Shown here: positions 1 through 64,000 of the stretch, in pieces | Position numbering within the stretch: position 1 is the first letter of the stretch | How the letters are laid out: the number at the start of each line of letters is the position of its first letter | Assembly: GCF_048403405.1 (NCBI RefSeq) | Contig: NZ_CP183129.1 | Reading direction: 5' to 3' (one strand) | DNA: 64,000 bases | Source: Escherichia coli | Lineage (GTDB): Bacteria > Pseudomonadota > Gammaproteobacteria > Enterobacterales > Enterobacteriaceae | Program-made: the position numbers and the translations under genes | Notes under the pieces: model-generated | Database searches by the model: none | Told to the model about the DNA's origin: nothing | What the model saw: the letters and a program-made list of their open reading frames with translations, nothing else

Positions 1-151
1 TTGAGAACGGACGTTTGTCACGCTCATCCATCACTACCATCAAATACTGACCAGCACGAAAAGAAAAGGCCGCGTCTGGCACGATGCGGACACGATATAC
101 GGTATCCGTGATAGCTTCTACCGAGGTCACTTTACAGCTTAAGGTTGTCAT
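1..151 (-). CDS. fre: NAD(P)H-flavin reductase Fre, N-terminal part only (gene runs off the left edge of the window)
   Basis: Reverse-complement translation from the ATG at 149-151 gives MTTLSCKVTSVEAITDTVYRVRIVPDAAFSFRAGQYLMVVMDERDKRPFS, which I recognise as the Fre N-terminus; it lies immediately downstream of ubiD on the same strand as in E. coli. Confidence 0.8.
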   Translation of the reverse strand, partial: MTTLSCKVTSVEAITDTVYRVRIVPDAAFSFRAGQYLMVVMDERDKRPFS

Positions 152-196
152 GCGCTTTCTCTGTCGGATCGATAAATAGGGCAAAACAAACGCGCA

Positions 197-1690
197 TCAG
201 GCGCTTTTACCGTTGTTAAAAATAGCCAGTTCATCCCAGATGGCGTCAATATGCGCGACAACATCCGGATCTTTTTTGATGGGACGTCCCCATTCACGCT
301 GGGTTTCCCCTGGCCATTTATTCGTGGCATCCAGCCCCATTTTTGAACCCAGCCCGGACACAGGCGAGGCAAAATCCAGATAATCAATAGGCGTATTTTC
401 GACCAACACCGTGTCCCGCGCCGGGTCCATACGGGTGGTAATCGCCCAAATCACATCGTTCCAGTCGCGTGCGTTGACGTCATCATCGCAAACGATCACA
501 AATTTAGTGTACATAAACTGGCGTAAGAACGACCAGACGCCCATCATGACGCGCTTCGCGTGTCCGGCGTACTGTTTTTTGATCGTCACTACCGCCAGGC
601 GATAAGAGCAGCCTTCCGGCGGCAGGTAAAAATCGACAATTTCCGGGAACTGTTTTTGCAGAATCGGCACAAACACTTCGTTCAGTGCGACACCCAGCAC
701 CGCAGGTTCATCCGGCGGACGCCCGGTATAGGTGGAATGATAAATCGCATCTTCACGCTGGGTAATATGCGTCACAGTAAATACCGGGAAACTATCGACT
801 TCGTTATAGTAACCGGTGTGGTCGCCATACGGCCCTTCCGGCGCAGTTTCGCCTTGTTCGATATACCCTTCCAGCACTATCTCCGCACTGGCGGGCACTT
901 CAAGGTCATTGGAGATACACTTCACCACTTCGGTCTTGGTGCCGCGCAGCAATCCGGCAAACGCATACTCTGAAAGCGTATCTGGAACGGGGGTGACTGC
1001 ACCGAGAATCGTGGCGGGATCGGCACCCAGCGCCACAGAAACCGGGAAACGTTCGCCCGGATGCGCCGCACACCACTCCTGGAAATCCAGCGCGCCGCCG
1101 CGATGCGACAACCAGCGCATAATCAGTTTATTTTTACCAATCAACTGTTGACGATAAATACCCAGATTCTGCCGCTCTTTATGCGGGCCACGCGTCACGG
1201 TCAACCCCCAGGTAATCAGCGGCGCGGCGTCTTCCGGCCAGCAGGTCATAATGGGGATACGGTGAAGATCGACGTCATCGCCGGAGATAATTTTTTGCTG
1301 ACACGGCGCACCACGCAGTCGCTTTGTCGGCATGTTCAATACTTGCTTGAACTGCGGCAGTTTATCAAACAGGTCGCGGAAACCTTTTGGCGGCTCCGGC
1401 TCTTTCAGAAACGCCAATAATTTACCAACTTCACGCAGCGCCGAAACATCTTCCTGCCCCATGCCCATCGCCACGCGCTTTGGCGTACCGAACAGGTTGC
1501 ACAGCACCGGCATTGAGTAGCCTTTAGGGTTTTCGAACAACAGCGCAGGCCCACCGGCACGCAAAGTACGGTCAGCAATTTCAGTGATTTCCAGATGCGG
1601 ATCCACCGGGAGCGTGATACGTTTTAGCTCACCCTGCTGTTCAAGCAGCGTCAAGAAGTCGCGTAAATCGTTATATTTCATGGCGTCCAT
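197..1690 (-). CDS. ubiD: 4-hydroxy-3-polyprenylbenzoate decarboxylase UbiD
   Basis: 497-aa ORF of the expected length and sequence for the UbiD family; conserved neighbourhood with fre and rfaH. Confidence 0.93.
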
Positions 1691-1811
1691 TGTAGCCTCT
1701 TAATCTGCGCCCATTATACGGCGTTCATCTTTGCGATGCTGTAAATTTGTTAAATTAGCGTGAACTCTGACGGTATAACGCAAACCGGGGAATATAATTA
1801 ACTTAGCGTAA

Positions 1812-3124
<1,313 letters not shown>

Positions 3125-3165
3125 CCTGAACTCCATATGACAACCGCCCTGACGGGCGGTTGAAT

Positions 3166-3942
3166 TTATTCTTCAGTTTTTTCGCTTTCTGCTTCAGCGT
3201 CGTTTTCCTCTTCCCGATTTCGCCCTTTACCAACGTAAAAGCGTGAGAAGAAGACACCGATTTCAAACAGGCAGTACATCGGGATCGCCAACAGCGTTTG
3301 CGAGAAGACATCCGGCGGCGTCAGCAGCATCCCGACAACAAATGCACCAACCAGCACATACGGGCGTTTTTTGCGTAAGTCTTCTGGCGAGGTAATCCCC
3401 ATCCAGCACAGCAGCACTATTGCCACCGGCACTTCAAAGGAGACACCAAACGCCATAAACAGCGCCATAACGAAGCTTAAATAGCTGGCGATGTCGGTGG
3501 ATACCTGTACCCCTTCCGGCGCGGTATTGGCAAGGAAGCCAAATGCCAGCGGAAAGACCACAAAGTAGGCGAACGCCATGCCGATATAAAACAACAGAGA
3601 GCTGGAAACCAGCAGCGGCACCACCAGGCGACGTTCATGCTTATACAGCGCTGGGGCGATAAACGCCCACACCTGATAGAGAATCACCGGCGCTGACAGA
3701 ATCAGCGACACCATAAAGGTCAGCTTGATCGGCGTAAAGAACGGTGAGGCCACGTCGGTGGCGATCATCGTTGAACCTTGCGGCAACTGCTTGATCAATG
3801 GCGCGGATACCAGGTGATAGATGTCATTGGCGAAATAGACCAGACACAGGAATATCACGATCACCGCGATAATGCAGTTCAGCAGACGCTTACGCAGCTC
3901 AATCAGATGCGTGATAAGCGGTTGAGTATCTTCTACAGACAT
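3166..3942 (-). CDS. tatC: Twin-arginine translocase subunit TatC
   Basis: 258-aa polytopic membrane protein starting [20 protein letters not shown]; position in the tatABCD operon. Confidence 0.95.
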
Positions 3943-3944
3943 GT

Positions 3945-4460
3945 TTACGGTTTATCACTCGACGAAGGGGAAGGTGCAGCGGTTTTCGGTTCAGCGTCCG
4001 CAGCAGGTTTTACCACCGGCTCTGGCGTGGTTTCTGGCTTCTGTTCCGGCGAACTGGCCTGCGTTTGTGCAGCAGCAGGCGTTACGCCTTCATGCGCAGC
4101 TTCATTGTCTTTCACCACCGGGTTGTGGATGGTGTGCGCTTCATCACTCGCCTTTTCAGGATCGTTTGCAACGTAGGAACGCTTCATCGACTCCGCGGCC
4201 TGGCGTAGTTCATCCATCGACGCTTTCAGTTCGGGCGTCAGGTTAGTGAGGCTCGCCTTTTCAACCTTTTTCAGACTGTCCTGAAACTCCTGGAGTTTTA
4301 ACTCCTGGGTCAGTTCGTTCTGCACCGTTGTCGCCAGTGAACGCAACGCGCGAATCCAGCCCGCGACCGTTTTTACCGCCACAGGCAGTCGTTGCGGCCC
4401 CAGAACGACGAGGCCGATGATGAATACCAATAGCAGTTCGCTAAAACCGATATCAAACAC
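3945..4460 (-). CDS. tatB: Twin-arginine translocase subunit TatB
   Basis: 171-aa ORF starting [26 protein letters not shown], with the TatA/B-type N-terminal TM helix and amphipathic helix. Confidence 0.95.
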
Positions 4461-4463
4461 GGA

Positions 4464-4733
4464 TTACACCTGCTCTTTATCGTGGCGCTTCGCGTCTTCT
4501 GTTTTAGCCTGTTCCTGATTCGTATCCGCCTGCTTATCGGCGATAGTTTTCGCAGTAAAATCAGCATCCTGACTGGTTTTATCCTGCTTTGGTTCATCAT
4601 CGCTCATTGCTTTTTTAAAGCCTTTGATCGACGCACCAAGATCGGAACCGATGGAGCCGAGCTTTTTGGTGCCAAAAAGCAGTACAACGATGACGGCAAT
4701 AATCAATAACTGCCAAATACTGATACCACCCAT
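4464..4733 (-). CDS. tatA: Twin-arginine translocase subunit TatA
   Basis: The ORF is open back to 4775, but the canonical 89-aa TatA starts at the internal Met ([33 protein letters not shown]). Confidence 0.9.
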
Positions 4734-4811
4734 ACATGTTCCTCTGTGGTAGATGATGATTAAACAAGGCCGCATTATACGTTACACGGCCCGCCTTGAG
4801 CGATGAAAAAA

Positions 4812-7054
<2,243 letters not shown>

Positions 7055-7067
7055 TTCCGGTCTCCTG

Positions 7068-7823
7068 TCAGAACTTATAACCACGATGCAGCGCCACAAC
7101 CCCTGCCGTCAGATTGTAGTAGTCGACACTTTCGAATCCGGCATCTTGCATCATGGCTTTCAGGGTATCCTGATCGGGATGCATACGGATGGATTCTGCC
7201 AGATAACGGTAGCTGTCGGCGTCGTTCGCGACCAATGAGCCAATACGCGGCAGCACATGGAAGGAGTATGCATCATAGGCTTTGCTCAGCGGCTCGATAA
7301 TTGGCTTCGAGAACTCAAGCACCAGCAGGCGGCCGCCGGGTTTCAGCACGCGATACATTGAACGCAGTGCTTTATCTTTGTCGGTGACGTTACGCAGACC
7401 AAACGAAATGGTGATGCAATCAAAGGTGTTATCCGGGAACGGCAGCGCCTCAGCGTTCGCCTGAACATACTCAACGTTGCCAATCACACCGATATTACGC
7501 AGCTTCTCGCGTCCCATTTTGAGCATGGATTCATTGATATCAGCAAGGACCACTTTGCCAGTTTCTCCGACCAGGCGGGAGAATTTCGCTGTCAGGTCGC
7601 CGGTGCCACCAGCCAGATCCAGCACGGTCTGCCCGCGGCGTACGCCGCTGCAATCAATCGTGAATCGCTTCCACAAACGATGAATACCAAATGACATCAA
7701 ATCATTCATGACATCGTATTTTGATGCCACGGAATGGAAAACGTGGGCGACCATATCCGCTTTTTGTTCCTTCGCGACGGTCTGAAAACCAAAGTGCGTC
7801 GTTTCTTGTGACTTATCCACCAT
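7068..7823 (-). CDS. ubiE: Ubiquinone/menaquinone C-methyltransferase UbiE
   Basis: 251-aa SAM-dependent methyltransferase ([10 protein letters not shown] motif), first gene of the ubiE-ubiJ-ubiB cluster. Confidence 0.95.
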
Positions 7824-7917
7824 CTCAATGCCTGCTCATCAAAAAATTGTTCCAGAAGTGTAACAGATTGGGCGTCGATGCCCTAGATTTCTACCCGGCT
7901 TAACTACCCCCAATGGG

Positions 7918-9345
7918 CTAGCGCGACTGCTGATTATATTCATCATCGCGTTGATAAGCTTCATCATTCGGCTGCTCCGGAACCGACCGCAGTCGATACT
8001 CTTCATCCTGGCTCACCGCCTGTTCAGCCAAATCCGGATTAATCTCGCGTTTAATTTCTACCCCTAAACCGCGAAACGCTTCTGCCTGCGCCAGCACATT
8101 TCCGCGACCTGAAGAGAGTTTTTTCATTGCCTGGCGGTAGTTATCCTGCGCTTTGTCGAGACTTTGACCAATCGCGGACATGTCATCGATGAACAAACGC
8201 ATCTTGTCGTACAGCTTGCTGGCACGATCGGCGATTTGCTGGGCGTTGCGGCTTTGATGCTCATAACGCCACAGGTTGGCGATAGTGCGCAGCGCCACCA
8301 GCAGCGTAGTCGGGCTAACCAGCATGATATTGTTTTTCAACGCTTCGGTGATCAGCTCCGGCTGGCGGTCAAGCGCCAGTAAAAAAGCGGGTTCAACGGG
8401 AATAAACATCAGCACGTAATCCAGGGTTCGCAGCCCCGGCAGCTGTTGATAATCTTTGCGTCCCAGCAAACGGATATGGTTACGCACCGACGCGATATGT
8501 TCCTGTAGCGCGCTTTCGCGGGTGTAGTCATCTTCGGCGTTGAAATAGCGTTCATAGGCGACCAGCGTCATTTTGGCGTCGATCACCACATCTTTTCCCT
8601 GCGGCAACCGCACGATGACATCCGGCTGCATCCGCGAGCGGGCGTCATTTTCGATGCTGACCTGGGTTTCATATTCATACCCTTCACGCAGACCGGAAGC
8701 CTCCAGCACCCGCGTCAATACTACCTCGCCCCAGTTGCCCTGGGTTTTATTGTCGCCTTTCAGCGCGCGCGTCAGGTTGATCGCTTCCTGGGCCATTTGC
8801 GCGTTGAGCTGCTGGAGATTGCGAATTTCGTGGGTCAGGGTATGGCGTTCTTGTGCTTCTTTACCAAAGCTGTCCTGAACCTGACGGCGGAAACCGTCCA
8901 GTTGTTCACGTAGCGGCGACAACAGGCTGTTCAGACTCTGACGGTTTTGCTCATCAACCCGGCGATTGCTGTGCTCAAAAATACGGTTGGCGAGGTTTTC
9001 AAACTGCTCACTGAGGCGCTGCTCGCTGTTAATCATCTGGCGAATTTTATCGTCAGCATGTTGCTGTGCGGCTTCCATCCGCGTGGTTACTTCACGCAGA
9101 TCGGCCTCCAGAGAGGTGTTAATACTTTGCAGGCTGCGCACTTCGTTATTGAGTAACTCGCACTCAGCGCGCCAGTGCTCGCTTTGGGTAATTTGTTGTT
9201 TTGCCGCGCTTAACTCCGCGACCATCTCTTCACGTTCAGCTAATTGCTCGGCTTTTTGCTGCGCATGTTGATAACTGGCAAACAGCCAGCCAATTGCCAC
9301 ACCCACCAACGCAATAACTGCGTAAACCATGATTGAGAAATCCAC
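7918..9345 (-). CDS. rmuC: DNA recombination protein RmuC
   Basis: 475-aa ORF with N-terminal TM helix and long coiled-coil region; located between udp and ubiE. Confidence 0.9.
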   Translation of the reverse strand: MDFSIMVYAVIALVGVAIGWLFASYQHAQQKAEQLAEREEMVAELSAAKQQITQSEHWRAECELLNNEVRSLQSINTSLEADLREVTTRMEAAQQHADDKIRQMINSEQRLSEQFENLANRIFEHSNRRVDEQNRQSLNSLLSPLREQLDGFRRQVQDSFGKEAQERHTLTHEIRNLQQLNAQMAQEAINLTRALKGDNKTQGNWGEVVLTRVLEASGLREGYEYETQVSIENDARSRMQPDVIVRLPQGKDVVIDAKMTLVAYERYFNAEDDYTRESALQEHIASVRNHIRLLGRKDYQQLPGLRTLDYVLMFIPVEPAFLLALDRQPELITEALKNNIMLVSPTTLLVALRTIANLWRYEHQSRNAQQIADRASKLYDKMRLFIDDMSAIGQSLDKAQDNYRQAMKKLSSGRGNVLAQAEAFRGLGVEIKREINPDLAEQAVSQDEEYRLRSVPEQPNDEAYQRDDEYNQQSR

Positions 9346-9436
9346 AACGCCTCCTGACGCAACAACTTACCCGCACAAAATAGAATTGTGCTGTACAAAC
9401 GTCCAGTTGGAAAGGCATTTCCTGCGAGGCGCTACG

Positions 9437-9469
9437 CAAAAATACAAAAGGCCGAACGCGTCGGCCTTC
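9437..9469 (-). terminator. Rho-independent terminator downstream of udp
   Basis: On the minus strand: GGCCGACGCGTTCGGCC hairpin followed by TTTTGTATTTTT, about 20 nt after the udp stop. Confidence 0.6.
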
Positions 9470-9485
9470 AGACAGGAGAAGAGGA

Positions 9486-10247
9486 TTACAGCAGACGACG
9501 CGCCGCTTCCACCACGATTTTCACCGCTTGGCTTTCAGTTTGTTTCATCGTCTCAGCATTCGGGATCTCTTGCTGGGTGCGGTTAACGATAACACCCGCT
9601 ACCATACCGGCACGTAGGCCCTGACTTGCACACATGGTCAGCAGGGTTGCAGATTCCATTTCATAGTTCATTACGCCCATCGCCTGCCACTCTTCCATAG
9701 AACCTTTAAAGTGACGAACTACGCGACCAGAGTAAGTATCGTAACGTTCCTGACCTGGGTAGAAGGTATCAGAAGAAGCCGTCACGCCAACGTGAGTCGT
9801 CGCGCCGATGGATTTCGCAGCCTCAACCAGCGCAGTCGTACATTCGAAATCAGCGACAGCCGGGAATTCCAGCGGTGCGAAGTGCAGGCTCGCGCCATCC
9901 AGACGAACAGACGCCGTGGTAACCAGGACATCACCCACATTAATATGCGGCTGAATAGCGCCCGTTGTACCGATACGCAGGAAGGTGCGAATGCCCAGCT
10001 GTGCCAGCTCTTCAACAGCAATAGAGGTAGACGGGCCGCCGATACCGGTAGAGCAGACGATAACAGGTTTACCATCCAGCTCTGCACGCCAGGTGGTGAA
10101 TTCGCGGTGAGATGCCAGCTTAACCGGCTTATCCATCAGCGCGGCGATCTTTTCCACACGATCCGGGTCGCCAGGGACGATGGCAAGCGTAGCCCCTTGT
10201 AAATCGTTTTTAGTGAGGCCGAGATGAAAAACATCAGACTTGGACAT
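9486..10247 (-). CDS. udp: Uridine phosphorylase
   Basis: ORF open to 10253; canonical 253-aa Udp begins [19 protein letters not shown]. Confidence 0.95.
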
Positions 10248-10508
10248 ATACAACTCCTCTGTGAATCGGTTTAGTCAGAAGAAGCAAAAAGACACTTTAC
10301 CGAAGGGTTTAACATTTTTTCGTGATACTCATCACCATGACGCAAATGCGTTGCATAAATTTACCCACCAAAAGTGATGCAAATCACATAAATCACTCTT
10401 CATTCTGCAGGACTGCATAAAAGATGAGCCGATTCAGGCAATGTGATTTGTTGCATGCTGACTATAGTTAACATTGCGCAACATTTTTATAAGGGTACGG
10501 AGAATACC

Positions 10509-11318
10509 ATGGCAACAACACAACAATCTGGATTTGCACCTGCTGCATCGCCTCTAGCTTCGACCATCGTTCAGACCCTGGACGACGCGATTGTGGCGGG
10601 CTTCACCTCTATCCCTTCACAAGGGGATAACATGCCTGCTTACCATGCCAGACCAAAGCAAAGCGATGGCCCACTGCCAGTGGTCATTGTAGTGCAGGAA
10701 ATTTTTGGCGTGCATGAACATATTCGCGACATTTGTCGCCGTCTGGCGCTGGAGGGGTATCTGGCTATCGCACCTGAACTTTACTTCCGCGAAGGCGATC
10801 CGAATGATTTTGCCGATATCCCCACGTTGCTTAGCGGTCTGGTAGCAAAAGTGCCTGACTCGCAGGTGCTGGCCGATCTCGATCATGTCGCCAGTTGGGC
10901 TTCCCGCAACGGCGGCGATGTTCATCGTTTAATGATCACCGGATTCTGCTGGGGTGGACGTATCACCTGGCTGTATGCCGCGCATAATCCACAGCTAAAA
11001 GCCGCAGTGGCGTGGTACGGCAAACTGACGGGCGATAAGTCGCTGAATTCACCGAAACAACCTGTTGATATCGCAACCGATCTTAACGCGCCGGTTCTCG
11101 GCTTATATGGCGGCCAGGATAACAGCATTTCGCAAGAGAGCGTGGAAACGATGCGCCAGGCGCTGCGGGCAGCAAACGCGAAAGCAGAAATTATCGTGTA
11201 CCCGGATGCAGGGCATGCGTTCAACGCCGATTATCGTCCGAGCTATCATGCCGAGTCTGCGAAAGACGGCTGGCAGCGAATGTTGGAATGGTTTACACAG
11301 TATGGTGTTAAAAAGTAA
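10509..11318 (+). CDS. ysgA: Dienelactone hydrolase family protein (YsgA-like)
   Basis: ORF open from 10443; start placed at MATTQQSGFAPAAS, which is preceded by a GGAGA SD. Alpha/beta-hydrolase features (GFCWGG nucleophile elbow). Confidence 0.85.
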   Translation: MATTQQSGFAPAASPLASTIVQTLDDAIVAGFTSIPSQGDNMPAYHARPKQSDGPLPVVIVVQEIFGVHEHIRDICRRLALEGYLAIAPELYFREGDPNDFADIPTLLSGLVAKVPDSQVLADLDHVASWASRNGGDVHRLMITGFCWGGRITWLYAAHNPQLKAAVAWYGKLTGDKSLNSPKQPVDIATDLNAPVLGLYGGQDNSISQESVETMRQALRAANAKAEIIVYPDAGHAFNADYRPSYHAESAKDGWQRMLEWFTQYGVKK

Positions 11319-11574
11319 CGCCATAGTCGCTAAATCTGATGATTAAGCTCACACAATTTCAACGATTTTTTTAATCTCAAAACCATACAGCATCAAAAAA
11401 TTTGTTGCTGTATGCCACTCTTTGACTCCCTTCACATTCGTCATCACACCACCTGCTGAATGCAAAAATTTCGTTGCTGTGCGGCAAACTTTTTTCCTGT
11501 TTTGTGCCGCTTTTCTCCTGAATACTCGTTCTCAGAACAACTGGATCGTTTAAACATCAGACAGGAGATTTACC

Positions 11575-12243
11575 ATGACGCAATCCATTTTTCAGGCTCA
11601 ACCCTTTGAATTACCTTTTGATCCGCGCACAACTGCACTGGTCATGATCGACATGCAGCGTGACTTTGTCGAAGCAGGGGGCTTCGGTGAGGCACTGGGC
11701 AATGATGTTTCACTGGTACGCACGGCTATCGCACCATGTACAGAGGTGCTGGCAGCCGCACGTCAAAAAGGAATTATGGTTATTCATACTCGTGAAGGCC
11801 ATCGTGCAGACTTAAGCGACTGCCCGCCAGCCAAACTGACGCGCGGCGGAAAAACCTTTATTGGTGAACCAGGACCGATGGGACGCATTCTGGTCAGAGG
11901 TGAAGCAGGTCATGACATCATTCCTGAACTGTACCCGGTGGCAGGCGAACCGGTGATTGATAAGCCTGGCAAAGGCGCGTTTTATCAAACCGACTTACAT
12001 CTGATTTTGCAAAACCACGGTATCAAGACGCTGATAGTTTGTGGTGTAACAACCGAAGTTTGCGTAACCACCACCGTGCGCGAAGCAAATGATCGTGGCT
12101 ATGAATGCATTATCCCGGAAGATTGTGTCGGCTCCTATTTCCCGGAATTCCAGAAATACGCCCTCGAGATGATCAAAGCACAAGGTGCCATTTTCGGTTG
12201 GGTTACTGATTCCAAAGCCATTATTGCAGGTCTGGAAGGCTAA
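11575..12243 (+). CDS. Isochorismatase-family cysteine hydrolase (RutB / N-carbamoylsarcosine amidase / biuret hydrolase-like amidase)
   Basis: 222-aa ORF with the isochorismatase-fold signature: Asp in VMIDMQRDF near the N-terminus and catalytic Cys in CGVTTEVCV. AGGAGA SD upstream. First gene of accessory operon A. Confidence 0.8.
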   Translation: MTQSIFQAQPFELPFDPRTTALVMIDMQRDFVEAGGFGEALGNDVSLVRTAIAPCTEVLAAARQKGIMVIHTREGHRADLSDCPPAKLTRGGKTFIGEPGPMGRILVRGEAGHDIIPELYPVAGEPVIDKPGKGAFYQTDLHLILQNHGIKTLIVCGVTTEVCVTTTVREANDRGYECIIPEDCVGSYFPEFQKYALEMIKAQGAIFGWVTDSKAIIAGLEG

Positions 12244-12248
12244 CGCCG

Positions 12249-13109
12249 ATGGCACAGATTACGCTTTGCGCATCGTCGTTGGGATATCTTTTCCCGCAGA
12301 ATGAAACGCAAGATTTACGTCTGCATAGCGCTTTTAAACATGCGGTAAATCTGTATTCAGAAGCGGGAACATTCATCACTCTGTTGTGTGCGCAAACGTA
12401 TCTGAATCTCCCTGATGCTGCCAGAGTCTGGCTACCTGAATGTTGGGACTGGCGAAGAGAGATTGCCCATTCCGATCCCGTTCAGTTAACCCCAGGCTTA
12501 CTGCAGACACCTCGCTTTTGTGTGGCTCTCGATAACGCAACGCTCTGGCAGCCGTCATTTGTGGGAGGAAGGCTGACACTTGAGGCGTTCCCTTTGGTTT
12601 TCCAGCACTACCCAACGATGGCATCGCAACGGCTTTTATTTTGTCTGGAGCATAACGTTCAAAGCACATTGCACCTGCCGGATAGTCTCACGCACCAGGG
12701 ATTAGCGATTATGGAACATCCAGATGCGCTGGAACGCCAGGTGCCACAACTGATCGGCTTTGGTAAAGGCTTAACGCCCGATGGAGATGACTATTTGTTG
12801 GGCTATCTGGCAGCACTCTGGTTATGGCAACTCCCTGCACCACTTGCCGATCATCAATACCGGTTGCAGCAGGCAATTGATCAACATGCGCACAACACCA
12901 CGGATATCAGTCGTCATTATCTGGAGCGTGCGCTTCAGGGACATTTTTCAGAACCGATTTGCCAGTTACTCGCACAACTGGTTGGGAGCGCATCGGCAAT
13001 GACAATCGCATCCTGTGCAGAACAGGTCATGCAATTTGGCGCAACGTCAGGAGTAGATTGCCTTGCAGGAATGCTGCATGGCTTTCGAACCCTGAACACC
13101 ATGAATTGA
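12249..13109 (+). CDS. DUF2877-family protein (YlbF/YahE/AllH-like subunit of an oxamate-carbamoyltransferase-type complex)
   Basis: 286-aa ORF starting 6 nt after the previous stop; Gly-rich motifs GKGLTPDGDDYLLGY and GATSGVD resemble the DUF2877 family as I recall it. Position matches the yahE-yahF-yahG-yahI order. Confidence 0.65.
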   Translation: MAQITLCASSLGYLFPQNETQDLRLHSAFKHAVNLYSEAGTFITLLCAQTYLNLPDAARVWLPECWDWRREIAHSDPVQLTPGLLQTPRFCVALDNATLWQPSFVGGRLTLEAFPLVFQHYPTMASQRLLFCLEHNVQSTLHLPDSLTHQGLAIMEHPDALERQVPQLIGFGKGLTPDGDDYLLGYLAALWLWQLPAPLADHQYRLQQAIDQHAHNTTDISRHYLERALQGHFSEPICQLLAQLVGSASAMTIASCAEQVMQFGATSGVDCLAGMLHGFRTLNTMN

Positions 13110-13203
13110 TTTCAACCTTTTCTCCTGTAGCTCATTTATGGCGCTACACGGGGATGCTTTGCCCGAATTTTACTATCGGGCGGAATGAAACAGGCGTAAC
13201 AGC

Positions 13204-14763
13204 ATGAAAGTTAAATATAAAGTTTTCAGTAATCTTTATCAGGACTCAGTTTCTCTGATGCAGATTTCCGCGCAAATCAGCAAGTTGCCCGGTATTCAAC
13301 AGGCCTCGGTCGTCATGGGAACACCCAATAATCTCGAACAATTGCGCGATGCGGGTCTGGGTAACGAAATCAACGCCAGTCCCAATGATTTAGTGATTGC
13401 AGTCATGGGTGAAGAAGATATTTGCAATGAAGCACTGGCACTGGCCCAGCAACGTCTGACCAGCAAACCCGATGATGAAACGGATAGTGGCATTAAAACA
13501 CCGGAAAATGTCAGCCTGGACATGGCACTGGAAGCCGAACCCGAAGCCAACCTGGCACTCATTTCTGTACCGGGAGACTACGCCGCCGCCGAAGCAATTA
13601 AAGCGTTAAACCTCGGAATGAACGTGATGATGTTCAGCGATAACGTCAGTATCGCGCAGGAAAAATCCATCAAAATACTTGCCCGAGAACGTCAGCGCAT
13701 CGTAATGGGACCTGACTGTGGAACCGCCATTGTTAACGGCATTCCGTTAGGCTTCGCTAATGTGGTGAAACGCGGAGCAATTGGTGTTATTGGCGCGTCA
13801 GGCACCGGGCTACAGGAAGTGACTTGCCGAATCGACCAGCTCGGAGCGGGTATTTCTCAGGCGCTGGGAACAGGCGGGCATGATCTCAGTGAAGAGATTG
13901 GTGGAATATCGATGCTCTTCGCTTTAGATGCGCTGGCGCAAGACGATGAAACTCGCGTAATTGTGCTGATTTCAAAACCGCCTTCACCGATCGTTGCCCG
14001 GACTATTCTGGAGCGTGCCGAGGCTTGTGGAAAACCCGTGGTGGTGAATTTCCTCGGTGCGAATCCGCATGATCTGGCACGTCCCAATATCACTGCCGCC
14101 ACCACACTTGCCAGCGCCGCCGACATCGCTGTGGCGTTACTGAATGCTCAGCCACTTCCGGCTGTCGAGACCGAGATTTCCTGCGCCGATCTCACAATGT
14201 TACAAAACGCCTGTCAGCGCCTGCCAGCCCATCGCCAGGCGATACGCGGTGTTTTCGCCGGAGGAACCTTCTGCTACGAAGCGCAACTTATCTGCCAGCA
14301 AAAGGGATTCCGCGCCGCCTCCAATACGCCAGTTGCGAGTAATCGTACTCTGGCAAATATCTGGCAAAGCGAAGATCACACGCTGATCGATATGGGCGAC
14401 GATGATTTCACCCGTGGCAAACCGCATCCAATGATCGACCCGACTCTGCGCAATCAACGTCTGCTCAACGAACTCAACGACTCACACACTGCCGTCGTGT
14501 TATTCGACCTGGTACTTGGTTATGGCGCTTCCGCTACACCTGCCAGCGAATTACTGGACCAACTTTCACACATCGACATGAATAACGCACCGTTGCTGAT
14601 TGCGCACGTTTGCGGAACGGAAGCTGATCCGCAAATACGCAGTCAGCAGATAAGCGCACTACAAAATGCGGGCATCATCATTGCCAGCAGCAATGCACAG
14701 GCGGCGCTATGGGCCAGCGTCGTTGCGCAGACTCAGTTGCAGAAAAAGGGGCTAAACGCATGA
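13204..14763 (+). CDS. FdrA-like protein (CoA-binding / succinyl-CoA-synthetase-like fold; AllF/YahF family)
   Basis: 519-aa ORF sharing long motifs with E. coli FdrA as I recall it (NLALISVPGDYAA, MMFSDNVS, MGPDCGTAIVNGIPLGFANVV, GVIGASGTGLQEV, GRPHPMIDPTLRNQ). Confidence 0.8.
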   Translation: MKVKYKVFSNLYQDSVSLMQISAQISKLPGIQQASVVMGTPNNLEQLRDAGLGNEINASPNDLVIAVMGEEDICNEALALAQQRLTSKPDDETDSGIKTPENVSLDMALEAEPEANLALISVPGDYAAAEAIKALNLGMNVMMFSDNVSIAQEKSIKILARERQRIVMGPDCGTAIVNGIPLGFANVVKRGAIGVIGASGTGLQEVTCRIDQLGAGISQALGTGGHDLSEEIGGISMLFALDALAQDDETRVIVLISKPPSPIVARTILERAEACGKPVVVNFLGANPHDLARPNITAATTLASAADIAVALLNAQPLPAVETEISCADLTMLQNACQRLPAHRQAIRGVFAGGTFCYEAQLICQQKGFRAASNTPVASNRTLANIWQSEDHTLIDMGDDDFTRGKPHPMIDPTLRNQRLLNELNDSHTAVVLFDLVLGYGASATPASELLDQLSHIDMNNAPLLIAHVCGTEADPQIRSQQISALQNAGIIIASSNAQAALWASVVAQTQLQKKGLNA

Positions 14764-16184
14764 ATACCTTATTTAATCAGCCTTTGAAGGTTGTGAACGC
14801 GGGACTACACAGTTTTGCTGACAATATTCAACATGCCGGGGGAAGCGCAATTGCACTCAACTGGCAGCCACCAGCACAAGGCGATATTGACGCTGGATTG
14901 GATCTGGCATCGTTGCTACGTCATCCACTGGTAGAAAATGCCAACCAAATCGCCATGACACGTTATCTCGAAGCACAGCCCGTGCTGGTAGATGTCATGC
15001 TCGCTAAAGAGGCCATTCCAGCAATGGCTGAACAAAAACGTATTTTGCACTCTGGCCCGCCGATTGCCTGGGAAGAGATGTGTGGTCCGGTAAAAGGGGC
15101 GATTATTGGTGCCATGCTGTACGAAGGTTGGGCCACCAGCCAGCAAGACGCTGAAAACCAGATAAACGCAGGCGAAATCGACCTTGCCCCTTGTCATCAT
15201 TATCACGCGGTTGGCCCAATGGCTGGCATCATCAGCCCGTCGATGCCGTTATGGGTGGTAGAAAACAAAACCAACGGCCACCGTACTTTTAGCAATTTCA
15301 ATGAAGGTCTGGGTAAGGTTCTCCGTTTTGGCGCCAATAACGATGAAGTTCTCAATCGTCTGGCCTGGATGCGCGATGAACTGGCGCCGGCAATGAAAGC
15401 AGCAATCGCACAACACGGCGAGCTGGAACTCAAGCCATTAATGGCGCAGGCGCTGCATATGGGGGATGAAGTTCATAACCGCAATGCTGCCGCTACCGGT
15501 TTGCTGATTAAGCGCCTGCTCCCGGCATTGCTGGCCTGCTCTCTTCCACAGGAACATATCCAGCGCGTCGTGGCATTTATCACCGGTAACGATCACTTCT
15601 TCCTCAATCTGTCGATGGCTGCCTGTAAAGCAATGATGGATGCCGCCGCCAATGTACCGTTCAGTTCAATGGTTACGGTGATGGCGCGTAACGGGGTGAA
15701 TTTTGGTATTCGGCTTTCCGGTACTGGCGATCGCTGGTTCCAGGCTCCTGCCAATGCCGTTGAAGGTCTGTTCTTCCCCGGATTTGGCGTTGACGACGCT
15801 GCTGCTGACCTGGGTGATAGCGCAATTACTGAAACCGCAGGTGTGGGTGGCTTCGCGATGGCGTCGTCTCCGGCGATCGTCAAATTTGTGGGAGGCACCC
15901 CTGCCGATGCCACCAATAACAGCCGTCGGATGCAAGCCATCACCCTCGGCGGTAACCCCGCATTTACACTTCCAGCCCTCAATTTTGCCCCCACCGCAGC
16001 AGGGATTGATGCGCGTAAAGTGACCGATCGCGGCATTTTACCGGTCATCAATACGGGTATCGCCCACAAACAAGCGGGGGTCGGGCAAATTGGTGCCGGG
16101 ATCACCACTGCGCCGATGGCCTGTTTTGTCGCCGCTGTACGTGCACTGGCGGAGATCGTCGCAAAGGAGAACCATCATGGTTAA
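14760..16184 (+). CDS. DUF1116-family protein (YlbE/YahG/AllG-like)
   Basis: ORF open from 14709; I place the start at the ATG at 14760, which overlaps the FdrA-like stop (ATGA), giving MNTLFNQPLKVVNAG. Same gene order as yahF-yahG and fdrA-ylbE. Confidence 0.75.
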   Translation: MNTLFNQPLKVVNAGLHSFADNIQHAGGSAIALNWQPPAQGDIDAGLDLASLLRHPLVENANQIAMTRYLEAQPVLVDVMLAKEAIPAMAEQKRILHSGPPIAWEEMCGPVKGAIIGAMLYEGWATSQQDAENQINAGEIDLAPCHHYHAVGPMAGIISPSMPLWVVENKTNGHRTFSNFNEGLGKVLRFGANNDEVLNRLAWMRDELAPAMKAAIAQHGELELKPLMAQALHMGDEVHNRNAAATGLLIKRLLPALLACSLPQEHIQRVVAFITGNDHFFLNLSMAACKAMMDAAANVPFSSMVTVMARNGVNFGIRLSGTGDRWFQAPANAVEGLFFPGFGVDDAAADLGDSAITETAGVGGFAMASSPAIVKFVGGTPADATNNSRRMQAITLGGNPAFTLPALNFAPTAAGIDARKVTDRGILPVINTGIAHKQAGVGQIGAGITTAPMACFVAAVRALAEIVAKENHHG

Positions 16185-17133
16185 GCCACTGGCTGTTGTC
16201 GCGGTTGGCGGCAATGCGCTCATTCAGGACGAGCAACGCAATAGTATTCCCGATCAATATGTTGCAGTGATGGAAAGCGTGCAGCATATCGTTGATATGG
16301 TTGAAGCCGGATGGGACCTGGTGCTAACCCACGGTAATGGCCCGCAGGTGGGCTTTATTCTGCGCCGCTCTGAACTCGCCAGTAACGAAGTTTCTCCGGT
16401 TCCACTTGATTACGCCGTGGGTGATACACAAGGTGCAATTGGCTACATGTTCCAGAAAGCGCTGCATTACGAATTGGCTCGCCGTGGCATAAACAAACCG
16501 GTAATTGCCCTGGTGACACAAACGCGAGTCAGCCCACATGACGATGCTTTCGCCAACCCCAGTAAACCGATTGGCGCGTTTCTCGATGAAGCAACGGCCC
16601 AACAACGCCAACAACAACTCGGCTGGACGCTGATGGAGGACGCCGGGCGTGGTTGGCGGCGTACAGTTCCCTCTCCTGCACCACTGGAAATTATTGAGCA
16701 CGACACCATCGCTCACCTGGTGCGCCAGGGATATCTGGTTATTGCCTGCGGCGGCGGCGGTATTCCGGTGGTGCGAGACGGGCAACAACTGAAAGGTGTA
16801 GAAGCCGTGATCGATAAAGATCTGGCCTCCGCGCTGCTCGCCAGTCAGTTAGGCGCAGATCTGCTGGTGATCCCCACCGGTGTAGAAAAAGTGGCGATTA
16901 ACTTTGGTACACCACAACAACAGTGGCTCGACGCTATCAGCGTTGCCGAAGCGCAAACGCTGTTGCGGGAAGGTCAGTTTGGTGTCGGCAGTATGCAACC
17001 CAAAGTGGAAGCCATTGTTGATTTCATCAATGCCAGCCAGCAACAAGGCAAACAGGCCAGCGGCCTGATTACTTCACCGCAAACCATAAAAGCAGCCCTG
17101 GCGCATCAGAGCGGTACATGGATAACCCTTTAA
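16177..17133 (+). CDS. Carbamate kinase (ArcC/YahI/AllK family)
   Basis: ORF open from 16090; start placed at MVKPLAVVAVGGNALI (the classic carbamate kinase N-terminus) with an AAGGAGA SD 7 nt upstream; 8-bp overlap with the preceding gene. Confidence 0.85.
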   Translation: MVKPLAVVAVGGNALIQDEQRNSIPDQYVAVMESVQHIVDMVEAGWDLVLTHGNGPQVGFILRRSELASNEVSPVPLDYAVGDTQGAIGYMFQKALHYELARRGINKPVIALVTQTRVSPHDDAFANPSKPIGAFLDEATAQQRQQQLGWTLMEDAGRGWRRTVPSPAPLEIIEHDTIAHLVRQGYLVIACGGGGIPVVRDGQQLKGVEAVIDKDLASALLASQLGADLLVIPTGVEKVAINFGTPQQQWLDAISVAEAQTLLREGQFGVGSMQPKVEAIVDFINASQQQGKQASGLITSPQTIKAALAHQSGTWITL

Positions 17134-17149
17134 ATCTCTGGAGAACACA

Positions 17150-17539
17150 ATGACTACAACGCTTTTAGCCGTTAACGGAACGCTGATGCGCGGCCTGGAA
17201 CTCAACCCAAATATGAAAAAAGCGGGCGGTATTTTTGTCCGTGAAGACCGAACTGACGCCCATTACCGGTTGTGGAGTATTAACGATCGCCATCCGGGAA
17301 TGATTCGCGTGAATGAAGGAGGAACACACGTCGACGTAGAAATTTGGCAATTACCGCTGGCCAGTTTTGCCGCTCTGTTAATGAGCGAACCCGCTGGGCT
17401 GGCAATTGGCAAAATCAAACTTGCCGATGGTAGCGAAGTGCTGGGCGTACTGGCAGAAAACTGGCTGACCGAAGGCCAACGGGAAATTACAGAACTGGGC
17501 GGCTGGCGCAAATACACCGGGCATTTTCATACTGTGTAA
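17150..17539 (+). CDS. Small protein resembling the C-terminal domain of allophanate hydrolase (GGCT-like fold), tentative
   Basis: 129-aa ORF. The segment YRLWSINDRHPGMIRVNEGGTHVDVEIWQLPLASFAALLMSEPAGLAIGKIKLADGSEVLGVLAENW...LGGWRKY resembles the allophanate hydrolase C-terminal domain pattern as I remember it. Assignment from memory only. Confidence 0.5.
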   Translation: MTTTLLAVNGTLMRGLELNPNMKKAGGIFVREDRTDAHYRLWSINDRHPGMIRVNEGGTHVDVEIWQLPLASFAALLMSEPAGLAIGKIKLADGSEVLGVLAENWLTEGQREITELGGWRKYTGHFHTV

Positions 17540-17564
17540 CGCGCATTTATAAAGGGAACATACT

Positions 17565-18788
17565 ATGCGTAAAAAAGAAGAGAATCTGAATACGGCATCA
17601 GGATTGCGTATTGCCATGATTTTGCTGGGTATTGCCGTCACACCTGTGCTGTTGTCATCCTCAAGCCTCGGCAATCAACTTTCCAGCGGCAGTTTAATTA
17701 GCGTCGTATTGTTAGGCGGCGTCATTCTGACCTTACTTTCAGCCATCACCATTAGCGTGGGAGAAAAAGCCCGCCTGCCAACGTATGGCATTGTGAAATA
17801 TTCGTTTGGCGAAAAAGGGGCCATCGCCATTAACATTTTGATGGCGATAAGTCTGTTCGGCTGGATTGCCGTTACCGCCAATATGTTTGGTCATTCGGTA
17901 CATGACTTACTGGCTCAACATGGACTGGAAGTTCCACTGGCACTGTTAGTGGCGGCTGGCTGTGTCATTTTTGTCGCCTCTACGGCATTTGGCTTTGCCG
18001 TTCTGGGAAAAATTGCCCAGGTTGCCGTGCCGGTTATCGCGCTGGTGCTGTGTTACATCCTCTATGTGGCAACCCATACCGAAGTGGCAGTACCAGCGGC
18101 GATTGTGGAGATGAATACAGGTGTCGCCGTTTCCACCGTTGTTGGCACCATTATTGTGCTGGTTGCCACACTGCCTGATTTCGGTAGTTTTGTGCATAAC
18201 CGCAAACATGCACTGATTGCCGCAGGCGTGACGTTTCTGGTTGCCTACCCTCTGCTCTACTGGGCGGGTGCAACGCCGAGCGCCATTAGTGGTCAGGGAT
18301 CTTTACTGGGTGCGATGGCGGTATTCGGTGCGGTTCTGCCTGCGGCGCTGTTGTTGATTTTCGCCTGCGTCACCGGTAACGCGGGCAATATGTTCCAGGG
18401 CACGCTGGTGGTTTCCACACTGCTTACCCGCTTTCCCAAATGGCAGATTACCGTGGCGCTGGGTATCCTTTCCGCCATCGTAGGCAGTATGGATATTATG
18501 GCGTGGTTTATTCCGTTTCTGCTGTTCCTGGGTATCGCCACGCCACCCGTTGCCGGAATTTATATCGCTGACTTTTTCCTTTATCGCCGTAATGGCTATC
18601 AAGAGTCAGTGTTAGCCCAGGAGTCACAGATTAAAGTGCTGACATTCGCAGCATGGATCATAGGCGCAGCGGTTGGCTTTATGACCGTAAAAGGCTTATT
18701 CACCCTGACGACGATCCCTTCGGTAGACTCGATTCTGGTGGCATGTATCGCGTATGCGATTCTCAGTCGGGCAAGTCAACACCGCTAA
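17565..18788 (+). CDS. NCS1-family nucleobase/hydantoin-type permease (CodB-like)
   Basis: 407-aa polytopic membrane protein (about 12 hydrophobic segments) with length and organisation like the cytosine permease CodB. Confidence 0.75.
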   Translation: MRKKEENLNTASGLRIAMILLGIAVTPVLLSSSSLGNQLSSGSLISVVLLGGVILTLLSAITISVGEKARLPTYGIVKYSFGEKGAIAINILMAISLFGWIAVTANMFGHSVHDLLAQHGLEVPLALLVAAGCVIFVASTAFGFAVLGKIAQVAVPVIALVLCYILYVATHTEVAVPAAIVEMNTGVAVSTVVGTIIVLVATLPDFGSFVHNRKHALIAAGVTFLVAYPLLYWAGATPSAISGQGSLLGAMAVFGAVLPAALLLIFACVTGNAGNMFQGTLVVSTLLTRFPKWQITVALGILSAIVGSMDIMAWFIPFLLFLGIATPPVAGIYIADFFLYRRNGYQESVLAQESQIKVLTFAAWIIGAAVGFMTVKGLFTLTTIPSVDSILVACIAYAILSRASQHR

Positions 18789-18865
18789 TTCCTGGGTATA
18801 CTCAGGCAATGATTACGGCTGAATCTGGAGAGATTCAGCCACTTTACCACTGACCAGGGAGCCTT

Positions 18866-19771
18866 ATGTTCATCTCAGACGAAACGCTTCGTGTTATTCA
18901 TCTGGTCGCCAGACACCAGAGCATTACCATCGCAGCCGAGCAGTTAAATAAAGTCCCTTCCGCCATCAGTTACACCATCAAGAAAGCGGAAGAGAGCCTG
19001 GGCGTTGAACTGTTCATTCGTAAGGGACGCTATATTGAATTATCGCCAGCGGGAAGTTACTTCATCGAACATAGCAAAACTATTCTTGGCGACCTGGAAG
19101 CATTAAAGCGCAACACAGTGCTGATTCACGATGGTATTGAGCGTGAACTGACAATTGCGGTAAACAATATTATTCCTGGTAATTTGCTGGTGGCATTTAT
19201 TCGAGATTTTGAACGGCAATTCACATCAACAACACTGACGGTAGATCTTGAGGTATACAACGGCTGCTGGGATGCGCTGTACAGTAAGCGTGCTGATCTG
19301 GTCTACGGTGCTCCTCATGCAGTACCAAGTAGTGAAGGCATCATTAGCGAACCGGTCGGACAAATGGAATGGGATTTTGTCGTCAGCCCACTCCACCCAC
19401 TGGCAGCGAAGCGGCATCCATTAGAAAACAGTGAATTGCGTCATTATCCAGCGGTTTGTATCCGCGATACCTCCGTTAACTTCCCCCCGATGCAAGCCTG
19501 GTTGTTGGAAGGACAAAAACCCATTTTTGTTCCTGACTTCGCTACGGCAATCGCCTTAATAGAACAAAACGTCGGTATTGGTTATATTCCACATCATCTG
19601 GCATTGCCGTTATTGAACAGCGGTAAATTGCTTAAAAAGCCAATGCGCGAACATAAACACGCCACCAAGTTATTTCTTGCCGCTCGTTCCGATGGTATGG
19701 GCAAAGCCTGTCAGTGGTGCATAGAATATTTAAGAAACCCGCAATTAATGACACGATTTGTATTTAATTGA
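18866..19771 (+). CDS. LysR-family transcriptional regulator
   Basis: 301-aa ORF with N-terminal HTH (ITIAAEQLNKVPSAISYTIKKAEESLGVELFIRKGR) and C-terminal LysR substrate-binding domain. Confidence 0.85.
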   Translation: MFISDETLRVIHLVARHQSITIAAEQLNKVPSAISYTIKKAEESLGVELFIRKGRYIELSPAGSYFIEHSKTILGDLEALKRNTVLIHDGIERELTIAVNNIIPGNLLVAFIRDFERQFTSTTLTVDLEVYNGCWDALYSKRADLVYGAPHAVPSSEGIISEPVGQMEWDFVVSPLHPLAAKRHPLENSELRHYPAVCIRDTSVNFPPMQAWLLEGQKPIFVPDFATAIALIEQNVGIGYIPHHLALPLLNSGKLLKKPMREHKHATKLFLAARSDGMGKACQWCIEYLRNPQLMTRFVFN

Positions 19772-19899
19772 CAATACAATGATAAAAATATAAGTCTTGC
19801 TTTAATTAGAGCGCCCGTTTAAATTATTTTTGTGCAGTTGACGTAACTCATGAAAATTAACCGGTCTGTTAATCATTACGTTCACTGCACACCTTCATT

Positions 19900-19940
19900 T
19901 TTTCACACCTATCCACGCCTGAAAACTATGTTATAATCAG
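19900..19940 (+). promoter_or_regulatory. Putative sigma70 promoter with extended -10 (TGTTATAAT) for the RpiR-family gene
   Basis: TGTTATAAT at about 19929-19937 in an AT-rich intergenic region, about 30 nt upstream of the ATG at 19971. No convincing -35. Confidence 0.3.
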
Positions 19941-19970
19941 CACTTTCTGTCAGAATGAAATTTACTAATT

Positions 19971-20816
19971 ATGAATAACATAACCGTAAAAAGTCTGATT
20001 CAAAGCAATTACCCTACACTGCATCAGGCGGAAAAAAAGGTCGCCGACTATATTCTTAGCCACGCACATGAAGTCGTGAACTATAGTGTCACTGAACTAT
20101 CAGAAAAAAGCCATGCCAGTGAAGCGACTATCGTGCGCACCTGTAAGAAATTAGGTTATCAGGGTTATTACCATTTAAAAATTGCATTAGCAAAAGAAGT
20201 CATTAATCCTGACAATAGCTATCCTGATAATACCGATTTTACCGATATAACGTCGCTGGCCACATTTTTATTAAAAAAACAGGCCGAAGATTTAATACAA
20301 TCAACGCAATTTTTTAATGCCGAAGTGCTTGAGTCCATTCTCAAACTACTTGCTAATTGCGATACTATTTTCTTTTTTGCTGCCGGAAATTCAAACCCTC
20401 TGGCCGTTTATGGTGCTTATAAATTCAGCCAACTCGGATTAAAAACCGTTGTTCACGTCAGCCCGGAAATGCAAATTAATGCGGCATATTCTATGGGGAA
20501 ACGCGACCTGGCGATTGGTATTTCTAACTCTGGCAGCACCAACTTAATGGTCGATATCTTTAAAGTGGTGAAAGAGCGCGGTGCCAAATCCGTTTGTATC
20601 ACTAACTATATTAAATCTCCGTTATCAAAACTCTCCACCCATCAACTCAATACCGCGGTCAGCGATAAAATCTTCTTTGAAGCCTTCGACTCCACTCGCG
20701 TTCCGGCAATGGGCGTTATTGATATGCTGGTGCTGTTGTTTATGTATAAAAACAAGGCGCATTACGAGAAATACCGCACCCGTGAAGAGTTTCTCGGCTC
20801 CCGTTTCAAGGGGTAA
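19971..20816 (+). CDS. RpiR/MurR-family transcriptional regulator (HTH + SIS domain)
   Basis: 281-aa ORF with N-terminal HTH_6-type region (SVTELSEKSHASEATIVRTCKKLGYQGYYHLK) and C-terminal SIS domain. Confidence 0.85.
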   Translation: MNNITVKSLIQSNYPTLHQAEKKVADYILSHAHEVVNYSVTELSEKSHASEATIVRTCKKLGYQGYYHLKIALAKEVINPDNSYPDNTDFTDITSLATFLLKKQAEDLIQSTQFFNAEVLESILKLLANCDTIFFFAAGNSNPLAVYGAYKFSQLGLKTVVHVSPEMQINAAYSMGKRDLAIGISNSGSTNLMVDIFKVVKERGAKSVCITNYIKSPLSKLSTHQLNTAVSDKIFFEAFDSTRVPAMGVIDMLVLLFMYKNKAHYEKYRTREEFLGSRFKG

Positions 20817-20840
20817 AAGGTCATCCTTTCACCCCTTGTG
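20810..20840. terminator. Hairpin between the convergent RpiR-family and transketolase genes (possible bidirectional terminator)
   Basis: GGGGTAAAAGG-TCAT-CCTTTCACCCC inverted repeat overlapping the rpiR-like stop codon, followed by TTGTG; 30-bp gap between convergent stops. Confidence 0.4.
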
Positions 20841-20845
20841 CAGGT

Positions 20846-22843
20846 TTAGCTATTCAGTAGCTCACGCGCCTGCGCCAGGACATTTTCCGGCGTAAAACCA
20901 AAGTGTTTGAACAACACATTCGCCGGAGCAGACTCACCAAAGCTCGTCATCCCAATGACTTTACCATCCAGACCGACGTAGCGTTCCCAGAATCCGGCGA
21001 TGCTGGCTTCTACCGCCAGACGTTTGCGTACAGCTTTTGGCAATACCGATTCTTTGTACGCCGCATCCTGATTATCGAAACGCTCGGTACACGGCATGGA
21101 AACTACGCGAACTTTACGCCCTTCTTCCGTTAACGCTTTTGCGGCGCTGACCACTAACTCAATCTCTGAACCCGCAGAAATGAGGATCATCTCAGGCTGA
21201 CCGTCACAATCACTCAGTACATAACCACCACGCGCAATCTCTGCCAACTGTGCAGCGGTGCGCGGCTGTTGCGCCAGCGGTTGGCGCGTTAATACCAACG
21301 ACGTTGGGCCATCTTTGCGCTCAATCGCCTGTTGCCAGGCCACCGCCACTTCCACCTGATCGCAACCGCGCCAGGTTTCCATATTCGGCGTCAGACGCAG
21401 CGACGCCAGTTGCTCAACGGGCTGATGTGTCGGGCCGTCTTCGCCCAGGCCGATGGTATCGTGGGTATAAACAAACACCGAGCGGATCTTCATCAGCGCC
21501 GCCATGCGCAGTGCATTACGCGCATATTCCATAAACATCAGGAAAGTACCGCCGTAAGGGATAAACCCACCATGCAGCGCAAGACCGTTCATGATGGCCG
21601 ACATACCAAATTCACGCACGCCATAGGAGATGTAATTCCCCGCCGGATTTTCCCCGGTGAAATCAACCGATTTCTGATGGCGAGTCAGGTTAGAGGGCGA
21701 CAAGTCCGCCGAGCCGCCCATCAGTTCCGGCAGCATATCAGCGAAGTGATTGAGGCATTTCTGGCTGACCTGACGGGTTGCCAGCGCCGCCGGATGGGAT
21801 TGCAGATCGTGCACATATTTCTGCATATTCTCGGCCCAGCCAGCAGGCAAATCACCCTTCATGCGACGAGTAAACTCCGCCGCCAGTTCCGGCCACTGCT
21901 TCGCGTAGTCAGCAAACAGTGCATCCCATTCCTGTTGAACCTGCGCGCCTTTCTCGGTCGCATCCCATTCGGCATAAATTTCACCAGGAATTTCGAAAGG
22001 GGCATACGGCCATTGCAGACGTTCACGCACCAGCGCCACTTCATCTGCACCCAGCGCCGAGCCGTGGCAATCGTGGCTGTTGGCTTTATTTGGTGAACCA
22101 AAACCGATAATCGTTTTGCAGCACAGCAGACTGGGCTTATCCGTGACGCTTTTCGCTTCACGCACCGCAGCATCTACCGCTTCTGGATCGTGACCATCAA
22201 CGCCTTCAATGACATGCCAGCCGTAGGCACGAAAACGGGCAGCCGTATCTTCAGCGAACCAGCCTTCTACGTGACCATCGATCGAAATACCGTTATCGTC
22301 CCAGATAGCAATCAGATTGCCGAGCTTCAGCGTTCCTGCAAGACCACAGGCCTCGTGGGAGATCCCTTCCATCAGGCAGCCATCACCCAAAAATAGCCAT
22401 GTGTGATGATCAACAATATTAAAGCCCGGTTTGTTAAATTCTGCCGCCAGCGCCTTCTCCGCAATCGCCATCCCCACCGCATTAGCTACGCCCTGCCCCA
22501 ACGGGCCGGTGGTGGTTTCAACACCCGGCGTATAACCATATTCTGGATGACCCGGCGTGCGGGAGTGGAGCTGACGAAAGTCGCGAATATCATCCATCGA
22601 CAGGTCGTAGCCTGTAAGATGCAGCAAAGCGTAAATCAACATGGAGCCGTGACCGTTCGACTGAACATAGCGGTCGCGGTTAAACCACTGCGGATTTTTT
22701 GGGTTATGACGCAGGTGACGACGCCAGACCACTTCGGCAATATCCGCCATCCCCATCGGCGCGCCCGGATGACCGGAGTTCGCTTTCTGGATCGCATCAA
22801 CACTTAACATTCGGATGGCATTAGCCAGTAATTGTGAATTCAT
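20846..22843 (-). CDS. tkt: Transketolase paralog (third tkt copy; possibly the ExPEC-associated 'tkt1')
   Basis: 665-aa ORF collinear with E. coli TktA/TktB over its whole length ([81 protein letters not shown]) but clearly divergent from both, and located in an accessory island. Confidence 0.9.
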
Positions 22844-22893
22844 ACTTCAGCTCTCTCTGTCTGGCGGGCTGAAACCAGCCCGCTAATCTCGAA

Positions 22894-24402
22894 TTAGTTA
22901 GCACAGGCCACTGTCATTTCTGTCGGGCGCGGTCTGCTCATTACGGTTTTAATTTCGTCGCGCAGGATTTGCGATTTGCCGCCAAATATCACCTGTACAC
23001 CGCCATCACCCAGTTTCACTAACCCCGCAGCCCCCAACTCCTTCAGCCGTTTTTCATTCACTTTCTTATCGTCTACCAGCGCCAGCCTCAGGCGTGTTGC
23101 GCAGGCATCCACATCTTCGATATTGTCGAAACCACCTACTGCTTCGATGATTTGGTATGGACGTTCTTCGCGCGTTAATGTGGTTGCAACGGCAATCTCT
23201 TCATCCTCACGTCCCGGTGTTTTCAGATTCAACTTGCGGATCAGTACCCGAAATACGGTGTAGTAAATCGCTGCATAGCCCGCGCCTGCCAGGAACACCA
23301 GATACCACGGCGTGCGGTTTGGCATAACGCCATTCAGTACGAAATCAATAAGACCGCCAGCAAAAGGATGACCAATGTGCACATTCAGGATGTTCATCAG
23401 CACAAATGAAGTGGCATATAAGAAGATGTGAATGATGTAGAGAACCGGAGCTGCAAACAAAAATGCATATTCCAGCGGCTCCGTAATCCCGGTAACAAAT
23501 GTGGTCAGCGCACCGGAGAGTAAAAGGCCTTTAATCAGCGCCTTACGTTCCGGTTTTGCTTCCTGATACATCGCCAACGCGGCGGCAGGTAACGCAAACA
23601 TCATGATCGGGAAACGACCTGTCATAAACAGCCCCGCCGTCAACGGAACACCGTCGCGCAATTGGGCAAAGAACACCGGAATATCGCCCGTCACCAGTTG
23701 CCCGGATTTGGTCATGTAGTCGCCAAAGTTGTAATAAAACGGCACGTTCCAGATATGATGCAGGCCAAAAGGAATCAGCGAACGTTCGCCAACGGCGTAA
23801 ATAAAGGCCGCGAAGTTCGCGTTATGCCCACTGGTCACCAGCGTTGAAAGCGACGCCAGACCTTTTTGTACCGGTATCCACAGCCACGGCAATAAATAGC
23901 CGACAATAATTGCCGCCACCGCCGTAATAATCGGTACAAAGCGTTTTCCACCGAAGAAACCAAGAAACTGAGGCAATTCAATATTGTGGAAGCGGGTATA
24001 GAGCAGATAAACAAAGATGGCGACAATCAAACCGCCAAACACTCCCGTTTGTAACGTCGGTACCCCGAGGATCATCGCATAGTCACCGTTACTGGCTGCA
24101 ACGGACTCCGCGGTAATGCCAAGTTGCGTTCCCATCGTGGCATTCATGATCATGTAACTGATAATCGCTGAAAGTGATGAAGAACCATCACCTGTCAGGC
24201 CAATCACAATACCGACACAAAACAGCAAAGGAAGGTTGGCGAAAATCAGGCCGCCGCAATTCGCCAGCAGCTCAATGTTAAATGAAATCCCGATGGCTAA
24301 AATCAAACCCGCCGCCGGAAGAATGGCGATTGGTAACATCAGAGCAGAAGAAAATTTCTGCAACTTCTTGAAGTTAAACAAGGATGTTATTTTTTTGCTC
24401 AT
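22894..24402 (-). CDS. PTS glucose-family EIICB component (EIIC domain followed by EIIB domain)
   Basis: 502-aa ORF: polytopic EIIC region, then a C-terminal EIIB domain with the phosphocysteine motif DACATRLRL. No EIIA domain. Confidence 0.85.
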   Translation of the reverse strand: MSKKITSLFNFKKLQKFSSALMLPIAILPAAGLILAIGISFNIELLANCGGLIFANLPLLFCVGIVIGLTGDGSSSLSAIISYMIMNATMGTQLGITAESVAASNGDYAMILGVPTLQTGVFGGLIVAIFVYLLYTRFHNIELPQFLGFFGGKRFVPIITAVAAIIVGYLLPWLWIPVQKGLASLSTLVTSGHNANFAAFIYAVGERSLIPFGLHHIWNVPFYYNFGDYMTKSGQLVTGDIPVFFAQLRDGVPLTAGLFMTGRFPIMMFALPAAALAMYQEAKPERKALIKGLLLSGALTTFVTGITEPLEYAFLFAAPVLYIIHIFLYATSFVLMNILNVHIGHPFAGGLIDFVLNGVMPNRTPWYLVFLAGAGYAAIYYTVFRVLIRKLNLKTPGREDEEIAVATTLTREERPYQIIEAVGGFDNIEDVDACATRLRLALVDDKKVNEKRLKELGAAGLVKLGDGGVQVIFGGKSQILRDEIKTVMSRPRPTEMTVACAN

Positions 24403-24443
24403 TTTTATTCTCCTGTAGGGTATCGAGCAAATAACGGCGACGA

Positions 24444-25001
24444 CTATTCCAGATTGGCGTGGCGCTTAAACAGTTCACTTTCCGGCGCACCACTTTCAGC
24501 AGCCATCTTCATCACTAATGCATCGGCAATCACCAGCAAAGCTTGCTCATACAACGACGCCATCGGCTGTGCCGAGCGGAAAACAGAATCTTTTTGATTT
24601 TTGGAAGGGGCATTGATTTGCACGATGACGTCGACAAACTCGGTGATAGTGGCGTGTCGATTCGTGGTTAACACCGCCACAGCGCCGCCAAGCTGACGTG
24701 CTTTTTTCGCCAGTGCCACCAGTTGTGCTGTCTCACCGGAAGCGGAAGAAACGATAAACAGATCGCCAGGCCCAAAGTTCGGCGTAATGGTTTCCGTCAG
24801 AAAGTAAACCTCTTTTCCCATATGCATCAGGCGCATGGTGAAGGCTTTCATGGAAAAGCCGGCGCGTCCCAGGCCATAGCAGAAAACGCGCTGGCTTTGC
24901 TGAATAGCGTCGATCAATTTGGTGCAGTCATCCTCACGGATAGAGTCCTTAACGAAGGTTAATTCATTGATGATCTCAGTGATGTACAGCTTTGCGTCCA
25001 T
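24444..25001 (-). CDS. SIS-domain sugar-phosphate isomerase resembling 6-phospho-3-hexuloisomerase (PHI/HxlB-like)
   Basis: ORF open to 25013; start placed at the second Met (MDAKLYITEII), which has a GAGGTG SD about 6 nt upstream. About 185 aa with FTMRLMHMG, SASGET and C-terminal HANLE, as in PHI/HxlB as I recall it. Confidence 0.7.
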   Translation of the reverse strand: MDAKLYITEIINELTFVKDSIREDDCTKLIDAIQQSQRVFCYGLGRAGFSMKAFTMRLMHMGKEVYFLTETITPNFGPGDLFIVSSASGETAQLVALAKKARQLGGAVAVLTTNRHATITEFVDVIVQINAPSKNQKDSVFRSAQPMASLYEQALLVIADALVMKMAAESGAPESELFKRHANLE

Positions 25002-25307
25002 TTCACACCTCATGAAATAATTTTCTCAAACACAAAATCTCATGAAATTTTATTTCATTCCAATGCATCAGTATGAAATGTGAAGCTAGTCACAAGAAAG
25101 ATCATAGGTTGATATGTTTTTCATTAAAAAACATATAGATATCAAGTAATTTTTAATATGTGATGGAGAGGCAGATAGAAAAAATGGCGGAAATGACGAA
25201 ATTTATTTCATGAGAAGGGAATAAAGAAGATTTTCTTAAACAGGGTATGAACTGATATCTGGAATGGTTTACGCAGTATGCTGGGAAGACGTCGCTGTAA
25301 TGAGAAA

Positions 25308-25338
25308 AGACCGGGTGGTATTACCACCCGGTTTGGAT
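25308..25338 (-). terminator. Rho-independent terminator downstream of metE
   Basis: ACCGGGTGG-TATT-ACCACCCGGT palindrome just 3' of the metE stop, flanked by T-rich tracts in both orientations. Confidence 0.5.
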
Positions 25339-25339
25339 T

Positions 25340-27601
25340 TTACCCCCGACGCAAATTCTGCGCCGCCTGCACCATGTTCGCCAGTGCCGCGCGAGTTTCT
25401 GGCCAGCCGCGCGTTTTCAGGCCACAGTCCGGGTTGACCCACAGACGCTCTGCCGGAATGCGTTTTGCCGCTTTCTTCAGCAAGGCTTCAATCCATTCCA
25501 CGCTCGGTACGTTTGGCGAGTGAATGTCATAGACGCCAGGACCGATTTCATTTGGATAATCAAACTCTTCAAACGACTCCAGCAACTCCATGTCGGAACG
25601 CGAGGTTTCGATGGTGATGACGTCTGCGTCCAGCGCCGCAATCGAATCCATGATGTCGTTGAACTCGCAGTAACACATGTGAGTGTGGATTTGTGTGTCA
25701 TCTTTCGCCACGGCGGCGTTGATACGGAAAGCCTCTACGCCCCACTGGAGATATGCATCCCAGTCGCTACGACGCAGCGGTAAACCTTCGCGCAGCGCCG
25801 GTTCATCAATCTGAATGATGCCAATTCCAGCGGCTTCCAGGTCCGCGACTTCATCACGCAGCGCCAGCGCAATTTGTTTGGCGATGGTTTCACGGCTGAC
25901 ATCTTCACGCGGGAACGACCAGCAGAGAATGGTCACTGGGCCAGTCAGCATCCCTTTCACCGGTTTATCAGTCAGCGATTGCGCATACTTCGCCCACTCC
26001 ACGGTAATCGGTGCCGGGCGGCTAACGTCACCAATAACAATCGGTGGCTTCACGCAGCGGGAACCGTAGCTCTGTACCCAACCGTTTTGCGTAAAGACAA
26101 AGCCATCCAGATGCTCGCCAAAGTATTCCACCATGTCATTACGCTCGGCCTCGCCATGTACCAGCACATCCAGTCCCAAACGTTCCTGCTCAACAATGGC
26201 CTGCTTGATATGTTCCGCAATGCCCGTGCGGTAGTTGTTAGCGTCGAGATTACCCTTTTTAAAATCCAGACGCAGGGTACGAATCTCCGTGGTTTGCGGG
26301 AAGGAACCAATCGTGGTGGTCGGCCACGCGGGCAGTTTAAAACGCGCACGCTGGGCTTCAGCACGCACTTCATAGACATTCGCACGCTGACTGTCCTGGG
26401 CGGTGATCGCCGCCAGACGCTTTTCTACTGCCGGATTATGAACACGAGTAGAGTGACGACGCGCCTGAATCGGAGCGCTCCACTCTGCCAGAGCAGCCGT
26501 GTCACCACTGTTCAGCGCATCGCGCAGCAGTGCCAGTTCATGACATTTTTGCAGGGCGAAGGCAAACCAGCTTTTCACTTCTGCATCAAGACGCGTTTCC
26601 ACGCTCAGGTCGATGGGGCTGTGCAGCAGTGAGCAGGAAGATGCCACCCACAAATCGCGTTTGCCGACAATGTCCTTAATTTGCGCATACTTCTCGGTAA
26701 GATCGGCGCGCCAGACGTTACGACCATTGATCAGACCCGCAGACAGTAGCCAGTCAGAAGGCAGACGCTTGTGCAGTTCAGCAACGTCATCTTTACCATG
26801 TACAAGGTCCACATGCAGCCCCTGAACAGGCAGCGCAGTAATCGTGTCGAGATTTGGCGTTACGCCTTCAAAATAGGTAGTCAGCAGCAGTTTCACCTGG
26901 CCCTGAAGCGCGTCGTAAGCGGGTTTGTATGCGTCCAGCCACGCCTGCGGTAGTTCCAGTACCAGTGCGGGTTCGTCGATCTGTACCCACTCAATGCCGC
27001 GTTTTGCCAGTTCTGCCAGTACTTGCTGATAAACCGGCAGAATGTCGTTTAGCAGGCTCAGGCGGTCAAACTGTTCACCTTTCACTTTCCCAAGCCATAG
27101 GTAGGTAACCGGCCCCAGCAGCACAGGTTTCACCTTGTGGCCCAGCGCCAGCGCCTCGTCCACTTCCTCCAGCAGCTGCGTCCAGGTCAGTTTGAACTGC
27201 TGGCCTTTAACGAACTCCGGCACCATGTAGTGATAGTTGGTGTTAAACCATTTGGTCATTTCCGCTGCCGCCGCAGGTTCGCCAGTCGGCGCACGTCCAC
27301 GACCAATACGGAACAGGGTGTCGATATCTACCGAACCATCTTTGTTCTGATGACGTGGCGGAACATTACCCAGCAGCAGACTGGTGGTCAGTACATGATC
27401 GTACCAGGCAAAATCGCCCACCGGCAGCAGGTCGATACCCGCCTGCTTTTGTTGATCCCAGTGACGGGCACGCAGTTCACGCCCTACTGCCAGCAGTTCT
27501 TCACGCGTGGAGTTCCCCGCCCAATAACTCTCTTGCGCTTTTTTCAGCTCGCGACGCAGGCCAACGCGAGGGAAACCGAGGGTGTGATTAAGAATTGTCA
27601 T
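25340..27601 (-). CDS. metE: Cobalamin-independent methionine synthase MetE
   Basis: 753-aa ORF starting [29 protein letters not shown]; canonical MetE length and sequence. Confidence 0.96.
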
Positions 27602-27718
27602 TATATGCCCCTTATGGAATTTTTAGTATTTAGCCGTCCAGATGTTTACACATCCATAATTGGCGGTTACTGTATATTCCTCAAGCGCAAATTATTCATG
27701 CCGAAGTGAAGGACTTTC

Positions 27719-28672
27719 ATGATCGAAGTAAAACACCTGAAAACGCTACAAGCGTTGCGGAACTGCGGCTCGCTCGCAGCCGCTGCGGCGACGTTGCATC
27801 AGACGCAATCCGCCCTATCTCACCAGTTTAGCGATCTGGAACAACGCCTTGGCTTCCGGCTATTTGTGCGTAAGAGCCAGCCGCTTCGCTTTACACCGCA
27901 GGGAGAAATCCTGTTGCAACTGGCAAACCAGGTGCTGCCACAAATTAGCCAGGCACTGCAAGCCTGCAATGAACCGCAGCAGACGCGTCTGCGCATCGCC
28001 ATTGAGTGCCATAGCTGTATACAGTGGCTGACGCCCGCGTTAGAAAATTTCCATAAGAACTGGCCGCAGGTCGAGATGGACTTTAAATCGGGCGTGACGT
28101 TTGACCCGCAGCCTGCGTTGCAACAGGGCGAGCTGGATCTGGTGATGACGTCAGATATTCTGCCGCGCAGTGGCCTGCATTATTCGCCGATGTTCGACTA
28201 TGAAGTACGCCTGGTGTTAGCACCTGACCATCCATTGGCGGCAAAAACGCGTATTACACCGGAAGATCTCGCCAGCGAGACGCTGTTGATTTATCCGGTG
28301 CAGCGTAGCCGACTGGATGTCTGGCGGCATTTTCTTCAGCCGGCAGGCGTCAGCCCGTCACTGAAAAGCGTCGATAACACCTTATTGTTGATTCAGATGG
28401 TTGCCGCGCGGATGGGTATTGCCGCCCTGCCGCATTGGGTAGTAGAGAGTTTTGAGCGCCAGGGTCTGGTGGTGACCAAAACCCTGGGCGAAGGCTTGTG
28501 GAGCCGACTGTACGCCGCCGTGCGCGATGGCGAGCAGCGTCAGCCGATTACTGAAGCGTTTATTCGCTCAGCGCGCAATCACGCCTGCGATCATCTGCCG
28601 TTTGTGAAGAGCGCGGAGCGACCCACTTACGATGCACCCACAGTGAGGCCAGGATCACCAGCGCGCCTGTAA
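27719..28672 (+). CDS. metR: LysR-family regulator MetR
   Basis: 317-aa ORF starting [45 protein letters not shown], divergent from metE. Confidence 0.95.
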
Positions 28673-29459
28673 TGAACGTTGGCCAGTGCGGCTGTTGGTG
28701 CCAGATAGCCAGGTTTACCAGCAGCCCTGCCGGAACGTGCATATTATTCATAATACCCAGCGTTCCGGCGTCTACTTGGGTTGCGCCGTAGTTCCACATA
28801 AAGTAGCCAATCCCGGAAGCCACCACGCCAAGAAACACCAGAATGCCCCATTGCAACGTGGTTTGCGGCATTTTCTGCGCATTTCCCAGCAAGAACCATG
28901 CAATCACCGCCACCAGGAACGCGCCAAGATAGAACCACGCAAAGGCGTTATGCTGCGGCATCGGGCGAGTTTCCATCAGGCGTTTGTAACCCACCATGCC
29001 GATGGCAAATGTGATATTGGAGAGTTGCACCAGCAGCAAGCCAGTCCAGAAATGGTCGGTGACCTGATCATAGCGAATAATCCCGGCACCAATCACCGCC
29101 AGCAAGGCGCTAAAAGCATAGCCCCAGCGCAGACGGCGCTTACTCATGATGTCATAAATCAGCGTGATGTAGAGCGGCGTCAGTACGGTGAACAGCAGCA
29201 GTTCGGAGACCGTCAGGTAGAGATAGGCGCGGAAACTCAGCATATACATCACGCCGAGCTGCATCGCGCCCACCAGCATATACAGGCCGACCGTTTTCAG
29301 GCTATTGCCACGGGTACGCAGAAACGGCAGAAAAACGAGTGCCGCCAGGCCAACGCGCACCAGCACCGCAAAATAGCTATCGACGTGCCCCGCAAGGTAC
29401 TCGCCATAAAAGCTAAAGGAGAAGGCCCACAGAATCGTGGTGATGATAAGTAGCGCCAC
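28560..29459 (-). CDS. yigM: EamA/DMT-family transporter YigM
   Basis: 299-aa polytopic membrane protein convergent with metR; the 3' ends overlap by 113 bp. Confidence 0.85.
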
Positions 29460-29534
29460 AATGGAAAACTCTTTGATTAACGAGTATCCATTGTAGCGAA
29501 GTATCAGGTTGACAACTGACCAAATAAAGAACGA

Positions 29535-30335
29535 TTACGATAAATAGAGCTTACGCAGATAATGCGGCACTGCGTCTTCGGCGTTAGTACCAATCACTTC
29601 CAGCTCTGGATGCAGATCTTTCAGCCGTTGGTGCGCACTGCCCATAATGCAGCCTTTCCCCGCCATCGACAGCATTTCGGCGTCGTTCATCCCGTCACCA
29701 AACGCAATACAATCCTTCAGGCTGTAGCCCAGTTTCTTCGCCACTGCTTCCAACGCATGGCCTTTCGACACGCCGCCCGCCATCACTTCCAGACAGGTTA
29801 AGGTAGAGAAACTAACGTTGACGCGATCGCCCCAGCGAGCGTTGATCGCCTGCTCCAGCGGCAGCAGTTGTTCATGGGAATCGCAGGTGAAGAACACTTT
29901 GCTGACGCCTTCCGGCTCCAGTAATCCCGGCTCATACAGCGCATATTTGAACACCACTTCTTTAAAAAAGCGCATCTCTTCCGGGCGATGGCGATTCATA
30001 AACCATTCGTCGTCGCGATAAACGTTAGTAATGATGTCCGGATTGTCGTTGACTACGCCAAACAGATCGCTGGCAATGTCGCGATCCAGGTTATGAGCAA
30101 AAATCAGATTGCCATCCAGATCGTGAACGCGCGCGCCATTGGAGGTAATCATGTAAGACTTAATCTCCAGATTATCGCGAATTTGCCCCACATCAACGTG
30201 GTGACGACCGGTCGCAAACACAAAGTTGATGCCGCGCGCGGTGAGCAGCTTCAGAGTTTCTTTGGCGTAAGGGGATAACGTATGGTCGGGAGAAAGTAAC
30301 GTGCCATCTAAATCAGACGCAACAACCTGGTACAT
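29535..30335 (-). CDS. yigL: HAD-family (Cof-type) sugar phosphatase YigL
   Basis: ORF open to 30461; canonical start MYQVVASDLDGTLL (HAD motif I) is 8 nt downstream of the pldB stop. Confidence 0.85.
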   Translation of the reverse strand: MYQVVASDLDGTLLSPDHTLSPYAKETLKLLTARGINFVFATGRHHVDVGQIRDNLEIKSYMITSNGARVHDLDGNLIFAHNLDRDIASDLFGVVNDNPDIITNVYRDDEWFMNRHRPEEMRFFKEVVFKYALYEPGLLEPEGVSKVFFTCDSHEQLLPLEQAINARWGDRVNVSFSTLTCLEVMAGGVSKGHALEAVAKKLGYSLKDCIAFGDGMNDAEMLSMAGKGCIMGSAHQRLKDLHPELEVIGTNAEDAVPHYLRKLYLS

Positions 30336-30342
30336 AAGAAAT

Positions 30343-31365
30343 TTAAACCTCTGTAGAGCGGTTTCCGCTGGGTGAGTTATGCCTGTTGAAAAAATCAACG
30401 ATGGCGTGGAGCGCGACTGAGCGCATTGCGTCCTTTTCAAAAAGGATCTCATGGTACGCACCTTTAATTACCAACGGCCGTCCACCTTCGACAGGATGGC
30501 CCGCGGCGGTGCGGAGTTCACAAAAACGGTCGTGCATGCGGTTATCCACCACGCGTTCCTCTTCAGCTTGTAAGAGAAGCGTTGGCGTGGCGTCATCACC
30601 CGCACCGGCTAACACCTGTTCGCCAGCCAGAATACTTTCGCGTACCCAATGGTAGGTCGGCCCACCGACGCGAATCGTTGGGTCATCAGCATAGAAGCGT
30701 AAGTTACGTCGATATCGCTGTCTGCTGTGGGTCAGTACGTTGATAGCAAACGGCAACGCGCGCCAGCGCCCGGTGCCTATTGCATAGCCATCGCGGAAAC
30801 GTGGATGCGCTTCGGCCCAGTTGAGGATCTGCCGTGCCATAAATGACGGCATACGAATCACGATCCCAAACATTGGCGCAGTTAGCGCAATGGCGTCACA
30901 TACACCTGGATGGCGTTGCAGAAATAATGTGGAGATCGCACCGCCCATCGAGTGCGCCAGTATATAGCGTTTACGCCACGGACCGGGCTGAACCTCCTGT
31001 TGCCAGAATGCCGCCAGATCATCAACATAATCATTAAAGCGATTAACATGCCCGAGATGCGGATCGGCTAACAGGCGACCGGAACGTCCCTGCCCGCGAT
31101 GGTCGATGATTAAGACATCAAACCCTAAATGGAACAGGTCGTAAGCCAGTTCCGCATATTTTACGTAGCTCTCAATACGCCCCGGGCAGATGACTACCAC
31201 CCGGTCATGGTGCTGCGCGCGAAAACGGACAAAGCGCACCGGAATGTCATCCACACCAGTAAATTCTGCTTCATCACGCTGACGCCAGAAATCAGTCAGC
31301 GGTCCCATGGTAAAAGCAGCAAACGCGTTTTCTCTTGTTTCCCAGTCTTTTTGCTGCTGAAACAT
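30343..31365 (-). CDS. pldB: Lysophospholipase L2 PldB
   Basis: 340-aa alpha/beta hydrolase (AHSMGG nucleophile elbow) in the conserved pldB-yigL arrangement. Confidence 0.9.
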   Translation of the reverse strand: MFQQQKDWETRENAFAAFTMGPLTDFWRQRDEAEFTGVDDIPVRFVRFRAQHHDRVVVICPGRIESYVKYAELAYDLFHLGFDVLIIDHRGQGRSGRLLADPHLGHVNRFNDYVDDLAAFWQQEVQPGPWRKRYILAHSMGGAISTLFLQRHPGVCDAIALTAPMFGIVIRMPSFMARQILNWAEAHPRFRDGYAIGTGRWRALPFAINVLTHSRQRYRRNLRFYADDPTIRVGGPTYHWVRESILAGEQVLAGAGDDATPTLLLQAEEERVVDNRMHDRFCELRTAAGHPVEGGRPLVIKGAYHEILFEKDAMRSVALHAIVDFFNRHNSPSGNRSTEV

Positions 31366-31475
31366 CGGGTAATCTGCCTCTTAAACCACGTAAAATCGTT
31401 TTTTTAAGCGTGCCTGACACAACGCTGCGACAGTAGCGTATTGTGGCACAAAAATAGACACACCGGGAGTTCATC

Positions 31476-32096
31476 ATGACCTTAGAATGGTGGTTTGCCT
31501 ACCTGCTGACATCGATCATTTTAAGCCTGTCGCCAGGCTCTGGCGCAATCAACACCATGACCACCTCGCTCAACCACGGTTATCGCGGCGCGGTGGCGTC
31601 TATTGCTGGGCTTCAGACCGGACTGGCGATTCATATTGTGCTGGTTGGCGTGGGTTTGGGGACGCTATTTTCCCGCTCAGTGATTGCGTTTGAAGTGTTG
31701 AAGTGGGCAGGCGCAGCTTACTTGATTTGGCTGGGAATACAGCAATGGCGCGCCGCTGGTGCAATTGACCTTAAATCGCTAGCCTCTACTCAATCGCGCC
31801 GACATTTGTTCCAGCGCGCAGTGTTTGTGAATCTTACCAATCCCAAAAGTATTGTGTTTCTGGCAGCGCTATTTCCGCAATTCATCATGCCGCAACAGCC
31901 GCAGCTGATGCAGTATATCGTGCTCGGCGTCACCACTATTGTGGTCGATATTATTGTGATGATCGGTTACGCCACCCTTGCTCAACGGATTGCTCTATGG
32001 ATTAAAGGACCAAAGCAGATGAAGGCGCTGAATAAGATTTTCGGCTCGTTGTTTATGCTGGTGGGAGCGCTGTTAGCATCGGCGAGGCATGCGTGA
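31476..32096 (+). CDS. rhtB: Homoserine/homoserine-lactone exporter RhtB (LysE family)
   Basis: 206-aa LysE/RhtB-family membrane protein, divergent from pldB. Confidence 0.9.
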
Positions 32097-32104
32097 AAAA
32101 TAAT

Positions 32105-32134
32105 GTCGGATGCGGCGTAAACGCCTTATCCGAC
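32105..32134. repeat. REP (repetitive extragenic palindrome) element between rhtB and rhtC
   Basis: GTCGGATGCGGCGTAAACGCCTTATCCGAC, the typical enterobacterial REP consensus, between convergent genes. Confidence 0.5.
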
Positions 32135-32157
32135 TTACTCTGATGACGCGTCTGGCA

Positions 32158-32778
32158 TCAACGCGAAATAATCAAATGAATGCCAAATCCGGCAAATAAC
32201 GCCCCGGCAAAACCATCAATCCACTTCGCCAGACGTTGATAACCACGGCGCATTTGCGGCAGGGCAAACAGGCTGGCAACGACGGTAAACCATGCCAGCG
32301 TTTCGACAATAATCAGCGCGAAAATGCCCCAGCGCTCGGTGGTGCCGACGTTATCGCCGACAAACAATGAGAATACCGAACCAAAATAGATAATCGCTTT
32401 CGGATTGGCGAGATTGGTCAGTAAGCCCTTAAGAAAACTACGCCCGCTTTTCGCCAGTTCGACTTGTGGCGCAGGGGCAGAAACAACCTCTTTTTTCAGT
32501 GCACCACGTAGCATCTGGTAACCCATCCAGCAGAGATACAGGCCACCGCCCACCATAATCAGTGTATGCAGCCAGGCCATTTTTTCGATAATCAAATGCA
32601 GGCCAAGCAACGCAATCCCAGCCCAAACCATTACGCCGCAGGTAATGCCCAGCACGCCCATCATCGCTTCTTTACGGGAACGACTGACAGCGGTCTGAGA
32701 GACAAAAAAGAAATCGGGACCGGGGCTCATAAGCGCCACAATGTGCACCATGGCGACGGTGAGGAATAACATCAACAT
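32158..32778 (-). CDS. rhtC: Threonine exporter RhtC (LysE family)
   Basis: 206-aa LysE/RhtB-family paralog convergent with rhtB. Confidence 0.9.
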   Translation of the reverse strand: MLMLFLTVAMVHIVALMSPGPDFFFVSQTAVSRSRKEAMMGVLGITCGVMVWAGIALLGLHLIIEKMAWLHTLIMVGGGLYLCWMGYQMLRGALKKEVVSAPAPQVELAKSGRSFLKGLLTNLANPKAIIYFGSVFSLFVGDNVGTTERWGIFALIIVETLAWFTVVASLFALPQMRRGYQRLAKWIDGFAGALFAGFGIHLIISR

Positions 32779-32841
32779 ACATTAGACTCGCGGGGGAAAC
32801 GTTTACGGAGTCTTCATCCTGGCACTTTTTTATCCTGCTGA

Positions 32842-34677
32842 CTACTCTTCGTCATCGCCATCAACATGTGCACGAATCAGCGCCATAAACGGTTTGCCAA
32901 AGCGTTCCAGCTTGCGCATCCCAACGCCGTTAACGCTGAGCATTTCGCTGGCAGTGATCGGCATCTGTTCCGCCATCTCAATCAAGGTTGCGTCGTTAAA
33001 CACCACGTACGGCGGGACATTGCTTTCATCGGCAATCGATTTACGCAGTTTGCGTAATTTGACGAACAGTTTGCGATCGTAGTTGCCGCCGAAGGATTTC
33101 TGCATCGCTTTCGGTTTGAGCGCCACGATACGTGGCACGGCAAGTTGCAAAGAGGATTCGCCGCGCAGCACCGGACGCGCAGCCTCTGTCAGTTGTAGGG
33201 CAGAATGCTGGGCAATATTTTGCGTCACCAGGCCGAGGTGAATCAGCTGGCGGATCACGCTCACCCAATGTTCATGGCTTTTATCACGGCCCATGCCATA
33301 GACTTTCAGTTTGTCATGACCATAGTCGCGGATACGCTGGTTATTAGCGCCACGAATCACTTCCACCACATAACCCATCCCAAACCGCTGATTCACACGA
33401 CCAATGGAGGAAAGGGCAATCTGAGCATCGGTTGAACCATCGTATTGTTTCGGCGGATCGAGGCAGATATCGCAGTTCCCGCACGGCTCCTGCCGCCCTT
33501 CGCCAAAGTAGTTCAGCAGCACCAGACGACGGCAAGTTTGCGCTTCGGCAAACGCGCCCATCGCATTGAGTTTATGACGTTCGATATCCTGTAACTGCCC
33601 CTGCGGTTTCTCTTCCAGACAACGACGCAGCCACGCCATATCCGCCGGATCGTAAAACAGCATCGCTTCCGCGGGCAGGCCATCACGCCCGGCGCGTCCG
33701 GTTTCCTGATAATAGGATTCAATGTTGCGCGGAATATCAAAATGCACCACGAAGCGAACGTTTGGTTTATTGATGCCCATGCCGAACGCCACCGTCGCCA
33801 CCACAATTTGCAGGTCATCGCGCTGGAATTTCTCCTGCACATCAGCGCGAACATTATTTTCCAGCCCGGCATGATAGGCCGCCGCGCTAATTCCCTTGCT
33901 TTGCAGGCGCGCAGCGGTGTCTTCTACTTTCGCACGACTATTACAGTAAATAATCCCCGACTTACCGCGTTGTTCCTGTACATAACGCATCAACTGATCG
34001 AGCGGTTTGAATTTCTCCATCAGCATGTAGCGAATATTCGGACGGTCAAAACTGCTGATTTGAATCAGCGGATCGTTCAGCCCCAGCAGGCGCACGATAT
34101 CCTGGCGCGTGGTGTCATCGGCTGTGGCAGTCAGCGCCATAAACGGCAGCGTCGGAAAACGCTGACGCAGCTGACCGAGGGCAGCGTATTCCGGGCGGAA
34201 ATCGTGACCCCATTGGGAGATACAGTGCGCTTCATCAACGGCTAATAACACCGGATTCCAGTGCGCCAGATGCTCAAGAAAGTTATCCAGCATCAGACGT
34301 TCCGGCGCGATATAAAGCAGGCGGATTTGCCCGGTGCGACAGCCTGTCATAACTTCAAGTTGCTGCTCGCGGGTTTGCGTCGAGTTAAGGCACGCCGCCG
34401 CCACGCCGTTGGCTTGCAGTTGATCCACCTGATCTTTCATCAACGAAATCAGCGGTGAAACAACCACGGTAAGGCCGTTTAGCAATAAGGCAGGAATTTG
34501 ATAGCAAAGGGATTTTCCGCCACCAGTGGGCATGACGACGAGGCAATCGCGGCCGGAAAGCACAGTGTCGATAATTTCTTCCTGGCCGGGGCGAAACTGT
34601 TGGTAGCCAAAGGTTTCTTGTAAAACCTGTTTAGCTCCGGACTCCAGATTCAACACTTCCGCCTGCGCCACATTCAC
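32842..34677 (-). CDS. recQ: ATP-dependent DNA helicase RecQ
   Basis: 611-aa ORF with DEAH helicase motifs ([15 protein letters not shown]), zinc-binding cysteines ([10 protein letters not shown]) and an HRDC region. The canonical start may be 2 codons downstream. Confidence 0.95.
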
Positions 34678-34689
34678 CCCGATTGCCTG

Positions 34690-34720
34690 AAATAAAAACA
34701 GGCGCTATTTTCAGCGCCTG
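34690..34720 (-). terminator. Rho-independent terminator downstream of pldA, immediately upstream of recQ
   Basis: On the minus strand: CAGGCGCT-GAAAAT-AGCGCCTG hairpin followed by TTTTTATTT, between the pldA stop (34804) and the recQ start (34677). Confidence 0.5.
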
Positions 34721-34803
34721 CGCGAGAAACTGCAATGCTTTTAGTCTCTGAGAGGGTAATCCTGGATACTGGATTCCAGATTTGCCAACCACTCAACCGT
34801 TCA

Positions 34804-35673
34804 TCAAAACAAGTCGTTTAGCATAACCCCTACACCAACGCGGGTCTGGTTGAAGTTATAGTCGATGAGCGATTCGCCGTAACCGCTGTAAACCTGAGTA
34901 TAAAGGCGCACATGTTTGGTGATCGGGTAACTTAAGCCTAACTCCGCGCCGCCGTAGCCCGTGTTCCAGTTGTACTGTCCTTTCGCACTCAACACCGCAT
35001 CACCGAGGTGATAGCCAATTTTAAGCTGGTAGTAACCCATATATTTGGTGATATCCGGGTTATCGTCAGTATTACCCACCACATACCACGGCTTCACCTC
35101 TACCAGCCAGTTACCGTTTTCTGCCATCAGGCGGGTATAAAGGCGGTTCCAGCTACGGGAGGTCGGGTCTGAACGCCCGTTAGAGTCGTGGTTATACCCC
35201 ATCTCCACATCGCGCAGCGTCCAACCTGCAAAACGGTAATCGGTAGCAAAACCGAGGAACAATTGCGGTTCGTAGTTGGTTTCACGAAACGGTGAAGACT
35301 CTTCGCTATTGGACAGTTGCCACCAGGATTTTTGCGTATAAGACGCACCCAATACCGAGTTCGGGCCTAAAATCCCACGCCACAGCGGAAATGCCAGGCT
35401 CAACTGAAACTTTACTTCATCCTTACGCGCATTTTCCGCCCAGTCGTAACTGGCAATCGCTTCTTTATTCAGATCGCTGGTTTGGGTATAGATGATGTAG
35501 TTGGTGTCATAAGGATAAAGGGTGAACGGATTGTCATGCTCCTGCAGCATATTGGCGATAATACTGCCACGCACCGCTGGCGCGTCATGCACCTCTTTCA
35601 CCGTTGCCTCTTGTGCATATACTGCCATAGGCAACATAAACACCGGCAACAACCAGCCCTGCAGAGTCCGCAT
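34804..35673 (-). CDS. pldA: Outer-membrane phospholipase A (PldA)
   Basis: 289-aa ORF with N-terminal signal peptide (MRTLQGWLLPVFMLPMAVYA) and beta-barrel-type sequence. Confidence 0.95.
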   Translation of the reverse strand: MRTLQGWLLPVFMLPMAVYAQEATVKEVHDAPAVRGSIIANMLQEHDNPFTLYPYDTNYIIYTQTSDLNKEAIASYDWAENARKDEVKFQLSLAFPLWRGILGPNSVLGASYTQKSWWQLSNSEESSPFRETNYEPQLFLGFATDYRFAGWTLRDVEMGYNHDSNGRSDPTSRSWNRLYTRLMAENGNWLVEVKPWYVVGNTDDNPDITKYMGYYQLKIGYHLGDAVLSAKGQYNWNTGYGGAELGLSYPITKHVRLYTQVYSGYGESLIDYNFNQTRVGVGVMLNDLF

Positions 35674-35837
35674 CGCTCGTGTTCTCCGTAACGAATTATT
35701 GATAAGGTGAATATTTTTCTGCGGGCTATTTTACATACTTAACTCCATAGCCGTTAGTTATCCCTTCCTAAAGTAGAAACCAACAACAAAGAAGCATAAA
35801 ATCAACATTTCATTAACTAATGAAGTGTAAGGATGAT

Positions 35838-36305
35838 ATGTCTGCCGTACTGACCGCTGAACAAGCCCTGAAATTAGTGGGTGAGATGTTTGTTTATCAC
35901 ATGCCATTTAACCGCGCATTGGGGATGGAACTGGAGCGTTACGAAAAAGAGTTCGCACAGCTGGCCTTTAAAAATCAGCCAATGATGGTGGGTAACTGGG
36001 CGCAAAGCATTTTGCACGGCGGGGTCATTGCGTCGGCGCTGGATGTCGCCGCAGGTCTGGTGTGCGTGGGAAGTACCTTAACCCGCCACGAAACCATCAG
36101 TGAAGATGAACTACGTCAGCGGCTATCGCGAATGGGGACCATTGATCTTCGCGTCGATTATCTGCGCCCAGGCAGAGGCGAGCGTTTTACTGCTACCAGT
36201 AGCCTGTTACGTGCAGGCAATAAAGTCGCCGTCGCCCGCGTTGAATTACACAATGAAGAACAGCTTTATATTGCCAGTGCTACAGCCACCTATATGGTAG
36301 GTTGA
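35838..36305 (+). CDS. yigI: Hotdog-fold (PaaI-type) thioesterase YigI
   Basis: ORF open from 35820; canonical start [18 protein letters not shown]. Confidence 0.85.
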
Positions 36306-36356
36306 TAACGTAAAAGCAGGTAAACTGCTGTTACCAATTAAAAATGAGTATTCCCG

Positions 36357-37247
36357 ATGGATGCAAAACAAACGCGGCAGGGCGTATTACTCGCTCTTGC
36401 CGCTTATTTTATTTGGGGTATTGCGCCAGCGTACTTCAAGCTAATTTACTACGTGCCCGCCGATGAGATCCTGACGCATCGCGTGATCTGGTCGTTTTTC
36501 TTTATGGTGGTGCTGATGAGCATCTGCCGCCAGTGGTCCTATTTAAAAACGCTGATTCAGACGCCACAGAAAATTTTTATGCTGGCAGTCTCTGCCGTGC
36601 TGATTGGTGGCAACTGGCTACTGTTTATCTGGGCGGTGAACAATCACCATATGCTGGAAGCGAGCCTTGGTTACTTTATTAACCCGCTGGTGAACATTGT
36701 GCTAGGGATGATTTTCCTCGGCGAGCGATTCCGCCGGATGCAATGGCTGGCGGTGATTCTGGCGATATGTGGCGTGTTGGTTCAGTTGTGGACTTTTGGT
36801 TCACTACCGATTATCGCGCTGGGGCTGGCGTTTAGTTTTGCCTTCTACGGCCTGGTACGCAAGAAGATTGCTGTTGAAGCGCAAACCGGCATGTTAATCG
36901 AAACTATGTGGTTGCTGCCCGTGGCGGCGATTTACCTGTTTGCTATTGCCGACAGCGCAACCAGCCATATGGGGCAAAACCCGATGTCACTGAATTTACT
37001 GCTGATCGCCGCCGGGATTGTCACTACCGTACCGCTGTTGTGTTTTACTGCGGCTGCGACACGCCTGCGTCTCTCAACGTTAGGCTTTTTTCAGTACATT
37101 GGCCCGACGCTGATGTTCCTGCTGGCTGTGACGTTTTATGGTGAAAAACCGGGTGCCGATAAGATGGTGACCTTCGCCTTTATTTGGGTGGCGCTGGCAA
37201 TTTTTGTGATGGATGCGATTTATACGCAGCGTAGAACGTCCAAATAA
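36357..37247 (+). CDS. rarD: EamA/DMT-family transporter RarD
   Basis: 296-aa 10-TM membrane protein following yigI. Confidence 0.9.
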   Translation: MDAKQTRQGVLLALAAYFIWGIAPAYFKLIYYVPADEILTHRVIWSFFFMVVLMSICRQWSYLKTLIQTPQKIFMLAVSAVLIGGNWLLFIWAVNNHHMLEASLGYFINPLVNIVLGMIFLGERFRRMQWLAVILAICGVLVQLWTFGSLPIIALGLAFSFAFYGLVRKKIAVEAQTGMLIETMWLLPVAAIYLFAIADSATSHMGQNPMSLNLLLIAAGIVTTVPLLCFTAAATRLRLSTLGFFQYIGPTLMFLLAVTFYGEKPGADKMVTFAFIWVALAIFVMDAIYTQRRTSK

Positions 37248-37557
37248 AAAATAAATATATTCTGAAAAAATATGCCGACTCTTGCATGAGAGTGGGCATA
37301 TTGCCATGCTGACAGGAGACTCACATAAGGAAAGGCAGAATTTCCAGACGTCGTTGTATATTTTCATTTGCTTTAATAAATTTCATTTTTAGTAAATTCA
37401 GCATTATGTTATTAGCGATGAGCAAGACCAATCATTAACCAAGTTCTCTTCAGAATGTAATGAAAAATGTGAAGTGCATTTCTTTTTTAAAATTTTTTTA
37501 GCCTATTATTTCTTATCAAATTAACATTGCCCTTAATTATAAGAAAGGAGAATATAA

Positions 37558-38406
37558 ATGAACAACATATTAGGCTCATCAATTAATATGCCCTGTACAC
37601 TTTTCGAAACTATTACTTTATTCGATGATTTTTCTGCTGATGATATGCAATATGGGGATATGGAAGAACAAGATTTTCTCTCACTCGGCTTAAGCGACAT
37701 CTCTGCAAAAGTTGATCCTTACCGCCTCATTAAATACCATTTTCCTGGGCCGAATTCTACTTATGGTGCTTTTAGTGTTCCAACTTCTGGAACAAAAATA
37801 TCACAAAGTGAATGTATTGATATTTTATTTGCAGAAATGAAAGATCTGGCAAAAATGTTTTCCTTTTTTGGACAATACAAAACACTCATCCAGGATCTGA
37901 TTGATCATTTTAGATATGGAAATGGCAACAGTTTCCATAGCCAGGAATTGAACTTATCTTTTCATGAACGAATAAAAAAATATGATTATAATAGCCCAAT
38001 ACGTGTAATCAAAGAATGTATCGAAAATGATATTTCTTCAACACCTACGATAGGATACCGGCCTCTTCTCCTACAAAAGATTAAGATCGAATTACTTTCA
38101 TCAAGACTAAATAAATTCAATGATTTTAAAGATAATTTTAATGGCCTGGGAATCAGCATTCATGATATCTCAGCTCAAAAAATATCTCTTTTAAGTTTTC
38201 AAAAATACGCTATAGGATGGAGTGCAACAATTCATTTTGTAGCACAGGACCACTTCGGTCTTGATGTAACTGATATCAAAAACAAGACTTACAGCAAATA
38301 TAGATTTTTTCGCATATGGTTCTTTTTACAACGGCATAAAGACTTTGCTTTCAAACCTTTTTTCACCAATTTTAACACTATCGAAAGAATCGAAAATTAT
38401 CTATGA
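37558..38406 (+). CDS. Hypothetical cytoplasmic protein, 282 aa, in a low-GC two-gene module (possibly DUF3289-like; unverified)
   Basis: Clean ORF with AAGGAGA SD (37545-37551), acidic N-terminus, no signal peptide. Strongly AT-rich codon usage unlike the flanking rarD/corA. Confidence 0.6.
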   Translation: MNNILGSSINMPCTLFETITLFDDFSADDMQYGDMEEQDFLSLGLSDISAKVDPYRLIKYHFPGPNSTYGAFSVPTSGTKISQSECIDILFAEMKDLAKMFSFFGQYKTLIQDLIDHFRYGNGNSFHSQELNLSFHERIKKYDYNSPIRVIKECIENDISSTPTIGYRPLLLQKIKIELLSSRLNKFNDFKDNFNGLGISIHDISAQKISLLSFQKYAIGWSATIHFVAQDHFGLDVTDIKNKTYSKYRFFRIWFFLQRHKDFAFKPFFTNFNTIERIENYL

Positions 38407-38894
38407 AAAACAAACTCCAGAAAATTATATTATGTTTATTTCTTCTATGCTGCATCTATAATTTATGGACATTGCGTCCTGTACAGATTTTGTATACATA
38501 CTCTGATGCTGGCAATTCAGTCTTTCTGGTCGTTGATCATCTGCCATGGACTGACAGCGATAAAATAAATTGGTATCTGAAGCATCAGAATGAAATTAAA
38601 AATCAACATCCCCTACCAGAAGGTAGTTGGCATACCTGGTATGTCATTGATATCGGTAATGGCTTCACTGACTATAAAAAATATATCGAAGGGCCGTATG
38701 AAGATCTCTACTGTTTCCCGACAATTAAGAGCAATGATAATTGCATCGTGAAAAATTACTTAATGGTTATTAATGAATACCCTTATCGTAACACTCATAT
38801 TGGTATTAACGATTTTACTGAGTATCAATTAACACAAGAAAATAAAATAGAGCGAGTTTTCAATCCGCATGACTTTAAAAAAGACAATTTTTAG
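38403..38894 (+). CDS. Hypothetical membrane-anchored protein, 163 aa, translationally coupled to the upstream gene (possibly DUF943-like; unverified)
   Basis: Start overlaps the upstream stop (ATGA at 38403-38406). N-terminal hydrophobic segment IILCLFLLCCIYNLW, then a soluble domain. Same AT-rich composition. Confidence 0.6.
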   Translation: MKNKLQKIILCLFLLCCIYNLWTLRPVQILYTYSDAGNSVFLVVDHLPWTDSDKINWYLKHQNEIKNQHPLPEGSWHTWYVIDIGNGFTDYKKYIEGPYEDLYCFPTIKSNDNCIVKNYLMVINEYPYRNTHIGINDFTEYQLTQENKIERVFNPHDFKKDNF

Positions 38895-38935
38895 AAATAA
38901 GCCGGATAAAAAAATAGCTTTATCCGGCACTCATA

Positions 38936-39886
38936 TTACAACCAGTTCTTCCGCTTAAAATACAGATACGGTGCCAGGCCCGCGAGGATCATAAAGATAA
39001 TCGCGCCAGGGTAGCCGAAACTCCACTTCAGTTCCGGCATAAACTCAAAGTTCATCCCGTAGCTGGAAGCAACCAGCGTTGGCGGCAGGAACACGACGGA
39101 TACCACCGAGAAGATTTTGATGATGCGGTTCTGCTCGATGTTGATAAAGCCCATCGCCGCCTGCATCAGGAAGTTCACCTTCTGGAACAGGGATTCGTTA
39201 TGCGGCAGCAGGGATTCGATATCTCGCAGGATTTCACGCGCCTGCTCCAGTTGACCACCCGGTAAACGCGCCTTGCGTACCAGGAAGTTGAGCGCACGCT
39301 GGGTATCCATCAGACACAGGCGAACTTTCCAGCCGATATCTTCCAGTTCCGCCAGCGTGGAGAGCGCCTCGTCGTACTCATCGCCCTGATGCCCTTCCAT
39401 AATTACCCGGCTCAACTGCTCCAGGTCGCTGTAGATATTTTCAATTTCATCTGCCAACTGTTCGATTTTGGTTTCGAACAGATCCAGCAGCAGCTCGTAG
39501 GCATTACCGTCTACCATCGACTGGCTACGGGCACGCATACGATATAGACGAAAAGCGGGCAGTTCACGCTCACGCAGAGTAAACAGACGACCATCACGGA
39601 TGGTAAATGCCACAGTGGAGTTACCGGCGTGATCTTCCGCATCTTCAAAGAAGAAGAAGGAGTGAATATGCAGGCCGTCATCGTCTTCAAAGAAACGTGC
39701 CGATGCTTCGATGTCTTCCAGTTCCGGGCGGGTTGCCAGGCTCTGGCCAAGTTCAGATTGTACGCGCAGTCGCTCGTCGTCGTCCGGTTCGACAAGATCA
39801 ATCCATACTGCATTTACAAGGGGTTGTGACTCTTCGACTTCCAGCCGGGTCAGTCGGTTATTTTCCAGTTGAAATGCGCTCAGCAT
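38936..39886 (-). CDS. corA: Magnesium/cobalt transporter CorA
   Basis: ORF open to 39901; canonical 316-aa start [15 protein letters not shown]; C-terminal TM helices with the YGMNF motif. Confidence 0.95.
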
Positions 39887-40255
39887 GACCGGGACTCCCA
39901 ATGCTTAAAATATCGGACAGTTCGGTGGGCACACAGAAACAAATTGGGTTTCAGACCATTAAACAGCCTGACTCAGCGCGACGGGAAAAATTGAGGTCGC
40001 TGACAACCGCTAAGGCTATCAGCAAAAAGGGATAGCCTTAGGAGTTGATCCTGGATGACAGGATAGTGAGCCAGTATCTACTGGGTGTGTCCAAGGCGAA
40101 TGTCCTCTTAGAGTGATCGTGCGCGCATGTTACGCCAGCAAAATTTTGCCGTCAACACGCAACAGAACACCACAGAACAATAGTTGAACTTCGCGCTTTT
40201 TGGTACTCGTCAAGGTCGCTAACAGGATAAAAAAATCCCACATCCAGGACCTATA

Positions 40256-41020
40256 ATGGCGCATCGGCTACTCATTGGTAAAGGAATGATCACCTTGAAT
40301 CTCAAACGGATTTTTCTCACCCTCACCTTACTTCCCTTGTTTGCTGTTGCCGCTGATGATTGCGCACTCTCAGATCCGGCGCTGACCGTACAGGCGTATA
40401 TCGTTAATCCTCAAACAGAGCGGGTGAAAATGTACTGGCAAAAAGCCAATGGCGAAGCGTGGGGAACGTTACATGCTCTGCTGGCGGATATTAATAGTCA
40501 GGGTCAGGTGCAGATGGCGATGAACGGCGGCATCTATGATGAAAGCTATGCGCCGCTCGGTTTGTACATCGAAAACGGTCAGCAGAAGGTGGCGTTAAAT
40601 CTCGCTTCAGGTGAAGGGAATTTCTTTATTCGTCCTGGCGGCGTGTTTTATGTCGCGGGAGATAAAGTCGGCATCGTTCGTCTGGATGCCTTTAAAACCA
40701 GTAAAGAGATTCAGTTTGCGGTGCAGTCAGGGCCAATGTTGATGGAAAACGGCGTAATTAATCCGCGTATTCATCCCAACGTCGCCTCACGTAAAATTCG
40801 TAACGGTGTTGGGATTAATAAACAAGGGAACGCCGTGTTTTTGTTGAGCCAGCAGGCGACAAATTTTTATGATTTTGCCTGTTATGCCAAAGCGAAACTG
40901 AACGTTGAGCAGCTGCTTTATCTTGATGGCACAATTTCACATATGTATATGAAAGGCTGGGCAATCCCGTGGCAACGCTATCCTTTTGTTACCATGATTT
41001 CCGTCGAGCGGAAAGGTTAA
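40256..41020 (+). CDS. yigE: DUF2233-family protein YigE (signal-peptide protein)
   Basis: 254-aa ORF with a hydrophobic N-terminal region (IFLTLTLLPLFAVAADD); position next to corA matches yigE. Confidence 0.75.
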   Translation: MAHRLLIGKGMITLNLKRIFLTLTLLPLFAVAADDCALSDPALTVQAYIVNPQTERVKMYWQKANGEAWGTLHALLADINSQGQVQMAMNGGIYDESYAPLGLYIENGQQKVALNLASGEGNFFIRPGGVFYVAGDKVGIVRLDAFKTSKEIQFAVQSGPMLMENGVINPRIHPNVASRKIRNGVGINKQGNAVFLLSQQATNFYDFACYAKAKLNVEQLLYLDGTISHMYMKGWAIPWQRYPFVTMISVERKG

Positions 41021-41102
41021 GCATTGTACACTCGAGGAGGCCAGACAAACTGGGACTGGCTACACAGTTGGAAAATCATCAGATAAATGAAGGGAAACAA
41101 AA

Positions 41103-42005
41103 ATGAAAAAAACGCTCGCAACGTTATTTTTATTAACGTGTCTGGGATCATCATCCGCCTATGCAGATAACGCTTTGATTTTACAAACTGATTTTAGCCT
41201 GAAAGATGGTGCCGTCTCGGCGATGAAAGGGGTCGCATTCGGCGTTGACCATAATCTTAAAATCTTTGATTTAACACACGAAATTCCACCGTATAACATC
41301 TGGGAAGGCGCTTATCGCCTGTATCAGACTGCCAGTTACTGGCCGCAAGGTTCGGTGTTTGTTAGCGTGGTCGATCCGGGCGTAGGCACTGACCGTAAAT
41401 CGGTGGTGCTAAAAACCAAAAACGGTCAGTACTTCGTTTCACCAGATAACGGTACGCTCACTTTGGTGGCACAAACTCTGGGTATTGATAGCGTCCGGGA
41501 AATCGACGAAAAAGCTAACCGCCTGAAAGGTTCTGAAAAGTCATATACCTTCCACGGTCGTGACGTGTATGCCTACACCGGTGCGCGTCTGGCTTCCGGG
41601 GCGATTACGTTCGAACAGGTGGGGCCAGAGCTTCCTGCAAAAGTTGTCGAACTTTCTTATCAGAAAGCAAAAGCAACAAAAGGTGAAGTGAAGGGCAATA
41701 TCCCGATTCTCGATATTCAGTACGGCAACGTCTGGAGCAATATCAGCGACGAGTTGCTGAATCAGGCAGGAATCAAACTCAACGACACGTTGTGTGTGAC
41801 CATTTCCGAAGGTTCCCAGCAAAAATACGCAGGGAAAATGCCGTATGTCGCAAGCTTCGGCGATGTGCCGGAAGGCCAGCCGATGGTGTATCTGAACAGC
41901 TTATTGAATGTTTCCGTGGCGCTGAATATGGATAATTTTGCGCAGAAACATCAGGTTGCGTCTGGTGCTGACTGGAATATTGATGTGAAGAAGTGCGCTA
42001 AGTAA
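41103..42005 (+). CDS. DUF62-family protein (SAM hydroxide adenosyltransferase / fluorinase-chlorinase-like fold) with predicted signal peptide
   Basis: 300-aa ORF. N-terminus MKKTLATLFLLTCLGSSSAYA looks like a cleavable Sec signal; the mature part begins DNALILQTDFSLKDGAVSAMKGV, resembling the conserved N-terminal motif of SAM-hydrolase DUF62 proteins as I recall it. Confidence 0.65.
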   Translation: MKKTLATLFLLTCLGSSSAYADNALILQTDFSLKDGAVSAMKGVAFGVDHNLKIFDLTHEIPPYNIWEGAYRLYQTASYWPQGSVFVSVVDPGVGTDRKSVVLKTKNGQYFVSPDNGTLTLVAQTLGIDSVREIDEKANRLKGSEKSYTFHGRDVYAYTGARLASGAITFEQVGPELPAKVVELSYQKAKATKGEVKGNIPILDIQYGNVWSNISDELLNQAGIKLNDTLCVTISEGSQQKYAGKMPYVASFGDVPEGQPMVYLNSLLNVSVALNMDNFAQKHQVASGADWNIDVKKCAK

Positions 42006-42013
42006 GGTGCTGA

Positions 42014-42044
42014 TGCGGAATGCGGTGTGGCGCACCGCATTCCG
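42014..42044. terminator. Perfect 13-bp inverted repeat between the convergent DUF62 gene and uvrD (possible bidirectional terminator or REP-like element)
   Basis: GCGGAATGCGGTG-TGGCG-CACCGCATTCCGC; no clear T-tract. Confidence 0.4.
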
Positions 42045-42049
42045 CAACG

Positions 42050-44212
42050 TCACACCGTCTCCAACCGGGCGTAAGCCGCCACCAGCCATTTAATACCCTG
42101 GCCCTGGAACGCCACCTGCAAACGGCTATGCTCACCGCTGCCTTCCATATTGACGATGGTGCCTTCACCAAACTTAGCGTGGCGTACGCGCTGGCCGAGC
42201 TTGTAGCCGCTGTCGTTCTCGACCATCGGCGTACCCATCCGTTGATGGCTGACCGGGCGGCTTACCGTGGCGCGCAGGCGCACCTCTTCCACACACTCTT
42301 CCGGCAGCTCGCCGATAAAGCGCGATGGGCGATGGTAAACCTCTTTGCCATACAGACGGCGGGTTTCCGCGTAGGTCAGCGTCAGTTTCTGCATCGCGCG
42401 GGTTACGCCAACGTAGGCCAGACGGCGTTCTTCTTCCAGACGTCCGCCTTCATCCAGCGACATCTGGCTTGGGAACATGCCCTCTTCCATACCGACGATA
42501 AACACCTGCGGGAACTCCAGCCCTTTCGCCGAGTGTAGCGTCATCAACTGCACCGCATCCTGCCAGGTATCCGCCTGCCCCTCGCCCGCTTCCAGTGCCG
42601 CATGGGAGAGGAACGCCTGCAGCGGCATTAAATCTTCGTCTTCTTCGTTGTAGCTGAACTGGCGCGTCGCCGTTACCAGTTCCTCTAAGTTTTCGATACG
42701 CGTCTGGCCTTTTTCGCCTTTCTCCTGCTCGTACATGGTGCGCAGGCCGGAGTCTTTAATTACCCGGTCAGTCTGTACATGCAGCGGCATATCGGCAGTT
42801 TCCTGCGCTAAGGCGTCGATCAGTTCCATAAACCGCTGTAAGGCACTGGCAGCACGTCCGGCGAGGGCTTTTTCCTGCAACAGTTCACGACATGCCTGCC
42901 AGAGTGTTAACTGGCGATCGCGCGATGTCTGACGTACCACGTCCAGCGTCCGGTCACCAATACCCCGCGTTGGTGTATTCACCACGCGCTCAAAGGCCGC
43001 GTCGTCATTACGGTTGGCAATCAGGCGCAGATACGAGAGCGCATCTTTGATTTCCTGGCGTTCGAAGAATCGCATCCCGCCGTAAATACGGTACGGCATA
43101 CTTGCCTGTAACAGTGCTTCTTCCAGCACACGCGACTGGGCGTTGCTGCGGTAGAGAATGGCGCACTCGGCAAGCGCCCCGCCGTTGTCCTGCCAGGTTT
43201 TGATACGGTTAACCACAAAACGCGCTTCATCGAGTTCGTTAAAAGCGCAATAGAGGGAAATAGGCTCACCATCCGCGCCATCGGTCCACAGTTTTTTACC
43301 CAAACGCCCGTTGTTGTTTTCAATCAGGGCGTTCGCGGCGCTCAGAATATTGCTGGTAGAGCGGTAGTTCTGCTCCAGACGGATAGTTTCAGCACCGGGG
43401 AAATCATTGAGGAAACGCTGAATATTCTCCACCTGCGCTCCACGCCAGCCGTAGATTGACTGATCGTCATCGCCAACGATCATCACTTTGCCGGTATCGC
43501 CCGCCAGCAGGCGGATCCACGCATACTGAATGTTGTTGGTATCCTGGAATTCGTCCACCAGGATATTGGTAAACCGTTCGCGATAGTGCTGAAGGATATG
43601 CGGCTTGTTAAGCCACAACTCGTGAGCACGTAGCAGCAGCTCGGCGAAGTCCACCAGGCCCGCGCGGTCACACGCTTCCTGATACGCCTGATACACCTTC
43701 TGCCAGGTCTGCTCCACCGGATTACCGTAGCTTTGAATATGATGTGGACGCAGGCCTTCATCTTTCTGGCTGTTGATGTACCACATTGCCTGGCGCGGCG
43801 GCCACTGCTTCTCGTCGAGGTTCATCGCCTTGATTAGGCGTTTGAGCAGGCGTAGCTGGTCCTCGCTGTCGAGGATCTGAAAATCCTGCGGCAGATTGGC
43901 GTCCATATGGTGCGCACGCAGCAGACGGTGCGCCAGCCCGTGGAAGGTGCCGACCCACATGCCGCCCTGGCTGGTGCCCATCAGCTGCCCGATACGATGA
44001 CGCATCTCCGCCGCCGCTTTGTTGGTAAACGTTACCGCCATAATCGAATATGGCGAGCAGTTTTCCACGCTCATCAGCCAGGCGATACGGTGCACCAGTA
44101 CGCGCGTCTTACCACTGCCCGCGCCCGCCAGCACCAGAAGGTTGCTGCGTGGCGCGGCCACCGCTTCGCGCTGTTTGTCATTAAGGCTGTCGAGCAGGTA
44201 AGAAACGTCCAT
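42050..44212 (-). CDS. uvrD: DNA helicase II UvrD
   Basis: ORF open to 44401 (783 aa); canonical 720-aa UvrD starts at MDVSYLLDSLNDKQREAVAAP (ATG at 44210-44212). Walker A motif GAGSGKT. Confidence 0.95.
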   Translation of the reverse strand: MDVSYLLDSLNDKQREAVAAPRSNLLVLAGAGSGKTRVLVHRIAWLMSVENCSPYSIMAVTFTNKAAAEMRHRIGQLMGTSQGGMWVGTFHGLAHRLLRAHHMDANLPQDFQILDSEDQLRLLKRLIKAMNLDEKQWPPRQAMWYINSQKDEGLRPHHIQSYGNPVEQTWQKVYQAYQEACDRAGLVDFAELLLRAHELWLNKPHILQHYRERFTNILVDEFQDTNNIQYAWIRLLAGDTGKVMIVGDDDQSIYGWRGAQVENIQRFLNDFPGAETIRLEQNYRSTSNILSAANALIENNNGRLGKKLWTDGADGEPISLYCAFNELDEARFVVNRIKTWQDNGGALAECAILYRSNAQSRVLEEALLQASMPYRIYGGMRFFERQEIKDALSYLRLIANRNDDAAFERVVNTPTRGIGDRTLDVVRQTSRDRQLTLWQACRELLQEKALAGRAASALQRFMELIDALAQETADMPLHVQTDRVIKDSGLRTMYEQEKGEKGQTRIENLEELVTATRQFSYNEEDEDLMPLQAFLSHAALEAGEGQADTWQDAVQLMTLHSAKGLEFPQVFIVGMEEGMFPSQMSLDEGGRLEEERRLAYVGVTRAMQKLTLTYAETRRLYGKEVYHRPSRFIGELPEECVEEVRLRATVSRPVSHQRMGTPMVENDSGYKLGQRVRHAKFGEGTIVNMEGSGEHSRLQVAFQGQGIKWLVAAYARLETV

Positions 44213-44270
44213 TGGCACCGCCGCGTAAAAATAGGTTGGGCGGAGAAGCGCAACGCCCTCCGCCAAAAAG

Positions 44271-44286
44271 CTGGGTATATATACAG
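44271..44286 (-). promoter_or_regulatory. LexA (SOS) box upstream of uvrD
   Basis: CTGGGTATATATACAG (CTG-N10-CAG with AT-rich spacer) about 60 nt upstream of the uvrD start; matches the uvrD SOS operator as I recall it. Confidence 0.7.
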
Positions 44287-44295
44287 ATTTGCTGA

Positions 44296-45012
44296 TTATA
44301 TCAGCGAGGTCAGAGATGCCAACCGGGAAATTTCCAGATGCGGGAGTAAACGGCTGTCCCAGGTTTGCATCAGATCGCCATTTTCCGGTCTGATCCAACA
44401 AGCCTGCATTCCGCTGCGAATTGCCCCACCCACGTCAGTGGTGAGATCGTCCCCAACATGTAAGATCTCGCCGATCGGCACGTTGAGTTTTTCCGCAGCC
44501 AGAAAGTACATATCGCTGAACGGTTTTGAGCGCCCGTGCGGGCCAGCGCGCAGCACAAACTCAAAATAATCCCCCAAACCAAACAGTTCCGGCTGGGCGT
44601 TACCGTTGGTGATCGCCACCAGCGGCCATTTCTTCGCCAGCTGTTTTAAGGTGTCGTGGGTTTGCTGCGGGACATCGATTCGGCTGCGCCATTTGGCAAA
44701 GTTGATCATTGCCGCGTGTGCGCCTGCACTGGCTTCTTCGGCACTCAGCCCGGCGTCGAGCATGGCTTGTTCAATCGAACGAAAACGCCAGCGCGTCACG
44801 TCGTGATAAATCTCGGGTTCCGCTTCCCGTACCGCCTGGCGCAGGCGTTGCAGATCTTCATTCTGGAAGCTGCGCAGCGCCGGATGATAATTTTGCACAA
44901 AGGTAAGCGCCTCTCGCTCGGTGCGCAAAATCACCGGACGGTTATCGTAAAGGGTATCATCCAGGTCAAAGGTGAGCGCCGAGATGCGCCCCAAAGGCCG
45001 GTAAAAACGCAT
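44296..45012 (-). CDS. yigB: HAD-family phosphatase YigB
   Basis: 238-aa ORF with HAD motif I ([12 protein letters not shown]); last gene of the dapF-yigA-xerC-yigB operon. Confidence 0.85.
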
Positions 45013-45908
45013 TATTTCCCCCGTTTGGCGCGTGGATGCGCCGCATCGTACACCGAGGCAAGGTGTTGAAAATCAAGATGAGTATAGATTTGCGTGGTGG
45101 AGAGGTTGGCATGACCCAGCAGCTCCTGCACACCACGAAGATCGCCGCTCGACTCCAGCATATGCGTAGCGAACGAGTGACGTAATTTATGCGGGTGAAC
45201 GTGATTATTCAGCCCTTGTTTTATGCCCCATTCGGCAAAGCGTTTCTGCACATTACGCGCGGAGATACGCTTGCCCAGTTTCGACAGAAAAAGCGCGTCG
45301 TCTTCGCTACCAAACAGGTCGCGCAAATCAAGCCAGTGCTCAATCCACGCCACAGCGTTGCGACCAATCGGCAGGCGGCGCTCTTTGCTGCCTTTTCCCA
45401 TCACCCACACTTCGCCGGACTCCAGGTCGAGGTGTTTGATATCGAGCCCCACCAGTTCGGAAAGACGCAGACCCGCGCCGTACATCACTTCCAGCATTGC
45501 CCGATCGCGCACGGCGAGGGGATCGTTGATATCAATATCCAGCAGCCGATTCATATCATCGACGTCGATGTTTTTCGGCAGATGACGCGGCGCTTTCGGT
45601 GCCGAAACACCTTTCGCCGGGTTGGCTTTGAGCTCGTTCTGGCTGACCAGCCAGTCAAAAAAGCTACGTAGCGCAGAAAGCCGTAACGCCAGACTTGCAG
45701 CTCCCAGCCCTTTACGGCGACTGCGTACAGCGAAATTGCGCACCATCGTCACATCACATTGCTGCCAGCTTTGCAGGCCGTTTTCGCTGGCAAAATTGAT
45801 GATCGCCTCAAGCTGACGCTGGTAGTTAAGCAGGGTTATCGGGCTTAGCTGGCGCTCCACGCTCAGATAACGTAGGTAGCGTTCTACATCGGTGTGTAAA
45901 TCGGTCAT
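45012..45908 (-). CDS. xerC: Site-specific tyrosine recombinase XerC
   Basis: 298-aa ORF with tyrosine-recombinase catalytic residues near the C-terminus ([12 protein letters not shown] ... [14 protein letters not shown]); conserved housekeeping context. Confidence 0.95.
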
Positions 45909-46612
45909 ACGCGTTCAATCCAACGCTCCAGAAGCTCCGGCAACATCAGCGCAATTTCATGAAGTAACTGCGTTCCCTGCCCTTGTTGATAGTGACTGGC
46001 ATCGCGACTGGTAAACAGCACAACACCCAAATCAGCATCGCTTCCCAGCATCGACATCGCCACCGATCCCACCGCTTTCGCTTCAGGTAGCACCACCAGC
46101 AACTCCGGCCCGTTAAGCGGCCCAAGATAGTGCTGTTCCTGCCCCAGACGCTGAATACGCAGCGGTTCGAAAGACTGACGGCTTAATGCCAGATGAGTGT
46201 AGTTCGACGGTGCACCTAAACGCCAGCGATCCGGGAACAGGCGCAGACTCGCACCCGCCAGGCCGAGATCGCGCGCCCAGCGGTGAAAGCGCATCAGCAT
46301 ATCGTCGAGACTGCTGGCGGCGGTGAGACTACGCTGCAGGTAGAGTAAGCGATAAAACAGGCCTTCGTTGGCGATAGCCTGTTCCATCAACAGCGCCATG
46401 TTCTCTTCCAGAACATGAATATGATTACGTGCGCGGGCCATGTGCCATTCGACCAACGAAACGGTGCCGCGTACCGGATGCGGCACACGTATCGCTTCAA
46501 CTGCGCGCGCATTGCGGATAAAAAACTCAGGATTTTTAATCAGATAATCGACAACCGCCCGGTCATCAAGCTCCGTGAGTGTTTCCTGCAGTTCTTCCCC
46601 TGGTTGCTTCAT
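45905..46612 (-). CDS. yigA: DUF484-family protein YigA
   Basis: 235-aa ORF between dapF and xerC with overlapping stop/start codons on both sides. Confidence 0.85.
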
Positions 46613-47433
46613 AGATGAATAAATCCGTCGTAGACATGTACCGCCGGGCCAGTCATATATAACGGGTGACCCGGACCTTTCCAGGCGATATCAAGACGAC
46701 CGCCGGGGAGTTCCACGCGTACTTCTTCGGCCAGCAAACCTTGCTGGATCCCTACCGCCACCGCCGCACATGCGCCGCTGCCGCAGGCCTGGGTTTCTCC
46801 TGCCCCACGCTCATAAACGCGTAAACGAATATGCTCGCGCTTAACCACTTGCATAAAACCGATATTGGCGCGCTCCGGAAAACGCTCATGGCTTTCCAGA
46901 ACAGGACCAAGCGTTTCTACCGCCGCAGTATCGACATCATCGACCTGAATCACGCAGTGCGGATTTCCCATCGACACCACGCCACATAAGATTGTCTGCT
47001 CGGCGGCGCGCATAATATAGGTCTTTTCCGCTTTGTTAGCGCGAAACGGCACAGCGGAAGGTTCGAAGTTGGGCTCGCCCATGTTTACGCGAACCAGATC
47101 ATCATCGGTGACGGTCAGAACCATCCGCCCGTTGGCGGTGCTGACGCGGATATCGCGCTTATTGGTCAGCCCTTTCAGACGCACAAAACGGGCAAAGCAG
47201 CGCGCGCCGTTGCCGCACTGCGCCACTTCACTGCCATCAGCATTGAAAATGCGATAGTGAAAATCCAGTTCAGGATCATACGGTGGCTCAACCACCAGCA
47301 GTTGGTCAAACCCTACCCCCAGGTGCCGATCCGCCAGGCGACGAATCAGCTCCGGTGAAAAAAAGACATTCTGCGTTACCGCGTCGACGACCATAAAATC
47401 GTTGCCAAGGCCATGCATTTTCGAGAACTGCAT
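46609..47433 (-). CDS. dapF: Diaminopimelate epimerase DapF
   Basis: ORF open to 47436; canonical 274-aa start [19 protein letters not shown]; catalytic-Cys motifs GNGARCF and CGSGACA. Confidence 0.95.
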
Positions 47434-47469
47434 CATTTACTCCAATCACGCGGGTACAGAAACTGACTT

Positions 47470-47673
47470 TTAGTAATTCACCTGGGATGGACCATCGCCA
47501 GTGGCGCGGTCGTTTTTATCCGGCACTGTGGATTGCGTTTGCGTCTCTACCGGTTTGGTCGGCGGCGGTGCGTTTTTATCTGCAGGCGGGAAATAGAGCG
47601 GACCTTTCAGACCGCAGCCCGTCAGGCTGAAGAGAGTAAGTAATACAGTGAGTGCCTTAAACACGTTTTTCAT
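47470..47673 (-). CDS. yifL: Small lipoprotein YifL
   Basis: 67-aa ORF with lipoprotein signal and lipobox (LTLFSLTGCGLKGP). Confidence 0.8.
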   Translation of the reverse strand: MKNVFKALTVLLTLFSLTGCGLKGPLYFPPADKNAPPPTKPVETQTQSTVPDKNDRATGDGPSQVNY

Positions 47674-48138
47674 TATGGATTGCCTGTAAAGTTCATCGCT
47701 TTCTGCTTTCTATCATCGCAGGAGAAGGCGTAAAAGCAAGCGTTTAGCGACTCTTTATGAAGTCTGAAAAGTGAGGAAATGCTGCGAGTATAACGCTTAC
47801 TCGTGGCGATTTATGTTTTGCTGGTAGTTTCGTGATCGGCACCTCGCGCCAGGATGGCTTTATGCACTATCGCAATGTGGTTTGTTTGTTGGCTTGTTCG
47901 TTGTTTTTATCGTCGGCATGGGGATGTCGGCTTGATGAGCGGAACATAATATTTACCAGAAACAGGGAAAAGGCGTGGTGTATTTGCGCCCTTATGAAAA
48001 GACCAATCTTTCGCTATATAGAGACATTATTATTCCGTTGACGGATGAATCATGCCAGAACGCAGCAGACGAGCAAACTTTGAAGCCCTGACCCCATGCC
48101 GCTATACTGCCGCCATCACTTAAAAACAGGATACAACA

Positions 48139-48459
48139 ATGAACGACAGTGAATTTCATCGCCTGGCTGATCAACTGTGGCTGACCATTGAAGAGCGTCT
48201 GGACGACTGGGATGGCGACAGCGATATCGACTGTGAAATCAACGGCGGTGTACTAACCATTACCTTTGAGAACGGCAGCAAAATCATTATCAACCGCCAG
48301 GAACCGCTGCACCAGGTATGGCTGGCAACCAAACAGGGCGGCTACCATTTTGATCTGAAAGGCGATGAGTGGATTTGCGATCGTAGCGGCGAAACCTTCT
48401 GGGATTTGCTGGAACAGGCGGCAACGCAGCAAGCGGGTGAAACAGTCAGTTTCCGCTAA
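48139..48459 (+). CDS. cyaY: Frataxin homolog CyaY (iron-sulfur cluster assembly)
   Basis: 106-aa acidic protein [33 protein letters not shown], convergent with cyaA. Confidence 0.95.
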
Positions 48460-48498
48460 GATTGCATGCCGGATAAGCCTCGCTTTCCGGCACGCTCA

Positions 48499-51045
48499 TC
48501 ACGAAAAATACTGCTGTAATAGCGGCGTGTCGTGATCCTGATTGGCAGGCGGCATGTTGCCAATCGATTTGGTGCGGAACGGAATCACCTGTTCACGACC
48601 ATCAACCTTCACAATCTGATAGAACTGCGGCAGGTTGAAGTTGATGAAGCTTGAGCCGTAGGTAAAACGGTCGTGCGATGACGAGTAGAAGCGACTGACG
48701 TCACGCACCAGCTCCTCTTTGCTGCCTTCGCAGTGGTGATACACCTCAACCCGGTTGCTTTCGTCGAGAATGTAGATATTAAAGCCATTTTCGTCTTGCG
48801 TTTCTTCGAAGAAGAACTGGATGATCCCTTCGCTGGCAAAGCCGTCCACCACCGCCGGTAATTTGACGTGATTGGTTTCAACCTGCACTGACAGGCCGTG
48901 CAGTTTGTTATGCGAAATAGCGCCATAAAACTCGATGGCATTTTCTAGTTTCTGTACCGATACATTCAGGCGCTCGAAGAATAAGCCCCAGGTTTGACCA
49001 GAAACGCGCAGCGCCTTGAAGCGCCCGGTTTCCTGGCGGGTGCTGGAAAGACGCAGTTCAATGCACTCAGAAACCAGTTGCTGCACGCGAGTACGGATTA
49101 ATCCGCGCAGATGCTGGCTGTAGCAGAAGACTTCCACGCTATCTGGCGGTGCTGCGTCCTGATGCATTTTACCGAGAATGGTTTTCAGGGCTTCGATCAT
49201 CGACTGCTCGCCGTTGAAGTGCAACGTACGCACTTCGTTCCACGAGTTGCGGTACAGCAGGTCCACGCTACCTACCAGGCAATTTTGATTCTCGCCAAAG
49301 CTGAAGACATCCAGCTTACGGAAATCGAAATGCACCACCTGATTGCGGAACGCAGCTGTCGGGTCATATTCCAGGTTAACGATAATCGCCAGATGGCGAA
49401 TTTCACACGGGCTGTAGAGCGCTTTTGGCGTCGGTGCAGGCAGGCGCAGCGGGAAATGGTGTGACACATCGGCGACCATCTCCTGCAACTTAGGCAAATC
49501 GACAATGCCGTTGCCTTTAATATACAAGCGGGTACGCGAGGTCAGCAGGCCGTTAAACCATGCCCACGCCACCAGTTTATTCAGGTAACGGTTATATTCC
49601 AGCGGCTGATGGCTGATGATCGACTCAATATTTGGCGCGCGGTTATACAGATACCAACCTGAACGGTTAGCCCGGCCCGGCGGCACATAAATAAAGGTCA
49701 GATTCGGTTCCGAGAGATCGGGCGAAATCTGCGGGTTTACCAGCGTCACTTTACCTGGCAATGCTTCAAACGCGGCGTACAGTTTACGCGTCAGCACGCC
49801 GATATCCTGCGGACTGGCGGAGACGCTAAGGTTATTGCGACGCGCAAAGCGGATCAGATTACGGTAGCTCTGCATCATCGCGTCGAGCAGCTCGTTGTGC
49901 GCCTCACGCACCTGATCAATCTTCCAGTTAGCGCGGTTATCGAGCATTGCCAGACGAGCTTCGTCCCAACCCCACTCGCTCACTAACTGGCTCAACACTG
50001 CGCGACGCCAGCCTACACAGGCGCGTTCACGGCTGAGTTTTTCGCACACTTTTAAATAGAAGCAGCGACGCACTAAATCCAGACGGGTGAAATCTTCAAT
50101 CGCCGTCAGGTATTCAGTAACACGCTCCAGCATCATGCAGTATGGATCGAGGCCAAACGATACAATCTCGCCGTCGTGCAAACGCTGTTTGATATCTTTC
50201 GCCAGCAGACGTGGGTTCGGGTATTCCCAGGAATAGGCTTCCAGCAGCAGTGTTTTCAGCACCGCTTTGTATGGGGAATCAATACTCTTGTAGAGCTGCC
50301 AAAGGCTGGCACCAAAGTACTCTTCAGCAGAAAGTGAGCTTAAACCACCGAGATCCAGCCATTCATTTGGCGTCAGCACGCCCTGCGCGTAAAGCGTCAT
50401 CACATAGTCGTCGTAATGCTCTTCTTCGTCGCACGGCACCATATTCCACAGAATACGCTTACCAGCGAGACGCACGGCGGTACGGTAAAATTCGTCAAGC
50501 AGCAGTATATGCTGGGTGGAGCCACAATCTTCGCCCCCCAGGCTGCCGCTTTCATTATGACGGAAGCGATTTTCATCAATCAGGAAGAAGCTAACTTCCA
50601 CGCCCAGCGAGGCGGCCCAGCTTTCCAGCAGACTGCATTTACGTTGTAGTAACTGGCGCTCTTCGCTATCAAGCCAGGATTGATGACAGACCCAGATATC
50701 CAGGTCAGAGGAACAACTTTGCCCTACGGACGAGGTGCTGCCCATGGTGTATACACCAGTAATTGGAAGCTCACCTTTCGGCGGATCCTGTACTGACATT
50801 CCACGATACAGTTCAAGCTCGTTCAGGTAGTGGCGTTGAGTTTCATCAGGCGTGTAAAGGCAAATGCCTTTGGGAACGTTACCATCAAGGTAACCCGGCA
50901 TTAGCGGATGGTGATAGTGCAACAATGTCGGCAGTAGACTGTAGACCTGTTGGAATGCAGGCCCCATAGCAGCAAGCGCGCGATCCACACGCAATTGATT
51001 TATGGCATCCAGTCTCTGTTTCAGAGTCTCAATATAGAGGTACAA
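48499..51045 (-). CDS. cyaA: Class I adenylate cyclase CyaA (TTG start codon)
   Basis: 848-aa product beginning [28 protein letters not shown]; the initiation codon at 51043-51045 reads TTG on the coding strand. Confidence 0.95.
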
Positions 51046-51431
51046 GACGTATCGCCTGATTTGCTACCCGTCATGACTGTGATTCCGCCAACATCAACGG
51101 TAACACGCGGCATTCGGGATATTTCGTATGTCAAAGGTAACCGTTACCACTTTTCGCGCCTGGTTTTTTTAGTTTCACGACGAAAAAATGGTCTAAAACG
51201 TGATCAATTTAACACCTTGCTGATTGACCGTAAAGAAAGATGCGCTACATACAAGTGTAGCACCGTTTATTCTCTGTAAATTCCTTATTACGACGGCGTG
51301 AAACGCCTGTCAGGATCCACTGCCAGACCTCATTTTACGGTTTGCGCAGGCGTCTACGTTTCACCACAACACTGACATCGCTCTGGCAAGGATGTTAGGA
51401 TGGACCACGGATGATAATGACGGTAACAAGC

Positions 51432-52373
51432 ATGTTAGACAATGTTTTAAGAATTGCCACACGCCAAAGCCCACTTGCACTCTGGCAGGCACACTATGTC
51501 AAAGACAAGTTGATGGCGAGCCATCCGGGCCTGGTCGTTGAACTGGTACCGATGGTGACGCGCGGCGATGTGATTCTTGATACGCCGCTGGCGAAAGTAG
51601 GCGGAAAAGGCTTATTTGTAAAAGAGCTGGAAGTCGCGCTCCTCGAAAATCGCGCCGATATCGCCGTACATTCAATGAAAGATGTGCCGGTTGAATTCCC
51701 GCAAGGTCTGGGGCTGGTCACTATTTGTGAGCGTGAAGATCCTCGCGATGCCTTTGTGTCCAATAACTATGACAGTCTGGATGCGTTACCGGCAGGCAGT
51801 ATCGTCGGGACGTCCAGTTTACGTCGCCAGTGCCAACTGGCTGAACGCCGCCCGGATCTGATTATCCGCTCCCTGCGCGGCAACGTCGGCACTCGCCTGA
51901 GCAAACTGGATAACGGCGAATACGATGCCATCATTCTTGCCGTAGCCGGACTAAAACGTTTAGGTCTGGAGTCACGCATTCGCGCCGCGTTGCCACCCGA
52001 GATTTCTCTTCCGGCGGTAGGACAAGGTGCGGTGGGCATTGAATGCCGCCTTGATGATACACGCACTCGCGAGCTGCTTGCCGCGCTGAATCACCACGAA
52101 ACTGCACTGCGCGTTACCGCAGAACGCGCCATGAATACCCGTCTCGAAGGCGGATGTCAGGTACCAATTGGTAGCTACGCCGAGCTTATTGATGGCGAAA
52201 TCTGGCTGCGTGCGCTGGTCGGCGCGCCGGACGGTTCGCAGATTATTCGCGGTGAACGCCGCGGTGCGCCGCAAGATGCCGAACAAATGGGGATTTCGCT
52301 GGCAGAAGAGCTACTGAATAACGGCGCGCGCGAGATCCTTGCTGAAGTCTATAACGGAGACGCCCCGGCATGA
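51432..52373 (+). CDS. hemC: Porphobilinogen deaminase (hydroxymethylbilane synthase) HemC
   Basis: ORF open from 51411; canonical start [19 protein letters not shown]. Confidence 0.93.
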
Positions 52374-53110
52374 GTATCTTGGTCACCCGCCCGTCTCCCG
52401 CTGGAGAAGAGTTAGTGAGCCGTCTGCGCACACTGGGGCAGGTGGCCTGGCATTTTCCGCTGATTGAGTTTTCTCCGGGTCGACAATTACCGCAACTTGC
52501 TGATCAACTTGCAGCGCTGGGGGAGAGGGATCTGTTGTTTGCCCTCTCGCAACACGCGGTTGCTTTTGCCCAATCACAGCTGCATCAGCAAGATCGTAAA
52601 TGGCCCCGACTACCTGATTATTTCGCCATTGGACGCACCACCGCACTGGCGCTACATACCGTAAGCGGACAGAAGATTCTCTACCCGCAGGATCGGGAAA
52701 TCAGCGAAGTCTTGCTACAATTACCTGAATTACAAAATATTGCGGGCAAACGTGCGCTGATATTACGTGGCAATGGCGGTCGTGAGCTAATTGGGGATAC
52801 CCTGACGGCGCGCGGTGCTGAGGTCACTTTTTGTGAATGTTATCAACGATGCGCAATCCATTACGATGGTGCAGAAGAAGCGATGCGCTGGCAATCCCGC
52901 GAGGTGACGACGGTCGTTGTTACCAGCGGTGAAATGTTGCAGCAACTCTGGTCGCTGATCCCACAATGGTATCGTGAGCACTGGTTACTACACTGTCGAC
53001 TATTGGTCGTCAGTGAGCGTTTGGCGAAACTCGCCCGGGAACTGGGCTGGCAAGACATTAAGGTCGCCGATAACGCTGACAACGATGCGCTTTTACGGGC
53101 ATTACAATAA
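52370..53110 (+). CDS. hemD: Uroporphyrinogen-III synthase HemD
   Basis: 246-aa ORF with ATGA overlap with hemC. Confidence 0.93.
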
Positions 53111-53131
53111 CTCTCATAACAGGAAGCCATA

Positions 53132-54325
53132 ATGACGGAACAAGAAAAAACCTCCGCCGTGGTTGAAGAGACCAGGGAGGCCGTGGACACCACGTCACAA
53201 CCTGTCGCAACAGAAAAAAAGAGTAAGAACAATACCGCATTGATTCTCAGCGCGGTGGCTATTGCTATTGCTCTGGCGGCGGGCGTCGGTTTGTATGGCT
53301 GGGGTAAACAACAGGCCGTCAATCAGACTGCCACCAGCGATGCCCTGGCTAATCAACTGACGGCACTGCAAAAAGCCCAGGAGAGCCAAAAAGCTGAGCT
53401 GGAAGGCATTATCAAGCAACAAGCTGTACAGCTTGAGCAGGCGAATCGTCAGCAAGAAACGCTGGCAAAACAGTTGGATGAAGTCCAACAAAAGGTCGCC
53501 ACCATTTCCGGCAGCGATGCTAAAACCTGGCTGCTGGCTCAGGCCGATTTTCTGGTGAAACTCGCAGGACGGAAGCTGTGGAGCGATCAAGACGTCACGA
53601 CCGCTGCAGCGTTGCTGAAAAGTGCAGATGCCAGCCTGGCGGATATGAATGACCCGAGTCTGATTACCGTTCGTCGGGCAATTACCGATGATATCGCCAG
53701 CCTTTCTGCGGTATCGCAGGTGGATTATGACGGCATCATCCTTAAGCTTAATCAGCTTTCAAATCAGGTAGATAACCTGCGTCTGGCCGATAATGACAGC
53801 GATGGTTCGCCGATGGATTCCGACGGTGAAGAGCTTTCCAGTTCCATCAGCGAATGGCGTATCAATCTACAAAAAAGCTGGCAGAATTTTATGGACAACT
53901 TCATTACGATTCGCCGTCGTGATGACACCGCCGTACCGCTGTTAGCGCCAAATCAGGATATCTATCTGCGCGAAAATATTCGCTCTCGCCTGCTGGTCGC
54001 AGCACAAGCTGTACCGCGTCACCAGCAAGAGACTTATCGCCAGGCGCTGGAGAACGTCTCCACCTGGGTACGTGCTTACTACGATACTGATGATGCCACC
54101 ACCAAAGCGTTCCTCGACGAGGTGGACCAGTTAAGCCAGCAAAATATCTCGATGGATCTTCCGGAAACCCTGCAAAGCCAGGCGATGCTGGAAAAACTGA
54201 TGCAGACTCGCGTGCGTAACCTGCTGGCACAACCGGCAGCGGGGACAACGGAAGCTAAACCTGCACCTGCACCTGCACCTGCACCGCAAGCTGATACTCC
54301 GGCAGCCGCGCCGCAAGGAGAATAA
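53132..54325 (+). CDS. hemX: HemX (uroporphyrinogen-III methyltransferase-like membrane protein)
   Basis: 397-aa ORF with N-terminal TM helix, coiled-coil-rich body and Pro/Ala-rich C-terminal tail. Confidence 0.9.
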
Positions 54326-54327
54326 CC

Positions 54328-55524
54328 ATGCTAAAAGTGTTATTGCTCTTTGTTTTGCTGATTGCGGGGATAGTGGTTGGCCCGATGATTGCCGGTCATC
54401 AGGGTTACGTGCTGATCCAGACCGACAACTACAATATCGAAACCAGCGTCACTGGCCTGGCGATTATTTTGATTCTGGCGATGGTAGTGCTGTTTGCCAT
54501 TGAGTGGCTACTGCGGCGGATCTTCCGCACAGGCGCACACACCCGTGGGTGGTTTGTCGGACGTAAGCGTCGCCGTGCCCGTAAGCAGACCGAGCAGGCG
54601 CTGCTGAAACTAGCGGAAGGCGATTATCAGCAAGTTGAAAAGCTGATGGCGAAAAATGCCGATCACGCTGAACAACCGGTGGTGAACTATCTACTGGCTG
54701 CCGAAGCCGCGCAACAACGTGGTGATGAAGCACGCGCCAACCAACATCTGGAACGTGCAGCGGAGCTGGCCGGCAACGACACCATTCCGGTAGAAATCAC
54801 CCGTGTACGTCTTCAACTGGCCCGTAATGAAAACCATGCTGCACGCCACGGCGTGGATAAGCTGCTGGAAGTTACGCCACGCCATCCGGAAGTATTACGT
54901 CTGGCGGAACAGGCGTATATCCGCACAGGTGCATGGAGTTCGCTGCTGGATATCATCCCATCAATGGCGAAAGCCCACGTTGGCGATGAAGAACATCGTG
55001 CAATGCTGGAACAACAGGCATGGATTGGCCTGATGGATCAGGCGCGCGCCGATGACGGTAGCGAAGGTTTGCGAAACTGGTGGAAAAACCAAAGCCGGAA
55101 AACGCGTCATCAGGTGGCGTTACAGGTGGCAATGGCGGAACATCTTATTGAATGTGACGATCATGATACTGCTCAGCAAATTATCATCGACGGCCTGAAA
55201 CGCCAGTATGATGATCGTCTGCTGCTGCCGATCCCGCGTCTGAAAACCAATAACCCGGAACAGCTGGAAAAAGTGCTACGCCAGCAAATCAAAAACGTCG
55301 GTGATCGCCCGCTGTTGTGGAGCACATTGGGTCAGTCACTGATGAAGCACGGTGAATGGCAGGAAGCATCGCTCGCCTTCCGCGCGGCGCTGAAACAACG
55401 TCCGGACGCCTACGATTACGCATGGCTCGCCGACGCGCTGGACAGACTGCACAAACCAGAAGAAGCTGCAGCGATGCGCCGCGACGGTTTGATGTTAACG
55501 TTGCAGAACAACCCGCCACAGTAG
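54328..55524 (+). CDS. hemY: HemY (TPR-containing membrane protein)
   Basis: 398-aa ORF with two N-terminal TM segments followed by TPR-like repeats; last gene of hemCDXY. Confidence 0.9.
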   Translation: MLKVLLLFVLLIAGIVVGPMIAGHQGYVLIQTDNYNIETSVTGLAIILILAMVVLFAIEWLLRRIFRTGAHTRGWFVGRKRRRARKQTEQALLKLAEGDYQQVEKLMAKNADHAEQPVVNYLLAAEAAQQRGDEARANQHLERAAELAGNDTIPVEITRVRLQLARNENHAARHGVDKLLEVTPRHPEVLRLAEQAYIRTGAWSSLLDIIPSMAKAHVGDEEHRAMLEQQAWIGLMDQARADDGSEGLRNWWKNQSRKTRHQVALQVAMAEHLIECDDHDTAQQIIIDGLKRQYDDRLLLPIPRLKTNNPEQLEKVLRQQIKNVGDRPLLWSTLGQSLMKHGEWQEASLAFRAALKQRPDAYDYAWLADALDRLHKPEEAAAMRRDGLMLTLQNNPPQ

Positions 55525-55534
55525 TTCTTTCTCA

Positions 55535-55568
55535 CCCGGAGGCAAGCACCTCCGGGACCTTTCTGATA
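55535..55568 (+). terminator. Rho-independent terminator of the hemCDXY operon
   Basis: CCCGGAGG-CAAGCA-CCTCCGGG hairpin followed by ACCTTTCTGAT, 10 nt after the hemY stop. Confidence 0.5.
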
Positions 55569-55571
55569 CAT

Positions 55572-55777
55572 AAAAAAACGCCTGCTCTTATTACGGAGCA
55601 GGCGTTAAAACAGGTCTGTATGACAACAAGTGGGTGCTTCACTCAACGTTGTGTCCATGGTGTCTGATGAGGCATAAGCGACATCTGTCAGTGGACGATA
55701 AGCACCGTAAACGGCTCTGCGTCATTCCGGAGTTTATGAGGCACTAAGGCGAACATAAGAGATGGAATGAGCATCTA
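55572..55777 (-). ncRNA. glmZ: GlmZ small regulatory RNA (activator of glmS translation), including its own terminator
   Basis: The reverse complement of 55572-55777 reads GTAGATGCTCATTCCATCTCTTATGTTCGCC ... ACAGACCTGTTTTAACGCCTGCTCCGTAATAAGAGCAGGCGTTTTTTT, which matches GlmZ as I remember it, in the expected hemY-aslA intergenic position and ending in a hairpin plus U-tract. Confidence 0.8.
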
Positions 55778-56202
55778 CTCGTTTATTATGCCACAGAGAA
55801 CCGGGAAATAACATCCCTTAACACTTTTTATGAGATAATTCTGTAATCCTCTTTGCTTCCTGAGTAATAACTTCCTGAGTGAATATTTCTCCTGCGCACG
55901 ATTCTACACATATATATAATGAATAATAAAAGTCATTCAATTAATAACATATATATTAATTGCCGTTAAAACTAAAAACAGCATCAATAATCAACGCGAT
56001 ATAACATCACCGCCTTACATATCACCTGCGCCAGAGGTAGGATTGAAAACGCTCTCCTGATTTTCCAATTCATTATCTGGATAAATAAATAATTTATTTT
56101 CATCACTATTATTTATGCAATCATCCTGTCAGGGAGAGGGATCTCAATTATCAATGCTTAATTACGTCAACATTTTGACGACATGAAACCGGAGCATTTT
56201 GC

Positions 56203-57858
56203 ATGGAATTTTCGTTTTCACCCAAACTTCTTGTTGTGGCTGTCGCCGCCGCTCTTCCACTCATGGCCAACGCAGCAGATACCCCGTCAACCGCCACCGC
56301 ACGCAAAGGCTTTGCCGGATACGATCACCCAAACCAGTATCTGGTTAAACCGGCGACCACTATTGCCGACAACATGATGCCGGTGATGCAGCATCCTGCA
56401 CAAGACAAAGAAACCCAGCAGAAGCTGGCAGAACTTGAGAAAAAAACCGGTAAGAAACCGAACGTGGTTGTTTTCTTGCTGGATGATGTGGGCTGGATGG
56501 ATGTTGGCTTTAACGGCGGCGGCGTGGCGGTGGGTAATCCTACACCAGATATCGACGCCGTTGCCAGCCAGGGGCTGATTTTAACTTCGGCGTATTCTCA
56601 ACCGAGTTCTTCCCCAACCCGCGCCACGATTCTTACCGGACAATACTCCATCCACCACGGCATTCTGATGCCGCCAATGTACGGGCAACCGGGCGGTCTG
56701 CAAGGGTTAACCACTCTGCCGCAGTTGCTGCACGATCAGGGCTACGTCACTCAGGCCATCGGGAAATGGCATATGGGGGAAAACAAAGAGTCGCAGCCGC
56801 AGAACGTTGGCTTTGATGATTTCCGCGGCTTTAACTCGGTATCCGATATGTATACCGAATGGCGTGATGTTCACGTCAACCCGGAAGTCGCCCTGAGCCC
56901 GGATCGTTCTGAATACATCCAAAAACTGCCGTTCAGCAAAGATGACGTTCATGCCGTGCGCGGCGGTGAACAGGAAGCCATTGCCGACATTACGCCGAAA
57001 TATATGGAAGACCTGGATCAACGCTGGATGGAATATGGCGTTAAGTTCCTCGACAAGATGGCGAAGAGCGATAAGCCTTTCTTCCTCTACTACGGCACTC
57101 GCGGCTGTCACTTCGATAACTACCCAAATGCGAAATATGCGGGTAGCTCTCCGGCGCGCACCTCTTACGGCGACTGCATGGTGGAGATGAACGATATCTT
57201 CGCCAATCTGTATAAAGCACTGGAGAAAAACGGTCAGCTTGATAACACGCTGATTGTGTTCACCTCTGATAACGGTCCGGAAGCCGAAGTTCCGCCACAC
57301 GGTCGCACGCCGTTCCGCGGTGCGAAAGGTTCTACATGGGAAGGCGGCGTTCGTGTGCCAACCTTCGTTTACTGGAAAGGCATGATCCAACCGCGTAAAT
57401 CTGACGGCATTGTCGATCTGGCGGATCTCTTCCCTACGGCGCTGGATCTGGCGGGGCATCCTGGGGCGAAAGTAGCGAATTTAGTACCGAAAACCACCTT
57501 TATCGATGGTGTGGACCAGACATCTTTCTTCCTGGGAACAAATGGTCAGTCTAACCGTAAGGCCGAGCACTACTTCCTCAACGGTAAACTTTCTGCTGTG
57601 CGTATGGATGAGTTCAAGTATCACGTCCTGATCCAGCAACCGTACGCGTATACCCAGAGCGGGTATCAGGGTGGATTCACCGGCACAGTAATGCAAACGG
57701 CGGGATCGTCGGTGTTTAACCTGTACACCGATCCGCAGGAAAGCGACTCCATCGGCGTGCGCCATATCCCAATGGGTGTACCGCTACAGACCGAAATGCA
57801 CGCGTATATGGAGATCCTGAAAAAATATCCACCACGCGCGCAGATTAAATCTGATTAA
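56203..57858 (+). CDS. aslA: Arylsulfatase-family protein AslA (periplasmic)
   Basis: 551-aa ORF with signal peptide ([26 protein letters not shown]) and sulfatase fold; the active-site motif reads [12 protein letters not shown] (Ser-type). Confidence 0.9.
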
Positions 57859-57894
57859 GCCGGCGCTATCGCTACATCGGGCCACACTGACCTT

Positions 57895-57924
57895 GCCGGA
57901 TGCGACGTGAACGCCTTATCCGGC
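57895..57924. repeat. REP element between aslA and aslB
   Basis: GCCGGATGCGACGTGAACGCCTTATCCGGC, the typical REP consensus. Confidence 0.5.
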
Positions 57925-57936
57925 AATTAACCGCAG

Positions 57937-57962
57937 GCGGCCACAAAATGGCCGCTTTTTTA
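57937..57962. terminator. Bidirectional rho-independent terminator between convergent aslA and aslB
   Basis: GCGGCC-ACAAAAT-GGCCGC hairpin flanked by an A-tract upstream and TTTTTT downstream. Confidence 0.55.
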
Positions 57963-59195
57963 CTTATTCACCACCATCAAATGCGCCTGCATAATGTCGC
58001 TGGCCGGACGACCGTGCGCCAGCAAATCAGCCATTGCTTTAAGATATGGCGGTAGATGGCGGAAATAACGCTGATACCCGGCACACAAATAATTCAGCCC
58101 GGGTTTGCCGCTGGCATCGAGCATAAAGCGGTGTTTCGGACAGCCTCCCCAGCACGCTTTTAACACGTTGCAACTGCGACACTGCGCCGGTAACTGCTTA
58201 AATTTATCTTCACCAAACACCTGCTGTTGCGGGGAATCTACCATTTCTGCAATTGTTTGCTGGTGCATATTCCCCAGTCGATATTGCGGATAAACATAGT
58301 GATCGCAGGCGTAAACGTCGCCGTTGTGTTCAACAATCACCGAGCGCCCACAGGTTGGCTGATGATGGCAAACCGCACCTGGCGCACCAACAAAATTGGC
58401 AAACGCCCATTCGATATTCATCACGAAAATCTTGCCGACGTCGCGTTTGATCCAGTGGTCGAATATCGCCACCAAAAATTCACCGAACTCATCGGGGCGT
58501 ACCGACCATTCCGTCAGTTCGCCCTGAATATCGCCGGGAGCATGTAGCTTAAGTCCAGCATGAGCAGCCGTTTCATCAGCCAGGCGCTCGACCACCGGAA
58601 TAAACTGGATGAACTCAGCGCCTGCATCACACAGAAAATCATAGACTTGCAAAGGTTGTAACGCACTGGTGCGATTAACGCAGACCAGCACGTTATAGTC
58701 GACATGATGTTTTTGCAGGAGCGTCAGGGCACGCATCACCAGCTTATGCGTTGGTCTGCCGCCTTTGGTCACGCGATATTGATTGTGGATCTCAGCCGGA
58801 CCATCCAGCGATAACCCTACAAGAAAATGATTTTCTGCCAGAAATGCACACCATTCGTCATCAAGCAGAACGCCGTTAGTCTGGAAGCTGTTACTTATCT
58901 TCCTGCCAGCACCATATTTCGCCTGTAGCGCCACGGCACGGCGGTAAAAATCCAGCCCGAGTAACGTTGGTTCGCCGCCCTGCCAGGTAAAAGCCACTTC
59001 GTTTTGGGTTTCGCTGGCAGCGATATAGTGACGGACATACGCTTCCAGCGTGTCATCGTCCATATGCGTGACTGGCTTTTCGCGGTAAAGGGATTGTTTT
59101 TCGAGATAAAAACAGTAGTCACAGTTCAGATTACAATCGGAACCGCTCGGTTTCGCCATCACATGAAAAGCACGCGTTGGAACCTGTTGCAGCAT
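57960..59195 (-). CDS. aslB: Anaerobic sulfatase-maturating enzyme homolog AslB (radical SAM)
   Basis: ORF open to 59225; canonical start MLQQVPTRAFHVMAKPSGSDCNLNCDYCFY with the radical-SAM CxxxCxxC motif and additional C-terminal Cys clusters. Confidence 0.9.
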   Translation of the reverse strand: MLQQVPTRAFHVMAKPSGSDCNLNCDYCFYLEKQSLYREKPVTHMDDDTLEAYVRHYIAASETQNEVAFTWQGGEPTLLGLDFYRRAVALQAKYGAGRKISNSFQTNGVLLDDEWCAFLAENHFLVGLSLDGPAEIHNQYRVTKGGRPTHKLVMRALTLLQKHHVDYNVLVCVNRTSALQPLQVYDFLCDAGAEFIQFIPVVERLADETAAHAGLKLHAPGDIQGELTEWSVRPDEFGEFLVAIFDHWIKRDVGKIFVMNIEWAFANFVGAPGAVCHHQPTCGRSVIVEHNGDVYACDHYVYPQYRLGNMHQQTIAEMVDSPQQQVFGEDKFKQLPAQCRSCNVLKACWGGCPKHRFMLDASGKPGLNYLCAGYQRYFRHLPPYLKAMADLLAHGRPASDIMQAHLMVVNK

Positions 59196-59341
59196 GGTCG
59201 CTCCTTGCCTGAAGTCATCCTTCAATAAGTTAAGGGCGAAATCATACCGTGGCGCAATGAGTTATTACGGGCGTTTATTGCGAAGGGAAAGAGACGAAAT
59301 GCACAGAAAACAAAAAACCCCGCCGAAGCGGGGTTCAAAAT

Positions 59342-59418
59342 TGGTCGGCGAGAGAGGATTCGAACCTCCGACCCACTGGTCCCAAACCAGTTGCGCTACC
59401 AAGCTGCGCTACTCGCCG
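59342..59418 (-). tRNA. proM: tRNA-Pro (anticodon TGG)
   Basis: Reverse complement reads CGGCGAGTAGCGCAGCTTGGTAGCGCAACTGGTTTGGGACCAGTGGGTCGGAGGTTCGAATCCTCTCTCGCCGACCA; cloverleaf with a TGG anticodon loop. Confidence 0.9.
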
Positions 59419-59460
59419 AAATACTGCTTTTTGAATTTTTAGTTCAATTCTTTAAAGTCG

Positions 59461-59546
59461 TGGTGCGAGGGGGGGACTTGAACCCCCACGTCCGTAAGGA
59501 CACTAACACCTGAAGCTAGCGCGTCTACCAATTCCGCCACCTTCGC
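59461..59546 (-). tRNA. leuT: tRNA-Leu (anticodon CAG), long variable arm
   Basis: Reverse complement reads GCGAAGGTGGCGGAATTGGTAGACGCGCTAGCTTCAGGTGTTAGTGTCCTTACGGACGTGGGGGTTCAAGTCCCCCCCTCGCACCA. Confidence 0.9.
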
Positions 59547-59566
59547 ATTGTCACAACTTCTAATAA

Positions 59567-59642
59567 TGGGGTGGCTAATGGGATTCGAACCCACGACAAC
59601 TGGAATCACAATCCAGGGCTCTACCAACTGAGCTATAGCCAC
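59567..59642 (-). tRNA. hisR: tRNA-His (anticodon GTG)
   Basis: Reverse complement reads GTGGCTATAGCTCAGTTGGTAGAGCCCTGGATTGTGATTCCAGTTGTCGTGGGTTCGAATCCCATTAGCCACCCCA. Confidence 0.9.
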
Positions 59643-59700
59643 CACTACAAATCTTGTTACGCGGTATTACTACCACCGCAGCTCAAGCGCCGGGACTAAA

Positions 59701-59777
<77 letters not shown>

Positions 59778-59879
59778 TTAGCGCCGTTGCGGGGGTGGAT
59801 AATACGGACTTCCCACCCCTCTGTCTAGTCCCTTTTTAAATAAATTGCGCGTTTGGTTACGGTTTGTGCGTTTTGCTGC

Positions 59880-61265
59880 TTATTCCTCCAGTTTATGCGC
59901 TTTCCCGTGGCGATTAAGCCCAAAAACTTTATAAATCGCCGTCACCGCCAGCATAAAGATGATGCCGACAAACAGCGACATACGCGTATCTTCATTAAAG
60001 TACATGCCGATCAAAACGCAAATCAGGAATGCCATTGTTACGTAGTTGGCCCACGGGAACAGGATTGAGCGGAACGGATGGCTGGCAATCGCCGCTTTAT
60101 GCGCACGACGAAAACGCAGCTGGCTTATCAATATCACAAACCATGGCACCATCCCCGGAAGCACGCTGGCACTGTAGACGTAGACAAACACACGCTGCGG
60201 ATTGGGAATGATGTAGTTCAGGCATGAGCCAATTAACAGGATAGCAATAGATACTGCCACACCCGCAACCGGTACGCCGTGACGGGAAACTTTCGCCATC
60301 GCCGTCGGTAACTGACGGTTTTTCGCCAGTGCGTAGAGCATACGTCCGCAACTGTACATGCCGCTGTTACAGCCAGAGAGCGCAGCCGTCAGCACCACAA
60401 AGTTGATAATGCCCGCCGCTGCGGTAATGCCGATTTTGGCGAAAGTCAGTACGAACGGGCTGCCGTTACTGCCTATTTCATTCCACGGGAAGATAGTAAC
60501 GATAACGAAAATCGCGCCTACGTAGAAAATCAGGATCCTCCACAGCACTTTGCCTACTGCACTGCGCAGCGTCACCTGCGGATTCTTCGCTTCACCAGCG
60601 GTAATGCCAATCAGCTCCACGCCCTGGTAGGACGCCACCACAATACACAATGCGGTCAGGAACCCTTTCCAGCCCCCCGCAAAGAAACCGCCATGCTCTG
60701 TGAGATTGCTAAAACCAATCGACTGCCCGCCATTGCCAAAACCAAAGAAAATCACGCCCAGGCCAATGACAATCATCACGATAATCGTGGTGACTTTGAT
60801 CATCGCGAACCAGAACTCGATTTCGCCGTACAACCTCACCGCAGTCAGATTCGCCAACGCCACCAGCGCCACCGCGATTAATGCGGGTATCCACTGCGCC
60901 ATCTCCGGGAACCAGAACTGGACATAAACGCCAATGGCGGTGATTTCTGAGATCCCCACCGCCATCCACATAAACCAGTAAGACCAGGCGGTGAGATAGC
61001 CAAAGAACGGGCTCATATAACGATGCGCATAAACGGCGAACGAACCGGTAACCGGTTCGAGGAATAACATTTCGCCCATTGAACGCATGATGAAAAAGAC
61101 GAACAGCCCGGCGATGATATAGGCCAACAATACGGATGGCCCGGCCCATTTCAGGGTACTGGCGGCCCCCATAAACAGGCCGACGCCAATGGTGCCCCCC
61201 AGGGCGATGAGTTCGATATGTCGAGCTTCCAGCCCACGCTGTAGCTCTGGTTTGTTATCTGCCAT
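59880..61265 (-). CDS. yifK: APC-family amino acid permease YifK
   Basis: 461-aa 12-TM amino-acid permease in the conserved position beside the argX-hisR-leuT-proM tRNA cluster. Confidence 0.9.
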
Positions 61266-61455
61266 AAATCCTCGTGTTGTGTTTGCATGCTTTCCGGTGT
61301 TACCGGTTATCGTTATGGGTACATCGAGTGTTGCGAATGTTTTCGTAATTCAGGAGAAATGGCAAATAAAGCATTAAAAATTTGAATGCTTTGTGTAATA
61401 AAAAAGCAGGAAGGCGACGAAGTGACCACTCCGTCGCTTTACAGAGAGAGGAAAA

Positions 61456-62196
61456 TCAGAGGTTGCCGGTGTAATGCCAGCGTAAATAACGCAGCAAACG
61501 AAGCTGACGCTTAATGCGGCTCGGCTGCGAAAGCAGGCGGTAGAGCCACTCCAGCCCCAGCGTTTGCCAGATTTTCGGTGCGCGTTTCACGTGACCGGTG
61601 AAAACATCGTAGGTCCCGCCAACGCCCATATACAGCGCATCTGGATGCACCAGACGGCAGTCGCGCATGAAGATCTCCTGCTTTGGCGATCCCATCGCAA
61701 CGGTGACGATTTGCGCTCCGCTGGCATGAATGCGTTCAAACAGCGCCTGACGCTGCTCGGGTTTAAAATAACCATCCTGGCTGCCAACGATATTCACATT
61801 CCACTGGTTGTGCAGTTTAGCTTCAGTTTGCGCCAGCACTTCAGGTTTACCGCCCACAAGAAATACCGGTGTCCCTTCTTTGCCTGCGCGCGCCATCAGC
61901 TCTTCCCAGAGATCGGCCCCTGCAACGCGGGAAACCTGCGCCTGCGGGTACTTTTTACGTACTGAACGTACAACGCTGATGCCATCCGCATATTTAAATT
62001 CGGCAGCGTTAATTAACTCCCGGACCTCGGCGTTATCTTCAATGGTCAGCATTTTTTCGGCATTAATGGCAACCAGCGTTCCCTGCTTAAGCTTCCCGTC
62101 AGCGAACAGATAATCGAGGGCGTGCTGCATATCACGCCAACCTATCAACTGTAAGCCACGCAGCGTATAGGTCGGTGCCGTGGTGTTGTTATTCAT
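61456..62196 (-). CDS. wecG: UDP-N-acetyl-D-mannosaminuronic acid transferase WecG (ECA biosynthesis)
   Basis: 246-aa WecB/TagA/CpsF-family glycosyltransferase, last gene of the ECA cluster. Confidence 0.9.
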
Positions 62197-62198
62197 TG

Positions 62199-63551
62199 TT
62201 ATCCTTCAACCTGCGTCCGGAGCGATGATTTTGTTCGTTTATGAATGAGTCCGGCGCTTTCAAAAAGCCAGTACAACAGTTTTGCGATCATCAGACATGC
62301 GCCGAAGACCACGATAAAAAAGACCACGCGTGAGACAAACGAATCCAGCCCTTCACGCGCCAGCACGATCATATTGAAGATCGCCCCGAAGCAGAAACTG
62401 TGCAATATCGCAGCTTTATAGCGATTAGGCTCGCGGTTGCCCAGCTCATACAGCCAGTCGAACCATTTGATGATCAGTCCAACAACAATCGCCCCGAGCG
62501 GGATGAACAACGCGCCGCCCATCACCACCAGTGAGCCTATAAGCGTAGGCGAGATCGCCAGTCCGGAGTGGTTATTCAGCACTTCCCAGGTAAAGTAGTT
62601 GGCGGAGTTCAGCACCATACTCGGGCGACCCGGCCACAGCCAGGAAGGGATAAAGACATAGAAATCGCGGACAATGGGAGCCAGGCCCTGGAAGTCGATG
62701 TTGTCGTAGTTCTGCAACAGCAATGCCAGATTCTCCCACGGCGAAAAGGTATCGCGGGTGAGATAGAGAAACGTATAGAACGCTTCATCACCGCTCACAT
62801 TCATTCCATAGCGTTTTAGCGCCAGCCAGAACATGCCAACAATCCCCAGCACGCCCGCTGCCGCCAGCATCCACAACGAAATCCAGCCGCGAATAATGCC
62901 AATAAACAGGAAGATAGCGAATGCGATAATGATATTGGCGCGAGTGCCGCCGACAATCATATAAGTCAGCAAGCCAAAAGCGACCGTGCTGACGAGGAAA
63001 AACAGCCACGCTTTGCTGTCCTGGCGCAGAAAGTAGACCACCAGCATCGCCGGGATGAAAAAGTAAAAGAAGCGTTTTAACGCCACGCCGGAGACTTCAC
63101 TGGAGAAGATCTGACTGTAGGAGTTAAGCCGGAACAGCAAAAAGCCGTTGTGCATGAAGAAGATGCCGACGCTTACCAGCGCGATGCCCATCAGGATCAC
63201 CCACGTGAGATTGGTCTCCACGCGGTTCATGGTAAACAGCGGACGGCGCGGTACATCGGCAACGCGTTTGCGTAGGCGGGTTTTGTAGGTGACGTAGTAA
63301 ACCGCGTAGAAGCAGCCCGCAGAAAGCAACGCCTGCAACAAGATTTCTGGCGGCGCGACACCAACATCAAAGCGAAATACCAGCACGCTGGTCAGCGGGA
63401 AGCCGAAGAAAAAGGTGAGCAAAAACAGCAATGAAAAGAAGACATTGAAGTTAAAACGCACACGGCGAAACTCAAACCAGGTCAGCGTGGCAATAAACAG
63501 CGTGCAGAGCAGCCAGACAATAAACAGGCCACTGAATTGCAGCAGACTCAT
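62199..63551 (-). CDS. wzyE: Enterobacterial common antigen polymerase WzyE
   Basis: 450-aa polytopic membrane protein between wecF and wecG; start overlaps the wecF stop. Confidence 0.9.
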
Positions 63552-64000
63552 GCAACCTCCCCGGCGGCAATCGCCAACGCCCGCTGCCAGCCTTGCAGAT
63601 AGTTCGGGCTAAAGAAGGCAATGGTGTTTTTATCCACCGACGCCAACTGGCGCTGCGCTTCACGCACAATATCCTCGTTGAGATCGTCGGTAGTAAACAG
63701 TACTGGCAAATGCTGTTCCGTCATATCCTGCCAGAACGGATTTTCCCGGTTAAGCACACAAGGAATGCCCGCCTGAATCAGTAAGCAAAGCGTACCAATG
63801 CCCTGCTGGCGGGCAAAAATAAAGTAACCAAGATCGCACTGACGAAGTAGCGCCAGATAGGCGTCAAATTCCAGTTTTTCGTTCAGAATTTGCAGATTTT
63901 CTTCGCTGAATAACTCCAGCCCCGCCTGACGAACTTCCTCAATGTACGCTTCGTTATTAGGCGGATATCCCATCGGCACCACCACTTTTACCGTATCGCC
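63548..64000 (-). CDS. wecF: TDP-Fuc4NAc:lipid II Fuc4NAc transferase WecF (RffT), C-terminal part only (gene continues past the window end)
   Basis: C-terminal ~150 aa are in the window and the reading frame stays open to position 64000; conserved order wecF-wzyE-wecG. Confidence 0.85.

Follow-up and report, generated by a model that had tools for sequence, protein, structure and literature searches.

The lysR gene, its operon and their linkage

The window analysed here is a stretch of 64,000 nucleotides of Escherichia coli DNA, read on one strand. It carries a gene for a LysR-type regulator, called lysR below, at the 3' end of a run of seven genes transcribed in the same direction:

11575-12243, plus strand: gene 1, cysteine hydrolase of the TrtA/BiuH (triuret/biuret hydrolase) family, Pfam Isochorismatase
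12249-13109, plus strand: gene 2, AllH-like (DUF2877) subunit, PF11392 AllH, E = 3.7e-27
13204-14763, plus strand: gene 3, FdrA/AllF-like subunit, NCBIfam FdrA subfamily, 497 bits against a cut-off of 433
14760-16184, plus strand: gene 4, AllG-like (DUF1116) subunit, PF06545 AllG, E = 8.6e-99, in agreement with the RefSeq CDS
16177-17133, plus strand: gene 5, carbamate kinase, TIGR00746 arcC, 365.8 bits against a cut-off of 358.25
17150-17539, plus strand: gene 6, stand-alone allophanate-hydrolase C-terminal domain protein, PF21986 AH_C, E = 7e-42
17565-18788, plus strand: gene 7, NCS1 (cytosine/purine-type) permease, Pfam Transp_cyt_pur
18866-19771, plus strand: lysR, LysR-type regulator of 301 residues, ATG start, assigned by its profile scores to the PunR/AllS clade
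19749-19753, no strand: right-hand end of the module, where homology to E. coli E69, Citrobacter and Buttiauxella stops
19971-20816, plus strand: rpiR, the next gene 3' of lysR

A preliminary description of this DNA had recognised a LysR-family regulator at 18866-19771, and the open reading frame, the RefSeq CDS on the plus strand and two Pfam domains all agree with it. The product, of about 300 residues, has the LysR-type composition, with an N-terminal HTH_1 domain (PF00126, residues 7-63, E = 3.1e-16, 59.5 bits against a cut-off of 26.6) and a C-terminal LysR_substrate domain (PF03466, residues 89-290, E = 6e-28, 98.2 bits against a cut-off of 28), which establishes family membership. A Shine-Dalgarno sequence, GGGAG, is found at 18855-18859, 6 nt 5' of the start, and the N-terminus MFISDET is kept among orthologues in an alignment of 20 LysR homologues. 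Among characterised families the PunR equivalog (NF008294) scored highest, at 285.9 bits, below its cut-off of 345; the AllS equivalog (NF007501) reached 213.6 bits, below its cut-off of 372. Identity is 34% to PunR (over 294 residues) and 34% to AllS. On these scores the lysR product is an uncharacterised member of the PunR/AllS clade. A solved-structure search with the LysR protein gave no match at E ≤ 1e-15, and a literature search by RefSeq protein accession found no paper naming the proteins of the locus. The permease stop at 18788 and the lysR start at 18866 leave a gap of 77 bp (18789-18865). Since the permease gene on the 5' side and rpiR on the 3' side both lie on the plus strand, lysR has no divergent partner; the coordinates and the strands of the neighbours thus agree with the earlier statement that the gene follows the permease at 77 bp on the same strand.

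The earlier label of a carbamate kinase operon is a fair one, but the operon comprises seven genes and the kinase is the fifth of them. Gene 1 scored 279.8 bits against NCBIfam BiuH (NF050097), under the equivalog cut-off of 370, so that its membership holds at family level only. Its best solved structures were 6xix (270.6 bits) and 6azo (237.5 bits), which we take to be TrtA (triuret hydrolase) and BiuH (biuret hydrolase), respectively. Gene 7 likewise remained under the cut-off of the NCBIfam cytosine permease (145.7 bits against 326).

The module is an accessory island of E. coli, placed between ysgA and metE. The stretch 11319-19970 was matched at 90-100% identity in 1559 of 5426 complete E. 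coli genomes (about 29%), and the module was also found on 82 conjugative plasmids, 78 from E. coli and 4 from Klebsiella; ColV-type plasmids are among the carriers, and many are listed from poultry isolates. The sole published mention that we found is a genome-comparison table, which calls the region 'GR 29', speculates on pyrimidines and gives the island genes as 40-46% identical to K-12 paralogues (PMC12928451). Downstream of the module, homology to E69, Citrobacter and Buttiauxella resumes at about 25344, beside metE. The intervening rpiR-tkt-ptsG-hxlB block, absent from these three, is a separate insertion that gives the lysR product here a different C-terminal tail. Because this block was inserted separately, the regulator belongs with the upstream operon, and a role of lysR in serving the block was rejected on the same ground.

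Divergent transcription and negative autoregulation are typical of LysR-type regulators, not defining. The arrangement in other species was surveyed by scanning one genome per species for LysR, which returned 67 loci, and by mapping the window proteins onto them. Where LysR was at least 46% identical (51 species loci), 50 loci had the operon beside it in the same orientation, the lone exception being a Cupriavidus locus devoid of the operon. This same-strand linkage is strict: lysR lies 3' of the operon in 39 species loci and 5' of it in 11, and none of the 50 linked loci is divergent. The 3'-end position is found in Enterobacterales, Silvimonas, Amantichitinum, Dyella, Paraburkholderia and Caballeronia; the 5'-end position, with lysR about 250-580 bp before the operon, in Vibrio, Photobacterium, Shewanella, Motilimonas, Halomonas, Thorsellia and Avibacterium. 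Linked loci occur in Enterobacterales, Vibrionales, Alteromonadales, Pasteurellales, Neisseriales, Burkholderiales and Xanthomonadales. Among the 16 more distant loci, with identities of at most 38%, the operon was missing in 15; a Mannheimia locus in this range has a different order, carbamate kinase-lysR-fdrA-allG. The same-strand placement that had drawn attention to lysR is therefore real, but it is not specific to this window, being conserved across Gamma- and Betaproteobacteria and having a precedent in xapA-xapB-xapR. The layout is a conserved design with a characterised precedent, less common for the LysR family, and illustrates that a same-strand LysR gene can be such a design rather than an accident.

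Boxes and promoter elements upstream of gene 1

The ysgA-biuH intergenic region occupies 11319-11574 and contains the following elements, numbered from an operon start near 11534, within a conserved CAGA, that is deduced from the -10:

11340-11353, plus strand: upstream CRP-like site TGATTAAGCTCACA, at about -187, possible co-regulator site
11391-11409, plus strand: putative distal LysR box CATCAAAAAATTTGTTGCT, 26.9 bits, top match of the window, centre at about -135
11423-11436, plus strand: second CRP-like site TGACTCCCTTCACA, between the LysR boxes, centre at about -104, TG and CACA conserved
11460-11478, plus strand: proximal LysR box ATGCAAAAATTTCGTTGCT, inferred recognition site, 23.8 bits, second-best match of the window, centre at about -66
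11482-11500, plus strand: conserved element GCAAACTTTTTTCCTGT (GAAATCATTTCGCTGT in other genera), inferred activation site, overlapping the -35 position
11521-11526, plus strand: -10 hexamer AATACT, with ATACT invariant and TATACT or TATAAT in other genera

The boxes were located with a 19-nt weight matrix refined on 40 loci, E. coli being left out, with the 320 bp upstream of gene 1 as input. Over the 64 kb, this matrix picked two sites, at 11391-11409 and 11460-11478, and the next, unrelated match scored 12.8 bits. The best score per shuffled window averaged 14.1 bits with a maximum of 20.9, and none reached the 23.8 bits of the proximal box. Over about 0.9 Mb of fetched loci, matches of at least 15 bits were found mostly upstream of gene 1. 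The proximal box stands at a fixed distance from the -10 in at least 40 loci of Gamma- and Betaproteobacteria. The element at 11482-11500, whose AAA, TT and CTGT columns show little or no variation over 14 genera, keeps a fixed spacing both to the proximal box and to the -10 in all taxa. From E. coli to Caballeronia the layout is the same: proximal box, about 6 nt, conserved element, about 20 nt, and TATACT or TATAAT. The distal box precedes the proximal one by 69-83 bp in most Enterobacterales, with about 104 bp in Serratia and one locus unscored, and by about 100 bp in most Vibrio-type loci.

Relative to the inferred start, the region thus offers the pair of sites expected for the LysR family, a dyad near -65 and an activation site near -35. 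As read from the alignments, a proximal box near -66, an element over the -35 position and no -35 hexamer are the textbook geometry of a LysR-activated promoter. A consensus promoter scan of 11200-21000, in which promoter-like sites were fewer than in shuffles, did not call the operon promoter because its -35 is poor; the absence of a -35 is expected if, as we suppose, the promoter is activator-dependent.

The preliminary description had singled out a 9-bp perfect inverted repeat at 11384-11414. Both arms were found there (CATACAGCA at 11384-11392 and TGCTGTATG at 11406-11414), and they can be extended to 14-nt arms with 93% complementarity. The distal box is the inner core of this repeat, GCATCAAA-N3-TTTGTTGC, and only this core is conserved between genera, the outer CATACA/TGTATG arms being specific to E. 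coli. One could regard the repeat as the ysgA terminator, given that the ysgA stop is 66 nt before it and that the arms could pair into an AT-rich hairpin of 14 bp, or as a chance palindrome, a perfect 9-nt inverted repeat having occurred in 5 of 300 shuffles of 11319-11574 (1.7%). That it is no regulator site at all is nevertheless barely credible: no T-tail follows it, Citrobacter has a separate GC-rich hairpin after ysgA, the core is kept where the upstream gene is not ysgA (C. amalonaticus, Edwardsiella, Serratia, Rahnella), and it is the same motif as the proximal box. The earlier proposal that the regulator acts on 11319-11574 is strengthened in that comparative evidence links the two and the repeat overlaps a conserved box; as a description of the site itself it was incomplete, since only the inner core is conserved and the more conserved promoter-proximal box at 11460-11478 had been missed.

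The general T-N11-A LysR motif, for which the preliminary description had suggested a search, did not help to locate such sites. It occurred 22 times in 11319-11574 for 22.1 expected and 4 times in the 77-bp gap for 4.2 expected, and the search is uninformative because counts equal chance in all three intergenic regions. The orthologous boxes of Vibrio type read ATCAAA-N3-TTTGAT, that is ATC-N9-GAT, and in the same register the E. coli boxes read ATC...GTT and TGC...CGT; T-N11-A is not spelled. Two further sites in the region resemble those of CRP. The pattern TGA-N6-TCACA has 6 matches in the 64 kb for 1.7 expected, the upstream CRP-like site being one of them, and the TCACA at 11349-11353 is invariant in 14 enteric genera. 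From this pattern and its conservation, both sites could be assigned to CRP.

Most likely, to judge from the conserved elements, the lysR product acts on the promoter at 11319-11574 and switches the operon on via the two upstream boxes. A different account would have lysR independent of the operon, controlling rpiR-tkt-ptsG-hxlB or distant loci, with the boxes belonging to another factor, for instance PunR. The PunR operator does resemble the boxes, LysR regulators can have distant targets, and in Rahnella two additional boxes precede the gene of a LysE-type exporter. We nevertheless hold this account to be most improbable. Linkage holds in 50 of 51 species, in orders between which the place of lysR has shifted, and the boxes are found wherever the regulator occurs, Betaproteobacterial loci included. 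The rpiR block is a later insertion missing from E69, Citrobacter and Buttiauxella, no other box rises above noise in the 64 kb, and the two boxes reach 24-27 bits where the PunR site has 15.

The gap between the permease gene and lysR

Two features were recognised in the 77 bp that precede lysR:

18796-18802, plus strand: -10-like GTATACT of an inferred weak lysR promoter, 8 nt after the permease stop
18817-18840, plus strand: stem-loop GGCUGAAUCU-GGAG-AGAUUCAGCC, no U-tract, predicted -15.7 kcal/mol

In an alignment of 15 enteric sequences the gap is variable except for the -10-like element, where TAT never varies and GTATA(A/C)T hardly does. In Serratia sp. DD3, both this element and the hairpin remain beside lysR despite an extra transporter gene after the permease. 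No -35 can be recognised for the putative lysR promoter. Within the 77 bp, neither the consensus scans for promoters and terminators nor the matrix scan for boxes gave a call.

RNAalifold gave a poor consensus on the 15-sequence gap alignment because Serratia was misaligned, and was replaced by per-genome folding and pair counting on an 11-sequence alignment of the hairpin. Covariation of the stem-loop is established by these 11 enteric sequences: the stem varies in sequence from genus to genus while remaining paired, compensatory changes are seen at 8 of its 11 pairs, the paired fraction of cells is 95.9%, and none of 500 shuffles equalled its paired cells, double changes or covariation score. 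Among the other 3'-end loci in which the permease-lysR gap is short, nearly every one has a hairpin at the same place, Amantichitinum having none. In Rahnella, Silvimonas, an Enterobacter and a Caballeronia it is followed by a T-run, as in intrinsic terminators. At a permissive threshold, Rfam returned for 11200-20100 a single match at chance level (Mu-gpT-DE, E = 0.76), and a known riboswitch, leader or sRNA was accordingly rejected as the identity of the hairpin. The stem-loop would serve as a partial terminator or as a 3' stabiliser of the operon transcript, and in addition as a stem-loop at the 5' end of the lysR mRNA.

The preliminary description had left open whether lysR is co-transcribed with the operon or has its own promoter. 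It could be the eighth gene of the operon, expressed only by read-through from about 11534 with positive feedback, the hairpin being merely an RNA stabiliser. Consistent with such an arrangement are the shared strand, the short gap of 77 bp in which neither a terminator nor a promoter was called, the putative -10 devoid of a -35 and the lack of a U-tract after the E. coli hairpin. Yet an activator made solely from a promoter that it activates itself needs another basal source, GTATA(A/C)T is constant in a variable gap and moves with lysR, and some genera have true terminators in the gap. Besides, lysR is upstream of the operon in 11 species, and in Budvicia a gene on the opposite strand lies between lysR and the operon; in the 5'-end arrangement, as with the intervening gene of Budvicia, lysR is necessarily its own transcription unit. 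Transcription of lysR as an eighth operon gene thus appears unlikely, though it is a serious alternative. We lean slightly towards an own weak promoter for lysR, with a hairpin that would damp read-through from the operon and cap the lysR mRNA.

As a separate observation, the T-tailed hairpin of several genera lies between the -10-like element and lysR, a position that is awkward for a simple own-promoter model.

Proposed mechanism, possible chemistry and known systems

From these elements we infer how DNA binding, activation, effector response and transcript structure could fit together in the lysR system. The lysR product is likely to be a pathway-specific activator of the adjoining upstream seven-gene operon. 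It would bind the palindrome of the proximal box (11460-11478), centred some 66 bp ahead of the inferred start, and would also contact the conserved element over the -35 position, probably together with the distal box at 11391-11409. On sensing a substrate or intermediate of the operon, it would recruit RNA polymerase to a promoter with a good -10 and no -35; an acyl-urea such as triuret, biuret or carboxybiuret, or a related ureide, would be the likely effector. Low-level expression of the regulator itself would come from a weak promoter of lysR (-10 at 18797-18802), and the hairpin at 18817-18840 would limit read-through from the induced operon and form the 5' end of the lysR mRNA.

As to the pathway under control, we tentatively raise the possibility that regulator and operon form an undescribed, ATP-yielding route for acyl-ureas (triuret, carboxybiuret, biuret), a class that the LysR protein would sense. 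Such a route would start with the TrtA/BiuH-like hydrolase, preparing the substrate for phosphate-dependent cleavage to carbamoyl phosphate by the AllFGH-like complex; carbamate kinase would then make ATP. Acyl-ureas are suggested as substrates because gene 1 is TrtA/BiuH-like and because an AllFGH-like phosphorolytic transcarbamylase set, a carbamate kinase and the AH_C protein share the operon. In a plasmid variant from Klebsiella michiganensis, gene 1 is replaced by a ring-opening amidohydrolase of the AtzD/TrzD (cyanuric-acid-hydrolase) family; AllH-F-G, the kinase and a LysR protein of 66% identity are kept, and a full-length allophanate hydrolase is nearby. This variant and the carriage by ColV-type plasmids fit the acyl-urea route, and the variant is a further pointer to acyl-ureas as substrates. 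Triuret can arise from oxidised uric acid. Acyl-urea substrates are also suggested by the noted co-location of biuH with allFGHK and codB in nitrifier genomes (PMC12625717).

We regard the uncharacterised chemistry of the operon as a more novel part of the locus than the placement of lysR. The regulatory model is testable, with two operator boxes, located promoter elements, an activator assigned to the PunR/AllS clade and a hairpin before lysR. A reporter driven from the operon promoter in the presence of lysR would provide a direct inducer screen, and through it a way to the substrate of the AllFGH-like transcarbamylase pathway.

PunR (YdhB) is the closest characterised relative by profile score. 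Its recognition-helix region reads VPSAVSYT, against VPSAISYT in the lysR product, and its operator is of a like type, a palindrome with a TCAAA-N-TTTGA core (PMC8376909). In the 4-kb K-12 punR locus, the best match of our matrix was CTGCAAAATTTTTGAAACC in the punR-punC gap, at 15.3 bits; PunR binding to this very site has been demonstrated by ChIP-exo, fluorescence polarisation and EMSA (PMC8376909). Such a score is expected by chance in this 112-bp gap 0.0004 times from shuffles and about 0.008 times from real unlinked DNA. The match is modest evidence that supports a family link, not proof of it. Inside gltX, a similar score also arises by chance. Boxes such as these might also be bound by PunR, a product of the core genome. 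The two systems differ in organisation: PunR is an adenine-responsive activator of punC, and punR is divergent from this single MFS transporter gene, unlike lysR.

The other relative, AllS, is an activator of allDCE and allFGHK in the anaerobic allantoin pathway. Because AllS activates the paralogous allFGHK operon (PMC12535856), a regulator of the PunR/AllS clade acting with an AllFGHK-like operon has a precedent. The allS gene is some 14 kb from allF and divergent from allA, whereas lysR adjoins its operon on the same strand. On the K-12 all locus the matrix placed no convincing box between allD and allF or between allS and allA; its best matches there fell within coding sequence.

For the layout, the parallel is xapA-xapB-xapR of E. 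coli K-12, devoted to xanthosine catabolism, in which xapR lies directly 3' of the transporter gene on the same strand, as lysR does here. Since this system shares the layout, the placement of lysR is less common for the family but not new. Two activator sites have been reported upstream of the xap operon, and xapR is reportedly a unit of its own, expressed constitutively and without autoregulation (PMC7205307). The xap locus has a gap of 251 bp against 77 bp here, the substrate differs, and constitutive expression, reported for xapR, has as its counterpart in lysR only a conserved -10-like element. The 25 best NCBIfam matches listed for the lysR product do not include XapR, and the matrix found no box in the xapA promoter, its best match in the xap locus being intracoding.

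For the enzymes, the known counterpart is the AllFGH oxamic transcarbamylase with AllK (PMC11326118, PMC9843812), in which the same three subunit families and a carbamate kinase are encoded together. The operon described here differs in its order, H-F-G-K, and adds a TrtA/BiuH-like hydrolase, an AH_C protein and an NCS1 permease; from this gene content, its substrate is probably other than oxalurate.

CRP-like sites at the operon promoter

Matches to the CRP-like pattern TGA-N6-TCACA occur on both sides of the distal LysR box, and another lies between udp and ysgA:

11340-11353, CRP-like site on one side of the distal LysR box
11423-11436, CRP-like site on the other side of the distal LysR box
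10375-10388, CRP-like site in the udp-ysgA gap

Because such matches are few in the 64-kb window (6 observed compared to 1.7 expected) and the TCACA halves of the sites at 11340-11353 and 11423-11436 are unvarying across 14 enteric genera, the sequence suggests catabolite co-control of the operon (11575-18788) through these two sites.

The region downstream of lysR

The interval between lysR and metE carries a separate insertion, whose junction falls within the final lysR codons; the C-terminal tail of LysR therefore differs between the window strain and E. coli E69. The lysR-rpiR gap also contains an inverted repeat, at which the RpiR-family regulator may bind as its operator.

19749-25344, inserted rpiR-tkt-ptsG-like-hxlB block
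19831-19846 and 19876-19891, 16-nt inverted repeat, 88% complementary, TGTGCAGTTGACGTAA ... TTACGTTCACTGCACA

In Rahnella and relatives, two additional LysR-motif boxes of 15-21 bits (positions 11911 and 12043 of L017, a homologous locus; alike in loci L021, L024 and L044) were found 1-2 kb 3' of lysR and upstream of a LysE-type exporter gene. Judging from these boxes, the exporter gene may be a second LysR target in the genus Rahnella.

Plasmid-borne and variant clusters

The full module, from gene 1 through lysR, was also found on conjugative plasmids, with 82 PLSDB records (78 from E. coli and 4 from Klebsiella), many of poultry source. The single record looked at, pAPEC-O2-ColV (NC_007675.1, locus L072), is of IncF type; its module spans 3300-11700, and gene 1 looks frameshifted in this old record. 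The plasmid module is about 94% identical to the chromosomal copy. Its operon promoter has diverged, with a proximal LysR box of 13.6 bits and the distal box lost.

Over all loci compared, the TrtA/BiuH-like protein (11575-12243) retains 80-87% identity between E. coli and genera such as Vibrio, Halomonas and Caballeronia, whereas the AllH-like protein of those same operons shows just 25-60%, a striking difference in constraint.

In Avibacterium (loci L043 and L047), lysR and an fdrA-allG-type cluster are present in two tandem copies. The second LysR paralogue shows 38% identity, and lysR shares the strand of its own cluster in both copies.

A Klebsiella michiganensis plasmid contig (locus L022) carries a variant cluster, close to a full-length allophanate hydrolase:

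825-10903 and 15948-17852 of L022, variant cluster with the nearby allophanate hydrolase

In order, the cluster encodes a 411-aa protein of unknown kind, an AtzD/TrzD ring-opening amidohydrolase and a xanthine/uracil permease, followed by AllH, FdrA, AllG, carbamate kinase and a co-directional LysR of 66% identity.

Follow-up and report, generated by a model that had tools for sequence, protein, structure and literature searches.

An RpiR-family regulator convergent with the sugar operon of the Escherichia coli tkt1 island and its predicted operators

Gene content and modular structure of the tkt1 island

The window analysed here, a stretch of 64,000 nucleotides from Escherichia coli (GCF_048403405.1, NZ_CP183129.1), carries between ysgA (10443-11318) and metE (27601-25340) an insertion containing tkt1, genes for a PTS transporter, a sugar isomerase, two regulators and a permease, and carbamate kinase genes. 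The window sequence is 100% identical to that of strain TUM14771. This locus has been published as the tkt1 genomic island; its gene order agrees with Table 2 of PMC3349570 and with the annotation of CFT073. Location and genes are the same as in the published ExPEC island, from which the window strain differs in lacking the tssD-pseudogene segment and the udp-rmuC islet (Li et al. 2012, PMC3349570). Phylogroup B2 ExPEC strains are enriched for the tkt1 island, and a tkt1 mutant is attenuated in chickens, while Tkt1 itself shows little transketolase activity in standard assays (PMC3349570).

The sugar operon is encoded on the minus strand. It begins with the gene for an HxlB-like SIS isomerase of the 6-phospho-3-hexuloisomerase family (24444-25001; TIGR03127, 205 bits vs. 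a cut-off of 160), continues with that for a glucose-family PTS EIICB transporter (22894-24402; TIGR02002, 608.6 bits vs. a cut-off of 591.8), and ends with the transketolase gene published as tkt1 (20846-22843; TIGR00232, 1009 bits; PMC3349570). The longest reading frame of the isomerase starts at 25013, but the true start is probably the ATG at 25001 (185 amino acids), as judged from a conserved Shine-Dalgarno sequence GAGG at 25011-25008, the alignment of orthologues, and the 558-bp gene annotated in RefSeq. Any part played in the pathway by the HxlB-like isomerase or the transketolase is speculative. The rpiR-family regulator gene (19971-20816, plus strand), coding for 281 amino acids with an HTH_6 and a SIS domain, runs toward this operon, and its stop codon and that of the transketolase gene face each other at a distance of 29 bp. 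The original prediction of an RpiR-family regulator with a SIS domain, convergent with the transketolase gene and located at the 3' end of the operon some 4 kb from its start, is borne out in each of these points, the distance between the rpiR stop and the operon start being 4.2 kb. The GC content shifts sharply inside the module (19971-22843), from 35-45% in rpiR to 51-60% in tkt1. In published work, the regulator appears as APECO1_2640, a 'putative transcriptional regulatory' entry of the tkt1 island (PMC3349570), and as ORF 4 of region GR29 in a comparison from 2026 (PMC12928451); full-text literature searches returned island-level descriptions and no functional study of the regulator.

The papers on the tkt1 island treat it as a single 16-kb unit with the regulator unassigned (PMC3349570, PMC12928451). 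A comparison of strains shows that the island resolves into two modules and that the carbamate kinase genes are separable, which corrects this picture. The sugar module, consisting of rpiR, tkt1, the PTS and SIS genes and both regulatory regions (19750-25115), represents one insertion/deletion unit relative to BL21-type strains. In BL21(DE3), the carbamate module and its LysR gene are located directly beside metE without rpiR or the sugar genes, and the sequence corresponding to window position 19749 is joined straight to metE-proximal sequence. The sugar block starts within the 3' end of LysR, 22 nt ahead of its stop codon (19749/19750). The left half of the BL21(DE3) locus comprises genes for a cysteine hydrolase, an AllH-like protein, FdrA, a DUF1116 protein, carbamate kinase, an AH_C protein, a permease and LysR, and the junction equals the CFT073 sequence minus a single 7.5-kb block, which holds rpiR, tkt1, the PTS and SIS genes and the tssD pseudogene segment. 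The carbamate kinase, FdrA, DUF1116, AllH-like, permease and LysR module (11575-19771) is a separate mobile unit. LysR is 301 amino acids long in the window strain and 298 in BL21, and a hairpin common to LysR and metE in BL21-type strains was not found after LysR in the window strain.

The distribution of these modules among 5426 complete E. coli genomes bears on the question raised by the original prediction, namely whether the regulator serves only one of the two operons, for sugar or for carbamate kinase, or both of them. Compared as totals, rpiR and tkt1-PTS-SIS are each present in 1134 genomes, whereas the 3' end of LysR is found in 1497 and the carbamate kinase genes in 1556, including 126 plasmid places. 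The equal counts of rpiR and the sugar operon, together with the wider spread of the carbamate genes, indicate that rpiR comes and goes together with the sugar operon. Control of both operons, or of the carbamate operon alone, coupling a nitrogen to a carbon module, would fit the co-directional position of rpiR only 199 bp downstream of the carbamate/LysR genes and the published phenotype of a tkt1 mutant, which concerns the use of peptide nitrogen (PMC3349570). However, the carbamate/LysR module occurs without the sugar module, and hence without rpiR, in about 363 chromosomes and also on plasmids, and it carries its own AllS/PunR-like LysR regulator. Moreover, no operator of the type described below was found at the promoters of the carbamate operon and LysR (the best match before the carbamate operon scores 0.5 bits), and the orthologues of the regulator in other genera and phyla are never located beside such a module. 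Control of the carbamate operon by the regulator is highly improbable on these grounds, and the question is largely answered computationally in favor of the sugar operon.

Further variation was observed within and around the island. Two island variants exist: CFT073-type islands contain 2.2 kb between the operon promoter and metE, comprising the tssD pseudogene and two small reading frames, while the window variant has a 228-bp replacement with an additional candidate operator, O3 (see below), and a K-12-like metE terminator (25116-25343, vs. positions 7773-10020 of locus L082). The variant with the 228-bp replacement is present in about 673 genomes. Between udp and rmuC, an islet of about 5 kb known from APEC O1 is missing in the window strain, in which the two genes are 140 bp apart (9346-9485). 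A CRP-like site with one mismatch, TTTGACTCCCTTCACA, is found at 11421-11436; the carbamate operon's first gene follows about 140 bp downstream.

The regulator and its transcription unit

The protein encoded at 19971-20816 belongs to the MurR/RpiR family, as the original prediction had stated: it contains an HTH_6 domain at residues 7-77 (PF01418, 78.3 bits vs. a cut-off of 28.3) and a C-terminal SIS domain at residues 127-255 (PF01380, 72.5 bits vs. a cut-off of 25). The phosphate-binding Ser/Thr loop of the SIS domain is intact (ISNSGST, residues 184-190) and shows little or no variation among orthologues of three phyla. Across the orthologues, which also retain the N-terminus, the HTH segment is invariant, as are the SIS motifs AGNS/TxP, PEMQ, ISNSGST and KSP. 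The SIS domain and the invariant ISNSGST and PEMQ motifs suggest a sugar phosphate as effector. The rpiR gene is uninterrupted and evolves under purifying selection, with a dN/dS of 0.044 relative to CFT073, a value confined to the comparison within E. coli because dS is saturated between genera. An assignment as orthologue of MurR, HexR, AlsR (RpiR) or the YfhH type was rejected, since all NCBIfam scores are far under the respective cut-offs (HexR, 105.4 vs. 296; PRK11337, 102.2 vs. 378; AlsR, 93.9 vs. 400; MurR, 70.4 vs. 408).

The region of 199 bp upstream of rpiR (19772-19970) is AT-rich, as claimed originally, with 33.5% GC in the interval 19800-19999 compared to 45-60% in the flanking genes. 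In this region, a generic promoter scan did not call any promoter for rpiR, and the terminator scan likewise missed the hairpin at the stop codon of the gene, so that conservation and folding provide the support for these two elements instead. The predicted rpiR promoter is an extended -10 element, TGtTATAAT (19929-19937, plus strand), read from the sequence and its conservation; it is unchanged in the alignments of E. coli, the L003 locus, the Klebsiella-type locus L087 and L085, while the bases around it diverge. About 40 nt 5' of this element lies an imperfect hairpin or palindrome of 60 nt (19831-19890; -21.4 kcal/mol, z -4.6). Klebsiella-type loci contain a hairpin at the same place with another outer stem (GGCGCGAAAAT/ATTTTCGCGCC) and the same center (TAACCGGTCTGTAATC), and at the matching place of L085 no hairpin was found. 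The element may insulate rpiR from upstream transcription, terminate the upstream gene, or bind a protein. Searching 18500-26000 against Rfam (E<=1) yielded no known RNA element. Autoregulation of rpiR was considered and rejected: the best operator match upstream of the gene is a lone half-site, ATGAAAT (19955-19961), which scores 2.6 bits with the matrix from non-E. coli sites described below, ranks 98th, and is not conserved in other lineages.

The hairpin predicted to overlap the rpiR stop codon is located between the convergent genes at 20807-20838, with the stop codon (20814-20816) sitting in its 5' arm. It consists of 13 pairs on the plus strand (8+5, with an internal mismatch) and 14 on the minus strand, closed by a 4-nt loop, and folds with -23.6 kcal/mol (z -4.2) and -29.0 kcal/mol (z -7.2), respectively; none of 200 shuffled sequences folds as well, so the hairpin stands as originally described. 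It has the GC-rich stem-loop of an intrinsic terminator without the U-tract, which is absent after the stem on both strands in E. coli, and the terminator scan made no call. The hairpin is identical in CFT073, and at the corresponding end of rpiR the Klebsiella-type, L003, L085 and Serratia ficaria loci contain different, canonical A-tract/U-tract terminators. Taken together, rpiR looks like a separate, insulated gene with its own promoter, bracketed by two hairpins and devoid of a recognizable operator.

The small gap of 29 bp and the missing U-run on both strands would also be compatible with a second regulatory layer, in which antisense read-through into rpiR, or from rpiR into tkt1, leads to transcriptional interference and a feed-forward switch. 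Such a layer is unlikely, because the hairpin is very stable on the operon strand (-29 kcal/mol) and the canonical bidirectional terminators at the same spot in related islands argue for insulation. Similarly doubtful is the more specific idea that the inversion of rpiR and the U-tract-less hairpin form a convergent-transcription switch, in which, after induction of the operon, antisense read-through would reduce the amount of repressor made and keep the operon switched on; the regulator would then also serve as a handle on the sugar of the island.

Predicted operators and CRP site upstream of the sugar operon

In every lineage, the SIS gene is preceded by a palindrome of the form (A/G)(C/T)GAAAT-N2-3-ATTTC(G/A)(T/C). 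In an alignment of the SIS upstream regions of E. coli, L003, a Klebsiella-type contig and S. ficaria, little is conserved outside the last 90 bp or so, which contain three conserved elements, a CRP consensus and the two predicted operators O1 and O2. O1 is a perfect palindrome, ATGAAATaaaATTTCAT (25042-25058, 22.3 bits), conserved in L003, L087, L083 and CFT073. O2 (GAGAAAATTATTTCAT on the gene strand; 25012-25027, 17.2 bits) adjoins the Shine-Dalgarno sequence; it is degenerate in E. coli and differs in one base in CFT073. In all four lineages, the distance between the GAAA...TTTC cores of O1 and O2 is exactly 30 bp. A third operator, the distal O3 (ATGAAATAAATTTCGT as read on the gene strand; 25196-25211), is predicted with the highest score of the whole window (23.3 bits) and is located in a segment specific to the island variant of the window, which is missing from the CFT073-type variant.

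The palindrome is conserved at the regulatory region of the operon and nowhere else in the window. The motif GAAAT-N2-3-ATTTC occurs twice in the 64 kb vs. 0.19 times expected, both times in the 326-bp intergenic region on the metE side of the SIS gene. A half-site operator matrix trained on non-E. coli sites only ranks O3, O1 and O2 first to third in the window, with 23.3, 22.3 and 17.2 bits, compared to 14.0 bits for the next-best site and a mean maximum of 13.9 bits in shuffled sequences. Even with a matrix from six Firmicute and Fusobacterial sites alone, the top match of every enterobacterial locus is still upstream of the SIS gene. This exclusive position before the sugar operon, together with the joint gain and loss of rpiR and the sugar genes, upholds the original assignment of the regulator as likely belonging to the PTS operon.

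The orthologue of RpiR is the only regulator common to all loci with the palindrome. The Klebsiella-type islands encode a second, SgrR-like regulator, which could in principle bind the palindrome; it is absent from the E. coli and Firmicute loci. The motif GAAAT-N2-3-ATTTC was also observed at most 250 bp upstream of distant Firmicute RpiR paralogues of about 30-35% identity (L013, 9755-9767; L015, 9932-9944; L023, 9909-9920; L033, 9844-9855), which hints that this type of palindrome may be common to a wider RpiR subfamily.

The CRP site is a perfect TGTGA-N6-TCACA consensus (TGTGActagctTCACA, 25094-25079), the sole zero-mismatch match in the 64-kb window, and is centered 36.5 bp upstream of the center of O1. 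L003 and L087 share this site, and S. ficaria has a weaker version of it. The promoter scan called no sigma-70 promoter for the sugar operon, and as there is no convincing candidate hexamer for a -10 element, the class of the CRP site (-41.5 or -61.5) could not be assigned. From its distance to the CRP site, O1 should overlap the core promoter.

Orthologous modules, related systems and the proposed mode of action

The same convergent arrangement of rpiR against tkt-PTS-SIS, with 79-90% protein identity, is found in Klebsiella-type contigs and in L003, none of which contains a carbamate module near rpiR. The contigs with the four-gene module encode proteins named after Klebsiella, Raoultella, Salmonella and Scandinavium. 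In the Klebsiella-type loci, the module represents the right half of an island of 11.3 kb, whose left half comprises the gene for the SgrR-like regulator and an operon for a GFO-oxidoreductase, an AP_endonuc_2 protein, a hydrolase and a MOFRL protein; this island occurs in at least three different chromosomal contexts. In S. ficaria, SIS and PTS form a pair that was relocated to the opposite side of the cluster; it is 6.4 kb away from rpiR, a transketolase gene is missing, and rpiR remains beside the GFO/MOFRL operon. A scan of GTDB representative genomes yielded two close loci only, as the E. coli representative lacks the island, and the contexts were recovered by protein look-ups.

The position of rpiR directly 3' of the GFO/MOFRL operon in the Klebsiella-type and S. 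ficaria loci, and its distance from SIS-PTS in the latter species, may be taken to mean that rpiR in E. coli is the leftover of a cluster of this type, in which it regulates the preceding GFO-isomerase-hydrolase-MOFRL operon, and that it has no target in the tkt1 island. Very little probability is attached to this explanation. The gene has stayed intact with the low dN/dS within E. coli given above, no operator-like sites were found in the SgrR-GFO intergenic regions, the operators of S. ficaria stay before the SIS gene despite the rearrangement, and the Firmicute orthologues are encoded within SIS-tkt-PTS operons.

These more distant orthologues, with 42-48% identity, the same length and the same invariant motifs, are found in Enterococcus, another Firmicute and Sebaldella. 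In all three, rpiR is the last gene of a co-directional SIS-tktN-tktC-PTS-rpiR operon with gaps of 60-90 bp, and the palindrome upstream of the SIS gene has the form (A/G)CGAAAT-N2-3-ATTTCG(T/C). The proximal operator is located about 10 nt after a near-consensus promoter (TTGACx-17-TATAxT) and just before the Shine-Dalgarno sequence, i.e., in the position of a repressor site. The Enterococcus and Sebaldella regulators are true orthologues that share the enzyme set, the operator and the place at the 3' end with the E. coli system. Their operons differ in several respects: the regulator gene has the direction of the other genes, which makes it autoregulated by its layout, the transketolase is made up of two subunits, and the genes are ordered SIS-tkt-PTS, with EIIA either fused or adjacent. 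The regulator is thus co-inherited with the sugar operon at three evolutionary depths, and its occurrence inside SIS-transketolase-PTS operons across phyla shows that the link between regulator and enzymes is ancient. As the Firmicute and Fusobacterial orthologues are the last genes of their operons, the distal (3') position of the regulator is the ancestral state, and the convergent layout in enterobacteria arose from it by inversion. The geometry called unusual in the original prediction is accordingly correct as to convergence and distal position but less unusual than stated, because only the inversion is peculiar to enterobacteria.

NanR of Vibrio vulnificus controls sialic acid genes and senses ManNAc-6-P. 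This protein (PDB 4IVN) is the best solved-structure relative of the regulator (E 5e-25, residues 10-258), with alignment of the recognition-helix segment SEATxVR and of the SxSGST phosphate loop (ISNSGST in the regulator, SSSGST in 4IVN), but the likeness is at the family level only. In Streptococcus pneumoniae, the experimentally defined site of NanR is an 18-bp near-palindrome, TCTGAAAGTACTTTTAGA, which has the same GAAA...TTT core as the palindrome found here; this protein shows a dimer-tetramer equilibrium and acts as an activator, and its effector leaves the DNA affinity unchanged (PMC12713135). In contrast to this activator, the operator positions found here suggest repression.

The closest parallel in regulatory design is the MurR/murQP system of E. 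coli, in which an HTH_6 and SIS domain regulator likewise controls an operon for a SIS-fold enzyme and a glucose-family PTS transporter, with a phosphosugar as inducer and two adjacent palindromic sites over about 47 bp at the promoter, as is predicted here. The murQP operon is reportedly under CRP co-control (Jaeger and Mayer 2008, as summarized in PMC12713135), which is also predicted for the sugar operon. The MurR tetramer is reported to cover 47 bp across two promoter-overlapping sites (PMC12713135). The two systems differ in operator sequence, in effector and in the transketolase component, and also in orientation, as murR is divergent from murQP while rpiR is convergent with its operon at the far end; with 70 bits vs. 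a cut-off of 408, the regulator is not a MurR orthologue.

The combined evidence makes it probable that the regulator is a dedicated MurR/RpiR-type regulator of the hxlB-like/PTS-EIICB/tkt1 operon rather than of the carbamate operon, acting by MurR-like, phosphosugar-relieved repression. Confidence is high for its dedication to the sugar operon and moderate for its action as a repressor, which is suggested by the operator positions. Like other members of the family, the protein is probably tetrameric, and it would bind O1 and O2 over a span of 47 bp. With O1 predicted to overlap the core promoter and O2 adjoining the ribosome-binding site, this binding would block transcription. A phosphosugar arising from the PTS or the isomerase step may then bind to the SIS domain and release or rearrange the protein, thereby relieving repression, and CRP-cAMP probably activates the operon. 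The rpiR gene itself would be a separate and probably constitutive unit, driven by the conserved extended -10 element.

There is a small but appreciable chance that the regulator activates the sugar operon instead, with the phosphosugar stabilizing a tetramer that recruits RNA polymerase, a mode that was proposed for S. pneumoniae NanR and shown for GlaR/ClaR of Lactococcus lactis. RpiR-family activators do exist (GlaR, S. pneumoniae NanR), the lack of a recognizable sigma-70 promoter before the E. coli operon suggests dependence on an activator, and O3 as well as further upstream sites in L090 and L091 could be activator sites. The perfect CRP site, however, already explains the activator dependence. 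In three lineages, the proximal operator is located 3' of a strong consensus promoter, and in enterobacteria it adjoins the ribosome-binding site. Furthermore, most characterized members of the family are repressors, such as MurR, AlsR/RpiR, HexR, RccR and V. vulnificus NanR (PMC12713135).

Its assignment to the SIS-PTS-transketolase operon makes the regulator an entry point to the substrate of the island, which is associated with ExPEC and conserved across species as distant as Enterococcus and E. coli. This assignment provides reagents for a search for the inducing sugar, namely the predicted operator, the CRP site and the phosphosugar-binding domain. Otherwise, it is predicted to be a routine local regulator sensing a sugar phosphate, and the functional statements made here are to be read as predictions.

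Some observations concern the 11.3-kb catabolic island itself. It was located at positions 2789-14126 of L087 and 351-9846 of L083, its contexts differ in Klebsiella, Raoultella and Salmonella, and its gene products include an AP_endonuc_2 isomerase, an alpha/beta hydrolase and a MOFRL kinase. The divergent region between the SgrR and GFO genes contains a perfect CRP site (TGTGATGACAATCACA). The L003 contig, from a record titled Chryseobacterium sp. 18061, has 50% GC and is 94% identical over 11.3 kb (3786-15120) to the enterobacterial L087, which suggests that the title of the record is probably wrong or the assembly contaminated.

Follow-up and report, generated by a model that had tools for sequence, protein, structure and literature searches.

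The sugar half of the tkt1 island of Escherichia coli: a predicted catabolite-controlled uptake operon for a glucose-like sugar

Three genes on the minus strand of an Escherichia coli chromosome encode a SIS isomerase of the 6-phospho-3-hexuloisomerase (PHI) type, a phosphotransferase system (PTS) EIICB of the glucose family and a full-length transketolase, a combination that raises the question of which sugar the locus would serve and how that sugar would reach central metabolism. Translation of the open reading frames confirmed the trio at its predicted positions in the 64-kb window (the whole stretch of DNA that was analysed), and each of the three proteins exceeds its curated NCBIfam cut-off. 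What each gene encodes, and the arrangement as an operon read from an AT-rich region, agree with the original prediction. The co-directional genes are separated by gaps of 41 and 50 nt, no convincing terminator was found between them, and they are predicted to form a three-gene operon (hxlB-like, EIICB and tkt1) under an AT-rich promoter; the regulator gene next to it is convergent and of the RpiR type. Judging from sequence, it is most likely a catabolite-controlled uptake operon for a glucose-like sugar. The lack of a defined substrate, remarked upon at the outset, persists in the literature: no paper found names one, and a genome paper of 2026 still cites only Li et al. (2012).

Place of the operon in the tkt1 island

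The novelty that the original prediction implied for this locus does not hold. By position, gene list and primer matches it is the sugar half of the tkt1 island (14-16 kb) located between metE and ysgA, which was described in APEC O1 and other ExPEC strains (Li et al., 2012, BMC Microbiol 12:51, PMC3349570); the corresponding genes of CFT073 are c4756-c4759 (PMC2831201). In a blastn comparison with K-12 MG1655, where metE and ysgA are spaced by 39 bp, the whole island spans 11317..25258 (13.9 kb) and the sugar module occupies its metE-proximal third (19772-25258). The gene list is the same as that of Table 2 in PMC3349570, and so is the order: the island starts with the sugar isomerase, PTS IIBC, tkt1 and a regulator and continues with a regulator, a permease, a carbamate kinase, yahG/F/E-like genes and an isochorismatase-family gene. 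Additionally, the published tkt1 PCR primers match exactly (tkt1-F at 21539-21558 and tkt1-R at 21056-21075). Some differences were found with respect to what is reported in that paper: the island measures 13.9 kb here against K-12 but 16 kb in Li et al., the 5-kb udp-rmuC islet of APEC O1 is absent from the strain studied here, and the island is bordered here by an imperfect direct repeat left over from the 3' end of ysgA, whereas Li et al. reported no flanking repeats.

The other half of the island carries genes annotated by RefSeq for the catabolism of nitrogen compounds. Among 5426 complete E. coli genomes, 1134 contain the sugar module whole and at full length, with a coverage of at least 80% and an identity of roughly 99% in every carrier; 24 of the 25 records sampled annotate four CDS for it. 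In the comparison with Klebsiella, synonymous sites have reached saturation at a dN of only 0.07-0.14. Both observations speak for selection on the module, and its genes look fully functional. Two features described here are new: a promoter that combines a perfect CRP site with several ATTTCATGA boxes and is conserved in this respect in Klebsiella and Serratia, and the membership of the isomerase in PHI lineages that lack an adjacent 3-hexulose-6-phosphate synthase (HPS) partner and show gene neighbourhoods shared across phyla.

The isomerase, the transporter and the transketolase

The hxlB-like gene (24444..25001, minus strand; hxlB in RefSeq) encodes a SIS protein of 185 aa. Its reading frame could begin at 25013, and RefSeq places the start at the ATG at 25001, with GAGG about 7 nt upstream. 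The protein scores 205.2 bits on the HxlB/PHI model TIGR03127 (cut-off 160) compared to 25.6 for GmhA, 20.3 for KpsF, 19.8 for MurQ and 18.8 for GlmS, and so scores as PHI and not as GmhA; a grouping with GmhA/DiaA had been named as an outcome that would refute the original prediction. The top sequence matches in the PDB are all PHI or PHI-like proteins, including AF1796 and MJ1247, the best one being B. subtilis YckF/HxlB (E=2.8e-39). The protein retains 43 positions that are conserved in both HPS-linked and HPS-less groups, among them R46, MRxMH 56-60, ETxTP 70-74, SGxT 88-91, K134, QPMASLxEQ 145-153 and H181; the two groups differ at six positions (L44, A47, G106, A131, S143 and V163). HxlB of the hxlAB RuMP operon (B. 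subtilis type) belongs to the same family, but the glycine loop is GLGRAG in the clade of the E. coli protein and GAGRSG in PHI of the hxlAB type, and in a neighbour-joining tree the E. coli protein falls outside the HPS-linked clade. As the original prediction had noted, there is no HPS partner: tblastn (E<=1e-3) found no hxlA homologue anywhere in the 64-kb window, either adjacent or fused, and the RefSeq annotation of the surrounding 37.5 kb lists none. The locus is therefore no canonical RuMP module.

The EIICB (22894..24402, minus strand; 502 aa) contains both EIIC and EIIB domains and exceeds the cut-offs of PTS-II-BC-glcB TIGR02002 (608.6 bits, cut-off 591.8) and of the EIIB domain model TIGR00826 (75.7 bits, cut-off 45.75). 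Its translation displays the GITE motif (TGITEPLEY) and the phospho-cysteine motif CATRLR (DACATRLRL), and its Klebsiella orthologue comprises PF02378 and PF00367. The protein stays under the cut-offs of the NagE and MalX models, as well as under that of the E. coli PtsG equivalog NF008301 (442.9 bits, cut-off 647). Orthologues of at least 62% identity adjoin a PHI-like SIS gene, as in Sebaldella (70%) and Rhodococcus (62%), whereas two homologues checked at 57-58% lie in ordinary glucose-PTS/housekeeping contexts, one of them a typical ptsG operon, with no SIS gene nearby. An equivalence with PtsG, with glucose as the substrate, is not supported by the low NF008301 score and the PHI-linked homologue group. 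Neither the EIICB nor the operon contains an EIIA domain; actinobacterial orthologues carry a fused EIIA and are accompanied by HPr and EI genes. By analogy with other E. coli EIICB proteins, the chromosomal Crr would serve as the EIIA source.

The tkt1 gene (20846..22843, minus strand) encodes a full-length transketolase of 665 aa that scores 1009.3 bits on TIGR00232 (cut-off 682.25) and is 68.7% identical to E. coli TktA. A loss of ThDP-binding or active-site His residues, which would have counted against the original prediction, is not seen: all 22 of the ThDP, metal and substrate residues checked are identical to those of TktA. In TktA numbering, these residues are H26, H66, H100, G114, L116, D155, G156, D183, N185, I187, H261, R358, D381, S385, E411, F434, F437, Y440, H461, D469, H473 and R520. 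One of the experiments proposed with the original prediction had been partly done, with negative results (PMC3349570): on L-arabinose the K-12 tktA mutant BJ502 was complemented by pBAD-tktA but not by pBAD-tkt1, and deletion of tkt1 did not change the carbon-source phenotype in Biolog PM1-2. TktA and TktB would mask such a deletion; according to the same paper, tktA and tktB are present in all the avian E. coli that it discusses. It also reports that Pro-Ala and Phe-Ala did not serve the tkt1 mutant as nitrogen sources unless pBAD-tkt1 was supplied, that APEC O1 without tktA still grew on arabinose, and that in chickens a signature-tagged mutant of tkt1 lost in competition. Of the three operon genes, it was tkt1 that was deleted for the Biolog test.

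The regulator and the control region

The regulator gene (19971..20816, plus strand), convergent with tkt1, encodes a MurR/RpiR-family protein of 281 aa in RefSeq and NCBIfam, with an N-terminal HTH_6 and a C-terminal SIS sensor domain; its Klebsiella and Serratia orthologues comprise PF01418 and PF01380. It aligns over its full length to HexR, AlsR and MurR-type models but scores below each equivalog cut-off, and is therefore a family member and not a named regulator. The SIS sensor domain gives a further match, of 43 bits, to the PHI model, and the linkage of the regulator to the module is kept in Klebsiella, Serratia, Enterococcus and Sebaldella orthologues. Between tkt1 and rpiR lies a hairpin with a 14-bp stem (20807..20838) that overlaps the rpiR stop and has a folding energy of -29 kcal/mol (z = -7.2 with respect to shuffles); it is probably a bidirectional terminator or stabiliser.

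The operon promoter/regulatory region (25002..25258, minus strand) is AT-rich (GC 0.39, the same value as in 24750-25249) and aligns with the upstream regions of Klebsiella and Serratia. A candidate CRP site (25079..25094), located about 85 bp upstream of the start codon, is a perfect TGTGA-N6-TCACA consensus and the sole exact match in the 64 kb, with 0.09 expected by chance; its TGTGA half-site is invariant in the upstream regions of two Klebsiella and one Serratia. Closer to the gene, a perfect 17-bp palindrome, ATGAAATAAAATTTCAT (25042..25058), overlaps a possible -10 (TAAAAT) and is a candidate repressor operator, which we assign to RpiR by inference. When up to 3 mismatches are allowed, the window holds two sites of this pattern, the one at 25042..25058 being exact (0.29 expected by chance). 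The right half of the palindrome is ATTTCATGA, conserved in Klebsiella and Serratia; a second ATTTCATGA box lies just upstream of the ribosome-binding site (25010..25018, minus strand) and a third copy, inverted, at 25205-25213, so that three of the four copies in the 64-kb window (0.81 expected per window) fall within 25010-25213.

Relatives, proposed route and rival explanations

The neighbourhoods of PHI homologues divide with sequence identity. At 43% or below, hxlA lies directly upstream (0.6 kb) in 75 of 76 cases and all 76 are without a PTS, RpiR or Tkt partner, while at 44% or above there is no adjacent HPS, and only Olsenella has an HxlA-like gene (202.5 bits, cut-off 200), 4.5 kb away. 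The HPS-less homologues, which span four phyla, adjoin a transketolase in E. coli, Klebsiella, Rhodococcus, Enterococcus, Sebaldella, Enterocloster, Lachnospiraceae, Olsenella and Secundilactobacillus, and also a PTS or a ROK kinase, often together with an RpiR regulator. The clusters of Klebsiella, Serratia ficaria, Rhodococcus koreensis, Glutamicibacter and Enterococcus thailandicus combine a PHI-like SIS gene with a PTS as in E. coli (the EIICB of the first three is 62-90% identical), often with a transketolase and an RpiR or GntR regulator. What they have in addition is a GFO_IDH_MocA dehydrogenase together with an AP_endonuc_2 TIM-barrel protein and an alpha/beta hydrolase, a trio often found beside the HPS-less PHI lineages. 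Some clusters also possess a phosphoketolase or a glycerate kinase, the latter in two unrelated types. E. coli lacks all of these proteins, and no close relative with a solved structure or a name was identified for any of them. The absence of the dehydrogenase, TIM-barrel and hydrolase genes means that the E. coli version may be incomplete.

Known systems resemble the operon in part. The murR-murQP units, known from the MurNAc system of E. coli, comprise an RpiR regulator, an EIIBC of the PTS glucose superfamily and an enzyme with a SIS domain whose substrate is a sugar 6-phosphate. Their logic is alike, in that a PTS-made sugar 6-phosphate passes through a SIS enzyme to a central metabolite and the SIS sensor of RpiR responds to a phosphosugar, but the MurQ etherase belongs to a different SIS clade, the EIICB here is of the Glc and not the MurP/Bgl subfamily, and a transketolase is added. 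TktC of Salmonella Typhimurium (STM2340/2341) is likewise a third, accessory transketolase beside PTS genes in an enteric pathogen; it is split, tied to an ascorbate-family PTS and has no PHI-like gene, whereas Tkt1 is full-length and 69% identical to TktA.

With moderate confidence, we favour the reading of the locus as the sugar module of the ExPEC tkt1 island, in which CRP- and RpiR-controlled PTS uptake is followed by isomerisation and by Tkt1; the order of uptake, isomerisation and transketolase is plausible from the gene content. cAMP-CRP would activate the promoter, and RpiR bound to the ATTTCATGA boxes would be released once its SIS domain binds the pathway phosphosugar. The EIICB, by its family, would import a glucose-like hexose and phosphorylate it at O6, with the phosphoryl group supplied by the general EI, HPr and EIIA-Glc (Crr) of the cell because the operon has no EIIA. 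The PHI-clade enzyme would then shift the carbonyl via an ene-diol, giving fructose 6-phosphate or another 2-ketose phosphate, and Tkt1, with its intact active-site residues, would act as an ordinary transketolase that feeds the product into the pentose phosphate pathway or rebalances it. The negative Biolog and BJ502 results and the missing trio genes count against this reading. In addition, a simple sigma-70 scan found no promoter upstream of the operon, and we know of no free-sugar source from which a PTS could make 3-hexulose 6-phosphate, the canonical PHI substrate.

It is very improbable that the genes form a partial RuMP/formaldehyde module, with a true 6-phospho-3-hexuloisomerase, HPS activity from elsewhere (for instance promiscuous SgbH or UlaD) and Tkt1 regenerating pentose phosphates. 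The PHI score, the 43 retained positions and the HxlA-like gene of Olsenella would suit such a module, but the window has no HPS, the isomerase lies outside the clade of HPS-adjacent PHIs, and the PTS neighbour and CRP site are a signature of sugar catabolism and not of formaldehyde stress. The B. subtilis hxlAB system has an HPS partner and an HxlR-type regulator; in the E. coli operon the isomerase is accompanied by a PTS and a transketolase, and the regulator is of the RpiR type. A second possibility, improbable to a lesser degree, is that Tkt1 is not a working transketolase in vivo and contributes to peptide-nitrogen metabolism, as Li et al. (2012) concluded. The BJ502 result and the restored dipeptide use favour it, but no protein expression control or enzyme assay is described in the available text of PMC3349570, and the growth of APEC O1 without tktA on arabinose is compatible with an active Tkt1 (or TktB). 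Also against it are the conservation of all 22 catalytic, cofactor and phosphate-binding residues and the nitrogen-catabolism half of the island, which would be a more natural home for nitrogen phenotypes. To our knowledge, nobody has suggested how the chemistry of a ThDP ketol transferase would be connected with the use of dipeptides.

We also consider it unlikely, though less so, that the E. coli module is the leftover of a larger cluster of the Klebsiella/Serratia type, which lost the dehydrogenase, TIM-barrel, hydrolase and glycerate-kinase operon, no longer processes the original substrate and was kept as neutral baggage or as extra transporter/transketolase capacity. The Klebsiella and Serratia orthologues are 72-90% identical to the E. 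coli module and lie among genes for GFO, AP_endonuc_2 and alpha/beta hydrolase proteins, a MOFRL glycerate kinase and an SgrR-like regulator; sensitive blastn found this extra DNA in none of the 5426 E. coli genomes, a very AT-rich stretch (GC 0.35-0.39) precedes E. coli rpiR where Klebsiella has the extra operon, and the unchanged Biolog phenotype (PMC3349570) would also fit a remnant. A leftover is harder to reconcile with the coverage and identity seen in all 1134 carriers, the four CDS in 24 of 25 records, the conserved promoter motifs, the minimal modules that have no extra trio within reach in Bifidobacterium samirii and possibly Sebaldella (whose contig ends at the regulator gene), and the out-competition of the tkt1 mutant in chickens.

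Under the favoured reading, the E. coli operon would be a reduced form of a multi-phylum system, whose fuller form elsewhere would include the GFO-family dehydrogenase, the AP_endonuc_2 TIM-barrel enzyme, the alpha/beta hydrolase and sometimes a glycerate kinase. More tentatively, and with some doubt, this system may be a sugar pathway with an HPS-free PHI-clade isomerase, a phosphosugar supplied through a dedicated PTS of glucose-type origin or else through an ABC transporter and ROK kinase, and an exit through transketolase. The phosphosugar may be C3-oxidised (3-keto/3-ulose) or another rare hexose 6-phosphate, and the dehydrogenase, AP_endonuc_2 and hydrolase of the full version would arrive at this intermediate from a precursor, for instance a small glucoside; that glycerate kinase recurs in the clusters is a hint of a glycerate conjugate. 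If this is true, B2/ExPEC strains would keep only the scavenging core of the pathway, for a host- or microbiota-derived sugar, which would explain the reported attenuation of tkt1 mutants in vivo.

Gene content of the module and its identity with the tkt1 island

The window comes from the E. coli chromosome near metE and metR, and human isolates such as TUM14771 and MS 69-1 are 100% identical to it over 5.5 kb. Three co-directional minus-strand ORFs, encoding a SIS protein (185 aa; 24444–25001), a PTS EIICB (502 aa; 22894–24402) and a transketolase, Tkt1 (665 aa; 20846–22843), follow each other with intergenic spacings of 41 and 50 nt. A MurR/RpiR regulator gene (281 aa; 19971–20816, plus strand) is convergent with the transketolase gene and separated from it by a hairpin with a 14-bp stem (-29 kcal/mol, z = -7.2). 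All three minus-strand products pass the curated NCBIfam cut-offs (HxlB/6-phospho-3-hexuloisomerase (PHI), glucose-family EIIBC and transketolase respectively), RefSeq names the genes hxlB, ptsG and tkt, and no homologue of 3-hexulose-6-phosphate synthase (HPS, encoded by hxlA) is found in the whole 64-kb window. The original prediction of an operon-like trio of these genes lacking an HPS partner was therefore a real observation, correctly read. The SIS protein scores 205 bits on TIGR03127; the GmhA model gives 25.6 bits and the KpsF and MurQ models about 20. Its closest solved relatives are B. subtilis YckF/HxlB, an HPS-PHI fusion, AF1796 and MJ1247. The profile scores rule out a GmhA, DiaA, KpsF or MurQ identity and place the protein in the PHI clade.

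The locus is not new, although novelty had been implied. Li et al. (2012; PMC3349570) described it in APEC O1 under the name "tkt1 genomic island". K-12 has 39 bp between metE and ysgA, whereas 13.9 kb (about 11317–25258) is inserted here. The RefSeq annotation matches the gene list in Table 2 of that article gene for gene, and both of its tkt1 PCR primers have exact matches in the transketolase ORF. A synteny survey of 2010 had recorded the four genes as CFT073 c4756–c4759, "PTS system, glucose specific", scored present solely in the UPEC columns of its table (PMC2831201), and a genome paper of 2026 gives Li et al. as the sole citation for the island (PMC12928451). The tkt1 gene is enriched in phylogroup B2, being present in 85–99% of the B2 APEC, UPEC and NMEC isolates of that study, and a signature-tagged (transposon) tkt1 mutant loses competition in chickens (Li et al., 2012). 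Among 5426 complete E. coli genomes, 1134 (21%) harbor the four-gene module, all of them with at least 80% query coverage and roughly 99% identity or more. The finding is a rediscovery of a known, annotated and ExPEC-associated island. The accompanying statement that the locus has no defined substrate agrees with the literature, where searches by gene combination and by CFT073 and APEC O1 locus tags returned neither a substrate nor a homologous characterised pathway, the only papers retrieved being Li et al. (2012), the synteny survey and the genome paper of 2026.

The other two-thirds of the island (11575–19771, plus strand) encode a cysteine hydrolase of the isochorismatase family, DUF2877, FdrA and DUF1116 proteins, a carbamate kinase, a small allophanate-hydrolase-related protein, an NCS1 (cytosine-permease-like) transporter and a PunR/AllS-like LysR regulator; three of these genes are listed as yahE, yahF and yahG by Li et al. 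(2012). This cluster appears to form a catabolic unit for nitrogen compounds, without relation to the sugar operon. At the metE-proximal end (25259–25300) lies a relic of about 42 nt of a K-12-type ysgA 3' end, and the real ysgA at the opposite end (11283–11316) carries a variant 3' end. The two make up an imperfect direct repeat on either side of the island (core ...CATACTG(C/T)GTAAACCATTCCA...), a pattern that suggests acquisition by recombination within ysgA; Li et al. (2012) reported no such repeats. Outside the island, udp (about 9486–10247) and rmuC (7918–9345), both mapped from the matching annotated strain, are spaced about 140 nt apart in that strain, so this lineage lacks the 5-kb, six-ORF islet that APEC O1 has between them (Li et al., 2012). 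Two small accessory genes (YPO3983-family and DUF943) occupy the rarD–corA gap at about 37558–38894 (mapped from 33759–35095 of the annotated strain).

Promoter region and regulator

The AT-rich region 5' of the SIS gene spans 257 bp and contains a perfect CRP consensus, TGTGAAGCTAGTCACA (25079–25094), the only perfect one in the window, a perfect 17-bp palindrome, ATGAAATAAAATTTCAT (25042–25058), and three of the four copies of the box ATTTCATGA present in the window. The TGTGA half-site is kept upstream of the Klebsiella and Serratia orthologues, as are two of the ATTTCATGA boxes (one inside the palindrome, the other at 25010–25018). This is the arrangement expected of a catabolite-activated, repressor-controlled sugar operon, and the CRP site, palindrome and boxes are new in this analysis. 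A consensus scan for sigma-70 promoters and terminators was uninformative, promoter matches being fewer than in shuffled sequence. The SIS sensor domain of the RpiR regulator resembles PHI (43 bits), and the regulator and the isomerase may for this reason share one phosphosugar ligand. Upstream of rpiR, an extended -10 element, TGTTATAAT (19929–19937), was read by eye; beyond it, AATGAAATTTAC (19954–19965) resembles, also by eye, a half-site of the ATGAAAT...ATTTCAT operon palindrome, a likeness that may point to autoregulation of rpiR.

Relatives of the module in other phyla

Homologues were collected by individual look-ups and a scan of one genome per species, and their neighbours were tabulated by tblastn. 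Among the 76 PHI homologues that share at most 43% identity with the E. coli protein, most of them from Bacillus and Paenibacillus, 75 have hxlA at a distance of 0.6 kb upstream; none of the 76 is linked to a PTS or RpiR gene, and a single one has a transketolase gene in its vicinity, 7 kb away. Homologues with at least 44% identity have no adjacent HPS gene (an HxlA-like gene lies 4.5 kb away in Olsenella) and usually have a transketolase, full-length or split, within 3 kb. They also lie beside a PTS, or an ABC transporter with a ROK kinase, together with an RpiR, GntR or DeoR regulator. A neighbour-joining tree without bootstrap support groups the HPS-linked proteins in one clade that excludes those of the E. 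coli type, a picture drawn from a limited sample, as the contig scan by two peptide patterns (126 relatives) is biased toward Bacillota and the E. coli species representative does not carry the island. The two groups have 43 conserved positions in common and differ at six, a glycine loop among these (GLGRAG versus GAGRSG). EIICB orthologues with 62–90% identity (Klebsiella, Serratia, Sebaldella and Rhodococcus) adjoin a PHI-like gene; of two further homologues examined, at 57–58%, neither has a SIS gene nearby: one belongs to a GlcT-EIIA-EIICB-HPr glucose operon of typical form, and housekeeping genes surround the other. This comparative context, an HPS-less PHI group with its linked genes, is likewise new.

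On a metagenome contig (1–8558), genes for a transketolase (71% identical to its E. coli counterpart) and a PHI-like SIS protein (64%) are paired and accompanied by a LysR regulator gene. A transposase fragment and conjugative transfer genes of the Trb/VirB type lie directly alongside, so the pair also travels on a mobile element. Klebsiella-like orthologues on a 555-kb contig recorded as Chryseobacterium sp. 18061 (SIS 80%, EIICB 90% and Tkt 87% identical to E. coli) probably reflect contamination or mis-assignment of the species label.

A second set of genes, encoding a GFO_IDH_MocA dehydrogenase, an AP_endonuc_2 TIM-barrel protein and an alpha/beta hydrolase, recurs beside the core in Klebsiella, Serratia, Glutamicibacter, Rhodococcus, Enterococcus and one Lachnospiraceae genome. 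The Klebsiella and Serratia clusters add a MOFRL-type glycerate kinase, and the Enterococcus cluster a GlxK-type glycerate kinase and a phosphoketolase. No close characterised relatives of the second-set and added proteins were found. The dehydrogenase distantly resembles IolG and DgpA in its N-terminal Rossmann part, the TIM-barrel protein has MJ1311 as a distant match (E = 1e-5) and the hydrolase matches generic alpha/beta hydrolases only; these solved relatives are too distant for a function to be transferred. Sensitive blastn over 5426 E. coli genomes found no Klebsiella-type second operon, ruling out its location elsewhere in E. coli, and the E. coli module is therefore a reduced core. 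Sebaldella has a core of the same four genes (its contig stops at the regulator gene), and Bifidobacterium samirii has SIS, RpiR and PTS genes only. Compared with Klebsiella, dN is 0.07–0.14, and three of the four genes show saturation at synonymous sites, EIICB alone yielding a dN/dS value (0.029); low non-synonymous divergence against saturated synonymous sites indicates that the module has been under long-term purifying selection.

The Lachnospiraceae cluster (MAG, 162–14888) comprises 15 genes on a single strand, with two PHI-like SIS genes, a ROK kinase, a ribose/allose-type ABC transporter, a split transketolase, the dehydrogenase/TIM-barrel/hydrolase trio, a D-psicose-3-epimerase-like protein (320 bits, cut-off 300) and tagatose-kinase-like and GatZ/AgaZ-like proteins. 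By its gene content it looks like a rare-sugar locus, and it could help to pin down the substrate of the PHI clade.

Proposed function and alternatives

The best-supported reading, which we consider somewhat probable, is a sugar uptake operon controlled by CRP and RpiR. The gene identities, layout, conserved motifs and cross-phylum linkage are observed, and from them every biochemical step is predicted: EIICB, supplied by the general PTS proteins and Crr, would phosphorylate a glucose-like hexose, the PHI-clade enzyme would move the carbonyl, yielding fructose 6-phosphate or a different 2-ketose phosphate, and Tkt1 would connect this product to the pentose phosphate pathway. We know of no free-sugar source of the canonical PHI substrate. 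Speculatively, the linked dehydrogenase and TIM-barrel pair points to C3-oxidised sugars or small glucosides; allose, 1,5-anhydroglucitol, 3-ketoglucose, glucosylglycerate, heptoses and glucosamine were weighed chemically and none was supported or excluded.

A different view is that Tkt1 is not a transketolase and has the published "peptide nitrogen" role, since pBAD-tkt1 did not restore growth of the K-12 tktA mutant BJ502 on L-arabinose, and tkt1 deletion abolished growth on Pro-Ala and Phe-Ala as nitrogen sources (Li et al., 2012). Carbon-source phenotypes in Biolog plates were unchanged by the deletion (Li et al., 2012). The failed complementation is not decisive, because neither an expression control nor an enzyme assay is found in the accessible parts of that article and because APEC O1 without tktA retained growth on arabinose (Li et al., 2012). 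Tkt1 is 68.7% identical to E. coli TktA and keeps all 22 of the ThDP, metal and substrate-phosphate residues checked, so that a catalytically dead enzyme is rejected on sequence grounds; judged by its sequence it is a normal transketolase. The reported nitrogen-source phenotype may have more to do with the 11575–19771 cluster than with tkt1. We regard the view that Tkt1 is not a transketolase as improbable. A non-functional or repurposed remnant of a larger cluster, which the missing second set would fit and the well-preserved module of the 1134 carriers would not, is rather doubtful, though the least unlikely of the alternatives. A partial RuMP (hxlAB) module with HPS supplied in trans would accommodate the PHI-clade enzyme; its nearer homologues stand without an adjacent HPS gene, and this explanation is very unlikely.

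With the sugar uptake operon as the preferred reading, what remains of interest is the substrate question and a broader gene neighbourhood, apparently uncharacterised, in which the E. coli operon is a reduced member. Few accessory loci are tied as tightly to phylogroup B2 ExPEC as this island, and fourteen years after its description the substrate is named in no paper found. Knowing the sugar would account for a fitness trait in a major pathogen of humans and poultry, and would also give a function to a group of uncharacterised enzymes repeatedly found together in Klebsiella, Serratia, Rhodococcus, Enterococcus and gut anaerobes.

Follow-up and report, generated by a model that had tools for sequence, protein, structure and literature searches.

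The closest described systems to the element analysed here are hairpins between the cistrons of E. coli operons that act on the decay of the mRNA. In the malEFG model, an endonuclease cuts downstream of a 3' structure, PNPase and RNase II are then stopped by this structure, and the upstream gene is stabilised (Dar & Sorek 2018, PMC5927463). In the papBA model, RNase E cuts at RN|WUU in unpaired RNA just 5' of a hairpin, and this hairpin protects the downstream gene (PMC5927463).

The window (the whole 64-kb stretch of DNA analysed) holds the tkt1 island of ExPEC/B2 strains, adjoining metE. The tkt1 genomic island of B2-group ExPEC/APEC was described by Li et al. 2012 (PMC3349570). The portions of that paper concerned with tkt1 present the gene as picked up in a virulence screen and the island as a B2-group ExPEC marker, and report that Tkt1 fails to complement a tktA mutant; the complementation construct is given there as tkt1 plus 300 bp upstream, and these portions mention no promoter test (PMC3349570). 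The operon and its surroundings comprise the following features:

24444 to 25013, minus strand: hxlB, first gene of the operon, SIS-domain 6-phospho-3-hexuloisomerase-like (TIGR03127, 205 bits)
22894 to 24402, minus strand: glucose-family PTS EIICB gene, 502 aa (TIGR02002, 608.6 bits, above the cut-off; RefSeq ptsG), with its TAA stop at 22894-22896
22844 to 22893, minus strand: intercistronic gap between EIICB and tkt1, 50 nt, without annotation
22884 to 22893, minus strand: unpaired A/U-rich spacer of 10 nt between the EIICB stop and the hairpin, UUCGAGAUUA
22864 to 22883, minus strand: core mRNA hairpin
22851 to 22857, minus strand: Shine-Dalgarno-like GAGAGAG of tkt1, 7 nt before the AUG and 6 nt past the hairpin
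20846 to 22843, minus strand: transketolase gene tkt1, 665 aa (TIGR00232, 1009 bits; RefSeq tkt), with its ATG at 22841-22843
20807 to 20838, minus strand: hairpin after tkt1 with a 14-bp stem, CAAGGGGUGAAAGG-AUGA-CCUUUUACCCCUUG, overlapping the 3' end of the convergent RpiR gene
19971 to 20816, plus strand: convergent MurR/RpiR-family regulator gene

An earlier note on this DNA had called the two genes flanking the gap PTS EIICB and transketolase; TIGR02002, TIGR00232 and RefSeq agree with it, and the 50-nt gap that it placed between the EIICB stop and the transketolase start is exactly 22844-22893. RefSeq names metE, hxlB, ptsG, tkt and the convergent MurR/RpiR regulator in the region. This regulator gene adjoins the operon in all related loci, and its product is the presumed regulator of the operon. 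We infer that hxlB, EIICB and tkt1 form one transcription unit; no sigma-70-like promoter is predicted within or just upstream of the gap (22844-22893). The longest open reading frame of hxlB encodes 189 aa, and the RefSeq version, which starts 12 nt further downstream, 185 aa.

Upstream of hxlB, a CTCATGAAAT/ATTTCATGAG motif occurs three times in the 300-nt region from the metE terminator (25310-25332), together with a perfect A/T palindrome, all located within 25002-25221:

25009 to 25018: motif copy
25039 to 25048: motif copy
25205 to 25215: motif copy, inverted
25112 to 25136: perfect A/T palindrome, ATATGTTTTT-N5-AAAAACATAT

As candidate operators, the motif copies and the palindrome might be bound by the neighbouring regulators of RpiR or LysR type.

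Both flanking genes lie on the minus strand, and the hairpin reads GCGGGCUG-GUUU-CAGCCCGC along the mRNA, with the 5' arm at 22883-22876, the loop at 22875-22872, and the 3' arm at 22871-22864. The stem is a perfect helix of 8 bp, including seven G-C pairs, and the loop has 4 nt. The plus-strand reading of 22864-22883 is GCGGGCTG-AAAC-CAGCCCGC, i.e., the perfect GC-rich 8-bp stem with an AAAC loop that had been noticed before. The coordinates then assigned to it, 22862-22884, include flanking bases as well, and they went with a description of the plus strand, while the transcript corresponds to the minus strand. On the plus strand, 22862-22863 pair with 22884-22885 and lengthen the stem by one G-T and one T-A pair. 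The hairpin starts 10 nt past the EIICB stop and ends 20 nt before the tkt1 AUG, thus spanning -40 to -21 relative to this AUG. Its folding energy is -16.9 kcal/mol, and the folding z-score is -4.2 for a piece of 32 nt, weakening to -2.5 over the 50-nt gap and further to -1.1 when 81 nt are taken. When 300 nt of mRNA were folded, its pairing probability was 0.84-1.0 in each of the three lineages tested.

Composition by itself is not decisive for such a structure. The window contains eight perfect 8-bp hairpins with at least six G/C per arm, against a mean of 1.4 in dinucleotide shuffles, and three against 0.46 when at least seven G/C are required in the 8-base arm; one GC-rich 8-bp hairpin somewhere in 64 kb is unremarkable by itself. 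This hairpin is more than a chance occurrence because of its position in a gap of 50 nt and because it is conserved with compensatory changes. The asymmetry between strands is mixed. The antisense hairpin is two pairs longer in E. coli, the energy favours the sense strand in a low-GC lineage (see below), and the wobble changes among lineages favour the sense strand as well. Energy alone gives no strand assignment; of the two strands, it is the sense strand for which transcription is known.

The hairpin resembles the malE-malF structure and the internal 3' protective hairpins found genome-wide in E. coli (PMC5927463) in being a stable stem-loop at a cistron boundary, without a U-tract, placed shortly after the stop codon that closes the segment it would protect, and conserved between enterobacterial species. 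As in internal protective structures, the cistrons on its two sides are co-oriented and the structure recurs in orthologous operons. It differs from malE-malF, where the structures are multi-copy REP sequences, in being single-copy and much smaller (20 nt), and its role in decay is putative. The resemblance to the papB-papA hairpin of uropathogenic E. coli (cited in PMC5927463) lies in the order of the elements: an A/U-rich unstructured stretch with RN|WUU-like sequence, then the hairpin, then the ribosome-binding site of the downstream gene. In and near the spacer there are RNase E-like sites of RN|WUU type (U at +2), namely GA|UUA and an AA|UUC that overlaps the EIICB stop, although this motif is degenerate and the sites are, unlike in papB-papA, putative. 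A cut at GA|UUA would leave about 4 unpaired nt at the 5' end. From the work on ompA and papA, such a length is borderline for protection.

The EIICB-tkt1 junction, taken as a piece of 401 nt, is present once each in 1134 of the 5426 complete E. coli genomes, with an identity of at least 99% in 978 of these. All the 1134 genomes have the 50-nt gap as a single copy, and in 1113 of them its identity is at least 99%. Five gap sequences were read, and in these the stem is unchanged, the variants differing by a base near the AUG. A REP/BIME or another dispersed palindromic repeat is ruled out by the occurrence at one place per genome (1134 genomes), and the window itself holds no further copy, the hairpin being its only match at up to three mismatches. 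One of the 1134 junction matches lies on a record classed as plasmid. The left flank of the island varies among B2 strains: CFT073 has, at positions 1-615 of its locus, a pseudogene of tssD (type VI secretion tube) upstream of hxlB, which replaces the metE of the metE-flanked strains.

Close relatives of this junction are few. Searches with the EIICB protein, followed by look-up of the encoding contigs, returned an EIICB-tkt junction in four sequence types. A search of genome contigs with EIICB produced only two loci with close relatives, the rest being 36-49% identical; these distant matches are mostly from Firmicutes and Fusobacteria and in other gene contexts. A distant search of a plasmid collection retrieved only unrelated tkt genes and no EIICB-tkt junction, and a pattern for tkt1 starts from outside E. 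coli, applied to metagenome contigs, added just one contig, which does not differ from the Scandinavium type. The hairpin is present at the same position of the junction in all four lineages:

E. coli (reference): GCGGGCUG-GUUU-CAGCCCGC
Klebsiella huaxiensis type (L026-L028), also beside metE: GCGGGCUG-GUCU-UAGCCCGC, with a G-U closing pair
Scandinavium tedordense (L004, L024): CGGGCUG-GUAA-CAGCCCG, with the core stem of E. coli and a GNRA-type loop
low-GC type from Logan assemblies (L016-L019): CGGAUUG-GAAA-UGAUCCG, with four core pairs changed

The 14-nt core stem is identical between E. coli and Scandinavium, and the other lineages show only compatible changes. Relative to E. coli, the low-GC type has changed both sides of pair 22/33 (G-C to A-U) and of pair 23/32 (C-G to U-A), and its pair 24/31 went from U-A to U-G; pair 25/30 went from G-C to G-U in two lineages. 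The core has thus two compensatory pairs and two pairs turned into G-U wobbles (three changes). Counting also an outer A-U/U-G pair, three pairs are altered on both sides. In the alignment of the four sequences, 90.9% of the cells of a helix of 11 positions are standard pairs, a share that drops to 27-39% once the 3' partners are shifted by 1-3 columns, and RNAalifold gives the same helix. Shuffle controls reached 5/500 and 24/500; they are weak, with only four sequences and a control known to be lenient. Meanwhile, the third-codon identity of the flanking genes is 0.41-0.52 among the E. coli, Scandinavium and low-GC lineages. The pairing has been kept while only 41-52% of third-codon sites are identical, and the stem is therefore held by selection: by the pattern of substitutions, the hairpin is real and kept under selection in four lineages. 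Further invariants are the three basal pairs of the core stem (G-C/C-G), the G as first base of the loop, and the AGAGAG of the tkt1 Shine-Dalgarno with the spacing between the hairpin and the SD/AUG. The spacer upstream of the hairpin is unpaired and A/U-rich in all the lineages.

Some of these records deserve comment in their own right. L004 (CACSKA010000003.1) is titled 'Chryseobacterium sp. 18061', yet its transketolase, EIICB and glutamate-type dehydrogenase are identical to proteins of the enterobacterium Scandinavium tedordense, and the label looks wrong or contaminated. The variant in L026-L028 has about 87-89% DNA identity, sits at the same metR-metE site on contigs attributed to Klebsiella huaxiensis, and has a different PTS gene beyond the RpiR gene. 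That another genus, Klebsiella, shares this insertion point suggests either horizontal transfer or a mis-assigned contig.

We favour, tentatively, the interpretation that the hairpin is a selected structure that would mark a decay boundary in the hxlB-EIICB-tkt1 mRNA, rather than a site of termination. RNA polymerase would read through it because it has no U-tract. Following cleavage of the transcript by RNase E, this compact, GC-rich stem-loop could act in one of two ways: 1) as in malE-malF, it would block the 3'-to-5' exonucleases PNPase and RNase II, so that the hxlB-EIICB segment outlives tkt1; or 2) as in papBA, a cut in the 10-nt A/U-rich spacer would turn it into a 5'-terminal hairpin that shields the tkt1 segment. 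Either way, the amounts of permease and transketolase mRNA would be uncoupled from a single promoter. The sequence itself cannot decide the direction; the upstream-protecting variant may be slightly favoured because upstream protection is commoner in the published survey, in which 30% of decay-regulated operons stabilise the middle or downstream gene instead (PMC5927463). The existence, position and conservation of the hairpin are observations, from which we infer its function in decay and the direction of this function. The spacing suggests that the hairpin can probably stay folded while both cistrons are translated, since it starts 10 nt after the stop and ends 6 nt before the SD. Given the known geometry of the ribosomal mRNA channel, a start 10 nt past the stop should place the hairpin at the edge of what a terminating ribosome can reach, or slightly outside it. 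The earlier note had offered a processing or stabilising element and an attenuator as possible functions. The former is the best fit because of the covariation in four lineages, the 10/20-nt spacing, and the likeness to protective structures (PMC5927463). The second hairpin of the operon, at 20807-20838, is in line with a decay boundary: it also lacks a U-tract and fits the structures at segment ends that set differential decay (PMC5927463). In a piece of 56 nt around it, the energy is -29 kcal/mol on the operon strand (z = -7.2) and -23.6 kcal/mol on the other strand; it is probably the structure of the operon's 3' end, or a bidirectional one.

The alternative offered in the note, an attenuator, would make of the hairpin a transcriptional attenuator, a pause site or a leaky terminator that cuts read-through into tkt1 and is possibly regulated, and the anatomy gives it some appeal, because a GC-rich hairpin right behind a stop codon makes up one half, the first, of an intrinsic terminator: the stem is GC-rich, it carries a tetraloop (of GNRA type, GUAA or GAAA, in two of the four lineages), and it lies a few nucleotides past the stop. 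The other half is missing, as had been remarked earlier. Neither strand has a U/T run after the stem: the E. coli tail reads CAGACAGAGAGAG in the mRNA and TAATCTCGAATT in the opposite strand. The terminator scan did not flag the hairpin either, and the intrinsic terminator was rejected as a candidate. In all four lineages the U-tract is absent, with CAGACAGAGAG, CUAUACAAAG or UUGUACAAAG after the stem, and 20 nt further on comes the start of a co-oriented gene. Relatives devoid of tkt do terminate at this location: L015 and L020 have canonical terminators, hairpin plus U-tract, directly after EIICB, followed by a convergent aldehyde dehydrogenase gene in L015 and by a convergent RpiR gene after a 50-nt gap in L020. 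It follows that the lineages with tkt have at this spot a different structure, compatible with read-through, and the comparison suggests a simple rule: a real terminator where the transcript ends after EIICB, and a stem without U-tract where a gene follows. As to regulation, the foldings revealed no competing or antiterminator fold, a permissive Rfam scan of 20000-26000 gave no leader, riboswitch or other match overlapping 22844-22893 even at E up to 10, and the RefSeq annotation of the locus includes no PRD or BglG-type antiterminator gene. Attenuation via Rho would face an untranslated gap of 50 nt, which is short for Rho loading. We regard attenuation as improbable, and a regulated terminator as unsupported. 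The same relatives raise the possibility of a relic, i.e., the stem of an old EIICB terminator whose U-tract disappeared with the arrival of tkt downstream, and which no longer serves any function. The terminators of Serratia ficaria (L015) and of L020 are in the equivalent spot, the latter in the 50-nt gap before RpiR, but their stems have no visible similarity to the E. coli hairpin. Moreover, the stem shows compensatory and wobble-only changes over a time in which synonymous sites have come near saturation, which implies active maintenance of the pairing ever since these lineages diverged, and a relic is improbable.

The main rival to a decay boundary is an effect on the translation of tkt1, and a conserved hairpin could equally act there. 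It might damp or assist initiation from the 30S platform/S1 region, e.g., as the flank of a standby site, or it might bring the tkt1 start closer, in effect, to the EIICB stop, and ribosomes that terminate there could then re-initiate. The position of the hairpin and its spacing to the SD/AUG are kept in four lineages, AGAGAG is only a moderate SD for which upstream context could matter, and protective structures may have a dual role, also lowering translation (PMC5927463). Against this, the stem includes neither the SD nor the AUG of tkt1, and breaking either arm in silico leaves the mean unpaired probability of the SD/AUG unchanged (0.60 vs 0.58 and 0.54). The latter result led us to reject a role as insulator of the SD, and the two translational variants together seem rather unlikely, if less so than attenuation. 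It is far less probable that the inverted repeat is a protein-bound DNA palindrome, such as an internal operator for the neighbouring RpiR- or LysR-type regulator. It is a perfect 8+8 repeat with a spacer of 4 bp, and the two changes on both sides in L016 keep the DNA symmetric, but three other changes (U-A to U-G, and twice G-C to G-U) break the palindrome in DNA and keep the pairing in RNA. The repeat is also located between two cistrons, 2.2 kb from the promoter region, whose own candidate motifs (the CTCATGAAAT repeats and the AT palindrome) are A/T-rich and unrelated to it. Equally slight is the chance that the hairpin is a docking site for a trans-acting RNA-binding protein, or for a small RNA pairing with its loop or flanks, that couples the flux of the PTS sugar to the amount of Tkt1. 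If so, the operon would have an internal, regulated switch in this hairpin instead of a passive barrier to decay, and the invariant basal G-C/C-G pairs and the first G of the loop would be its recognition determinants.

A decay boundary remains the best reading, under which the hairpin, unannotated so far, is best grouped with the intercistronic mRNA-stability hairpins, a known class, with a putative function. A conserved read-through hairpin between permease and enzyme would give a simple handle on the balance of three genes, and it would add a further case, backed by covariation, of internal structures that reshape the output of an operon. The general picture is unchanged, such elements being common in enterobacterial operons, and the relevance is mainly to those working on the tkt1 island.

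The operon is modular. EIICB occurs without transketolase in Serratia ficaria L015, which has an SIS gene upstream, and in L020. Sebaldella and another contig (L022, L023), with EIICB 68-70% identical, have the SIS gene, then a transketolase split into its N and C halves, then EIICB, and in one of the two EIICB is followed by rpiB and an EIIA gene.

Follow-up and report, generated by a model that had tools for sequence, protein, structure and literature searches.

The window, i.e., the entire 64-kb stretch of DNA analyzed here, is a segment of the Escherichia coli chromosome. Homology to island-free E. coli ends at ~11307 and resumes at ~25256; the intervening sequence is the tkt1 genomic island published for B2/ExPEC strains (metE/ysgA; PMC3349570; GR 29 in PMC12928451). 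The relevant features are as follows.

11308–25255, no strand: tkt1 genomic island, ~13.9 kb here, between ysgA and metE
11575–19771: nitrogen module of the island
19971–25013: sugar module of the island
19971–20816, plus strand: MurR/RpiR-family regulator (HTH_6 and SIS domains; Pfam/NCBIfam), convergent with tkt1
20846–22843, minus strand: tkt1, full-length transketolase, last gene of the operon (TIGR00232)
22894–24402, minus strand: EIICB permease gene, 502 aa (ORF; Pfam EIIC and EIIB)
22981–23238, minus strand: EIIB domain of the permease, residues 389–474 (NCBIfam TIGR00826, EIIB_glc)
23419–24348, minus strand: EIIC membrane domain of the permease, residues 19–328 (PF02378, PTS_EIIC, E 8e-72)
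24444–25001, minus strand: hxlB-like single-SIS sugar-phosphate isomerase of the HxlB/YckF type, first gene of the operon, 185 aa (TIGR03127)
25042–25058, no strand: candidate RpiR operator, a perfect inverted repeat (7-3-7, ATGAAAT-AAA-ATTTCAT) located between the start codon and the CRP site
25079–25094, no strand: perfect CRP consensus palindrome TGTGAAGCTAGTCACA, inside the island, centered ~85 nt upstream of the hxlB start codon

The insertion site is identical to that of the tkt1 island described in APEC O1 and B2 ExPEC (Li et al. 2012, PMC3349570), and the APEC O1 island and the present one share a sugar isomerase, PTS IIBC, tkt1, two regulators, a permease and a carbamate-kinase-like gene. 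The 16-kb APEC O1 island also contains three small hypothetical ORFs beside metE that are missing in this strain. A literature search with the locus tags or with the combination of HxlB, PTS, transketolase and RpiB identifies no functional study beyond PMC3349570 and a comparative paper from 2026. The permease gene is accessory, being present in ~21–29% of complete E. coli genomes. A search of PLSDB detects no plasmid copy of the segment 19900–25100, so that the 127 plasmid places found in the genome search must stem from the part of that query that covers the LysR gene.

The operon consists of the genes for the hxlB-like SIS isomerase, EIICB and Tkt1, in this order, with the rpiR regulator gene convergent to it. 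The product of the first gene (start codon at 25001 in the PGAP annotation, at 25013 in the longest ORF) scores 205 against the cutoff of 160 for TIGR03127, and its best match among solved structures is YckF from Bacillus subtilis (E 3e-39). Although the HxlB model is passed, a ribulose-monophosphate (HxlA/HxlB) formaldehyde module was rejected because an HxlA/HPS gene is annotated neither in the window nor in the related cassettes L005, L007 and L011. Tkt1 (TIGR00232 score 1009, cutoff 682) is 69% identical to TktA and retains all 14 of the 14 catalytic and phosphate-binding residues. A gene for an RpiR-family regulator accompanies EIICB in loci L004, L005, L007, L011, L013 and L015 as well, and the E. 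coli protein is a probable sugar-phosphate-responsive repressor of the operon.

Domain architecture and relatives of the permease

The permease gene (ptsG in the RefSeq annotation, APECO1_2642 in APEC O1) is located on the minus strand, a detail left out of the original prediction, and is preceded by an AGGAG ribosome-binding site. That the protein combines EIIC and EIIB and ends in an EIIB domain marked by the sequence DACATRLRL, as originally predicted, agrees with the Pfam and NCBIfam assignments. In addition to the TIGR00826 match, PF00367 (PTS_EIIB) covers residues 417–449 (E 6e-15); the DACATRLRL motif occupies residues 432–440 and includes the phosphorylatable Cys434 (codon 23101–23103). 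The sugar-site motifs of EIIC, GITE (305–308) and His-His (215–216), both align to PtsG. The island gene encodes a real sugar-uptake permease of the EIIC+EIIB type.

The absence of EIIA, HPr and EI from the island, likewise part of the original prediction, is borne out and extends to the whole window. In the PGAP annotation of a genome identical to and collinear with this one, the entire 64 kb encodes no other PTS component (EIIA, HPr or EI), and a six-frame tblastn search of the window with Crr, HPr and four EIIA tails taken from relatives as queries yields noise only, except for the EIIB tail itself. A Pfam search with the 502-aa permease (E<=0.01), the check by which an EIIA domain at the termini of the protein should become apparent, detects PTS_EIIC and PTS_EIIB and nothing else, in particular no PF00358 (EIIA). 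There is no space for an EIIA domain of ~130 aa because only 18 residues precede EIIC and residues 450–502 comprise the remainder of the EIIB fold and a short tail. An EIIA pseudogene remnant is similarly incompatible with the 50 nt that separate the permease stop codon from the tkt1 start.

In these respects, the protein resembles E. coli PtsG (IICB-Glc, 477 aa), with which it is collinear from end to end and 46% identical over the full length. The two proteins have in common the IIC-linker-IIB architecture and length class, the KTPGRED linker, the CxTRLR loop and the lack of an EIIA in cis, the EIIA of PtsG being encoded elsewhere (ptsHI-crr).

The closest non-enterobacterial relatives of the permease (57–68% identity) possess an EIIA-Glc-class partner, either fused (PF00358) or encoded by a crr-like gene in the same cluster. 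The fused EIICBA forms (P0011–16, P0018–20) are 57–64% identical to the permease, whereas in L007 a stand-alone EIIA gene is located two genes downstream of it; the stand-alone crr-like EIIA of a subclade relative scores 132 against the cutoff of 97.5 for TIGR00830. These EIIA partners are 35–44% identical to Crr and retain both catalytic histidines. The clusters L008 (Rhodococcus koreensis), L026 and L027 encode HPr and EI in addition to EIIA. The permease copies without EIIA are the E. coli one and those of the enterobacterial-type cassettes L011, L015 and L004, of Sebaldella (L005) and of L013, which is more divergent, and no EIIA partner is found near the enterobacterial and Sebaldella copies. 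This survey of EIIA by taxon comprises 12 loci, mostly from a search for contigs encoding relatives; a scan of genome contigs with a single-protein query gave 11 loci, among which only L015 and L016 are close relatives.

The clusters with fused or separate EIIA (L008 from R. koreensis; L006, L007, L026 and L027 from metagenomes) share the binding-site signature of the permease with the E. coli island copy, and L007 and L008, like the E. coli cassette, encode an HxlB-type SIS protein and a transketolase. Unlike in E. coli, these clusters have an EIIA of their own and, in the actinobacterial versions, HPr and EI as well. In L007, L008 and L015, the SIS and Tkt genes are accompanied by genes for a Gfo/Idh/MocA dehydrogenase, an AP_endonuc_2 enzyme, an alpha/beta hydrolase and a glycerate kinase, all four of which are absent from E. 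coli; the fuller clusters of the subclade also carry RpiB, which is missing from the E. coli cassette. The E. coli cassette is a reduced version of this larger, conserved cluster.

Substrate of the permease

The permease exceeds the cutoff of the NCBIfam glucose-specific equivalog TIGR02002 (608.6 versus 591.8) and retains 9 of the 11 glucose ligands of PtsG (E202, R203, H211, H212, N215, G295, T297, E298 and F337). It could therefore be a second glucose permease, i.e., a PtsG paralog transporting D-glucose, with neighbor genes that merely tune the flux through the pentose-phosphate pathway. Several lines of evidence make this reading unlikely. The score against NF008301, the E. coli PtsG equivalog, is 443, below the cutoff of 647, such that the island permease resembles the Gram-positive-type TIGR02002 family more than the enterobacterial PtsG equivalog. 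Its subclade has a binding-site signature of its own (N219/Y223/TGRFPIMMF/A348) that is distinct from that of Firmicute PtsG. Among the glucose-contacting residues of PtsG, K257, which binds OH-2 and OH-3, and S338 are replaced by Met and Ala, respectively; Q219 is replaced by Tyr. Furthermore, the subclade is consistently linked to an isomerase and C-C-cleaving enzymes, for which glucose-6-P has no need, and the island permease gene is transcribed together with those for an HxlB-type isomerase and a transketolase and has an RpiR regulator as its partner, whereas PtsG is under the control of Mlc and SgrS. The sugar is probably glucose-like but probably not plain glucose. Candidates that were weighed, none of which was adopted, include 3-hexulose or 3-keto sugars, heptoses (from S7P via Tkt to RpiB), 1,5-anhydro sugars, N-substituted glucosamines (Heyns compounds) and glucosylglycerate.

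Promoter region and conservation of the cassette

The region upstream of the hxlB-like gene contains two candidate regulatory elements. The perfect TGTGA-N6-TCACA palindrome at 25079–25094 is the sole match without mismatches in the 64 kb, with 0.09 expected; the 88%-identical orthologous cassette L011 has TGTGAGCAACAGCACA at the matching relative position, with one mismatch. The inverted repeat at 25042–25058 has related copies near 25193–25213 and 25008–25024, and L011 retains ATGAAAT-AAT-ATTTCAT at the equivalent position, although the AT-rich leader is otherwise diverged. Probably, cAMP-CRP activates the operon at the consensus site, and the convergent RpiR-family regulator probably represses it at the conserved palindrome.

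The operon would be linked to catabolite repression by two routes. First, its transcription would depend on CRP. Second, the activity of the permease would draw on the P~Crr pool, so that transport would lower P~Crr and hence cAMP synthesis, and would favor inducer exclusion. The proposed link between the island and host catabolite repression is independently supported by the perfect CRP palindrome and its one-mismatch counterpart in L011. It applies to the three-gene sugar operon but not to the island as a whole, half of which is the unrelated nitrogen module.

Lacking the accessory genes that accompany the permease in L007, L008 and L015, the E. coli cassette might be a decaying or cryptic remnant, a partial cluster received without EIIA, in which the permease has no physiological role. 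The reported properties of Tkt1 are in line with such decay: the protein failed to complement tktA, and phenotype arrays revealed no carbon-source defect in a tkt1 mutant (PMC3349570). Nevertheless, this reading appears quite improbable. The hxlB-like, EIICB and tkt1 ORFs are all intact and at least 99% conserved in more than 1000 genomes, with the permease gene intact and at least 99% identical in 1387 records, and Tkt1 has lost none of its catalytic residues. The permease evolves under strong purifying selection: comparison with the Serratia homolog gives a dN/dS of 0.06, the sole pair that yields a ratio given that dS is saturated in most pairs, and the other pairs show low dN only (e.g., dN of 0.085 with saturated dS for L011). 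Moreover, the promoter motifs are conserved, and the same minimal SIS-Tkt-EIICB-RpiR set occurs independently in Sebaldella (L005) and L011.

Probable phosphate supply from the host phosphorelay

The phosphate for the permease is almost certainly supplied by host Crr, as in the case of the E. coli glucose permease. The EIIB domain aligns to the PtsG IIB structures (1IBA, 1O2F and 3BP3) and is 50% identical to PtsG EIIB, and Cys434, Arg437 and Arg439 of the active-site loop correspond to Cys421, Arg424 and Arg426 of PtsG. Two points weigh against Crr: the affinity for it could differ because Ala435 takes the position of PtsG Ile422 in this loop, and the cognate EIIAs of the relatives share no more than 35–44% identity with Crr. 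The crr gene itself is core, being found in 5425 of the 5426 complete E. coli genomes. The original prediction stated that a chromosomal EIIA must be borrowed, probably Crr. The lack of an EIIA in cis, the EIIA-Glc class of the relatives' partners and the core status of crr all speak for Crr, but "must" overstates the case, since NagE and BglF of E. coli have EIIA domains that can stand in for Crr.

The main donor might then be another host domain of the EIIA-Glc family, namely, the EIIA at the C-terminus of NagE or BglF or a paralog specific to the strain. EIIAs and EIIBs show promiscuous cross-talk within the glucose family (PMC6148471), and a second related sequence does exist, given that a crr DNA query in distant mode hits a median of two places per E. 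coli genome. The Ala435 substitution points in the same direction. However, NagE and BglF are inducible or cryptic, and the stand-alone EIIA of L007 is crr-like. Crr, in turn, is the EIIA-Glc that is abundant and soluble, and it has been documented as the donor for EIIA-less IICB/IIBC permeases of E. coli, including TreB, which depends on EIIA-Glc (PMC3938415). A main donor other than Crr is, therefore, very unlikely. Direct phosphorylation of EIIB by HPr, or a non-phosphorylating facilitator, neither of which would need an EIIA, is hardly credible: slow facilitated diffusion by some EIIC domains has been discussed for TreB (PMC3938415) but is not specific to this permease, whereas selection preserves the catalytic Cys and the Arg residues beside it, the relatives retain a dedicated EIIA, and in B. 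subtilis, where six EIIA-less permeases are fed by glucose-family EIIAs and not directly by HPr, direct transfer is excluded by the inability of a strain without any EIIA to use the sugars of these permeases (PMC6148471).

With Crr as the presumed donor, we infer from sequence that phosphate would pass from PEP via EI, HPr and host EIIA-Glc (Crr) to Cys434 of EIIB and on to the sugar bound in EIIC, and that the HxlB-type isomerase and the transketolase Tkt1 from the same operon would process the resulting sugar phosphate. The overall explanation, a working IICB permease of the glucose family that was acquired with the tkt1 island, is fed by Crr and belongs to a putatively CRP-activated, RpiR-repressed operon, is very likely to be correct.

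A Crr-borrowing IICB is the norm among the glucose-family permeases of E. coli, a textbook arrangement and not a peculiarity (PMC3938415, PMC6148471). E. coli TreB and the B. subtilis permeases NagP, MalP, TreP, SacP, SacX and MurP are all EIIA-less IICB/IIBC proteins that use a glucose-class EIIA in trans (PMC3938415, PMC6148471); their substrates are known, whereas a glucose-like substrate and Crr as the in vivo donor are predictions for the island permease. As stated, the finding of an EIIA-less permease matters little, considering that both the island and its gene for a "glucose-specific IIBC" were already in print in 2012. The relatives, however, make it a tidy example of an imported transporter that plugs into the host phosphorelay: elsewhere in the subclade the permease comes with an EIIA of its own, and in actinobacteria with HPr and EI as well, whereas copies whose hosts have a resident Crr lack one in the surrounding DNA. 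The perfect CRP site and the conserved palindromic operator add a concrete regulatory prediction of modest value.

A broader proposal, tentative and somewhat short of an even chance, is that the permease and its subclade import a sugar other than glucose, such that the cassette would be a minimal, previously undescribed PTS route, run by Crr and switched by cAMP-CRP, for a sugar derived from the host or its diet in B2 ExPEC. Fuller versions of this route may add the Gfo/Idh/MocA dehydrogenase, the AP_endonuc_2 enzyme, the alpha/beta hydrolase, the glycerate kinase and RpiB. The operon has been implicated in fitness, and the identity of its sugar would bear on how B2 strains feed outside the gut.

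Domain architecture of the permease and its predicted EIIA partner

In a Pfam search, the EIICB protein (502 aa, window 22894-24402, minus strand) contains the PTS_EIIC domain (residues 19-328, E 8e-72) and the PTS_EIIB domain (residues 417-449, E 6e-15), and no further domain reaches E<=0.01; the NCBIfam EIIB_glc model covers residues 389-474, and the DACATRLRL motif occupies residues 432-440. The protein matches the E. coli IICB-Glc structures 8QSR and 9HNP end to end (E 1e-114), and the alignment takes in both the active-site loop and the KTPGRED linker between the domains. Identity to PtsG is 46% over the whole protein and 50% in the EIIB domain as mapped from the alignment, and Cys421, Arg424 and Arg426 of PtsG correspond to Cys434, Arg437 and Arg439. 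All the sequence-level features that define a glucose-family IICB are present; judged from these, EIICB belongs by mechanism and family with the Crr-dependent permeases of the glucose family, as do PtsG and TreB of E. coli.

The original prediction that the island encodes no EIIA, HPr or EI is borne out over the entire 64 kb: the PGAP annotation of a collinear genome lists no other PTS proteins, and a six-frame tblastn search of the window with E. coli Crr, HPr and the EIIA-containing C termini of four relatives returns nothing above noise except the final ~20-45 residues of the EIIB domain. An EIIA domain at the termini of EIICB, which would speak against this prediction, was sought by profile search and none was found; either terminus is too short for an EIIA of ~130 residues, and the stop codon is 50 nt from the next gene.

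Beyond E. coli, the nearest homologues of EIICB make up a subclade of their own. Identity to EIICB is 84-90% for the enterobacterial-type copies, 70% for the Sebaldella copy, 68% for a metagenomic copy and 57-64% for several EIICBA proteins (673-690 aa) with a fused PF00358 domain.

EIIA and other PTS genes at loci carrying relatives of the permease
L008, Rhodococcus koreensis: EIIA fused (EIICBA), then HPr and EI
L026, metagenome: EIIA fused (EIICBA), then HPr and EI
L027, metagenome: EIIA fused (EIICBA), then HPr; the contig ends inside the next gene
L006, metagenome: EIIA fused (EIICBA); no other PTS genes
L007, metagenome: stand-alone crr-like EIIA two genes downstream; no other PTS genes
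E. coli, L011, L015 and L004, enterobacterial-type: no EIIA within 8-10 kb; no other PTS genes
L005, Sebaldella: no EIIA or other PTS genes in the 8 kb upstream and 1.3 kb downstream covered
L013, metagenome, 59% identity: no EIIA or other PTS genes in the 8.2-kb contig

The stand-alone EIIA of L007 scores 132 against TIGR00830 (cutoff 97.5), and the cognate EIIAs of the relatives share 35-44% identity with Crr of E. coli and keep both catalytic histidines. Since the fused and stand-alone partners are Crr-like in this respect, EIIA-Glc is the predicted natural partner class of the permease. The crr gene occurs in all but one of the complete E. coli genomes (5425 of 5426). In E. coli, however, Crr can be replaced by the EIIA domains of NagE and BglF. 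Thus, of the proposal that the permease must borrow a chromosomal EIIA, probably Crr, the partner class indicated by the relatives and the core status of crr are upheld, and Crr is the likely, though not the obligatory, donor for the island permease. There is a precedent in Bacillus subtilis, where glucose-family EIIAs serve six EIIA-less permeases, which lose function when all EIIAs are deleted, a result that excludes direct transfer from HPr in that organism (PMC6148471).

The tkt1 island and control of the sugar operon

The gene order in the window is that of the E. coli chromosome (ubiD, tat, ubiB, udp, ysgA, island, metE, metR, recQ, uvrD, cyaA, hem, asl, wec); the queried region is 100% identical in several complete genomes, and the annotated one is collinear across the whole window. 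The island, of which the EIICB gene is part, lies between ysgA and metE; similarity to island-free strains ends at ~11307 and restarts at ~25256. The island is the one described as the "tkt1 genomic island" in APEC and B2 ExPEC (Li et al. 2012, PMC3349570), and its PTS, HxlB-like and RpiR genes are still filed as uncharacterized in a 2026 comparative paper (PMC12928451). EIICB is a functionally uncharacterized glucose-family member in an island already published in 2012, and the specific point of the original prediction is correct yet ordinary. Among 5426 complete E. coli genomes, 1133 have at least 80% of the region 18800-25300 and 1558 have part of it. The island consists of two unrelated halves, a nitrogen module and a sugar module:

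11575-19771: nitrogen module (cysteine hydrolase, AllH-like, FdrA, YlbE, carbamate kinase, allophanate-hydrolase-related protein, cytosine permease, LysR)
19971-20816, plus strand: rpiR, convergent with the minus-strand sugar operon
20846-22843, minus strand: tkt1, sugar operon
22894-24402, minus strand: EIICB gene, sugar operon
24444-25001, minus strand: hxlB-like SIS gene, sugar operon

The genes of the sugar operon are separated by 41 and 50 nt. A one-mismatch CRP-like site (11421-11436) lies ~140 nt upstream of the first gene of the nitrogen module.

The exact junction of this window is common to only 672 genomes. In a comparison of window 25101-25256 with other E. coli, some island-bearing strains lose similarity at ~25101, immediately upstream of the CRP site; additional DNA separates their operon promoter from metE, as it does in the 16-kb APEC O1 version with its three small hypothetical ORFs. 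The query 18800-25300 matched 127 places on E. coli plasmids; PLSDB contains no plasmid copy of 19900-25100, so the LysR-family gene (18800-19900), located at the junction of the two modules, must be their source. Small genes with family-level annotation only stand between core genes at 37558-38894 and 41103-42005, encoding a YPO3983-family protein and a DUF943 protein between rarD and corA, and a SAM hydrolase/halogenase-family protein between yigE and uvrD.

The only perfect match to TGTGA-N6-TCACA in the 64 kb (0.09 expected by chance) is found within the island at 25079-25094, ~85 nt before the start codon of hxlB. The DNA separating the two contains a perfect 7-3-7 palindrome, ATGAAAT-AAA-ATTTCAT (25042-25058), a candidate RpiR-family operator; related copies occur at about 25193-25213 and 25008-25024. 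The leader of L011, an enterobacterial-type locus, is otherwise diverged and AT-rich, and keeps TGTGAGCAACAGCACA followed by ATGAAAT-AAT-ATTTCAT (palindrome region 1193-1212) at the same relative positions, a motif pair that amounts to a phylogenetic footprint for the putative CRP site and, by inference, for an RpiR operator. The same scan detects a one-mismatch site, AGTGATGCAAATCACA, at 10373-10388 in the divergent udp/ysgA region; given that udp has a classical CRP/CytR promoter, this site serves as an informal positive control. The three-gene sugar operon is thus probably under direct cAMP-CRP control. Extending the proposed link with catabolite repression from this operon to the whole island is unwarranted as regards the nitrogen module.

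Use of Crr would add coupling at the level of activity, through competition for P~Crr, reduced cAMP synthesis and inducer exclusion while the sugar is transported. Adenylate cyclase (CyaA) is stimulated by phospho-EIIA-Glc; its gene, cyaA (48499-51045, minus strand), also falls in the window, ~24 kb away from the island, a proximity that is probably a coincidence involving a core-genome neighbour.

Conservation of the cassette and the substrate of the permease

The permease is at least 99% identical in 1387 records; comparison with the L011 orthologue (88% identical) gives dN 0.085 with saturated dS, and dN/dS against Serratia is 0.06. The four-gene cassette of SIS, EIICB, Tkt and convergent RpiR recurs in L011 and in a further locus, L012, in a different chromosomal context, and the Sebaldella cassette is a version with a split transketolase. 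In chickens, a signature-tagged tkt1 mutant is out-competed. Tkt1 shares 69% identity with TktA, and 14 of 14 checked catalytic, ThDP-binding and phosphate-binding residues are conserved, which is hard to reconcile with the very little transketolase activity concluded from failed complementation of a tktA mutant (PMC3349570). Locus L015, from a record titled Chryseobacterium sp. 18061, carries the cassette with 79-90% amino-acid identity to E. coli, together with Gfo, AP_endonuc_2 and hydrolase genes, and has a 562-aa ORF where Serratia ficaria has an SgrR-like regulator; its label may be due to contamination or to a recent transfer.

The possibility that the substrate is glucose is favored by TIGR02002, the NCBIfam Gram-positive-type glucose equivalog, which EIICB passes (608.6, cutoff 591.8), and by the PtsG glucose ligands defined by cryo-EM (PMC11393339), of which E202, R203, H211, H212, N215, G295, T297, E298 and F337 are identical in EIICB. 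However, EIICB fails the E. coli PtsG equivalog (443 vs 647) and differs from PtsG by K257 to Met (K257 contacts OH-2/OH-3), S338 to Ala and Q219 to Tyr; the subclade signature N219/Y223/TGRFPIMMF/A348, compared with Y/W/TGKFPFMMF/S in Firmicute PtsG, also argues against plain glucose. Furthermore, an isomerase and a C-C-cleaving enzyme are always linked to the subclade, and glucose-6-phosphate would need neither.

These neighbours come as an HxlB-type SIS protein with transketolase (RpiB is added in L007), as a Gfo/Idh/MocA dehydrogenase, AP_endonuc_2 and alpha/beta hydrolase with a glycerate kinase belonging to one of two non-homologous types, or as a class II aldolase with a lyxose-isomerase-type cupin. 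The first two sets are combined in L007, L008 and L015, and E. coli and Sebaldella have the SIS/Tkt set alone. Genes of the second set recur near subclade members in L004, L006, L007, L008, L015 and L026, the glycerate kinase being Gly_kinase in L006 and L007 and MOFRL in L004; this cluster was matched to no described pathway. The SIS protein is a genuine homologue of HxlB/YckF; a formaldehyde-fixing RuMP module is rejected because no HxlA accompanies it. A tentative reading, to which we give somewhat less than an even chance, is that ExPEC use a sugar other than glucose through an undescribed PTS-dependent pathway, of which the cassette is the minimal form; if true, this would be of moderate interest.
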